Of a stretch of DNA of 38,884 nucleotides, positions 1 through 38,884 are shown in pieces; positions within the stretch are counted from its first letter, which is position 1, and each line of letters opens with the position of its first letter. The DNA comes from a virus. Lineage: Duplodnaviria; Caudoviricetes. Made by a program: the position numbers and the translations under genes. The stretch is from positions 1 through 38,884 of the IMG/VR virus record IMGVR_UViG_3300005238_000001. One strand, given 5' to 3'. Below the pieces are notes generated by a model that saw nothing but the letters and a program-made list of their open reading frames with translations, searched no databases and was not told the origin of the DNA.

Positions 1-22
1 TCAGTGGACTTGTTAGTTTCGG

Positions 23-490
23 TCACGATTTGAACTCCACGACTTTTTGTTCTGAGCGCGGAAGCATCTGACTGGCCTCCACGCGGTCGATGACTCGTTC
101 GCCGGTCGGCAACAGCATGTGCGGCATGAAAACGGCATCGAAGCTCAGCACGCCGCACTCGATGGCGGTTACCTGTCCCTTCACCCAGTCGCGGAGCACT
201 GAGCAGACGGCTACCCGACCGATCTCCAGCGCTTTACGGTCGTACGCCTGCCGGTCATTGCCCCGAACCGTGGCCCATGGGTGCGCCTTCTGCCAGGCCG
301 CCGCGTAGCCCTTCCAGGAGGCTTCCAGCGATATGCTCCGGTCGCGCCATTTGAACTGCACGATGGTCATGCCACGCTCGGCATCCACCATGTGCCCGAA
401 GCTCTGGCAACCGAACTTGCCCAGAATCTTCTGGATCTCCAGCAGCGCTTTGTCGCCGCTGGTCGCTGTCTCGTATGGAATGGTTGCCAT
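23..490 (-). CDS. Conserved phage hypothetical protein
   Basis: 155 aa ORF with globular composition, AGGA upstream, in line with the leftward operon. Confidence 0.8.
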   Translation of the reverse strand: MATIPYETATSGDKALLEIQKILGKFGCQSFGHMVDAERGMTIVQFKWRDRSISLEASWKGYAAAWQKAHPWATVRGNDRQAYDRKALEIGRVAVCSVLRDWVKGQVTAIECGVLSFDAVFMPHMLLPTGERVIDRVEASQMLPRSEQKVVEFKS

Positions 491-543
491 CTATTTTCCT
501 ATTGTTGCTTGCTTACAACATCGGCCATGTTGAGCCCAACATG

Positions 544-636
544 TCAGTCTTCCTCGCCTTCGGTCACAAACGCCATCAGGCGTAAGATCCCGACCACAAC
601 GAGGAGCCACCAACAGATGCCCAACACCCAGCTCAT
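544..636 (-). CDS. Small membrane peptide (30 aa, MSWVLGICWWLLVVVGILRLMAFVTEGEED)
   Basis: ATGA overlap with the stop of the LexA-like gene; one hydrophobic helix. Confidence 0.55.
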   Translation of the reverse strand: MSWVLGICWWLLVVVGILRLMAFVTEGEED

Positions 637-932
637 GACTTCAAACTCAACACCGGACGTGCCGGCAGGTTGGGATTCGCCATCACGTCCAACATGCTGA
701 TCTGCTCGGTGGGCATGGCAGTCAGTTGGATACCGCGGGCTGTGTTCGCGATCAGCCGGATGTGTCCCTTTCTCTCCAGGGCCTGCAGGTGCTGGTGAGC
801 GGCATTGGGGCTCTGGAACAGGAACGCTTTCGCAATCTCCGCCCGAGTGGGTGGGTAGCCGTTCGTGGCCATAAAGGTGCCGATGAACGCCAGGATGCGG
901 TTCTGCTGCGGAGTGAGGTCGGCGCAGTTCAT
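633..932 (-). CDS. LexA-type DNA-binding domain protein lacking the peptidase domain
   Basis: LTPQQNRILAFI...GYPPTRAEIAKAFLFQSPNAAHQHLQALERKGHI...ARGIQL matches the LexA winged helix; only 99 aa, no VAAG cleavage site or S24 domain. Confidence 0.9.
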   Translation of the reverse strand: MNCADLTPQQNRILAFIGTFMATNGYPPTRAEIAKAFLFQSPNAAHQHLQALERKGHIRLIANTARGIQLTAMPTEQISMLDVMANPNLPARPVLSLKS

Positions 933-1201
933 TTGTGCCTCGCGAGGTCGTACTGCGCTTGTAGCGCCAGCCAGAAGTGAGGCTCGTTACCAAACTCCCG
1001 TGCGATCCGTCTGGCCAAGGCGACCGTGATGCGCGAGTTGCCGTTCACGACGGACGACAGATGTTTCCGAGAGCACCTGAGTTCTCGGGCAGCCCGAGTG
1101 ATCGAGAAACCCAGCGGTTCGAGGTACATCGTCTGCAGGATCTCGCCCGGATGCGAAGGGGAATGCATGGGTCCCTTTCTCGCGATGAGTGTCTTCGTCA
1201 T
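929..1201 (-). CDS. higA: HigA-family antitoxin (XRE HTH), orphan
   Basis: HPGEILQTMYLEPLGFSIT...ITVALARRIAREFGNEPHFWLALQAQYDL is the HigA signature; start at 1201 from ATGA coupling. Confidence 0.9.
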   Translation of the reverse strand: MTKTLIARKGPMHSPSHPGEILQTMYLEPLGFSITRAARELRCSRKHLSSVVNGNSRITVALARRIAREFGNEPHFWLALQAQYDLARHK

Positions 1202-1368
1202 CGCTGGCACCCACACGGATTGGCAGTATCCGTGCCCCTGCAATGCGGACCCGACAGACTCTCGGGCGGATACTCCGGACCGTCCTTTGGTGGGTGGGTT
1301 GCTATCCACCAGATGGACACGCCAATGAGGAGCAGGGCGCCGAGAATCCCCAGCCAGATGCGCTTCAT
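1198..1368 (-). CDS. Small membrane-anchored Cys-containing protein (56 aa)
   Basis: MKRIWLGILGALLLIGVSIWW hydrophobic N-terminus, GAGG RBS, stop overlaps higA start. Confidence 0.6.
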   Translation of the reverse strand: MKRIWLGILGALLLIGVSIWWIATHPPKDGPEYPPESLSGPHCRGTDTANPCGCQR

Positions 1369-1378
1369 GGCTGCACCT

Positions 1379-1759
1379 CTAGCCGGCCGCAAACTCCCAT
1401 TGGTCTGGTAGGGGCTGCTCTTCGTATTCCTGAGCATCCTGGGCGGCCAGAGCGGCCTTCAGAGCCCGGTTCTCGCTCCGGTAGGTCGCGAGCTGAGACT
1501 GGTGAAACTGAGCCGCCAAAACGGAGCCTGGAGTCGATAGCCAGTTCTCCGGCGAGCACAGTTCGCCGCGGTCGTTGATCCTCCAGCCGGCCCAATCGGG
1601 ATGGAAACAGCCGAGGTCCCGTCTGAGTAGCGCGGTAGCTGTATAAGGCAGGCAATATGCCCCGCGCTTCCAGCGTCGAGCTGTCGCAGGATCGACCTTG
1701 CAAATCCGCACTATGTCCTTGACGGATAAGCCCCAAAGATCGTTTTCGACCTTCGCCAT
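1379..1759 (-). CDS. HTH + DUF3653 protein, XafT/VC1465-like Xer recombination activation factor
   Basis: N-terminal HTH (LSVKDIVRICKVDPATARRWKRG), then DLGCFHPDWAGWRINDRGELCSPENWLSTPGSV (WxGW...G.L.SP motif of DUF3653) and a coiled coil; adjacent to the dif-like site. Confidence 0.8.
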   Translation of the reverse strand: MAKVENDLWGLSVKDIVRICKVDPATARRWKRGAYCLPYTATALLRRDLGCFHPDWAGWRINDRGELCSPENWLSTPGSVLAAQFHQSQLATYRSENRALKAALAAQDAQEYEEQPLPDQWEFAAG

Positions 1760-1782
1760 TGACCCACGGTAGCACCTTGCGA

Positions 1783-1810
1783 GGTGCATATAATGTATAT
1801 AAGGGAAATA
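1783..1810 (+). other. dif-like Xer recombination site, putative attP
   Basis: GGTGCATATAA-TGTATA-TAAGGGAAATA versus E. coli dif GGTGCGCATAA-TGTATA-TTATGTTAAAT: XerC arm 9/11, spacer 6/6, XerD arm 5/11; AT-rich intergenic position. Confidence 0.8.
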
Positions 1811-1841
1811 CAGTATGTTGGAATGAGTGCGACATCGCAAA

Positions 1842-2099
1842 TTACTCGTGTATTTTAGAGTTGTTGGATTGTAAATCGCCATCTCTCAAAGCGCGATGCA
1901 GAGAGGGGCGGGCAAAATGCCTGCGGTGCTCAGGTACCTTTTCAGGGCCGAATTTCAGCCTCATTTCAGCCAGCGCCCGGTGAGCGGTGGCGATGGAGCA
2001 GTTGAAATACGTGGCGCATTCGGCGATCGACATGCCCACCTCGCGGAACTGGCGCATCTCGAACTTCTCAACGGCCTTCAGGTTTTTCTCGCGTCTCAT
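1842..2099 (-). CDS. Small HTH DNA-binding protein
   Basis: GMSIAECATYFNCSIATAHRAL HTH; GGAGG RBS upstream of ATG 2099. Confidence 0.7.
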   Translation of the reverse strand: MRREKNLKAVEKFEMRQFREVGMSIAECATYFNCSIATAHRALAEMRLKFGPEKVPEHRRHFARPSLHRALRDGDLQSNNSKIHE

Positions 2100-2439
2100 C
2101 GCGGATGACCTCCTGCACCATGTCGATTGCAAGTTCTCGGGGACAGTCGAACCATTCCCCGGTAACGCGGAATTCGGCCAGCACTGCATGACACATGCGC
2201 TCCGCGTCGTTCACACGATCCATGAGGGGCGGAGAGACATAGAGCGGCGGCTCGAGCCACGGATTGGAAGTCCTCATCTGGTGCCACCGTCGATAGATGC
2301 TGAACTTGGTCATTCCGACCTTCACATACTGCTGCGCGCCCAACACGTAGATGTATCCCCACGGCAGACACAGTTCGTCTCGCACCAACACAAGAGACCG
2401 AGGCGTCATGTCCTTCCATCGCTGGCGTCTGTTTGTCAT
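2068..2439 (-). CDS. GIY-YIG / T5orf172-domain nuclease
   Basis: GYIYVL...YVKVGMT...RRWHQMRTSNP...AERMCHAVLAEFRVTGEWF pattern. Confidence 0.85.
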   Translation of the reverse strand: MTNRRQRWKDMTPRSLVLVRDELCLPWGYIYVLGAQQYVKVGMTKFSIYRRWHQMRTSNPWLEPPLYVSPPLMDRVNDAERMCHAVLAEFRVTGEWFDCPRELAIDMVQEVIRDETREKPEGR

Positions 2440-2519
2440 GGCTCAATGCTAGGCCAACAAACTTCTGAAAGGCATATACATCATGCGAACTTTCGCGGTG
2501 ATTCATTTGCGGAACATCC

Positions 2520-2906
2520 TCAGTAGCCACCGCCAACCCGACGCGGAACGACTTTGCTGGAGGGCCAAAGGGTCGGATCGTTGACGGTTACCTGCACCCG
2601 CTCCCACAGACTGCGGTCGCTGCCGAAGATCCGACTGAACGCTTTGCTCCCGTCCGAGATCGCTACCCGGTACCTCGATGACAAAGCCCGGATCGTCACC
2701 GAATCCCAGATCCCTCGATGGTGTCCCGGACACAGAAAAATACTGTGGGCGTGTGATATCCGGCGCCCCGACTCCAGCAGGTGGTGCAATTCGAGTGAGT
2801 GTTGATTGAGCCACCCGGCATGCGCGCAGGCTACGCATCCGAGAGGTCGCATCTTCTCGATGCGTTCGCGCTCTGCTTTTGTCGGTGGGCCAAGGGATGA
2901 TTTCAT
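2520..2906 (-). CDS. ref: Ref-family RecA-dependent (recombination enhancement) HNH-like nuclease
   Basis: TKAERERIEKMRPLGCVAC...ELHHL...GRRISH..SIFLCPGHHRG...KAF...FGSD. Confidence 0.8.
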   Translation of the reverse strand: MKSSLGPPTKAERERIEKMRPLGCVACAHAGWLNQHSLELHHLLESGRRISHAHSIFLCPGHHRGIWDSVTIRALSSRYRVAISDGSKAFSRIFGSDRSLWERVQVTVNDPTLWPSSKVVPRRVGGGY

Positions 2907-3362
2907 TCACGCGGCTCTCCCGTAATGCTCATCGGCATACTTGGCAACCTCGGCTTCCAGCTCGGGGCGCGATACTGAAAGGATCTTGGCGCAGATTGTC
3001 ATCATCGCCGCCATCACTTCACCAAACTCTGCATCGTCTGGAATGGCGTCGTAGCTGAGGCTTTTCGGGACGGTAATGAATTCCCCGTTGAGCGTTACAA
3101 ACGCTTCGCAGTGCCCGGCCTCCAAGGCAACCGCCTGGCGGAACTTCTTGAAGGTCGGGATGCTCTGCGCGTATTTCTCAGGCAGATGCTCGTAAGTCAT
3201 GTTGAGCAGCGCCATGCACAACTTGTGGTGTTGGTACGAGCGGGGTTTCACCATGTCCGCCCGGTACACCTCTCCGACCTTGTACTTGCGCAAGAGCGAC
3301 ATGCTCGGTTCATCGGCAGGTACGAGGCCGGAGAGGGTGCGTCGAAGGTAAATACGTGCCAT
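2907..3362 (-). CDS. DUF1367-family (nin-region) protein
   Basis: GLVPAD...KYKVGEVYRADMVKPRSYQHHK...PKSLSY...EF pattern. Confidence 0.7.
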   Translation of the reverse strand: MARIYLRRTLSGLVPADEPSMSLLRKYKVGEVYRADMVKPRSYQHHKLCMALLNMTYEHLPEKYAQSIPTFKKFRQAVALEAGHCEAFVTLNGEFITVPKSLSYDAIPDDAEFGEVMAAMMTICAKILSVSRPELEAEVAKYADEHYGRAA

Positions 3363-3363
3363 G

Positions 3364-3588
3364 TCAGAATCTCGGTGGTGCCCAGTTGAGCGGCACAACA
3401 ACGTGACGTGCCTGCCCGTTAGATCGTTTCACACGGATGCCTTCCTCACGCCTGCGCTCGCGCCATTCAGAGAGGCGGACGCGGTTGCACTCCCGGCAAA
3501 CCTGTCGCATCCCCAATTTTTTCCCTTTGCTCTGGACCGCCAGGCGCTGCGGGGTATCTGGATGCCATTTGAGACACGCTTTGATCAT
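3364..3588 (-). CDS. Small putative zinc-binding protein
   Basis: CxxxH...CRECNR, basic tail; ATGA coupling to erf. Confidence 0.6.
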   Translation of the reverse strand: MIKACLKWHPDTPQRLAVQSKGKKLGMRQVCRECNRVRLSEWRERRREEGIRVKRSNGQARHVVVPLNWAPPRF

Positions 3589-4211
3589 GCGACCGCCTTC
3601 ATACGCTTCAGAATCACATTGATGGAGTCGCGTTCAGCGTTCGTCAGGAGCTTCCAAGCGGCCTTGTAGGTCGCAGGATCGGCCCGCGCGCTGTCCCAAA
3701 TCTCATAGACTGCGTCATCGATACCCACATTGAGCGCATCCACAAAGCGCTTACCGAGTGCTTGAGCAGGGGTGAGCACGTTGTGGACTTCTGCATCAGC
3801 CTCGACCGCCGTCGCCTCTGTGGGGATGCAGAAGGCCTGGAAGCAGGCGTACTTGTAGGCGATGGACATGGCTTTGTTGGATGCCTTGTCACCGGAGTCC
3901 ATGCCCTCGCCAATCACCGGCCCGACCGTGTGCTTGGAACCGTCCTCGGCGGCAATGAAATCAAACTCCATCTCCAAGGCCACACAGAAGAGAGTTCCGC
4001 CGCTCTTGCTCTCACGTTGCAGGACATCACGCTTCAGCACCCGCGGCAGCACTAGAAGGCCGTGCTTCGAGAGGATCGGAGCGAGCGCGTTCATGACATC
4101 ATCCACACCGCGGTAGTTGAATCCCTGCTGCTGGTTGCGCTTGTCCTTACCGATACCGACCTTCGCCATGTCGGCCATCACACCCAGAATCTTTCCGTAC
4201 ACGAGGCTCAT
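3585..4211 (-). CDS. erf: ERF-family ssDNA annealing recombinase
   Basis: KDKRNQQQGFNYRGVDDV...GEGMDSGDKASNKAMSIAYKYACFQAFCIPT; GGAG RBS before ATG 4211. Confidence 0.92.
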   Translation of the reverse strand: MSLVYGKILGVMADMAKVGIGKDKRNQQQGFNYRGVDDVMNALAPILSKHGLLVLPRVLKRDVLQRESKSGGTLFCVALEMEFDFIAAEDGSKHTVGPVIGEGMDSGDKASNKAMSIAYKYACFQAFCIPTEATAVEADAEVHNVLTPAQALGKRFVDALNVGIDDAVYEIWDSARADPATYKAAWKLLTNAERDSINVILKRMKAVA

Positions 4212-4408
4212 TTCGGGCTCCAATAGTCTCTGTTAGCCTTCTGCTTCAAATACAACTCGTCATATGGCTGACGCTTGACCGGGGGTCTTGGCTGTGCCTG
4301 AGGCTCCAACGGCCCAGGAGTGTTGATCTGCTCAATATCCTCGGCCGACATGGGTGCGTGCTGATCCAGCAGATGCACCATGCGATCTTGGAAAGCCGTG
4401 CGTCTCAT
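4208..4408 (-). CDS. Hypothetical protein
   Basis: ATGA-coupled at both ends in the leftward operon. Confidence 0.6.
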   Translation of the reverse strand: MRRTAFQDRMVHLLDQHAPMSAEDIEQINTPGPLEPQAQPRPPVKRQPYDELYLKQKANRDYWSPK

Positions 4409-4584
4409 GCCGTCAACCTCGGCCATGCGCGGCGCTCAACGTCCAGTTGTTCCAACTCTCGTCGCGCTTCTGAGAGCTTCGCGTGAGCCTGTTGAAATCG
4501 CTTCGTCCATTCGTTCGAGAACGGAGCGGGGTAATACGGCACTTCATCCCCGCGTCCACCGAAGTCTTCGGGTTGGTCGTCCAT
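4405..4584 (-). CDS. Hypothetical protein (59 aa, MDDQPEDFGG...; short coiled coil)
   Basis: Hand-translated ORF below the track cutoff that fills the operon gap, with ATGA overlap. Confidence 0.6.
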   Translation of the reverse strand: MDDQPEDFGGRGDEVPYYPAPFSNEWTKRFQQAHAKLSEARRELEQLDVERRAWPRLTA

Positions 4585-4585
4585 G

Positions 4586-4768
4586 TCAGTTTGCCTGCCG
4601 CTTCATCATGGACACTTCAAACTGCCCGGTGCGCTCGCACAGAGGGGAGGGCGCGGGAAGCTTGCGATTTCTCGGCCGATACTTCGGCCCGTGCGCCAAG
4701 AAAGAAATCACCCACAGCGTTGAGAGAATCCACAGGCAGATATCGAGTGCGAGGTGTGCGTTGGTCAT
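4586..4768 (-). CDS. Small membrane protein
   Basis: One TM segment (ICLWILSTLWVISFL), ATGA coupling. Confidence 0.6.
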   Translation of the reverse strand: MTNAHLALDICLWILSTLWVISFLAHGPKYRPRNRKLPAPSPLCERTGQFEVSMMKRQAN

Positions 4769-4956
4769 GACGGCTGATCCAGTGCGGCACTGACAACCTG
4801 CGCCTGCTCCTTCAGAAGATCATCGATCTCCTTGCGAGCCTGGGTATCACCCATCGCAGCTCGTGCAATGGCCGCTCCGATGAGCGCCGAGTACGCCTGG
4901 TAGGCCGGCGACTCCATCGCATGGAACAGCTTGTCCAGGTGCGTGATCGTCTTCAC
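4765..4956 (-). CDS. Hypothetical protein, first gene of the PL operon
   Basis: GTG start at 4956 preceded by GGGAGAG; directly downstream of PL. Confidence 0.65.
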   Translation of the reverse strand: MKTITHLDKLFHAMESPAYQAYSALIGAAIARAAMGDTQARKEIDDLLKEQAQVVSAALDQPS

Positions 4957-4992
4957 TTCTCTCTCCCGATTGGCCGTGGGCCAGTGAGAGAG

Positions 4993-5021
4993 ACTATAAC
5001 CAGCGCGGTAACAGGTGTCAA
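4993..5021 (-). promoter_or_regulatory. Leftward early promoter PL (sigma70)
   Basis: Minus strand TTGACA (5021-5016), 17 bp spacer, TATAGT (4998-4993). Confidence 0.85.
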
Positions 5022-5037
5022 TACCAGAATGGTAATA
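4995..5037. promoter_or_regulatory. Two repressor operators (OL1, OL2)
   Basis: TATAACCA-GCG-CGGTAACA (4995-5013) and CAATACCA-GAA-TGGTAATA (5019-5037), 24 bp apart; same motif as at PR. Confidence 0.75.
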
Positions 5038-5039
5038 GG

Positions 5040-5055
5040 TGTGAATATTTTCACA
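5040..5055. promoter_or_regulatory. CRP/Clp-type binding site
   Basis: Perfect TGTGA-ATATTT-TCACA, centred about -61.5 from the predicted PL start. Confidence 0.7.
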
Positions 5056-5172
5056 CGCCAATACCCGCGATGGGTATATCCCTTGGTCTAATCCAAGTTA
5101 AGAATTATTCAGGTGGCTGATGAGATATCGGATCGAGCGATTGCAGAATGGCCAGTACGTCTGCGTCTGTAA

Positions 5173-5517
5173 TCAGGTCCGTGACTTGGTCAAACCCTGA
5201 TCGGGCGCTGAGGCCTGGAGCTCGAGCAACAATTTGACTGCGGTGCGGCGGTCGGCTGTGGCGTTGCGGTAAGCCTCTATAAGGGCAGACTCTTCGTCTG
5301 AGGGGTGTATATGGTCCATCCAGCCCTTCTCCAGCTTGTAGTTTTTCTCTACATCGCGAGCCACCTCTGGGCCGATCTGCTTGGTACCCCGAAGCCATCG
5401 GTTCACCAGATTAGGCTCGATTCCCAAAGCCCGTCCCATGGCCGATTGATTGCCTTCGTGGCGTTGAGCACAGAGTTGCTGCAGGTTTTTCCTGCGAGTG
5501 GAATAGACATCCTCCAT
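5173..5517 (-). CDS. cI: CI-like phage repressor (HTH, no S24 peptidase domain)
   Basis: RRKNLQQL...NQSAMGRALGIEPNLVNRWLRG...IG...ARDVE...GWMD; divergent from cro. Confidence 0.85.
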   Translation of the reverse strand: MEDVYSTRRKNLQQLCAQRHEGNQSAMGRALGIEPNLVNRWLRGTKQIGPEVARDVEKNYKLEKGWMDHIHPSDEESALIEAYRNATADRRTAVKLLLELQASAPDQGLTKSRT

Positions 5518-5534
5518 CCCTAAAGCGTGGATGT

Positions 5535-5604
5535 TATTACCATTTAGCGAAATGAGCGATCTGGTAACAGCTGCTTGCGGCGCTATTACCACGGTGGTTA
5601 TACT
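5535..5604 (+). promoter_or_regulatory. OR operators and rightward promoter PR
   Basis: TATTACCA-CGG-TGGTTATA (5584-5602), half-sites TATTACCA (5535) and TGGTAACA (5562); TTGCGG-18-TATACT (5575-5604). Confidence 0.7.
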
Positions 5605-5611
5605 ACCGGAC

Positions 5612-5830
5612 ATGGATCTTCGAAAGTTCCTCGACGCAATGAAACCGGCCGAGCGGCGTGAATTTGCTGCCCGATGTGGGACGACCGCCAATTACCTGGC
5701 GCAACTGCACTACGGCATCAAGCCGCCTGGACCTGCCATGGCCAAAATGCTGCACGAGCAAAGTGGCCGTCGCATCCCTCTTGAATCGTTACGCCCTGAT
5801 ATTTGGGGCCAGTCGTCCGCTCGCAATTAG
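5612..5830 (+). CDS. cro: Cro/YdaS-like HTH regulator
   Basis: RREFAARCGTTANYLAQL...LESLRPDIW motif; divergent from the repressor. Confidence 0.88.
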   Translation: MDLRKFLDAMKPAERREFAARCGTTANYLAQLHYGIKPPGPAMAKMLHEQSGRRIPLESLRPDIWGQSSARN

Positions 5831-5901
5831 TTTTTGTTACTGACATGGTAACAAGACAATCACGAGTCGCAAGCGCAACGCAACATAACGCCTGTTATTA
5901 C

Positions 5902-6042
5902 TTAGCGTCCTCTGTCTCGGATGTCGATGAGCAGTTGATAGATCAGGTCGAGTTTCCTGCTCAAATCGGTCAGGGTATTGCCGCAGGCAACGATTCCCCA
6001 ACCGAGGACGCCGATCAGCGTCCAGAATTGCCATGTAAGCAT
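5902..6042 (-). CDS. Small membrane protein (46 aa, MLTWQFWTLIGVLGWGIVACGNTLTDLSRKLDLIYQLLIDIRDRGR)
   Basis: Hand-translated; AAGGA RBS; TM helix followed by a coiled coil. Confidence 0.6.
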   Translation of the reverse strand: MLTWQFWTLIGVLGWGIVACGNTLTDLSRKLDLIYQLLIDIRDRGR

Positions 6043-6306
6043 CTTTCGGAGTCCTTTGCGGTTGGTTGTGGACGTGAGACACCCACAGCTTATCGCACTG
6101 GACTCTCGATTCCCCTAGGCGCGGTTTCCCTTCATCGCCGCGCGCTCCTGGCCGAGGTGACCGGTATTCCCGGCGCCTCGGCATTTTCTTTCCCCGGTCC
6201 ACATACGCCCGTAGTTGGTTGCGTATCGCGTTCAGCAGAGCTGTGCGCGCTGGGGACCTATTCACCGCAGCATTTCGCGTGCCGCGACTGCGCTGCTTCT
6301 TTCGGA

Positions 6307-6345
6307 AATAAAAAACCCCAGGTGGGAGGTAACCAACCTGGGGTT
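6307..6345 (-). terminator. Hairpin with T-tract on the minus strand (intrinsic terminator or RNA element)
   Basis: AACCCCAGGT (6314-6323) / ACCTGGGGTT (6336-6345) preceded by an A-run. Confidence 0.55.
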
Positions 6346-6660
6346 CTCGTTGATGCTGTTACGGCGCATCGCCGGTATGCCACTTCGGTGAGCAGTATCA
6401 ACGAGTTTCGATCGGTTGCCAAGGCCGTCGGGCCGGAAAGGTACGAGTGCGTCACGTCACGACACGTGAACTGTCGATGGAACTAGGTCGCTAGGCGCCA
6501 AAGGCTGAATACCGGGCTCTGATGTCGCCACTTGCATCCCGGACCCGTAAGGGGAAGGACGAGTACCCCCAGCGAGAGCTGGTCAGGTTCGCTGAACGAG
6601 CAACTAACAGGCTCGGGATACGAACCGGAGGGGGAAAGTGGCCTCGCTTTGGGAAAACAC

Positions 6661-6888
6661 GTGTCGGAATGCAAGTTTTGCGGAGTGAAAGTTCAGTGGA
6701 TCAACCGGATACCTTACGAAGGCGGGTTCGACCACCGGGAGATTTGTCCCGGAATGAATCGTCGTTCGCAGGAACGAGTTCGGGACGTGAATCACGAGGA
6801 GCGGGTTCGGCAGTTTCTAGCAACACACGCAAACAACACGGCAACTCAGAGGCTGCGAAAGCCTCCGGGTGGTGGGCCACGAGGTTGA
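6661..6888 (+). CDS. Small zinc-finger protein
   Basis: GTG start, ECKFCG...W...HREIC. Confidence 0.6.
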   Translation: MSECKFCGVKVQWINRIPYEGGFDHREICPGMNRRSQERVRDVNHEERVRQFLATHANNTATQRLRKPPGGGPRG

Positions 6889-6901
6889 GCAGGGTCTGCA
6901 T

Positions 6902-7027
6902 ATGAGTCAGCCAGCAAAATACGTGCCTTTGTTCCGCTTGAGGCGCAAGTGTACGCGCTGTGGTGCCTGGAAACATGTCAGAGGCTCCCAGACGCTCCCG
7001 GTCTTTGTCTGTGGTGATTGCCTATGA
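6902..7027 (+). CDS. Small zinc-finger protein (41 aa)
   Basis: Hand-translated MSQPAKYVPLFRLRRKCTRCGAWKHVRGSQTLPVFVCGDCL; CxxC..CxxC; ATGA coupling to the next gene. Confidence 0.6.
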   Translation: MSQPAKYVPLFRLRRKCTRCGAWKHVRGSQTLPVFVCGDCL

Positions 7028-7377
7028 GTCGGGAGATTCCCTACCACCCCATGGGTCAAAAGACCTCCACGACTACCCCCGAGCAGATGTTCGCCAAGCT
7101 CGAAGCTCGCAACGTTGAAATCCGAAAGAAAGCAGGGCAGTCGGCGCAGCCGAAAGCCTTCGCCCAAATGGACCGCGAGATGCTGCTTGCCACCAGACTC
7201 AAGCAACACGGTATCCGCGACATGTTCGACGGGCTGACGACCACCGAGCAGCGCCGGGACAACATGCGCAAGGCGATCCTGGAGAACGCGCTGAGCGAGG
7301 TGTTTGCGGGGAAGCGGGGAGGGCAACCGATTCAATTCGCTGGGCTGTTCGAATTGACCTACGGGGAACCGCTGTAA
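7024..7377 (+). CDS. Hypothetical protein
   Basis: Helical ORF coupled at both ends, phage-like codon use. Confidence 0.75.
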   Translation: MSREIPYHPMGQKTSTTTPEQMFAKLEARNVEIRKKAGQSAQPKAFAQMDREMLLATRLKQHGIRDMFDGLTTTEQRRDNMRKAILENALSEVFAGKRGGQPIQFAGLFELTYGEPL

Positions 7378-7502
7378 TGTGGCTCACAAAAGCTGAGTTT
7401 CGTGAAGTCGCTCGCATCTGCTGCCCGAGCATGACCTTGCGTCAGTTCAACATCGCCTGGGCAGAGTGGAAACTCATGAGGGGTTCTCATGGCCGACCAT
7501 GA
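7377..7502 (+). CDS. Hypothetical protein (41 aa, MWLTKAEFREVARICC...)
   Basis: TAATG coupling to the previous gene. Confidence 0.55.
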   Translation: MWLTKAEFREVARICCPSMTLRQFNIAWAEWKLMRGSHGRP

Positions 7503-7668
7503 CTATTGGAATTGGGCTGAACGTCGCAACCGCCCGGAAGAACGCATCAAGGCGGCGTTAAAGAAACGCGATCTGGAGCGAACCCAACCGATTGAGGTGA
7601 AGGAATCTGACCTGTCGGATACCGCAGTTACTCGGGTGCGCAAGGCCATCGTGGAGAAGAACCGTTGA
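7489..7668 (+). CDS. Hypothetical protein (59 aa, MADHDYWNW...)
   Basis: GAGGGG RBS; stop overlaps the TTG start of rusA. Confidence 0.6.
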   Translation: MADHDYWNWAERRNRPEERIKAALKKRDLERTQPIEVKESDLSDTAVTRVRKAIVEKNR

Positions 7669-8048
7669 TCACCCTCGACCTGCCCATGGCGGTTCCTTCC
7701 CTCAATGCCATGAACAAAATGCATTGGGCCAAGCGCAACCGACTCCGCGGGCAGTGGCAATGGCTGGTGAAGGCGGCCGTGCTGAATGATCGAATCCGCG
7801 TTCGGGTGATTCCCGTGGCAAAAATAACCATCGAACGGTATGGCCCCAAGAAACTCGACAATGATAACTTTGTAGGCGGAGCTAAACAGCTCGTTGACTC
7901 CCTCGTGCGCGAGGGTTTTCTCGTGGATGACAGTCCAGATCATCTGGTAGCGCAGTACATCCAGCACATCTCCAAGACCGCACGAACGATCGTGCATATC
8001 GAGGATGTACATGGCGCTTGCTCTCAGATCCCTGCACGATCTCCCTAG
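7665..8048 (+). CDS. rusA: RusA-like Holliday junction resolvase
   Basis: VPSLN...HW...LDNDNFVGGAKQLVDSL...LVDDS catalytic pattern. Confidence 0.85.
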   Translation: MITLDLPMAVPSLNAMNKMHWAKRNRLRGQWQWLVKAAVLNDRIRVRVIPVAKITIERYGPKKLDNDNFVGGAKQLVDSLVREGFLVDDSPDHLVAQYIQHISKTARTIVHIEDVHGACSQIPARSP

Positions 8049-9522
8049 CCTCACGGGCAACATCGACCGACGCTATCCGAACGGGGATGCGCCGGTCATC
8101 CAACCCGCAACGCTCGGCATCAACCTCGCGGCCTACAACGCCGCGAACTTCGTGCTCACCAACTTCAATGCCGGCGGGGTCGGAGTCGATTTCAATTACC
8201 GCCAGTTCCTGACCGGCACCAGTGCTGCGACCGCTACGATCTCCGTAAGTGCCGCCTCCGGATTCCTGGGAGGATGGAAAGTCGATGCCAGCGGCAACGG
8301 CATTTCCAACGACCTCACCATATCCGGCTCTGGAAGCCTCTTCGTATCCGCAAGCGATGGTGTCAATCCCCCGGTCAGTTTCCCTGTTCAGCTCTGGTCG
8401 GTACTGTCCTCTACCCAGCAGTCACAGATCAAACTCGTCACCGGCAACGGCTTCTGGCTGGACAATCAGTTCTGGACCGGCAGCAGCGGTGCTCCCGCGC
8501 AGGAGCAGAGCAACTTCAACTCGCTGTTTCCGACCTTCTCGGCCAATCCGCTGATCAAGTATTTCTTCATGGAATATACCTGGGGTGCGGGCGAGCAGAT
8601 CCGAGGGAATTATTCCAAGGCATTTGCCGATATCGATGCGGTGCTCGCAAAGCTCGCGACGGCCAGCACTCCGACCGGACTGATCCTCTCGTTGTGGATC
8701 GAGTTTTTCAACACCACGAATGCCACCAATATTGGTCAGTGGCCGCAGTATGTCATCAACAACGGTTGGATCTATCCGACCATCTCAAACGGGGTTGGGC
8801 GGCTGCAGTTGAAGTGGGATATCGATGATGTCTGGGCGGCATTTGGGGATTTCTGCGCGGCGATCTGCAACCGCTACAACAATCATCCCCTGTTCTACGG
8901 CTTCTGTCCCATGGATGAGACCGACATGGTTACCCAGGTGGACAATGTTACCCAGCCGGCAGGAAGTGGGCTTTCACCCAATCAGGTGATCTTAAACGCC
9001 TCGCATTACGTGACTCAGTTGAAGAACCTGTGTCTGCGATTGCTCGGCGCACTTCCCAACACCCCGCTGTACATCCCGCTCAACTATCTGCCGCCCGGTG
9101 GGAGTACTGAAGCGCCCAACATGGCCAACCTGATCAACGCCATCGAAGCGCAATACCCCAAGCATGCGATCTACGGTGGCCCCGATCCATTCGTGCGCCA
9201 AACCACGTTCCAGAAACTGGTCGCGGGTGCCTACCAGGCCACCACGGGGATGGGGGATATCCGCAAGAACATCCTCCTGATGAATCGGATTCAAGGGGCC
9301 TATCTCGGCAACCGCAATGATTCGAGCGGCAATCCGATCAATCCGGGTGTCACGCCCGGACAGATCTATGACAACGCGGTCACCACCAACAACTGCGTGA
9401 TGCTGACGTGGAACTGGGAAACCTACATGTACTACAAGGCAGCGGATGAATTGGCGGCGATCACGGCACGTAATGGAGCGGTAGGCACACCCCCCTCGGG
9501 TGGCAACTACCAGATCATCTGA
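8011..9522 (+). CDS. Putative clan GH-A (GH42/GH5-like) TIM-barrel glycoside hydrolase with N-terminal beta domain
   Basis: YTWGAGEQIRGNY...IDAVL...LILSL...WPQYV...ICNRYNNHPLFYGFCPMDET; GAGGA RBS. Confidence 0.65.
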   Translation: MALALRSLHDLPSLTGNIDRRYPNGDAPVIQPATLGINLAAYNAANFVLTNFNAGGVGVDFNYRQFLTGTSAATATISVSAASGFLGGWKVDASGNGISNDLTISGSGSLFVSASDGVNPPVSFPVQLWSVLSSTQQSQIKLVTGNGFWLDNQFWTGSSGAPAQEQSNFNSLFPTFSANPLIKYFFMEYTWGAGEQIRGNYSKAFADIDAVLAKLATASTPTGLILSLWIEFFNTTNATNIGQWPQYVINNGWIYPTISNGVGRLQLKWDIDDVWAAFGDFCAAICNRYNNHPLFYGFCPMDETDMVTQVDNVTQPAGSGLSPNQVILNASHYVTQLKNLCLRLLGALPNTPLYIPLNYLPPGGSTEAPNMANLINAIEAQYPKHAIYGGPDPFVRQTTFQKLVAGAYQATTGMGDIRKNILLMNRIQGAYLGNRNDSSGNPINPGVTPGQIYDNAVTTNNCVMLTWNWETYMYYKAADELAAITARNGAVGTPPSGGNYQII

Positions 9523-12245
9523 TGCCGCGTAACTTCTCAGGCTCCAGTCAGCTCATGTCCGGGGCCGGAAGCCCCTTCAGCAACTCCGGTCCCGGGGCGC
9601 TTCTGATCTGGCGCCGTACCGCTACCGTGGCCCAGCAGGACTGTCGCTACATGCAGCTCATCGTGAGCGGCCAGGTCCGTATCGAGCTCGGAACGGACGT
9701 GACAGGTACGAGCGGCAAAACCTGCGCGCTGCAGCAGAATGCGAGCACCAATACCCAGGCGCTCTCGGCTGTCGCGCAGACGGCCAACGTGTGGCAGCTC
9801 GACGTGGGTGCTTTCGGCAGCTATCCCAACAACCAGATCGTCTATTTGGCGGGTGGTAACAAGAACACGAAAGCGGCCATCTCAAATCCCGGCACCACGA
9901 CCACCGTTCAGATTGGCGGCCGGGGTACCCAGGATCTCGCGCATGCGGCGATCATGACGCGCCTGCCCACGGATCTCGAGGTGGCTGCCGTAGCTGCCTT
10001 GGTCAATCCTCAAGCCTTGGGGCTCTCCAACTACTGGTACGTCAATCAGTCAGCGACCGAGCCGGACAAGGTGGGCAGCATCAATCTCACTGTCACCGGC
10101 ACCACCGCTGCTTCGGGTGATCCGAACATCGGGACGTGGTTCATCGGCACGGCCATTGCGAACCAGACATGGACGCAAGGCACTCCGATCACGACCATCG
10201 ATCTCACGACGAAGTTTGACAACGGCGTGGCATCTACAGCCCCCTGGACGGGCACGCTGAAGCAATTAGGGGCTGCAGGAACTGCCACCGCAGCCACGGC
10301 TTCCGGTACCAGTTCAACCGCCCTGACGACCTCTGCGGCGCTCACAGCAGGGCAGTGGGTGCAGGTGGGCAGTAATGCGCTCACGCCCGTTCTGTACGTA
10401 TCGGGTAACACCGCACTGCTGCGAGATTCACTCACCTGGAACAACGCAGATACCGTCACGCCCTATCCGGTCGTGGCATTGACTGCCATCACGAGCAACG
10501 GCGTCACTGTGAACGGGTCCAACGTGACCACCGGCACGCCCGGTGCGGGAGCGGTGGGAACCTATACCAACTGCCTATTCCAGGCGACGAACAACGCCAA
10601 CACCGCGGCAATCGCCTATTCGAACCTCTTCACCATCACGGTGGCATCTTCCGGGGCCGCGCCGTCGTTCTCGGCGGGTCCCACACTGACCACCGCCAAC
10701 ACGGATGGATACAGCTTTGGAGCCACCAGCAATCAGACCGCGACCTGGTACGCCATCGCACTGCTGCGGGGATCTCCGACGCCCACCGGCGCTCAAGTAA
10801 AGTCCGGCTCACCCACCGGCTTTGTGGCGCGCGTCTCGACGGCCCTCACGGCATCGGTCGCCGGCTCACTGAGCTTCACCGGGCTAACCTTCCCGTTTTA
10901 TGACCTGTATCACGTGGTCGATAACGGTTCGGGCACTTCGGCCGTGCAATCCTTCACGGCCCTGTTTAAAACACCGCCTGCCGGCAAGCAGTACATCACT
11001 GCCTCGCTCCTGAGCATCTCGGCCATCAGCAAAAGCAACCCGGTCCAGATCACCTTCAGTGGCGCTCACGGCCGCACGACAGGCGATTGGACGGAAGTGT
11101 TTGGTGTGGGCGGGATGACGCAGTTGAACGGTGCATGGGGTCCGTGCGTGGCCGTAGACAGCACACATCTAACCATCCCCGGGGTGGACTCCACCGGTTA
11201 CTCCACTTTCACCAGCGGAGGCACAGTAACTTGGGGTCGATCGAGTTTTGCGGGCTCCTCCACCAACGTGGTGAGTGGCGACATCCTCATTGCGGATGCC
11301 ACGGACGGGCAGGGCAATGCGGTGACGTTCACGGCAGAAGGGGTTGCGATCTTCGCCACCAATTCCACGGCACGTCAGAGCTTTGTGAAGGATGTCTACA
11401 GCGTTTCCTTGGGTAACTTCATCGGTTCGGCCACCGAGTACGAAAACGATGTCCCGCCGATTCCGCCTGGCGCGACCACGCAGTTACCCTTTGCGCTCTT
11501 TCCACTGAATCAGGCCACGAGCGCACCGATCGCTGCACTGTTCGATGATCCCCAAGGGGATGATCTGACCAACGGCATCACTGCACTCACGCCATTGCCG
11601 CCCAACCGATCCATTGTCGCGGGTGTGCTCACCGGCATTGCCACCTCCACGGCCATTACGCAGGTGACATTCCAAGCGCAGAACAAGAGCGGTGAGAGCT
11701 CGACGTTCACCATGAACATCGTGGATGGGGGTGTCCTGGTCCCCGATGGCAAGAACAAGAACCAAAATGATGTGCAGGCCATCGCGGACGCCAACTACCT
11801 GATTGCTCAATTTGGCACCCAGGACGACGCCACTCCGGGCGGTCCTGCACCTCAGGGAACCATCATCGGGCAAACCCCACCGGCCAATACCCTGGTGAAT
11901 CCGGGGACACTCGTGATCTTCGTGGTGTCCTCCGGTAATGCGCCGGTGATCCAAGTGGTTGTGCCGGATGTCAGCTCGAGTCCCACGGATCAAGCCACCG
12001 CAACGGCGGCCTTGGTCGCAGCCGGATTCACGCCCAACGTGCCTCAGCCCTGGACCGGTGTACAGAAGATCACTCAGGTTCCCCCTGCAGGCACGTTGCT
12101 GATCAACGGCTCGGTGGTGAGTCTCTTCCTCATGGGTGCGGGACCAGTCCCACGACGACACACACACCGAAAACGCGTGTTTCCCACCCAGAAACCTCCT
12201 CAGCCCAAAATCCTGATCAAAACCCCCGGGAAGAACAGGCGATGA
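9522..12245 (+). CDS. Large multidomain beta-rich protein (LamG-like, Ig-like, FCCH-like, two C-terminal PASTA domains)
   Basis: Thr/Gly/Ala rich; ISAISKSNPVQITF..HG..GD...GVGGMTQLNG; two VPD...Q.P.AG/ANT.V..G..V.L repeats. Confidence 0.7.
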   Translation: MPRNFSGSSQLMSGAGSPFSNSGPGALLIWRRTATVAQQDCRYMQLIVSGQVRIELGTDVTGTSGKTCALQQNASTNTQALSAVAQTANVWQLDVGAFGSYPNNQIVYLAGGNKNTKAAISNPGTTTTVQIGGRGTQDLAHAAIMTRLPTDLEVAAVAALVNPQALGLSNYWYVNQSATEPDKVGSINLTVTGTTAASGDPNIGTWFIGTAIANQTWTQGTPITTIDLTTKFDNGVASTAPWTGTLKQLGAAGTATAATASGTSSTALTTSAALTAGQWVQVGSNALTPVLYVSGNTALLRDSLTWNNADTVTPYPVVALTAITSNGVTVNGSNVTTGTPGAGAVGTYTNCLFQATNNANTAAIAYSNLFTITVASSGAAPSFSAGPTLTTANTDGYSFGATSNQTATWYAIALLRGSPTPTGAQVKSGSPTGFVARVSTALTASVAGSLSFTGLTFPFYDLYHVVDNGSGTSAVQSFTALFKTPPAGKQYITASLLSISAISKSNPVQITFSGAHGRTTGDWTEVFGVGGMTQLNGAWGPCVAVDSTHLTIPGVDSTGYSTFTSGGTVTWGRSSFAGSSTNVVSGDILIADATDGQGNAVTFTAEGVAIFATNSTARQSFVKDVYSVSLGNFIGSATEYENDVPPIPPGATTQLPFALFPLNQATSAPIAALFDDPQGDDLTNGITALTPLPPNRSIVAGVLTGIATSTAITQVTFQAQNKSGESSTFTMNIVDGGVLVPDGKNKNQNDVQAIADANYLIAQFGTQDDATPGGPAPQGTIIGQTPPANTLVNPGTLVIFVVSSGNAPVIQVVVPDVSSSPTDQATATAALVAAGFTPNVPQPWTGVQKITQVPPAGTLLINGSVVSLFLMGAGPVPRRHTHRKRVFPTQKPPQPKILIKTPGKNRR

Positions 12246-12634
12246 ATGCAGTGATGAAGACAGAGATTGACGGTCGCACCACGCAAATGGACTCGAGGTT
12301 GAAGGCGACCGACGCGCTGGCAGATCGCTGGGCTCGCTCTCGTTACGAAGGGGGCACCTTGCATCCGCTGGCGGCTATCCAGCTGCTACACGATGGAGCC
12401 GTGCTCGGCGGGGGCTGCGGACAGATGTCGGATGATGTTCTCGCGTTCGATCAGGTATATGCGAAAGCCCCCCGGCACGAGAAGGCGGTGATTCACGTGT
12501 GGTATTGCCTGGGAGGTTCAGCCGCCCAGAAAGCCAAACGCCTGGGCATTGGCCGCACAACCCTCTACCTCGAGTGGAAGGTCGCGTTGCAATACATGAA
12601 GACCGAACTTCGATTGCGTCACATTGATGTCTGA
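12242..12634 (+). CDS. Q: Antiterminator Q-like late regulator
   Basis: RWAR...VWYC...QKAKRLGIGRTTLY HTH; directly followed by a promoter and terminator ahead of the late genes. Confidence 0.75.
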   Translation: MNAVMKTEIDGRTTQMDSRLKATDALADRWARSRYEGGTLHPLAAIQLLHDGAVLGGGCGQMSDDVLAFDQVYAKAPRHEKAVIHVWYCLGGSAAQKAKRLGIGRTTLYLEWKVALQYMKTELRLRHIDV

Positions 12635-12639
12635 AACCA

Positions 12640-12668
12640 TTGACTTTTGAGAACGTCCGTACAATATT
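12640..12668 (+). promoter_or_regulatory. Late promoter pR'-like
   Basis: TTGACT (12640-12645) with AATATT at 17 bp spacing (TACAAT overlapping), right after Q. Confidence 0.55.
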
Positions 12669-12705
12669 CCACGCCATCGTGGGAATGCCACGCACCAACA
12701 TATAG

Positions 12706-12728
12706 ACCCCGCCTCGAGCGGGGTTTTT
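12706..12728 (+). terminator. Intrinsic terminator tR'-like
   Basis: ACCCCGC-CTCGA-GCGGGGT-TTTT. Confidence 0.85.
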
Positions 12729-12748
12729 CATTTTAGGAATCCCCAATC

Positions 12749-14011
12749 TTGTTGATGGTCGCTCCCACCGGTGGTGATTCATTCACCGGGGTGTCCGGCT
12801 TTGTCTATTCAGCCGGCAGTGGGGCTCAACTGGAGATTGGCGGCAGCGATGTGCGCCGCGCGTTGCAGCGCAATTGGGTGGAAATTCCCTATCCAGTGCC
12901 GCCGACCGTGGCGCAACTGCCGATTCCATCCCAGACTCGAATTGGTGTTGAGTACTACACCTCCGACCAAGGGGTGGTGGTCAATACAGGGACCGCATGG
13001 GTCCCGGTCGGAAGCGGCGGAGGCGGACTCACGCCGATTGCCTCGGGGACGATCCTCGGCAATTCGAGTGGGATATCGGCCATCCCCACCGCGCAAACGG
13101 CATTGCCCTCGGGTGTCACCACCGCCGCCGGCGGACAGATATTCGGTTCGACCGACACCCAGACCCTCACCAACAAAACGGTGGATGGTGGCTCGAACAC
13201 GCTGACCAACCTGCCTGCCTCACAGCTCGTCGGTTCAATCAGCGTGACGGCGATTACCGGGAATTGGGGAATTGCCAATGGAGGGACCGGGGTTTCCACT
13301 TTGTCGGGCGTGTTGCTCGGCAATGGAACGAGCCCGATCAGCTCGGCGGCCGGAACGGATATCTCAGCGCTCTTTACGGGCGGCGCGGCCACCAGTGCGT
13401 ATTACCTCGCGGCTGACGGCACTCGGCAGATCGCCGCAGGCGGAGGCGCTGGCGGTGCAAACACTCAGGTTCAGTTCAATAATAGCGGGGTTTTCGCAGG
13501 CGATAGCGGGTTTACCTACGCAGGCTCAGGCGCTGCCACCCTAACCGCTAGTCTCACGGTTCCTACCATCACGGCCGCGACCCGGGTGAGCGCGGGTCGA
13601 ATCGATGTCACATCGACCACCACCGCAACGAACGGATTTGCTCTGCCGACGGGAAACACCCCGACGGCCTATTCCAACGGCGCGGCGCGCTTTCAATGGA
13701 CTTCGAGCGGCATCACGCTTCTCGCTGGCAACTTCGTGGCTGGAACGATCGGCCAGGGGTTGCAGGTCAAGGAAGGCACCAACGCCAAGATGGGCGTGGC
13801 TACTCTCGTGGCTGGCACAGTCACAGTCAGCAATACCGCTGTGACTGCGAACTCCCGCATCTATCTCACCTGCCAGTCACTCGGCACGGTGTCAGCGCCA
13901 TCGGCGCTGTGTATCTCGGCCCGCACCGCGGGAACCTCGTTCACTATTCTCGCCAGTCAGAACACGGATACCAGCGTCATCGCTTGGCAGATTGTGGAGC
14001 CCGCGCCCTAA
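12749..14011 (+). CDS. Fibre-like virion protein
   Basis: TDTQTLTNKT, IANGGTG and GGANTQVQFNNSGVFAGD motifs typical of phage fibres; start uncertain (TTG 12749 or ATG 12755). Confidence 0.75.
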   Translation: MLMVAPTGGDSFTGVSGFVYSAGSGAQLEIGGSDVRRALQRNWVEIPYPVPPTVAQLPIPSQTRIGVEYYTSDQGVVVNTGTAWVPVGSGGGGLTPIASGTILGNSSGISAIPTAQTALPSGVTTAAGGQIFGSTDTQTLTNKTVDGGSNTLTNLPASQLVGSISVTAITGNWGIANGGTGVSTLSGVLLGNGTSPISSAAGTDISALFTGGAATSAYYLAADGTRQIAAGGGAGGANTQVQFNNSGVFAGDSGFTYAGSGAATLTASLTVPTITAATRVSAGRIDVTSTTTATNGFALPTGNTPTAYSNGAARFQWTSSGITLLAGNFVAGTIGQGLQVKEGTNAKMGVATLVAGTVTVSNTAVTANSRIYLTCQSLGTVSAPSALCISARTAGTSFTILASQNTDTSVIAWQIVEPAP

Positions 14012-15351
14012 TGGTCACACTGACGCTCGGTCCGGCGAATCCTGCCAAGGCCTACGTGGTTCCCTCGTTCGCCAACAGCTTCACGGACAATCTTGCAGCC
14101 CTCAACATGGGCTTGATTGCGGACTATCAGTTCGGCACTGCAGCGAGTGGAAGCTCACCCGTCATTCCCATTCGCAACATCACGGATCTTGCAACGTACT
14201 TCAACCCGCAGGCGGACGCCTCAGGCACCAGTGTTCAGGTATCTGCGATCGAGCGCTATCAGTCGTTCAACACGACCAATCACGCCTTTGCATCCGACCA
14301 TTTGTCACTGACTGCAGCCCTCGAGGCAGGCGGGTCAGCGGATGTGCTGCAGCTCACCACGAGCGCATCGACGACCAGCAGCGCAGTCCTGACGTTCACC
14401 AGCACGACTGGTGTGCAAGACGGGCAGATCGTCGCCATCTTCGGTCAGTTTGCCGCGAATGTATGCCGCGTCAGTTCCCACGATTCGACCACGGTCACGC
14501 TCAACCAAGCGGTGAGTGGAACTGTCAATACAGGGACCACGATCTACTTCCTGAATGCCTTCGTATGTTCCGGGGCAGTCGCAGGGAGCGGAACGACGGT
14601 GAGCTATGCCTCGGTCCCAAGCGGGATCCAAGCCGGGATGTATTACAACAACATCACGACGGGCACCTTCGGCACTCGGCGTGTTGTCAGTAAAACTGCG
14701 ACGACCATCACATTCGATGGCTCCGTGAGTCAGGCGACCAGTGATTTTGTGATCCTGTCACCGCCGATCACGAGCGGGCAGATGTGGACCAAGGCGGGCT
14801 ATCAGCCGGGCAAGAACGGCGCGAACTTCATCGCGATTGAGATCACCTGCCAGATCCCCGGCAACACCAAGCAGGGCGCATGGCCGGCGGATTGGGTGTA
14901 CTCGCGCACGAGCGAAGGTTTCCCGATCGATGCCTCCGAGCTCGACAACTTCGAGTTCAATATCAGTGGCAGCGCCAATGCCTCAGCGTGGTCGGGAAAC
15001 AACCACGGCGGCCTGTATGAGCGCCAGGAGTACGCCAAGCTCGTCGGCGTGCATTCGAGCTATTGGGATGCGTTCGGCTTCTTCCGTCCCTCAGGGGCCC
15101 CGGACTACTCAGCCACTACGCACAAATATCAAATCCTGTGGACACCGGATCGCAGCTACCGATTCGTGGATGGCGTGTTGTTCACCTGCTACGTCATGCC
15201 CTGGGGCTCCGGCTGTACGGGACAATTGGGCACCAACTTGGGTTGTGGGAGCTTCATTGCGACCTATCTCAGCTCGCTCCTGTTCCCACTGACCAGTGCG
15301 CAATTCCCCTATTCGTTCGACATCTACGAAAAGAAGATCTGGCAGGGCTGA
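14011..15351 (+). CDS. GH16-like (ConA fold) glycoside hydrolase domain protein
   Basis: SG.M.TK...GAWPADW...ELDNFE (ExDxxE)...HKYQILWTPD..RFVDG; TAATG coupling places the start at 14011. Confidence 0.8.
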   Translation: MVTLTLGPANPAKAYVVPSFANSFTDNLAALNMGLIADYQFGTAASGSSPVIPIRNITDLATYFNPQADASGTSVQVSAIERYQSFNTTNHAFASDHLSLTAALEAGGSADVLQLTTSASTTSSAVLTFTSTTGVQDGQIVAIFGQFAANVCRVSSHDSTTVTLNQAVSGTVNTGTTIYFLNAFVCSGAVAGSGTTVSYASVPSGIQAGMYYNNITTGTFGTRRVVSKTATTITFDGSVSQATSDFVILSPPITSGQMWTKAGYQPGKNGANFIAIEITCQIPGNTKQGAWPADWVYSRTSEGFPIDASELDNFEFNISGSANASAWSGNNHGGLYERQEYAKLVGVHSSYWDAFGFFRPSGAPDYSATTHKYQILWTPDRSYRFVDGVLFTCYVMPWGSGCTGQLGTNLGCGSFIATYLSSLLFPLTSAQFPYSFDIYEKKIWQG

Positions 15352-15352
15352 T

Positions 15353-15520
15353 ATGAAATCCACATTCCGAAAGCCACCGCTCATCAAAACACCCAAGGTG
15401 GCTCCAAAACGTCCCAGCGGCCAATTCCAGAGCACGCGGGAGAACACCGGGAAAATCAACGGCGGCGACATGGGCGCACCCATGCATCCGCAAAGTCACA
15501 AGGACTTCGAAGCCCTATGA
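15353..15520 (+). CDS. Small basic hypothetical protein
   Basis: ATG 1 nt after the previous stop, ATGA coupling to the next gene. Confidence 0.6.
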   Translation: MKSTFRKPPLIKTPKVAPKRPSGQFQSTRENTGKINGGDMGAPMHPQSHKDFEAL

Positions 15521-15867
15521 GCAAAGAATTCGTTCTCATCCAGAACAAACAGGCCGAACGCGAACAGACCTATTGCGACACCACCTATCACATCACCGTG
15601 ATCTGGCCCGAGCATCGCTATTCCGGAGTACCGGCCACTGTCTCGCTCGCTGCCTGCAACTGCGATGAGAAGCACTCCACCAAATCCGAAGATCTCCCAG
15701 CCAGCGATGTGGCTGTCACCCACCCCAACAAACGCGCCGAGGATGATCCATTCCCGGTTCCTGAAGCCACCGGTGAGCCTGACCTCAGCAATTCAGCCAT
15801 TGAGGGCAGCGTGCCGGAGCCGGAAGTGATCGAGCCTCAGTCCAGTGATGAGTTCGAGAAGCTCTGA
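15517..15867 (+). CDS. Hypothetical protein with acidic C-terminus
   Basis: 116 aa ORF in the late operon. Confidence 0.7.
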   Translation: MSKEFVLIQNKQAEREQTYCDTTYHITVIWPEHRYSGVPATVSLAACNCDEKHSTKSEDLPASDVAVTHPNKRAEDDPFPVPEATGEPDLSNSAIEGSVPEPEVIEPQSSDEFEKL

Positions 15868-15886
15868 CAAAGTGTCTTGATCTGTC

Positions 15887-16285
15887 ATGGGATTTCAGAA
15901 AGGAAACAAGCTCTCGGGCAGTCGCAAAGGATCGCCCAACAAGTCCACCAAGACGCTCAAAGAGGCGATCGCTTATGTCCTGGATCACAGTCAGGACCAG
16001 TGCCTGGACTGGCTACAGAGCGTTGCAGAGGGCGAGAAAGAGTTCGAGGCTGAGCTGGATGACGATGGCAATCCCGTGCTGGATGCCGAAGGAAATCCGA
16101 AAGGGACATGGGAGTGGTTGCGCCGGCCAGAGCCTGCCGCAGCATTCAAGCTTTGGCAGGATCTCGCGGAGTTCGCCGCTCCCAAACTCGCACGCACTGA
16201 GCTGACAGGCGAGGGCGGGGGAGCGGTGAAAGTGGAAGGCAAGGTCGAATTTGTCGTCAGTCCGGTTCCACGCACAGTTTCCTGA
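15887..16285 (+). CDS. terS: Terminase small subunit
   Basis: FQKGN...RKGSPNK.T...APKLARTELTGEGGGAV; directly upstream of terL. Confidence 0.8.
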   Translation: MGFQKGNKLSGSRKGSPNKSTKTLKEAIAYVLDHSQDQCLDWLQSVAEGEKEFEAELDDDGNPVLDAEGNPKGTWEWLRRPEPAAAFKLWQDLAEFAAPKLARTELTGEGGGAVKVEGKVEFVVSPVPRTVS

Positions 16286-17522
16286 GAAGGCCGCGCCGCT
16301 CTTCCAGAAGAGCCGCTACAAGGACATTCGGGGTGGGCGTGGATCGGCCAAATCATGGTCAGTGGCCCGCGCACTGCTGATCAAAGGTTCGACTGAGCCC
16401 TTACGCATCCTCTGTACTCGCGAAGTGCAGCAGTCCATCCGTGATTCAGTTCACAAACTGCTCTCGGATCAGATCCAGGGATTGGGCTTGGGCAGCATCT
16501 ATGACGTGGACCTTCGAGGCATCCACGGCAAGTGCGGGACCGAGTTCATGTTCGCGGGCTTGAGTGATCAAACCGCGGAGTCACTGAAGTCCTACGAAGG
16601 CGTGGACATTGTGTGGTTGGAGGAAGCACAGGTTCTGTCCAAACGCTCCTGGACGATCCTGATTCCCACCATCCGCAAAGATGGCTCTGAGATCTGGGCG
16701 ACTTGGAATCCCGAGCTGGACACGGATGAGACCTACGTTCGGTTGGTGGAGAAGCCACCGCAGGATGTGATCCACATCGAGCTCAACTGGCGTGACAACC
16801 CCTGGTTCAACGCCACGCTCGAACAGGAACGCCAGCACGCGAAGGACACGCTGCCCGATGATGAATACCAGAACATCTGGGAAGGCAAATGCCGCAAGGC
16901 GGTCTCGGGTGCGATCTACGCCGAGGAAGTGATTGCGCTGCATGCCGAGCATCGCATCGGGGACTATCCCTGCGATCCGCATGCGCTGGTGTATCCGGTA
17001 TTCGACCTGGGCTGGAATGACCAGATGTCCATCATCCTGGTTCAGCGCAATGTCAGTCAGATGCGGGTGATCGACTACATCGAGAACGATCACAAGACGC
17101 TCGACTGGTACTCACAGGAACTGAGGAAGCGTCCCTACAACTGGGGCAAGGTCTTTCTGCCGCACGACGGTGGACACGGTGACTACAAGACCGGTCGCAG
17201 CGCCAAGGAGATCATGGAAGATCTGAAGTGGGAGGTGGAAGTTCTCCCCGCCATGAATGTGAATGAAGGCATCCGCGCCACACGCATGATGCTGAAGCAG
17301 ACATTCATCGACCGGACGAAGTGTGAGCGGTTGCTCGAATGTCTGAAGCGCTATCGACGCTCCATTCCGAGCACGACACAGGAGCCTGCTGGACCCTTGC
17401 ATGATCAGTATTCCCATGGAGCGGATGCCATGCGGTATGTGGCGATGGCCGCCCCACAGATGGACAACGAGCTATCCATGCAGTTACCGCCGCTGAAGTA
17501 CGGCAACTCGGGTGTGTTGTGA
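16251..17522 (+). CDS. terL: Terminase large subunit (PBSX family)
   Basis: GGRGSAKS Walker A, REVQQSIRDS, WLEEAQ Walker B, FDLG and HGADAMRY nuclease motifs. Confidence 0.97.
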   Translation: MSSVRFHAQFPEKAAPLFQKSRYKDIRGGRGSAKSWSVARALLIKGSTEPLRILCTREVQQSIRDSVHKLLSDQIQGLGLGSIYDVDLRGIHGKCGTEFMFAGLSDQTAESLKSYEGVDIVWLEEAQVLSKRSWTILIPTIRKDGSEIWATWNPELDTDETYVRLVEKPPQDVIHIELNWRDNPWFNATLEQERQHAKDTLPDDEYQNIWEGKCRKAVSGAIYAEEVIALHAEHRIGDYPCDPHALVYPVFDLGWNDQMSIILVQRNVSQMRVIDYIENDHKTLDWYSQELRKRPYNWGKVFLPHDGGHGDYKTGRSAKEIMEDLKWEVEVLPAMNVNEGIRATRMMLKQTFIDRTKCERLLECLKRYRRSIPSTTQEPAGPLHDQYSHGADAMRYVAMAAPQMDNELSMQLPPLKYGNSGVL

Positions 17523-17731
17523 AGACATCTGACCTCGCAAAACCACCTATCCAGCCACACGAGATCACGGGCGCTCAGGACTCACTGTGTCGCAACCACA
17601 AAGGTTCAATCGCCCACGAGCGTGAAGGTTCCGTGTGGTATTGCCCGATGGGACGCATGTTCTGGCGCTACTCGACCCAACGATCTGATTTCAACCGACC
17701 GCTTCCCTACAAGCGGTCTGGAGTTTTGTGA
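17519..17731 (+). CDS. Hypothetical protein with a TerL-like C-terminal tail
   Basis: GTGA coupling; CxxH..C; ends in PLPYKRSGVL. Confidence 0.6.
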   Translation: MKTSDLAKPPIQPHEITGAQDSLCRNHKGSIAHEREGSVWYCPMGRMFWRYSTQRSDFNRPLPYKRSGVL

Positions 17732-17740
17732 TTGGCTGAC

Positions 17741-17884
17741 ATGGCATTGATCAACGAGCTGAACGCCATCAAGGAACGCTTGAACAACATCGAACAGCAC
17801 CGGGATGCTCGTATCAAGGTTTTAGAGGACGCGCACGATCAACTGCTGCGCCGCATCGAACAGTTGGAGCGCAGGAAGAAGTGA
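17741..17884 (+). CDS. Small coiled-coil protein (47 aa, MALINELNAIKERL...)
   Basis: Hand-translated; heptad pattern; GTGA overlap with the portal start. Confidence 0.65.
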   Translation: MALINELNAIKERLNNIEQHRDARIKVLEDAHDQLLRRIEQLERRKK

Positions 17885-20157
17885 GCGAAGAAGCCGTCCG
17901 CAAGCCTGAGAAGATGACGGAAGCGGACCTGCTCAACATCATCCGCGCGTACGAGAAAGCCTCGCTGGGCTCGGATGTCGCCTCGGGTGGCTCCGTTTCC
18001 AGCGTCATCACGTCTGCAAGTCAGACCATGACCACGCTCGAGGTGGACCGCTACAACGCGCTCAACTGCTACATGGCGCGTCCGCTCGGTAACGAGATCG
18101 AGAACCGCTCCCAGGTGGTACTGCCGGAACTGGCCGACACGGTGGATTGGATCATGCCGCAGTTGATGCGCATGTTCGCCGCGGCCAAAGCCATTTGCCG
18201 GTTTGAGCCGGAAGGCCCCACGGACGTGGACCAGGCGCAGATCGAGTCCGAAGTCGTCAACCACATCTTCATGAAGGGCAACAACGGCTTCTTCATCCTG
18301 TACGACTATTTCTGGGACGCCATGGTCATGCGTAACGGCTACGCGTCCGTGGACTGGGTGGAGGAGACGGTTCCGGCTCTGGAGCGCTATTCGGGGCTCA
18401 CAGAGGATGAGCTGGCCGAGGTGATGGAGAAGCGCTCGGAAGATGAGGAGATCGAAGTCCTCGAGCAGCGCGAGTATCCGATGTCCGAAGCCCTGCAGAA
18501 GCACATGCAGAGCCTGATGCCACCGCAGCAGCCCGGACAGTTACCCCAACAGGCGCCTCAGTTGCCCGCGCCGGCCATGAACCTGTTCGACATCAAGCTC
18601 AGGCGCACGACCAATGCGGGCCGGGTGAAGGTGCAATGCATTCCGCCGGAAGAGATGCGCGTCTCATCGCGTGTGACGGGCAACCTCGAAGATTCTCCCT
18701 TCAGCGCACAGATCACGCAGGTCCCGCGCTCTGATTTGGTCGCGGACGGCTACGACAAGGCCGAGATCTACTCCCTCACCAGTGGCAAGCCCAACTGGTT
18801 CGAGATGGATGCGCTCGCGCGTAACTCCGTCGTCGATCAGCTCTCCATCGAGAACCCCGGCGATCGGGCGATGCAGGAGATCGAGGTCCGACGAGTATCC
18901 ATCCGCGTGGACTTCGATGGCGATGGCATTGCGGAATTGCGGCGGGTGGTGGTGGCTGGAGATGCCATCCTCGAAAACGAGGAGATTGAGGAGACGCCGT
19001 ATACGTCGTGTGTGCCTAAGCGCATGCCGCACCGGCATACCGGCATCAGTCTCTACGACACGCTCGCAGATCTGCAGGTGATCAAGACGCAGTTGTTTCG
19101 GGCGGGACTCGACAACCTGGCACTGGCCAACAACACCCGCACGGCGGTCGATTGGCAGAACTGCAACCTCGATGACCTGATGACTTCGCGTCCGGGTGGT
19201 GTGGTGCGCGGTAAAGGCCCTCCGGGAAACTGGATTGCCCCTCTCGCGCAGCCCTCGAACATTGTCGAGCAGGTGATTCCCGCCATGGAATACACCGACC
19301 GGTTGCGTGAGATGCGTACCGGTGTGGGCCGGGACACCATGGGATTGGATGCGGACGCGCTGCAGGATGTGACCAAGGGCGGTCAGTTGGCTGCCATGTC
19401 AGCAGCCTCACTCAAGATTGAGCTGATTGCGCGGCTGTTGGCGGAAGGGGTGAAGGACATCTTCACCAAGATCCACAACTGCATCCTGCGTCACCAGGAT
19501 GGAGAGCTCGAATTCGAGATCGCCGGGCGGTGGATCAAAACCGATCCCACCGCGTGGAGACGGCGCACGAAGGTCTCACCGAATGTGGGATTGGGTTCGG
19601 GCAACCGGGAAGAAGCGCGCGCCAACCTGCAGTTGCTCTCGAACATGCAGCAGAACCTCGCCAACTTCGGTCTCGTGGGGCCGAAGCAGATGTACGAGAC
19701 GTTCAAACGCGGCTGTGAGGTGCTGGGGTTTGAGAATCCGCAGGTCTTTGCGATGGACCCGTCCAGCCCCGAATACGCAGCCCATCAGAAGCAGATGGCG
19801 CAGAACCCGCCACCTCCACCGCCTCAGGTGCAGGCCGCTCAGATCAGGAATCAGGGGCTACAGGCGCAAGAGAATGCCAAGACCCAACGCGAACTGCTCA
19901 CGGCCAAAGTGGATCTCGTCAAGGCACAGACGGCTGCGGTAGCCGATCACGCCAAAGCGGATCGGGAGATGGCGCACGAGACGATGCAGAACGCGCACGA
20001 CCGGGAAATCGACATCGCCGAGCACAACAGCCAGATGGCCCAGACGCTCATCAAGGTGCTGGGCCAGATCATCGCCAGCCAGTTGAAGCAGAACGCTCAG
20101 GCCGATGCCGGCAAGGTACTCGAGCACGACTATGCGGAAGTGAGGGGCCTGCAATGA
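17881..20157 (+). CDS. Portal protein (P22/SU10-like)
   Basis: ENRSQVV...DTVDWIMPQLMRMF...DFDGDGIAELRRV...PHRHTGIS; Gln-rich C-terminal barrel. Confidence 0.93.
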   Translation: MSEEAVRKPEKMTEADLLNIIRAYEKASLGSDVASGGSVSSVITSASQTMTTLEVDRYNALNCYMARPLGNEIENRSQVVLPELADTVDWIMPQLMRMFAAAKAICRFEPEGPTDVDQAQIESEVVNHIFMKGNNGFFILYDYFWDAMVMRNGYASVDWVEETVPALERYSGLTEDELAEVMEKRSEDEEIEVLEQREYPMSEALQKHMQSLMPPQQPGQLPQQAPQLPAPAMNLFDIKLRRTTNAGRVKVQCIPPEEMRVSSRVTGNLEDSPFSAQITQVPRSDLVADGYDKAEIYSLTSGKPNWFEMDALARNSVVDQLSIENPGDRAMQEIEVRRVSIRVDFDGDGIAELRRVVVAGDAILENEEIEETPYTSCVPKRMPHRHTGISLYDTLADLQVIKTQLFRAGLDNLALANNTRTAVDWQNCNLDDLMTSRPGGVVRGKGPPGNWIAPLAQPSNIVEQVIPAMEYTDRLREMRTGVGRDTMGLDADALQDVTKGGQLAAMSAASLKIELIARLLAEGVKDIFTKIHNCILRHQDGELEFEIAGRWIKTDPTAWRRRTKVSPNVGLGSGNREEARANLQLLSNMQQNLANFGLVGPKQMYETFKRGCEVLGFENPQVFAMDPSSPEYAAHQKQMAQNPPPPPPQVQAAQIRNQGLQAQENAKTQRELLTAKVDLVKAQTAAVADHAKADREMAHETMQNAHDREIDIAEHNSQMAQTLIKVLGQIIASQLKQNAQADAGKVLEHDYAEVRGLQ

Positions 20158-20459
20158 CCGACTTCACACCGAAAACGCCCGAGCAGGAAGTCATCCGAGC
20201 AGGTCAAGCACGCCAGATTGTCGAATCCCCCTTGTGGATCGAAGCCTGTCAGCGCATCGAAGCGGGATTGGCTGCTCAACGCCGCGCAGTCCCGATGCGT
20301 GAGACCGAGATGCACACCCGGCTGATCATCGCCGAGCAGCTGTGGAGTCAGTTCACCGACTTCTTCACCGAAGTCATGGATTCCGGCCGCATGGCTGAAT
20401 TCCAGATCCAACAGAAACGATCGCGGCTGCAAGACGCCGTGAACCTCTTCCGGAGATAA
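20154..20459 (+). CDS. Conserved small head-region protein
   Basis: Helical 101 aa ORF between portal and scaffold. Confidence 0.75.
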   Translation: MTDFTPKTPEQEVIRAGQARQIVESPLWIEACQRIEAGLAAQRRAVPMRETEMHTRLIIAEQLWSQFTDFFTEVMDSGRMAEFQIQQKRSRLQDAVNLFRR

Positions 20460-20462
20460 CCC

Positions 20463-21590
20463 TTGTCAGCGAGCCCCGAGAGCGTGACGCAGAGCACGCA
20501 GACCTCTAGTACTGCCCAAACCACGACCACCAATGCACCGGTGGAGCGAACGATCACTCAGGAGAGTGACTTCGACCGACTGTGGAACAAGGGCGCATTT
20601 GATTCTCCCGAGGAAGCCAAGGCCCGGGCGGAGGCGAACAAGAAGCCTGAGAAGCCGGTGAAAGCCGCGCCTGTTGTTGAAGAGCAGGCTGCTGAGACAA
20701 CCGAGCAGGCGCCCGCTGAGGAATCTGAAACCGAGGAGCAGCCTGAACAACAGGCCGAGACGCAGGAGAAAACCTACGAGTCGCTCTCGGACTATCTGAA
20801 AGACGCCAACATTGACGAGGAAGGCTTTCTCGACCTGCCGGCCACCGTCAAGGTCAATGGCAAGACCGATACCGTCCCACTGCGTGAAGCGATCAGCAGC
20901 TACCAGCAACAGCAGGTCCACACGCAGAAATCGATGGCGCTGGCGGATGACCGCCGCAGCTTTGAGGAGCAGCGCACGCAGGTCTCCCAGGCCCTGGCCC
21001 AGCAGATCGAGCAGACCAAGCAGCTCCTGCAATACGCCGAAACCCAGGCGTTGGGCGAATACAAGTCGATCGACTGGAATGCGCTCAACCAGACCGATCC
21101 CGCCCGCTATGCGGCGCTGAAGATCGACTACGACCAGAAGGTAGCGAACATCCGTTCGTACCTCGCACAGATTGATCAGACTCAGAAGGAACAGGCGAAG
21201 CAAGCCCAAGAGGCCCAGGCCAAACGCCTGCCTGAAGAGACTGAGAAGTTGTTGTCCGCGATTCCAGAGTGGCGCGACGACAAGAAGAGGACGGCTGATC
21301 AGAAGGCCATCCTCGAATACGGGAAATCCCGCGGGCTCTCCGATGCGGAGCTCACGATCACCGATCACCGCTACGTGCAGATCCTGCATGACGCGGCCCG
21401 GTATCGCGCTCTGCAAGCCGCCAAACCCCAAGCACTCAAACAGGTTCGCGCCGCGCCTCAGATGGTGAAGCCCGGCGCTCGTGTGAGCCGCGATCCGAAA
21501 GCGGCCTCACTCCAACAGGCACGTGAGAACTGGGCTCGTAACCCGCGCGATGAAGACGCGCAGGCGGCCGTGTTCTCGCAATTCGTTTAG
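20463..21590 (+). CDS. Capsid scaffolding protein
   Basis: Acidic N-terminus, VKVNGK...YQQ..HTQKSMALA, IDWNAL..TDP; upstream of the capsid gene. Confidence 0.88.
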   Translation: MSASPESVTQSTQTSSTAQTTTTNAPVERTITQESDFDRLWNKGAFDSPEEAKARAEANKKPEKPVKAAPVVEEQAAETTEQAPAEESETEEQPEQQAETQEKTYESLSDYLKDANIDEEGFLDLPATVKVNGKTDTVPLREAISSYQQQQVHTQKSMALADDRRSFEEQRTQVSQALAQQIEQTKQLLQYAETQALGEYKSIDWNALNQTDPARYAALKIDYDQKVANIRSYLAQIDQTQKEQAKQAQEAQAKRLPEETEKLLSAIPEWRDDKKRTADQKAILEYGKSRGLSDAELTITDHRYVQILHDAARYRALQAAKPQALKQVRAAPQMVKPGARVSRDPKAASLQQARENWARNPRDEDAQAAVFSQFV

Positions 21591-21599
21591 GAGACACCC

Positions 21600-22550
21600 G
21601 TGACCGTTCCTTCAAATACCTTTCAGGTCTACACGCAGGTCAACATCCGCGAAGATCTGATCAACACGATCTACAACGTCGATCCCTTCAAGACCCCGTT
21701 CTTCAACATGTGCAAGAAGACCGAGGCCAACCAGACCTACCACGAGTGGAATACCGATTCCCTCGCAGCACAGAACCTCTCCAACGCTGCAGTGGAAGGC
21801 GACAACCCGAGCAACATCACCGTCGCCCCCACGGTGCGTCTGGGCAACTATACCCAGATCAGCCAGAAGACCATCCAGATCTCGGGCACCTCACAGGCCG
21901 TTGTGGCCGCAGGTGGCTCGAACAAGATGGGCTATCAGCTCATGAAGAAGTCCAAGGAGCTGAAGCGTGACATGGAGGGCATTCTGACCAACAACGCGGC
22001 CAAGAATGCAGGTTCCTCCACAACGGCACGCATCTCTGCGGGACTCACCTCTTGGCTCGGCAGCAACACCGTGTTTGGTGCAGGCGGAGCCAATCCCGCA
22101 TCCCTGAACGGCACGGCCACCCGCACAGACGGAACCCAAACCGCCATCACGGAAGCGCAGTTGAAGAGCATGCTGCAGTTGGTCTACACCAACTCCGGCG
22201 AGTCTCCTGAGTACATGCTGGTATCGCCGAAGAACAAGCAGAACATCTCTGCCTTCTCAGGTCCGGGTACCCGCTTCACGCAGGTGGATGACAAGGTGCT
22301 GCAGACCGCGATCGATGTGTACGCATCGGACTTTGGTGAAGTGAAGATGGTCCCGGACATCTTCTTGGCTCGCAGCCGCGATACGTTTGCCATCAACCCG
22401 AACTATGTCCGGGTGGCCTACCTGCGGCCGTTTGCGACGGTTCCGCTCGCCAAGACCGGCGACTCTGACCAGAAGCAGTTGATTGTCGAGTACTCGCTCG
22501 AAGTGGGCAACGAAAAGGCCCAGGGCGCGATCTTCGATACCACCGGCTGA
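21600..22550 (+). CDS. Major capsid protein (SU10/DUF5309 type)
   Basis: REDL...TPF...HEWNTDSLAA...EG...NYTQI...ELKRDME...LAKTGDS..EY. Confidence 0.93.
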   Translation: MTVPSNTFQVYTQVNIREDLINTIYNVDPFKTPFFNMCKKTEANQTYHEWNTDSLAAQNLSNAAVEGDNPSNITVAPTVRLGNYTQISQKTIQISGTSQAVVAAGGSNKMGYQLMKKSKELKRDMEGILTNNAAKNAGSSTTARISAGLTSWLGSNTVFGAGGANPASLNGTATRTDGTQTAITEAQLKSMLQLVYTNSGESPEYMLVSPKNKQNISAFSGPGTRFTQVDDKVLQTAIDVYASDFGEVKMVPDIFLARSRDTFAINPNYVRVAYLRPFATVPLAKTGDSDQKQLIVEYSLEVGNEKAQGAIFDTTG

Positions 22551-22557
22551 CACCTTC

Positions 22558-22582
22558 GGGGCTGGCTCGTGCAGCCCCTTTT
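22558..22582 (+). terminator. Intrinsic terminator after the capsid gene
   Basis: GGGGCTG-GCTCGTG-CAGCCCC-TTTT. Confidence 0.8.
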
Positions 22583-22599
22583 CATTGGGAGACTGATTC

Positions 22600-22896
22600 A
22601 TGGGCGCAATGCCTATCTCACCCTGGCGACTCGGGGCGGCACGCAATGTCGCAATCGGAGCGGCTTCGGCGTCCTCGAGTGCCGTAGCGAATGGATGTCA
22701 TGCGGTCCTGGTGACCTGCAATGGCAACTGTCACATCGCAATCGGCCCTTCGGGAACCGCAGCCAGCTCTTCAACCACGTATCTGCCGGCCAACTCCTCC
22801 CCCATCGTGTTGGCAGCCGCTCCGGGTGAAGTGGTGTCGGTGATCCAGGATGGCGCCTCAACAGGGAATGTTTCAGTAACGGACTTGAGCCATTGA
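22600..22896 (+). CDS. Small beta-rich virion (decoration-like) protein
   Basis: GGAG RBS, position after the capsid gene, beta-sandwich composition. Confidence 0.7.
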   Translation: MGAMPISPWRLGAARNVAIGAASASSSAVANGCHAVLVTCNGNCHIAIGPSGTAASSSTTYLPANSSPIVLAAAPGEVVSVIQDGASTGNVSVTDLSH

Positions 22897-23081
22897 AAGT
22901 CTCCCACCTGAAGGGTGTCTCAGAGGACACCGAACTCCAACGCACACTCGTTGAGTACTTCGAAGGCAACTCACACATCGTCGCCAGCGAATGGCGGCTC
23001 AACGAGGAACTGGTTCGCCGGGACGTGATGATCAACATCCTGTGCGGCCTCAACATCCAATCGGAGCAAAAACTTGGCTAA
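22893..23081 (+). CDS. Hypothetical protein
   Basis: TTG start overlapping the previous stop; fills the gap. Confidence 0.5.
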   Translation: MKVSHLKGVSEDTELQRTLVEYFEGNSHIVASEWRLNEELVRRDVMINILCGLNIQSEQKLG

Positions 23082-23523
23082 CTCACAGGCCGTTGCTACC
23101 AGCTTCAAGGCTGAAATGCTCAACGGCATTCATGCTTTTGGGACCACGGTCACTCGTGGCGCTACCACGGCGGACACTTTCAAGGCCGCCCTCTACTCCA
23201 CGGCCGGATCAATCGGCGCCGGTACGACCGCGTACAGCGCCACAAACGAGGTTTCCGGCACCGGCTACACAGCAGGTGGAATCGCCTTCACGTGGACGGC
23301 ACCGACGACCTCGGGCACGACCTCCTACGCCACCCCGTCGGCATCTCTGGTGTACACCACGGTGACGGTGGGTCCAACGGATTGTGTGCTGCTCTACAAC
23401 AGCACTCAGAGCAACAAGGCTGTTGCCTCTTACACCTTCAGCGCGCAGACCATGACGGCCTCGACGCTGACCATCAACATGCCCACCAATGCCGCAGGCA
23501 CTGCTGCGCTGAACTTCGCCTAA
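23074..23523 (+). CDS. Virion structural protein
   Basis: TSFKAEML...DTFKAALY...NEVSGTGYTAGG motif common in phage structural regions. Confidence 0.8.
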   Translation: MANSQAVATSFKAEMLNGIHAFGTTVTRGATTADTFKAALYSTAGSIGAGTTAYSATNEVSGTGYTAGGIAFTWTAPTTSGTTSYATPSASLVYTTVTVGPTDCVLLYNSTQSNKAVASYTFSAQTMTASTLTINMPTNAAGTAALNFA

Positions 23524-23533
23524 AGGAACCATC

Positions 23534-24094
23534 ATGGCTAACTATGGCGTCAATCAGACTCAGCAGTGGCAGCAGGGGGTCAGCGGAAGTGCGATCACGG
23601 CCGCCTCTGCAACCGAGATGTTGCCGGCGGTGGGGCGGTGGGCCTGGTCGCCCTCACCACCCATCAAGGTGGGTGACATCATCACGTTCAAGGCGTTCGG
23701 CAAGATCTCCTGCGTCGTGACTACACCGGGCACGGCGCGCTTCACGATCCTCGCCGGCTCAACCGTAATCGCCGATTCGGGTGCGCTCAACCTGAATGTC
23801 GTCGCCAAGACCAACGTGCCCTGGTGGCTGGACTTCGAGGGATTCGTATCCGCCATCGGTTCGGGTACCTCGGCTACCATTACGGGCCTGTTCCGCTTCA
23901 CATCGGAAGCCGTCGTGGGCTCCGCTGCCAACACCGCAGGGTCAAACGGCACGTTGCTGGCGCCTGTGGGTGGGGCGGTGGCGGGATCGGGATTTGATTC
24001 CACGGTCACCAACGTGATGACGGCCAACTTCACTCAGACCGTGGCCACCGGTTCCATGACCTGTCTCAGTTCTCGTTGGAACATGGATACCTGA
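23534..24094 (+). CDS. Virion structural protein (beta-sandwich)
   Basis: AAGGA RBS; Thr/Gly/Ala rich. Confidence 0.75.
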   Translation: MANYGVNQTQQWQQGVSGSAITAASATEMLPAVGRWAWSPSPPIKVGDIITFKAFGKISCVVTTPGTARFTILAGSTVIADSGALNLNVVAKTNVPWWLDFEGFVSAIGSGTSATITGLFRFTSEAVVGSAANTAGSNGTLLAPVGGAVAGSGFDSTVTNVMTANFTQTVATGSMTCLSSRWNMDT

Positions 24095-24987
24095 TGAGGC
24101 TCGGATTCTGGGGCGGACAGACCAATGTCAGCCCCAGTGTGCTCGCTCAGGTTCAGGGACTTCTCCTGGATCTGCAGGGCCAGTCGAGCTCCAACTCCAC
24201 GCCGAGTCCGCCCACTCCGCCACTGCCCAACCAGCAGACCATCCGCTGGTCCGCAGTGAGTGGAGCGACTGGCTACAAGATCTATCGGAGTGTGAACGGC
24301 GGCTCCTTCACGGCTTACGACACCTCCGCCACGACTTCCTATACGGATCTCGCGGCCACGACCTGCGTGAATGGAACGGCCGGGTCGGGTCCGGACTACT
24401 ACGTCCCCAACAGCTACCGATACAAGGTTGCAGCCACGGCAGGGGCCAGCGAAGGCCCGCAGAGCACTACTCAATCCTGCATCTACTACGCCAACGGCGT
24501 GCAGGAGCATACCGGAGGTGATTTCAACCTCAACTGCACGACCGACTACGCCAACTCCGGTGGCTCGCCTCAAGGCGGTCATACGCTGTGCATGTTGATG
24601 ACCACCACGGGCGGTTTTGGCGACTGGATACCGTGGGCCGGGAATCTGGCGACGCAGTGGAATCTGAACATCGCCGATTACAACTACTTCCAGATGGACA
24701 TCAAGGCCATGCAGGCTTCATCCAGCATGCAGCTGGCCCCCATCCGGGTGGGAGATGTGGCGATTCAGGCTCAGGGCGGAGGGCAGCTCCTCATCCAGAC
24801 GAGTGCCTATGCCACCCTGATCAATGGCAGTTGGGTGACGGTCAAGATCCCTCTAGTTGATCTCATGACCGACTGGACCTCAGGCTCCGGGGTGCAACTG
24901 CACTCCTGGTACAAAACCAACGTACAGGACAACTCAGGTAGCAGCGGTCGCACGTATTACTTCGATAACGTGATGTTCGTCCCATGA
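24094..24987 (+). CDS. FN3 domain + carbohydrate-binding-like module protein
   Basis: IRWSAVSGATGYKIYRS...SYTD...YRYKVAA (FN3); WVTVKIPLVDL...YYFDNVMF (CBM-like). Confidence 0.75.
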   Translation: MRLGFWGGQTNVSPSVLAQVQGLLLDLQGQSSSNSTPSPPTPPLPNQQTIRWSAVSGATGYKIYRSVNGGSFTAYDTSATTSYTDLAATTCVNGTAGSGPDYYVPNSYRYKVAATAGASEGPQSTTQSCIYYANGVQEHTGGDFNLNCTTDYANSGGSPQGGHTLCMLMTTTGGFGDWIPWAGNLATQWNLNIADYNYFQMDIKAMQASSSMQLAPIRVGDVAIQAQGGGQLLIQTSAYATLINGSWVTVKIPLVDLMTDWTSGSGVQLHSWYKTNVQDNSGSSGRTYYFDNVMFVP

Positions 24988-25976
24988 GGCTAGGATTCAT
25001 GAGCCCAGGGACAGCGAGCGTCGCCAGTGGAGGCGGCGGGGGAGGTGGATTCACCCCGCAGCCCAACTTTACTGTGACTGCTGACTCGACGTTTGCACAC
25101 AGTCTGCCGTTCACGGTGAATAGTGCGCTGAGCGCGTTGAGCGCCCGCGGCAGCAGTTCGAACCCATCTACCTACCAGTGGCTGGGCAACACCTATACCT
25201 GCTTCCTCGCCAAGTCTTTTGAGGATGGGCAGTACCAGAACAACGGACTGGCCTGGAATACCGGGGGCGCTCAGTGGGATGTCGTCACGAGCGGTACGGT
25301 CACACCGCCGACGAATCTCACCAAATGTGCCCGCCAACGAGGCGTGACCTCCCGGCAGGGTGAACTGCAGATGTTCCCCACGACGAACCCGGCGGACCTG
25401 TATGTCAGCTACGAGTTCCGGCTGGGTCCGACGTACAACGGCAAGCACTGGCGCAGTTGGGGAGGAAGTGATTCGCTCTACTTTGCGACCAACGGCACGA
25501 GCGCAGGCGGAAGCGATCTCACCGGCTCGAACAACGAAGCCCAGGACGTATTTTCGTCTCCGAACTCATTCACGTCCGGCTGGAACCACGTCGAGTATTA
25601 CAACCGCGTAGGCAGCAGCCCATTTATCCAGACGATGCTGAATGCCGTCAACCAGTGGCTTCGGTCGGGCTCAACGTGGACTCCGGGCAACATCTCCGGC
25701 CACACGCTGGACTTGGGCAACCTGCTGGAGGTGGGGGATACCGGTTATTGGGCGGATTACTTTATCGATTACGTGGACACAGTCGTTTACCTACACGACA
25801 ACATTTCCTTGGCGTCCAGTACTCGGCGGGAGTTTCAGATTCCGATCAATGTGGGGACCACAGGATCTGCGCGATACGCCTTGAATCAAGGGAGATTCAC
25901 CTCTCTCTCGGGTTTGTACATGTCCCAATATAACCATCGTACTTCGACGCAGACCAACTTTGGGCAGCTCACTTAA
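24984..25976 (+). CDS. ConA/LamG-like virion accessory protein
   Basis: LYVSYEFR...K.WR...GWNHVEYY beta-jelly-roll pattern. Confidence 0.6.
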   Translation: MRLGFMSPGTASVASGGGGGGGFTPQPNFTVTADSTFAHSLPFTVNSALSALSARGSSSNPSTYQWLGNTYTCFLAKSFEDGQYQNNGLAWNTGGAQWDVVTSGTVTPPTNLTKCARQRGVTSRQGELQMFPTTNPADLYVSYEFRLGPTYNGKHWRSWGGSDSLYFATNGTSAGGSDLTGSNNEAQDVFSSPNSFTSGWNHVEYYNRVGSSPFIQTMLNAVNQWLRSGSTWTPGNISGHTLDLGNLLEVGDTGYWADYFIDYVDTVVYLHDNISLASSTRREFQIPINVGTTGSARYALNQGRFTSLSGLYMSQYNHRTSTQTNFGQLT

Positions 25977-27337
25977 TGGCCTATAGCGTCATCCAACAGG
26001 CGGAAGGTTCGAGCACCAGTTCGGGCATTTCCACCATCGCAACCGCTGCGTTTGGCTCTGCGGTCACTGCCGGCAATCAGATTGTCGTATTTGTCGCCAC
26101 GGGAGCGGCGAGTTCGAAGACCATCACGGTCTCGCGCGGCTCGGATACCGTCACCGCCGCGGGCACGGTGTTCTACAACGCTGCCCAGAGCTATGAGATT
26201 CAGGCGTTCGTCATTGGCAGCGCGGCGGCTGGAACGACGGCAGTCACGGCCAACTTCTCAGGCGCCATCAACGATCCCTCGATCCTGGCAATCGAGTGTT
26301 CCGGCCTCACCAACACGGTCGCCGGCAGCAAATACGCCGAGCAGGACTCACCGGGAACCGGCGCGGATGGGGTTACGAGTGGCAATACCGGCACACTCAC
26401 CACCCAGCCGTGTGCAGTGTTTGGCCTGGGCTATGACATCACCCAGGTGGCAGCCGCCCCGCCGACTGCGGGAACCGGATTCACCTCCCTGACGGCCTGT
26501 TGGGCCTTCGGGGGAGGCGTGGCCTGGGCACGGCCCGAGCACAAGCGGGTTACCGCCACCACCGCGCTGCCTTCGACCTTCACCGCCTCGGATGGCGGTT
26601 CGTCCTTCATGTTGGCGACAGTCGCGATTGCAGAGTTGACTGGCAACAACGTGTCCATGACGGGCCAAACGGCTACGGCCTCTCAAGGCACGATGACCGC
26701 GGGTGTCTCAGTTGCACTCACGGCCCTGACCGTTACGGCGACCCAAGGGACGTTCTCTGTTGGCAATGCAGGGAGCCTGACCGGACAGACTGTCACGGTC
26801 AGTCAAGGCACCTTCACCGCCAGCAATTCAGCGCCGCTGCCCTATGTGCGCAGCGCCCCGCCCGCACCCCTCACCGCCAGCAAGGCGTTGGGTCCGTTCG
26901 GGTTGGGTGGCTTTGCGCTGAAGGGCGGTATTGGACCTGCGGCAGCGCCTTCGAACTCAGCGAGTATCACCGGTAGCACGGTGACTGCCTCACAGGGAAC
27001 GATGACGGCGGGTGTTTCCGTCACGCTGAATGGATTGTCGGTCACCAGCTCTCAAGGTTCGTTGGCTCCAGCAGGAACCAACACGGTTACGTTGACCGGT
27101 CAAACGGTCACCGCTACCCAAGGCACGCTGGGAGCTGCCATTGCGGTCACCTTGGCCGGCTCTACCGTTACCAGCACCCAAGGCACCATGACCATTTCGG
27201 GTGTGACGGTGGTCACGCTGAACGGGCAAACCGTATCCATCACGCAAGGGGCGTTCTCGCTGCCAGGTTCCGGAGGGGCCTCCACCGGCGGCGGGTCATT
27301 CGATTCACTCACTCCCGGATTGGGACTGACACTATGA
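25976..27337 (+). CDS. Virion fibre-like protein with tandem beta repeats
   Basis: About eight (L/M)TGQTVT(A/V)(S/T)QGT repeats. Confidence 0.75.
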   Translation: MAYSVIQQAEGSSTSSGISTIATAAFGSAVTAGNQIVVFVATGAASSKTITVSRGSDTVTAAGTVFYNAAQSYEIQAFVIGSAAAGTTAVTANFSGAINDPSILAIECSGLTNTVAGSKYAEQDSPGTGADGVTSGNTGTLTTQPCAVFGLGYDITQVAAAPPTAGTGFTSLTACWAFGGGVAWARPEHKRVTATTALPSTFTASDGGSSFMLATVAIAELTGNNVSMTGQTATASQGTMTAGVSVALTALTVTATQGTFSVGNAGSLTGQTVTVSQGTFTASNSAPLPYVRSAPPAPLTASKALGPFGLGGFALKGGIGPAAAPSNSASITGSTVTASQGTMTAGVSVTLNGLSVTSSQGSLAPAGTNTVTLTGQTVTATQGTLGAAIAVTLAGSTVTSTQGTMTISGVTVVTLNGQTVSITQGAFSLPGSGGASTGGGSFDSLTPGLGLTL

Positions 27338-27648
27338 GCGATGTAAAACTCACAGCGAAAGAGCAGGGCAATCAGATTGTCGTCAACTATTACCAGGATG
27401 TGGAACCGCACCTGAAGGCCGCTCACGCGGAACGTCGGGCCGATGCGGAAACCCGCGGGGCATTCGGTAAGCGGGGCGACATGCATAAAGTGATGTCGGT
27501 TCCGACCAATGTCATCTACGGCATTGCGGCCCGACTCGGCATTCCCTTCAGCGACATCTTCCAGGCCGAGCAGAGCAAGCGCATCTACGCGGAGCTCAAG
27601 AAGCTCGACTTTGCCGCCTTCCGCACCACCACGGATGTGAATATCTAG
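27334..27648 (+). CDS. Conserved phage protein upstream of the adaptor
   Basis: QDVEP.L...MHKV.SVP...FRT pattern; coupled at both ends. Confidence 0.7.
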   Translation: MSDVKLTAKEQGNQIVVNYYQDVEPHLKAAHAERRADAETRGAFGKRGDMHKVMSVPTNVIYGIAARLGIPFSDIFQAEQSKRIYAELKKLDFAAFRTTTDVNI

Positions 27649-28286
27649 TGGCTGTCATCACGGATTACGCCTCGCTGAAGCAGGGAATTCTGGACTTCAC
27701 GCATCGTAATGACCTGGCTTCCTACGTGGATTACACCATCCAGGCGGCGCAGGAAAAGATCAACGATGACATCTTCGCGCAGAACATCGGCAATGGTATC
27801 CGGGCGCAGGAAGCCGTTTTCAACGGGACCATTACGAGCGGGACTATCGGTGTACCGAATGATTGGCTGGCGCCCAAGACTCTGCAGTTGGTGACGGGTT
27901 CCGGCATTGGAACGCTGAACTTCTGTGACCTTCAGTATCTCTACACCCGCTATCCGGATCAGCAGGCGACCGATCAGCCGTCCTACATTGCCCGCAATGG
28001 CGCCTCCTTCGTGTTTGGACCCTATCCGGACTCCAACTACAACGTCATTGGGACGTACTACGCCGCGGCGCCCTTGCTGTCAGTCTCGCAAACCACCAAC
28101 TGGATGGTGACGCAGACCCCGACATTGTTGCTCGCGGCGTGTTTGATCAAAGCAGCCCGGTTCCTGAAAGACTCCGACTCACTGCCGATGTGGCAGGAGG
28201 AGTATCAGGACAAGTTGGCCTCGCTCCTGTTGAGAGACAAGGCCGAGCGGTGGGGCGCGGGAACGATGGCGATCCAAAGTGCCTAA
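27648..28286 (+). CDS. Head-tail adaptor protein
   Basis: ITDYASLK...R.DL...FGPYPDSNY...YY...TTNW..TP.LLLAA.L. Confidence 0.8.
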   Translation: MAVITDYASLKQGILDFTHRNDLASYVDYTIQAAQEKINDDIFAQNIGNGIRAQEAVFNGTITSGTIGVPNDWLAPKTLQLVTGSGIGTLNFCDLQYLYTRYPDQQATDQPSYIARNGASFVFGPYPDSNYNVIGTYYAAAPLLSVSQTTNWMVTQTPTLLLAACLIKAARFLKDSDSLPMWQEEYQDKLASLLLRDKAERWGAGTMAIQSA

Positions 28287-29718
28287 GCCGGATACGAAGT
28301 TCAAGTTCGGGGAATGGCTGCCGGATCAGCCGGACCTCGACAATCCGGGGTTGACGGAATGTCTGAATGTGATTCGGGTCAATGCGACCTATCAGCCCTA
28401 CAAACCCCTGGTGACCAGTGGCACGGCACTTCCTGGGGTGGTCCAGCGGGCATTCAGGGCTCGGGGATCGGGAACGATCAACACGCTCGGTGAGATCTAC
28501 GCGGCTATCTCGAGTGTGGTGAGTGGGAACCGTCTCTACGTTCAACCTCCGGCCGGAACGTTCACGGATGTCACTGGACCCACTCTGGCTTCGGATGAGC
28601 GCGTTTCGCTCCTGCAATACAACGAGGTGGTGATTGCGGTCAGCGCCGCCAGCAATCCGCAGTATAGGACACTCGGAGCACCGACCAGCACGCACTTTGC
28701 CAAGCTCACAGGTCCCTATGGGGATGCACCCCAATCGGTCTGCGGAAATGTCGTGGGTCAGTTCGTGGTGTTGGGAGCCACCAGCACCGCTCCGTACACG
28801 GTGCAGTGGAGCGGCATCAATGCGCCCTTCAACTGGCCGACTCCCAACAGTGCCGATGCCATCGCTCAGCAATCGGGTATTCAGTATCTCGATTCATCCC
28901 TGGGCTCCGTCGTTGGAATCACCCAAGGAGACCAATGGGGACTGATCCTGACGGAAGGCGGCATCGTCCGTATGACCTATGTCGGCGGACAGGTTGTATT
29001 CCAGTTCGACACCATCTGGAAGGCACCCGGACCGGGTCAAAATGGGTGGGTGCGAGTCGGCGGCAAGATCTACTTTTGGACGGCCGCGGGATTCTTTGTC
29101 TGTGATGGGGTGACGGTGACTCCCATCGGGCTCGGCAAGGTGGATCAGTACTACCTGACCAAGCTCAGCAACAACTCGACGCTGGGTATTCACGCCGGTG
29201 TTGATTACATCAACAAGCTGATCTATTGGACGCTGCCGACCTCGGGAACGAGCGGCGATACCTCGCTCGAAGTGCTGGCCTACAACTACCTCGAGAACCG
29301 CTGGACCCATGCGGCCGATACGTTGCGGTGTTTCGTGGACGAGGAAGAATCCACGATGACCAACTATCGAGGGCCGTTTGCTTTCGGTAACGACTCGAAG
29401 CTGGGTGAGCAGACCGGCACTCCCGGAACCGCCACATTCACCACCGCGGAAGCCGAATTCAACCCCGGCAAGCGGGCCATCGTGACGAGTGTGACACCTC
29501 AGGTTACCGGTACAAACAGTTACACGGTCAAGGTGGGCTCCAGGACTTTCCAGAGTCAATCGGTGAGCTATACCGCGGCGATCTCCCCCGATCCCTTTAC
29601 CGGGGACTGCAACTGTTTCGTGGACGACCGCTATCACAGAGCGGAGATCGACATCGTGGGTAATTTCAACCAAGCGATGGGCGGTGAGTTTGACGCCCAA
29701 CCATCGAGTGTCTTTTAG
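28279..29718 (+). CDS. Tail nozzle / packaged-DNA stabilisation protein (P22 gp10-like beta-propeller)
   Basis: FGEWLPDQP N-terminus, VQWSGIN, RMTYVG..VFQFD, IG.GKVD. Confidence 0.75.
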   Translation: MPKPDTKFKFGEWLPDQPDLDNPGLTECLNVIRVNATYQPYKPLVTSGTALPGVVQRAFRARGSGTINTLGEIYAAISSVVSGNRLYVQPPAGTFTDVTGPTLASDERVSLLQYNEVVIAVSAASNPQYRTLGAPTSTHFAKLTGPYGDAPQSVCGNVVGQFVVLGATSTAPYTVQWSGINAPFNWPTPNSADAIAQQSGIQYLDSSLGSVVGITQGDQWGLILTEGGIVRMTYVGGQVVFQFDTIWKAPGPGQNGWVRVGGKIYFWTAAGFFVCDGVTVTPIGLGKVDQYYLTKLSNNSTLGIHAGVDYINKLIYWTLPTSGTSGDTSLEVLAYNYLENRWTHAADTLRCFVDEEESTMTNYRGPFAFGNDSKLGEQTGTPGTATFTTAEAEFNPGKRAIVTSVTPQVTGTNSYTVKVGSRTFQSQSVSYTAAISPDPFTGDCNCFVDDRYHRAEIDIVGNFNQAMGGEFDAQPSSVF

Positions 29719-30654
29719 ATGAATATGACCATTCAGCCATTCACGGGGTTGCAGAATCCGCAACAGCCGATTGGCGGATTTCTGACCAACTCGTTCAATC
29801 CGTATCCGCAAGCCTCTGTCTCGGCCACTCCTCAATCCGGACTGTTGTCCAACATGGGGCCGTGGTCGCAGTTGGCCTACCAGATGGCCGGCTCACCGAA
29901 GCAGGGTGGCGCATGGGCACCGGTCGCCGTGCCGGCCGCACCTCCAGGCGGTAGTGGTTCCGGCGGTTCGGGCGGTGGCAGCGCTCTGGGGTCGGTTGCA
30001 ACCGGTCTCCTGGGAGCGGTGCTGAAGAATCCCTCGCTCATCAAAGGCGCCTACAACGGAATCAGTGGCCTCTTGGGTGGCGGTGCGGCCGATGGGTCAG
30101 CGGCCTCCATTCTCGCAGGCGGCAGCCCCGCACTCTCAACAGTGGGCACAGGCGCTGTTGCACCGGCTGTTGACTCAGCGGCGGCCGATGCCGCGAGCGC
30201 GTTGGGTGGGTCCGCCGCAGGAACCGCAGGAGGGCTTCTCGGAAGCTCTGCGGGGGCCACGGGAGCCAATGCGATTGCATCGGGTGCCGCGGCGGCGGGG
30301 CAGACAGGAGGGGCTGCTGCAGGGGGTATTGGCGCAGGTGTCGCCGCTCCCTTGGCTGTTGCGGGGCTCGTGGGACTGATCGGCTCCGGTGTGATCAGTG
30401 ACAAGGCGAACGATGCCGGCAACACCGCGATGTCGCAGTGGATGAAAGCCACGGGAGCGACATTCAAGCCCACCTATACCAACTCGGGCCAGAACACCTT
30501 TGGTACGAACAATGGGTTGCTGAGCTCAAAACCCGGCACCTGGTACGACAGCAGCGGGAAAGCAATGACTCCCGCACAGGTGGCTGCTGCGATCACGGCG
30601 TGGGGAAAGGCGAACGGGATCAATACCGGCAACATCAATTACGCAGGTCCATGA
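29719..30654 (+). CDS. Putative ejection protein (Gly/Ala rich)
   Basis: Low-complexity GA-rich ORF with a hydrophobic stretch, after the tail genes. Confidence 0.6.
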   Translation: MNMTIQPFTGLQNPQQPIGGFLTNSFNPYPQASVSATPQSGLLSNMGPWSQLAYQMAGSPKQGGAWAPVAVPAAPPGGSGSGGSGGGSALGSVATGLLGAVLKNPSLIKGAYNGISGLLGGGAADGSAASILAGGSPALSTVGTGAVAPAVDSAAADAASALGGSAAGTAGGLLGSSAGATGANAIASGAAAAGQTGGAAAGGIGAGVAAPLAVAGLVGLIGSGVISDKANDAGNTAMSQWMKATGATFKPTYTNSGQNTFGTNNGLLSSKPGTWYDSSGKAMTPAQVAAAITAWGKANGINTGNINYAGP

Positions 30655-30655
30655 T

Positions 30656-31420
30656 ATGGGTATCTTCGACACGACACCGGCCACACAAACCAGCACAGCG
30701 CCGAGCTGGCAGACGCCCTATCAGAACTACGGACTCAATCAGGCGCTTGCGCAGTACCAGAACACGCATCAGTTGGTAGCGCCCTTTGCTCCTCAACAGG
30801 AGCAGGCGATCACCAACATCACGAATCTGGCGAAGGCAGGTGATCCCGGGACCAATGCGGCGGGTAACTTCATCACCAACACCCTGAACGGCAACGTCGC
30901 GCAGAATCCGCAGCTGAATGCGCTGTTCAGCCAAGGCGCCAATCAGATCCAGAACCAGCTCGCGAGTCAATTTGCCGGGGCTGGGCGCAATGTCGATCAG
31001 TCCCAAGGCGCCAATGCACTGGCATTGGGAACGTTCGGCGCCAATCTGTACGGAAATGCTTTCGGACAGGAAGCCGGATTGCAGCAGGCGGCGTTGAATG
31101 CGGCCCCCGGGAATCTTGCGAGCCAGTTGGGACTGCAGAGCGCATTGAGTGGTGCAGGTCAGCAGATACAGAATCAATCTCAGAACTACATCAACGCGCC
31201 CCAGCAATTCCTGAACCAGTATCTATCGCAGGTCAATGGCGCGCTGGGTCAGACTTCCACATCGACCCCTGCATTCAATGCAGGCGCCGGAGCACTCGGC
31301 GGCGGGTTGGTGGGTTCCGGAATCGGCAGTGCGATCGGAAACGCGCTGGGAGGCTCATCCGGTGGCGGTTGGGGAAGTCTGATTGGGGCGATTGGTGGTG
31401 GGTTGCTCGGTGGGAGCTAA
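30656..31420 (+). CDS. DNA pilot/ejection protein
   Basis: Gln/Asn-rich helices, C-terminal glycine zipper GGGLVGSGIG...GAIGGGLLG. Confidence 0.75.
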   Translation: MGIFDTTPATQTSTAPSWQTPYQNYGLNQALAQYQNTHQLVAPFAPQQEQAITNITNLAKAGDPGTNAAGNFITNTLNGNVAQNPQLNALFSQGANQIQNQLASQFAGAGRNVDQSQGANALALGTFGANLYGNAFGQEAGLQQAALNAAPGNLASQLGLQSALSGAGQQIQNQSQNYINAPQQFLNQYLSQVNGALGQTSTSTPAFNAGAGALGGGLVGSGIGSAIGNALGGSSGGGWGSLIGAIGGGLLGGS

Positions 31421-31423
31421 TAG

Positions 31424-33169
31424 ATGAGCGCATCCCCGGACTACATGCAGCAACTCCTCGGAGGGCTGCTCAATGTGCCTCAGAATGGCGTGACCTCGGG
31501 TCTTCTCGGGGGTAACGATCCAACGACCAACTTCGGATTGCAGTTGCTCGCCAACTCCAACTCCGGTGGGCATTTCGGGCAGATCCTCGGGCAGTCCGCA
31601 TTGAATACCCAGCAGCAGGGCATGCAGAATGCCATGCAGCGGTTGCAGTTGGCACAGGGCCTACAGGGCCTGTCGTTCAACATGCAGAAGAATCAGGCGC
31701 TCATGGATGCGCTCGGCGGGGGTACACCGAGCGCTCAAGCACCCGCTCCACCAGCGCCGGCTCAGCCGTTCTATCCCGGCGTGAGTCAGATGCCTGCGGG
31801 TCAACCGAGTTCACAGCAAGTATCGGCGCCCCAGCAGGTGGCCGGTTACAGTGCGACGAATCCGGATATCTCACAGATCCCGATTGGTGGAGTTCCCCCG
31901 CAGGTCTATCGAAAGCTGGCAATTCTGCAGGGCAAGGACCCTATCGAGGTTGATAAGGAGATCCGGGCCAGCCAACTTCAGACCCTGCAGCAATCGGTCA
32001 CGCCTCAGTTGAGCGCGTTGGATACCGTCATCAAGTCCGACAAGCCGACTCAGTATGTCCAGGCTGATCCGAACCTGCGTGCGCAGTGGCAGCAAATCGC
32101 GCCGAAGTTGGGCATCAACCCGAATACCGGATTCACGGATCAGAACGTGCGCACCGCGTTTGGTTTCGCGCGCAATCAAATCGCAGCCCAGGCGCAGTTG
32201 CCGAGCGATGCGCCGGTTGTGCCGGTACAGACCAAAGCGGGCCCCTTGGGCTCGATCATGCAAGTCGATCCGATCAGCGGGAAGATGAGCCAGGTGAAGG
32301 GTGAGGAAGATCTCAAGCAGGTCATCGACCCAAAGACCGGTCAGCCGATTCTGGTTCCCGCATCCAAAGCGGCCGGAATGCAGCCTTTCAACGCATCCAT
32401 GTTCGGCGCTGCAAACATGTCCGACCAGGCAGTGCAGTTCGCTGCCGATACTTATCGGACGACCGGTAAGTTTCCACCCGCATTTGGTCGCAATCCCGCC
32501 ATGCAGGCGAAAGTGTTGGAGCGGGTCGCGCAGGATGCGTCGGCTAATGGCGATACTGCAGGCGCGATTGCCGCGCGCGGCGCAGCCCTCAAAGCCAACG
32601 GCATGGCGCTGGATCAGGTCACGAAGCGTGAGACCGCATTCAACGTGGCCAACGATGCGCTCGACAAGAACCTCACGTCGCTTCTGAACGAGTACCAGAA
32701 GGTCGGCAGCAGCAATTCTCCGTTAGTCAATCGTGCGGTCAGGGCATGGCAACAGGGTGTTACAGGAGATGCGCAGACCGCAGGTATGGTCACGTACCTG
32801 AATGCGGTAGAGAAGGAATACGCCAAGTTGAATTCCGGCTCGATGGGCAACGCTGCGCCCTCGGTATCTGCACAGAAGGATGCTCACGAGGTCATCAACA
32901 AGTACATGAGTCAGGGCGGTATAGAGGCCGTGGCTCAAGCCATGCGCGGGGAAGCGCAGAATCAGAAGATAGCCATTCAGGCGGAAAAGCAATCTCTCAT
33001 GGGTGCTGTGGGTTCGAACGCGCAAGGCGGCGGTACTCAGACGCCTATTCAGCCTCCTGCACATACGCCTTTGCGAAACAACAGAGGCTGGGAGCTACAT
33101 CATGACGCGAGAGGGAACTGGGCCTACGTTTCGCCCGATGGCAAATCGTTTGATCCGGTGAGCAAATGA
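31424..33169 (+). CDS. Ejection (internal virion) protein
   Basis: 581 aa Q/A-rich helical protein in the ejection module. Confidence 0.7.
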   Translation: MSASPDYMQQLLGGLLNVPQNGVTSGLLGGNDPTTNFGLQLLANSNSGGHFGQILGQSALNTQQQGMQNAMQRLQLAQGLQGLSFNMQKNQALMDALGGGTPSAQAPAPPAPAQPFYPGVSQMPAGQPSSQQVSAPQQVAGYSATNPDISQIPIGGVPPQVYRKLAILQGKDPIEVDKEIRASQLQTLQQSVTPQLSALDTVIKSDKPTQYVQADPNLRAQWQQIAPKLGINPNTGFTDQNVRTAFGFARNQIAAQAQLPSDAPVVPVQTKAGPLGSIMQVDPISGKMSQVKGEEDLKQVIDPKTGQPILVPASKAAGMQPFNASMFGAANMSDQAVQFAADTYRTTGKFPPAFGRNPAMQAKVLERVAQDASANGDTAGAIAARGAALKANGMALDQVTKRETAFNVANDALDKNLTSLLNEYQKVGSSNSPLVNRAVRAWQQGVTGDAQTAGMVTYLNAVEKEYAKLNSGSMGNAAPSVSAQKDAHEVINKYMSQGGIEAVAQAMRGEAQNQKIAIQAEKQSLMGAVGSNAQGGGTQTPIQPPAHTPLRNNRGWELHHDARGNWAYVSPDGKSFDPVSK

Positions 33170-35037
33170 GCTTCGATCTATCGACCGCGCAACCGGCGGA
33201 CGCGAACGGTTTTGACCTTTCGACCGCTCAGCCCGCTGCGAAGATTCACAACTTCGATGCGGTGAATGGACAGTTGGTCCCAACCGGATCTCCAGAAGCC
33301 AAAGCCGCGCGCGACCCCAGCGCGGGCGCCAGTACCCTACGGCCCTTTGGATTGAATACCGGCATTCCGATCCCCCAGGGCGTGAACCGCTTTCTGGCCG
33401 GCGCGGGCAAGGCGACGGAGGACATCGGTCGCGGTTTGGGTCAAATGATTGGGCTGGAATCCCGAGCAGATGTGCAGGCTTCGCGCACACGGGATGTCCC
33501 GCTCATGAATACGGGGGCAGGTAAGGCAGGCGTAATCACCGGGACCGTCGCCGATCTGCTGCCGACAGCCTTCATTCCAGGCGCGAATACGATTGCTGGC
33601 TCAGCGGCCATCGGGGCCGGGACCGGGCTCGCGCAGCCCTCGACCAGCACCGGGGAAACAATCAGGAACACTATTGTTGGTGGTGTCCTATCACCCGCGG
33701 CATTACTGGCGGGGCGCGGGTTGGCTGCAGCGTACCAGGGCGCCAAAGGGGCGATTGAGCCGCTTTTCAGGGGAGGGCAGGAGAGAGTTGCAGCCCGTAC
33801 CTTACAAGCCTTTGCCGGCGACCCTGCGGCCGCACAGGCAGCATCGGCCAATCTTGCGAACGCCCCTGCGGTTCTACCTGGCGTTCAACCCACTGCGGCG
33901 GAAATCGCCGATAACGCTGGAATCGCGCAACTCGAACGGTCGTTGAGGAACAACCCCGAATATCTGAACGCGCTCACCGCGCGCAATCAGGCGAATCGGG
34001 CCGCAATGACGACTGCGATCGAGAACATATCCGGTACGCCTGCTTTGCGAGATGCCGCAATCCAGGCGCGCAGTGCGGCCGCGGCACCCCTATATCAGCA
34101 GGCCGCCCAAACGGTGGTACCGGCCGATGCGCAGTTGGGCCAATTGCTCGCGCGGCCTTCCATGGCGAGCGCCTGGGAACGGGCGCAACGACTGGCTGCT
34201 GAGAATGGCGTCCAGTTGGCCCAGCCGAGCGCCAATGATATTTCTGGTCAGACACTTCAGTACCTGAAGATGGCGTTGGGAGATCTGGCGGAAGGTGGTG
34301 TTCAGCAGGGCATGGGAGCCCACGAGCAGCGGGCCATTCGCGGCACCCTCACTGCCCTGAATGATTGGATCCAGGGGAACGTTCCCGCCTTGCGACAAGC
34401 CGATCAGGCTTTTCGCACTGCCTCCGCCCCGATCAATCAAATGGATGTGGCGACCCAGTTGCGCGACAAGCTATTGCCGGCGCTCTCTGATTTTGGCAAC
34501 AACACGCGGTTGAATGCCGCCAGTTACGCCAGCGCCCTACGCAACGGTGACCGGATCGCCGCAGACGTGACGGGACTCGGCTCTTCTACCCTCGCCAATA
34601 CGATGACGGCGCCGCAGATGACGACCTTGCGGCAAGTGGGCGAACAGCTCGCGCGCCGTGCCAATGCGGATGAATTGGGACGAGCAGTCGGTTCCAACAC
34701 GGGCCAGAATCTCGTCAGCCAGAACGTCATCCGGCAGTTTCTCGGACCCTTGGGATTGCCTCAAGGATTGGGAGAGCGCGCCGCCCAGAGCACACTCGGG
34801 CAGACCGTTCTGCGGCCTGCACAGTGGATTGGAGCGGCTGCGCAACCCAGGATCATGGATCGACTCGCCCAAGCTGCGCTCAATCCACAGGAGGCCGCGC
34901 GGTTACTGCAGTTGGCTCGGAATAATCCCACGATTCTGCAAGCACTGCTCGCACGCCAAGGGCTTTTGAGCCCCGCTATTGCCCCGGCAATCAGTCCAGT
35001 GGGTGGACTTCTAGGATCAGCTGATGCGAGTCAGTAG
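33166..35037 (+). CDS. Large ejection (internal virion) protein
   Basis: FDLSTAQP twice at the N-terminus, Ala-rich, GSNTGQNL motif. Confidence 0.75.
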   Translation: MSFDLSTAQPADANGFDLSTAQPAAKIHNFDAVNGQLVPTGSPEAKAARDPSAGASTLRPFGLNTGIPIPQGVNRFLAGAGKATEDIGRGLGQMIGLESRADVQASRTRDVPLMNTGAGKAGVITGTVADLLPTAFIPGANTIAGSAAIGAGTGLAQPSTSTGETIRNTIVGGVLSPAALLAGRGLAAAYQGAKGAIEPLFRGGQERVAARTLQAFAGDPAAAQAASANLANAPAVLPGVQPTAAEIADNAGIAQLERSLRNNPEYLNALTARNQANRAAMTTAIENISGTPALRDAAIQARSAAAAPLYQQAAQTVVPADAQLGQLLARPSMASAWERAQRLAAENGVQLAQPSANDISGQTLQYLKMALGDLAEGGVQQGMGAHEQRAIRGTLTALNDWIQGNVPALRQADQAFRTASAPINQMDVATQLRDKLLPALSDFGNNTRLNAASYASALRNGDRIAADVTGLGSSTLANTMTAPQMTTLRQVGEQLARRANADELGRAVGSNTGQNLVSQNVIRQFLGPLGLPQGLGERAAQSTLGQTVLRPAQWIGAAAQPRIMDRLAQAALNPQEAARLLQLARNNPTILQALLARQGLLSPAIAPAISPVGGLLGSADASQ

Positions 35038-35160
35038 AAGGCGTTTGATGCGTCCATCCTTCCATCGCTCCACCGCTTTTCGACAAGGACGCAGGATACA
35101 GAGCGTCAATATTAGTAGCACGAACGGTTTGAGGATGAGTGCCCAGGCGAATGGCGTCAT
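35017..35160 (-). CDS. Small antisense membrane protein (47 aa), candidate superinfection exclusion factor
   Basis: Hand-translated MTPFAWALILKPFVLLILTLCILRPCRKAVERWKDGRIKRLLLTRIS; extended -10 TGcTAGAGT just upstream. Confidence 0.65.
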   Translation of the reverse strand: MTPFAWALILKPFVLLILTLCILRPCRKAVERWKDGRIKRLLLTRIS

Positions 35161-35174
35161 AAGATTACTCTAGC

Positions 35175-36143
35175 ATGGCCATCCAAAAGCCGCCTCTCGT
35201 CGCCCCCCAGGATGGTCCTTCTCGGTGGCGCCGACTGGTGGAAGCCATCAATCAGCTCATCGATGTGGTGGGCTCGTTCGTGGGTGGATCGAACGCCAAC
35301 GTCAACAACTTCGGAGCGGGTTATGTCGCCTATGGAGGGCTGAATAACAGCCTGCAAGGCAGCATCCAGCTCGAATTTGGAACGAATCTACCGAACCCCG
35401 CAGGTTTACCCGGGCCGGCGCTGTTCATCGGCAGCGGTGGCGGCGGATTCACGGCCAGCATTTCCGGCACGGTGATGACAGTGACCGCCGTGGCGGCCGG
35501 CACGCTGTTGGGTCGCGGCCAGTTGATCAAAGGGGCTGCCACTGGGACCGGCATCACCAGCCTGGGGACCGGGACGGGTGGGGTAGGGACCTACAACGTC
35601 AATGTGTCTCAATCTCTGGCCAGCGGCCCACTGTCTGCCTCGGCTGCGGCGTGGATCCTCACCGACCAGGCCTATGACAGCACGGCCGACGGTAATTTCC
35701 TGGGCTGCACGGCCGGTGAAACACAGCCATCTGGGACAGCCAACGGCGGACAGCTGTTTTTCGCCGGGGGTGCCTCCTTCGGCGGGACCGGTGGAGGAGC
35801 GGTTTGGCAGGGAGGCACCTCCGCAAACGCCCGCGGAGGTGATGCCACTCTCCAGGGCGGTCCAGCCACCGGAAGTACTGCGGCTGCCATTGCAGGCAAT
35901 GCCGTGGTCTCGAGCGGCCAGGTTGGAAAAGTCCCCGGCAATGTTGTTCTGAGCGCGAATGTGCCACCCGGAGCGACGGGGGTCAGTGTCATTCGACATC
36001 AGTTCGGTTCCGGCAGTGGCACCACGTTGATGATCGATGAGTACCCCGATGGCAGTTGGTATATCTACGGCGGCGGCGGATTCGGTACTGCAGGTCAAAA
36101 GCTCACATCTCAGGGACCGGGATTGCCGGTGAAGTGGGCGTGA
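35175..36143 (+). CDS. Tail fibre/spike protein
   Basis: RRLVEAINQL anchor, FTASISGTVMTVTAV...GTGTGGVGTY, Gly-rich GG...GG repeats. Confidence 0.75.
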   Translation: MAIQKPPLVAPQDGPSRWRRLVEAINQLIDVVGSFVGGSNANVNNFGAGYVAYGGLNNSLQGSIQLEFGTNLPNPAGLPGPALFIGSGGGGFTASISGTVMTVTAVAAGTLLGRGQLIKGAATGTGITSLGTGTGGVGTYNVNVSQSLASGPLSASAAAWILTDQAYDSTADGNFLGCTAGETQPSGTANGGQLFFAGGASFGGTGGGAVWQGGTSANARGGDATLQGGPATGSTAAAIAGNAVVSSGQVGKVPGNVVLSANVPPGATGVSVIRHQFGSGSGTTLMIDEYPDGSWYIYGGGGFGTAGQKLTSQGPGLPVKWA

Positions 36144-36496
36144 CAGAAGAGACGATCCGCACGCGCGTGATCAACACCACGCGAGATCACTGGAAGGCGG
36201 TGTTGCATTTTGCATCCTGGGCACTTGCCGCTCTGGTCACTGTGAGTGTTGCGATCGGTCACAAGCAGGCTGATAACGCCACTCTTGCAACCGATGTCGC
36301 CACGTTGAAGACCGACATGCAGGGCCTGAAATCTTCTGTGGCGAGCACCAATGTATCCCTCGCTCGGATAGAGGGAACCCTGAACGGCATCAACATGAAG
36401 ACAGATGAGTTCGGCAAGTTCAAGGATGGTGTACAGCAAGGAGCGAAGGAAGCACTGGCAATACCAGTACCTAAAGGCCATCGCGCCAAGAAATGA
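36140..36496 (+). CDS. Membrane protein with coiled coil (lysis region)
   Basis: GTGA coupling; TM segment (FASWALAALVTVSVAIG) then heptads. Confidence 0.65.
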   Translation: MTEETIRTRVINTTRDHWKAVLHFASWALAALVTVSVAIGHKQADNATLATDVATLKTDMQGLKSSVASTNVSLARIEGTLNGINMKTDEFGKFKDGVQQGAKEALAIPVPKGHRAKK

Positions 36497-36502
36497 GGCA
36501 GG

Positions 36503-36985
36503 TTGATGACCGAGAGTACATGGATCTGGATTCGCATCCGCAGGCGGATTGCTCACCAAGTGGCAGGTATTTTGCGGGAAGCTTCCAACAAGCTGCATTT
36601 CGATGCGAGCAAAGCCAAGGGCCCGAAAGCAGAAGGATTGCGATCCGATGCGGACGATATCCACTACATCGGTAAACAGATTGAGCGTGATATCCACTAC
36701 AACGGTGAATACGTGAACGACGAGTCAGTCCATGGCAATTCGGCGCCCGTGCAGATCACCCGCTTTAGCCTGCCGAAGGATGCACGCGAGCTGATGGTTT
36801 CGGTGGTTGTCGCCGCATCCATCCTCACGAATCTCGTGCTGTGGAGCAAGCTGCACGATGCGGAGAAGGATATTCAGACCCAGGTCTGGCTCCGGGACGA
36901 TGCGCTCACCAAGTTTCAACAGGGGCCGTTTGCGGACCTCAAAGCCCATGTCATCGCCAACGAAATCAACTGTAAAAAGGAGTAG
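36503..36985 (+). CDS. Membrane protein (lysis region)
   Basis: One TM segment (LMVSVVVAASILTNLVLW); GAGG RBS. Confidence 0.6.
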   Translation: MMTESTWIWIRIRRRIAHQVAGILREASNKLHFDASKAKGPKAEGLRSDADDIHYIGKQIERDIHYNGEYVNDESVHGNSAPVQITRFSLPKDARELMVSVVVAASILTNLVLWSKLHDAEKDIQTQVWLRDDALTKFQQGPFADLKAHVIANEINCKKE

Positions 36986-36988
36986 TTC

Positions 36989-37180
36989 ATGAGCGGTGGA
37001 ATCATCATTCAGCGTAATGCGGTATTACTCGGCGCGGTCACAGATCCTTGCTTCTATGCAAGTCTGTCATCAGAAGACAAGAGCTGCGTCGATGATATCG
37101 ATGCCAAAGCGCCCGCCGAGCGAACCAAAGCGGATTTGGTCTATCTCGCCGAACTGATCAAACACGCCTGCAGACACTGA
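36989..37180 (+). CDS. Hypothetical protein
   Basis: AAGGAG RBS; TGATG coupling to the endolysin. Confidence 0.65.
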   Translation: MSGGIIIQRNAVLLGAVTDPCFYASLSSEDKSCVDDIDAKAPAERTKADLVYLAELIKHACRH

Positions 37181-37614
37181 TGAGCGATCTGGCGGAAAAG
37201 TTGGTTGGCGAGGAAGAAGGGCGCGACCCATGTGTCTACAAAGACTCCCTAGGATACTTCAGTATCGCCATCGGTTGCCTAGTTGATCGCAGCCAGTTGG
37301 GCGCCGGGCTCTGTGATGCCGCGATAGATGCGCAGTTTGCCCACGATTCCGCCAACGCACGGAACATCGCCAAACGTTTCCCGTACTTCGATGAGATGAA
37401 CGACGTGCGCCAGGCCGTGCTCATCTCCATGGCCTTCCAGCTCACCACGAAGCCGCTGCACTGGCCTGATTTCATGGCTGCCCTCGGGGCGCGGGACTAC
37501 GTGAAGGCTGCTGCCGCGGGACGGGATACTGACTGGTGGCGCGTTCAAACACACACCCGCGCTGAGCGGGCCATGAGGATGCTCGAGACGGGATTGTGGG
37601 TGGATCACAAATGA
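37180..37614 (+). CDS. Endolysin, T4-lysozyme-like (GH24)
   Basis: EEG...VYKDSLGY.SIAIG...RQAVLISMAFQL...WW.Q...RA.R...TG. Confidence 0.9.
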   Translation: MSDLAEKLVGEEEGRDPCVYKDSLGYFSIAIGCLVDRSQLGAGLCDAAIDAQFAHDSANARNIAKRFPYFDEMNDVRQAVLISMAFQLTTKPLHWPDFMAALGARDYVKAAAAGRDTDWWRVQTHTRAERAMRMLETGLWVDHK

Positions 37615-37901
37615 AGGCATGGCTGCACAAAATTCGGTGCTGGATCGATGATCACGCGCACATGGCGCTCTGGGCGCTCAGTGGCGCCGCTGAAGGCTTC
37701 GACCTCTCGCCCTTTGCGCCATCCCTCACGGACTTCATTGGGCAGAAGGGTGTCTCTGCAATCGTCCTGTTGCTGGCCGGCCTCGGGATGTGGCGCGCAC
37801 GGGTGACCCGCCAGCGCGGGAAGGAATTGAAGGCCCAGGTAACCGAACTCAAGCAGCAGGTCGAAGCGACAGGGCAGGTGCCGGCGGTACCCGAGAAGTG
37901 A
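37611..37901 (+). CDS. Putative holin
   Basis: Hydrophobic segments with a charged C-terminus, between endolysin and spanins. Confidence 0.55.
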   Translation: MKAWLHKIRCWIDDHAHMALWALSGAAEGFDLSPFAPSLTDFIGQKGVSAIVLLLAGLGMWRARVTRQRGKELKAQVTELKQQVEATGQVPAVPEK

Positions 37902-38413
37902 CCGCATTACTTGCGCTCCTCAAGATCGCCTGGCCGTACATGCTGGCCGCGGCATTGGGTGGTGCCGTTGCCGGGTGGTTCACACACAAGGCTGACAGCA
38001 TCGAGCTGGCGCGTCAGAAGGCGGCTTTCAGCGGCTACCAAGCGAAGGTGGCTGACCAGGCCGCCGCCGCTGAGAAAGCCGCTCGTGAAGCGCTACAGGG
38101 GCAAATAGACACGGCCCACAAAACCGACCAACGTAACGAGGACATCATCCGTGAGCTCAATGCGCGCGCTTCTACCGCTGAGTCTGATCGGGATCTGGCT
38201 CGCCGGCTGCTCAACAGTGCCCGCCGTCCCGTCGCCTCCACGCCTCATCAGTTGCCCCAAGCCCCGGATCAGCCCGGAACTGCTTCAGCCGGCAGAGACC
38301 CAGGCCTACCAAGCCTTGAAACGCAGGTTGCTGACACCCTCGGGGAGTGCTCCCGGAACGCCGATCGGTTAAACGCGTTGATTGCACAGATCAAGCCGCA
38401 AATGGAGCAGTGA
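37898..38413 (+). CDS. Rz: Rz-like inner-membrane spanin
   Basis: GTG start, N-terminal TM, long coiled coil, C-terminal NADRLNAL. Confidence 0.8.
   Translation: MTALLALLKIAWPYMLAAALGGAVAGWFTHKADSIELARQKAAFSGYQAKVADQAAAAEKAAREALQGQIDTAHKTDQRNEDIIRELNARASTAESDRDLARRLLNSARRPVASTPHQLPQAPDQPGTASAGRDPGLPSLETQVADTLGECSRNADRLNALIAQIKPQMEQ
38160..38372 (+). CDS. Rz1: Rz1-like outer-membrane lipoprotein spanin embedded in Rz
   Basis: Lipobox LAGC, Pro-rich, P..LLQP motif; alternative frame inside Rz. Confidence 0.85.
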   Translation: MRALLPLSLIGIWLAGCSTVPAVPSPPRLISCPKPRISPELLQPAETQAYQALKRRLLTPSGSAPGTPIG

Positions 38414-38415
38414 CC

Positions 38416-38553
38416 ATGATGACTGTCGCCTGCATTCTCGCTCTCGCAGCCCTGATCATCGCCATCCTGTCCGCCATCGGTAAGGCCCCTTTGTGGGTCT
38501 CGGTAATCCTGCTGGCCATCATCGAACTGCTGGAACATATCCCCTTGCGCTAG
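38416..38553 (+). CDS. Small two-TM membrane protein (45 aa)
   Basis: GGAG RBS; MMTVACILALAALIIAILSAIGKAPLWVSVILLAIIELL. Confidence 0.7.
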   Translation: MMTVACILALAALIIAILSAIGKAPLWVSVILLAIIELLEHIPLR

Positions 38554-38554
38554 T

Positions 38555-38842
38555 TCATCTCGAGCTGAGCCTGAATCCATTTTCAGGCACTCCTTCGCGC
38601 CGGAGATATTCCTCGGCCGTTATCTCCCCGGATATGGCATCGCACAGATTGTCCCACGCCGATTCGAGCGGCAGACGCTTGCGCCGTCTACTGACGATGC
38701 CCAGCGCTTCTTCCAGCGTCCAATGTTTGTGCATCCGGGCCAGTACGGTGCTGTATTTGACCCCATGGCTTCTGGCGAGATCTGGAATGCTGGCGGTGAC
38801 ACCACCGACTATGACCAATTTTGGCTTTCGACCTGCCTTCAC
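38555..38842 (-). CDS. Small HTH-like DNA-binding protein
   Basis: SIPDLARSHGVKYSTVLARMHKHWTLEEAL; GGAGGG RBS before GTG. Confidence 0.7.
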   Translation of the reverse strand: MKAGRKPKLVIVGGVTASIPDLARSHGVKYSTVLARMHKHWTLEEALGIVSRRRKRLPLESAWDNLCDAISGEITAEEYLRREGVPENGFRLSSR

Positions 38843-38884
38843 GATTCCCTCCGCTTGACTCAGTCATGGTTTAACTCTGGCTCT

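Follow-up and report, generated by a model that had tools for sequence, protein, structure and literature searches.

The window, that is the whole stretch of 38,884 nucleotides that was analysed, is an entire IMG/VR-type virus record of a soil tailed phage, classed as linear (CheckV 100%). Terminase, portal and HK97-type capsid genes (PF04466, PF23899 and PF17236) place it in the Caudoviricetes, and the genome is an SU10-type podovirus without detectable integrase. ERF/NinB recombination genes are also present. Furthermore, large genes precede the terminase at 8005-15351 on the plus strand. They show PASTA, E1_FCCH, K1-lyase C-terminal and weak GH16 matches and likely encode a tail spike/depolymerase, in an unusual position. 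In the likely source run, one contig stops at base 1 of the window, whose right end forks into contigs of 641 and 481 bp with depths of 17 and 15. The fork (38855-38884) likely marks a two-allele variable region between the lysis genes and the end of the left operon. We infer that these two contigs close the circle; if they do, the unseen part (up to ~600 bp) is too short for a usual integrase. The features on which the analysis centres are the following.

1379-1759, minus strand: XafT/XafV-like predicted Xer activation factor of 126 aa, assigned from a VC1465_fam match, hhalign and a model
1766-1774, minus strand: predicted extended -10 element (TG-n-TACCGT), 6 nt ahead of the ATG
1783-1793, plus strand: the dif-like site's XerC arm, of a type also seen in chromosomal dif sites of bacterial loci
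1794-1799, plus strand: central 6-bp overlap region, TGTATA
1800-1810, plus strand: degenerate XerD arm (5/11), with T1 and G5 kept
1827-1840: proximal 14-bp palindromic box of the TTGCGA-NN-TCGCAA type, its centre 23 bp beyond the XerD arm
1842-2099, minus strand: resolvase-type HTH protein of 85 aa with a three-helix model, a candidate box-binding directionality factor or activator
1876-1889: distal box, 49 bp from the proximal one and inside the 3' end of the HTH gene
2464-2491, minus strand: second dif-like site, inverted, with a 10/11 XerC arm, an intact spacer and a XerD arm lacking G5
about 5173-5830: divergent cI-like and cro-like HTH genes (PHROGs regulator/repressor matches)
16251-22550, plus strand: terminase large subunit, SU10-type portal, scaffold and major capsid genes (PF04466, PF23899, PF17236; PHROGs)

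A sequence-only reading of this DNA had proposed a tailed phage that integrates through host XerCD. The 28-bp site that it placed 23 bp from the gene start is borne out by the sequence, as is the cI/cro switch at about 5173-5830. Beyond its account lie three conserved parts, namely an HTH gene upstream, a pair of boxes and a predicted promoter.

The site GGTGCATATAA-TGTATA-TAAGGGAAATA occupies 1783-1810 and lies 23 bp from the ATG (1757-1759) of the open reading frame 1379-1759 on the minus strand. With two mismatches at most, the pattern of XerC arm and spacer matches twice in the window, compared with 0.00 times in 100 shuffles. The second match (2475-2491, minus strand) falls in the inverted site, which is possibly a relic of a Xer-mediated cassette event; no second dif-like site was found in the 25 viral loci. 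T5orf172 and HTH genes sit between the weak XerD arms of the two sites (1783-1810 and inverted 2464-2491). Downstream of the activator gene, the minus strand at 633-1168 holds a gene with a LexA-type DNA-binding domain and an orphan HigA-like antitoxin.

For the study of conservation, 25 viral and 80 metagenome loci were collected. Together with the window this gives 106 loci, 88 of them distinct and 87 with upstream DNA. The site is conserved beside homologues of the gene, as the sequence-only reading would predict: both occur together in 78 of the 87 distinct loci, 73 of them at a distance of 22-25 bp. The window-type arrangement (22-24 bp) accounts for 63 loci, and nine show a flipped arrangement at 24-25 bp in which a good XerD arm faces the gene and the XerC arm is weak. 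A full dif is found in one locus, the site lies further off in five, and nine have no site within 150 bp of the gene. The flipped loci (L002, L003, L021, L048, L049, L065, L067, L068 and L112) have different recognition helices and no boxes, and integrated small elements of the same layout occur at L370-L372, L374 and L383. This class may use another Xer pathway.

Forty-two representatives below 80% protein identity were compared; they share common ancestry and their counts are not independent. Among them the XerC arm is near-invariant, 32 have TGTATA as overlap region, and the XerD arm has degenerated apart from G5. According to the accessible text on 190,528 attP variants (PMC9226527), XafT accepts almost any XerD arm in which position 1 or 5 is kept, and C5 is the worst choice. 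The XerD arms of the present sites obey this experimental TLC rule, since G5 is found in 38/42 and T1 or G5 in 39/42, with C5 in 0/42. In the window, T1 and G5 are both kept. G5 retention is the best independent sign of XerD action at these sites, though the representatives share ancestry. The site is of the TLC type, with a XerC arm, a 6-bp overlap and a degenerate XerD arm in a genome with no detectable integrase.

The protein beside the site has a predicted architecture of an N-terminal HTH, a DUF3653 hairpin and a long C-terminal helix (model pLDDT 91.5). Its only NCBIfam match is VC1465_fam (NF040522; E 1.7e-9, residues 5-105), at 37.7 bits against a curated cut-off of 70 bits, and all 23 of 23 relatives match the same model (best E 3.6e-13). 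The Pfam DUF3653 model (PF12375) gives E 0.026 and 15.1 bits, under its gathering cut-off of 22.4 bits. It is detected at E up to 1 in 34 of 38 close homologs (best 1.8e-7), and nine of 39 homologs carry a precomputed DUF3653 domain. Within the window protein, HTH matches at residues 10-32 and DUF3653 at 53-98 are both weak. The NCBIfam VC1465 model and VGJ ORF136 (XafV) served as stand-ins for a pairwise comparison with XafT, as the pTLC record has no ORF matching the family profile; hhalign of this profile against ORF136 yields P 95.6 and E 1.2e-8. The weak domain matches, the VC1465 model match and the alignment to XafV together describe an HTH fused to DUF3653. The earlier label of an HTH+DUF3653-like gene holds as family resemblance and fails as a call at either curated cut-off. 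Because the VC1465 score stays under its cut-off while hhalign matches XafV, we treat the 126-aa protein as a distant XafT/XafV homolog and not as a formal member. In the accessible part of the VGJ study, ORF136 raises attP integration 10,000-fold (10.64898/2026.06.12.731946).

Tblastn of the 126-aa protein against 50,697 annotated phage records gave no match, and a peptide scan of bacterial genomes returned no relative. A fold search recovered no solved relative and two uncharacterised proteins of uncultured tailed phages at E under 0.001. A complex predicted for the protein and the catalytic region of a XerD taken from the likely host order scored 0.00, which speaks neither way. A second link of the activator family to Xer comes from three loci without site, in which the activator-like gene overlaps a XerC-class recombinase gene (TIGR02224, 326-341 bits), with a remnant in a fourth. 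At these places (L106:2618-3526, L107:3026-4293, L110:2273-3184 and L111 before 3931) the overlap is with the stop of an element-borne recombinase, and no dif-like site lies within 150 bp. L107 additionally bears a HigBA pair. These four could be a separate type of element with its own XerC and activator.

On the other side of the site, 71 of 74 loci have an HTH homolog that terminates just ahead of the weak arm, as do 47/47 representatives with 500 bp of upstream DNA. The HTH_7 resolvase family is matched by 20 of the 47 members (best E 1.2e-10), and fold searches with the 85-aa protein retrieve only generic HTH folds. This gene is the last one of the early-left operon. A search starting from it yielded 12 viral loci. 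One of these module variants (L503:5232-5330) keeps the HTH gene, boxes, site and promoter, and another gene replaces the activator; at L101, before 666, the HTH frame enters the site and the boxes are gone.

In 33 of 42 representatives, boxes are present no more than 120 bp from the weak arm; shuffles give 1.3 and a control region 3/40, as scored with a matrix trained on the very sequences scored. Their centres cluster at about -12/-61 or -22/-72, and the spacing is 48-50 bp in all 18 of 18 pairs. The distal box falls into differing reading frames of the HTH gene (13, 10 and 1 of 24), which argues that the constraint acts on the DNA. A subgroup with another HTH recognition helix and the same activator helix has different box motifs, and the flipped class has no boxes. 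Since the boxes vary with the HTH helix and not with that of the activator, and since the flipped class is box-free, the 85-aa HTH protein is favoured as the box binder. Binding by the activator's own HTH was considered and is disfavoured, as an identical recognition helix accompanies different boxes.

The XerC side carries a predicted promoter. A TAnnnT motif lies 6-7 nt ahead of the start codon in 34 of 49 representatives (shuffles: mean 1.3, maximum 6), and GGAG/GAGG/AGGA Shine-Dalgarno motifs ahead of the activator gene are absent from all 74 loci. A strict sigma-70 consensus scan of this region found nothing. With TAnnnT at 6-7 nt and the Shine-Dalgarno motif missing, the activator transcript is likely leaderless and would start from a promoter that abuts the XerC arm. 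Relative to the activator start codon, the box centres lie at -61 to -64 or -73 to -75.

The window record showed no match to PF00589 (tyrosine recombinase), PF00239 (resolvase), PF07508 (large serine recombinase) or PF00665 (DDE integrase), in agreement with the sequence-only reading. Four relatives that are complete by terminal repeats are without every recombinase family tested. Among 26 virus records, PF00589 is matched in one (G014, whose own 280-aa tyrosine recombinase is encoded in the early operon) and PF00239 in one (G011). PF07508, PF00665 and the partition ATPase ParA (PF13614), the last being expected of a plasmid-prophage, are matched in 0/5 records, namely the window and the four with terminal repeats. 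A module-bearing relative (L014:942-1784 and 6504-7445) has a 280-aa tyrosine recombinase and a transposase-like gene, presumably IS1595-like, near the site.

Terminase matches were obtained in 17 of the 26 records. The module occurs with SU10-, P22- and GP7-type heads; for the four terminal-repeat records, 72 of the larger ORFs were scanned. P22-type and GP7-type heads are both represented in those four, which brings the head types that have the module to at least three. In a related complete phage, a large late-region gene has a GGDEF domain match (L034:11094-13004).

Evidence on integration comes from one contig and from bacterial genomes. In L079, a 47%-identical homolog and a fully canonical dif are separated by 23 bp, there is neither HTH gene nor boxes, and the nucleotide sequence resembles that of phage relatives only from a point inside the site onwards. 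This contig of only 1,351 bp is predicted, from its sequence, to be an integrated (attR-type) junction. It may also belong to another element, given that it extends just 118 bp upstream and that its next downstream gene is unmatched in phage loci.

Distant homologs are found in 20 of 301 bacterial genomes of one gammaproteobacterial order, the likely host order. A full dif-like site lies within 1.5 kb in 15 of the 20 top bacterial loci, with XerC arms of the types seen in the phage sites, and both ends of elements of 1.1-3.5 kb are visible in seven loci, in either orientation. Neither a terminase nor the HTH gene is found near the 20 homologs, and the small dif-integrated elements lack both the HTH gene and the boxes. 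Minimal elements of 0.9-3.5 kb with dif-derived ends and a XafT-like gene occur in uncultured gammaproteobacteria at L372, L374, L375, L377, L380, L398, L401 and L516.

Close family members were not found in overlapping samples of 301, 401, 267 and 251 bacterial genomes, and the HTH profile detected nothing in 401 genomes, in a scan without positive control. A DNA-pattern scan of bacterial genomes was discarded as too loose (120 chance loci from 4/64 parts, 0 matching the family profile). Among viral contigs, the pattern of a full dif plus start codon retrieved 66 loci, and in no case does a close homolog begin at the start codon concerned. All phage-type loci, and the likely source run, show the unrecombined site. 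The search for dif-bounded prophages that the sequence-only reading called for has produced one attR-type junction and small dif elements, and no whole tailed prophage bounded by dif-derived attL/attR in the bacterial genomes sampled.

With no detectable integrase and a half-degenerate copy of dif, the site at which bacterial chromosomes are unlinked, beside an activator relative, the phage likely enters the chromosome via host XerC/XerD. We put the probability at about 0.78 that the locus serves Xer integration of the TLC type and has a directionality device added to it, and hold it equally probable that XerD, activated in the XafT manner, inserts the circular genome at dif. The sequences themselves show the site anatomy, its conservation, the homology of the proteins and the absence of detectable recombinases, and from these we infer integration, XerD activation, box binding and directionality. 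The proposal of a TLC-type module in place of an integrase is supported to this extent, and a whole dif-bounded tailed prophage was not found for it in the bacterial genomes sampled.

After infection, the XafT-like protein would be expressed from the circular genome and activate XerD independently of FtsK. Recombination of attP with dif would then follow the XerD-first pathway, and the weak XerD arm would protect the prophage against excision by FtsK. The module would come apart on integration: the HTH gene and the boxes would come to lie at the weak-arm end, and the activator gene with its promoter at the restored-dif end. In lambda, xis sits where the early-left operon ends. By analogy, the 85-aa HTH protein, whose gene closes the early-left operon here, would be made on induction and likely binds the boxes and sets the direction. 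It might do so by building an excision synapse beside the weak arm. Alternatively, it might activate the promoter only in the circular form, in which the boxes lie upstream. G014, with its own tyrosine recombinase, and L503, without activator, are exceptions to this scheme.

A more far-reaching version, which we offer tentatively and rate somewhat below even odds, is that tailed temperate phages of several head lineages swapped int/xis for a host-recombinase module with its own switch. A stand-alone resolvase-type HTH protein on two helically phased boxes by the weak XerD arm would choose integration or excision by host XerCD, and integration would part the activator promoter from the boxes. 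In that case the phage would be the first tailed-phage IMEX, with the first directionality factor for a XafT-type reaction.

The same parts could also serve a cer/psi-like multimer-resolution site, where host XerCD, the activator and HTH-bound boxes would resolve phage-genome dimers during replication or in a plasmid-like prophage, with no chromosomal integration. Boxes phased 49 bp apart do resemble the accessory sequences that impose resolution on plasmids, as described in the accessible text of PMC9226527, and the consistently unrecombined phage-type loci, together with the lack of an integrated tailed prophage in the sampled genomes, would suit such a role. It accords poorly with the L079 junction, with the distant homologs integrated at dif and with the absence of ParA from 5/5 records. 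In addition, XafT-type factors work between separate molecules according to the accessible part of PMC6744903, and plasmid sites follow a XerC-first pathway without an activator of the XafT family. We consider multimer resolution unlikely.

Still less probable is that the gene is an HTH transcription regulator, the role ascribed to PM2 P15, or has a PSB15-like packaging role, with the dif-like sequence kept only as promoter/operator and perhaps repressed by bound XerC. The fixed 23-bp spacing, the -10 element adjoining the XerC arm and the activator-like distances of the boxes would fit a promoter, and PSB15 is dispensable for integration in the accessible text (10.1101/2024.03.19.585677). Against this stands that the XerC arm is conserved over its full length, along with the spacer and, in the XerD arm, G5 selectively. 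Nine flipped loci keep a good XerD arm instead at equal spacing, the activator family is coupled to XerC-class genes, and a phage with a cI/cro switch would be left without a lysogeny route. A relic of a small dif-integrating element, no longer used by a phage that is lytic or has an undetected recombinase, is the most improbable reading. Small elements with homologs do often occupy dif in genomes of the likely host order, and the genome may lack about 600 bp. Against a relic, reading frames and spacing are intact over dozens of divergent phages with three head types, and the small elements are without HTH gene and boxes.

Integration by host XerCD through a TLC-type module remains our preferred reading. 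Integrase-free tailed phages are routinely labelled lytic; if this reading holds, a widespread soil phage group is temperate via dif and overlooked by prophage finders. The candidate regulator, the candidate boxes and dozens of natural variants make regulation of the XafT reaction testable in E. coli, and, if confirmed, a module of two genes by which host XerCD becomes a switchable integrase would be a useful tool.

In the part of the literature covered, no tailed phage using XerCD and no tailed IMEX was found. Integration of tailed prophages in Vibrio is credited to their own integrases in the accessible text of PMC11630473, and the DUF3653 list of PMC6744903, as far as accessible, may hide unrecognised tailed prophages. 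Precedents among dsDNA phages for a XafT-like gene with a dif-like attP do exist in tailless phages (accessible text of PMC12715192). They were missing from the Xer-exploiting elements named in the sequence-only reading. These dif-type double jelly-roll prophages of Vibrio, including the P15/P16 module and NO16, are likewise lysis-capable dsDNA phages with a repressor in which the XafT-like gene and dif-like attP replace an integrase; they are small and tailless, and the accessible portions of PMC12715192 and PMC9966536 mention neither a separate HTH gene nor accessory boxes.

VGJphi XafV/ORF136 is homologous over HTH and DUF3653, and its gene adjoins attP as here (10.64898/2026.06.12.731946, accessible part). 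VGJphi differs in being filamentous, and its XafV acts on XerC-initiated reactions, whereas the window site is TLC-like; the flipped class may be the XafV counterpart. PSB15 of Xanthomonas filamentous phages shares DUF3653 with its WxGW/F and xPE motifs but, in the accessible text, is not fused to an HTH, attaches to the packaging signal of the ssDNA and can be lost without effect on integration (10.1101/2024.03.19.585677). A PSB15-like packaging role is implausible here, since the phage is terminase-packaged.

Plasmid cer and psi employ host accessory proteins for XerC-first resolution. They likewise combine a Xer core site with flanking protein-binding DNA (PMC9226527, accessible text), whereas in the present module the phage itself encodes the candidate accessory protein, and it is a weak XerD arm that the boxes adjoin.

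The closest known system is the TLCphi satellite of Vibrio cholerae with XafT/VC1465. In the accessible parts of PMC6744903 and PMC9226527, it likewise has a dsDNA dif-like attP with an intact XerC arm and a degenerate XerD arm keeping position 1 or 5, an HTH+DUF3653 gene on the XerC side and no integrase. The similarity of the window protein to XafT stays under the VC1465 cut-off. TLCphi is a small rolling-circle satellite that, as far as these texts describe, needs no flanking DNA and has no known directionality factor, which leaves the boxes unexplained by the TLC model; the XafT reaction is called intrinsically reversible, and its regulation was left open, in the accessible text of PMC6744903. 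The present phage, in contrast, is a self-sufficient 39-kb podovirus with further parts, namely an HTH gene, two boxes flanking the site on its XerD side and a promoter predicted to be leaderless.
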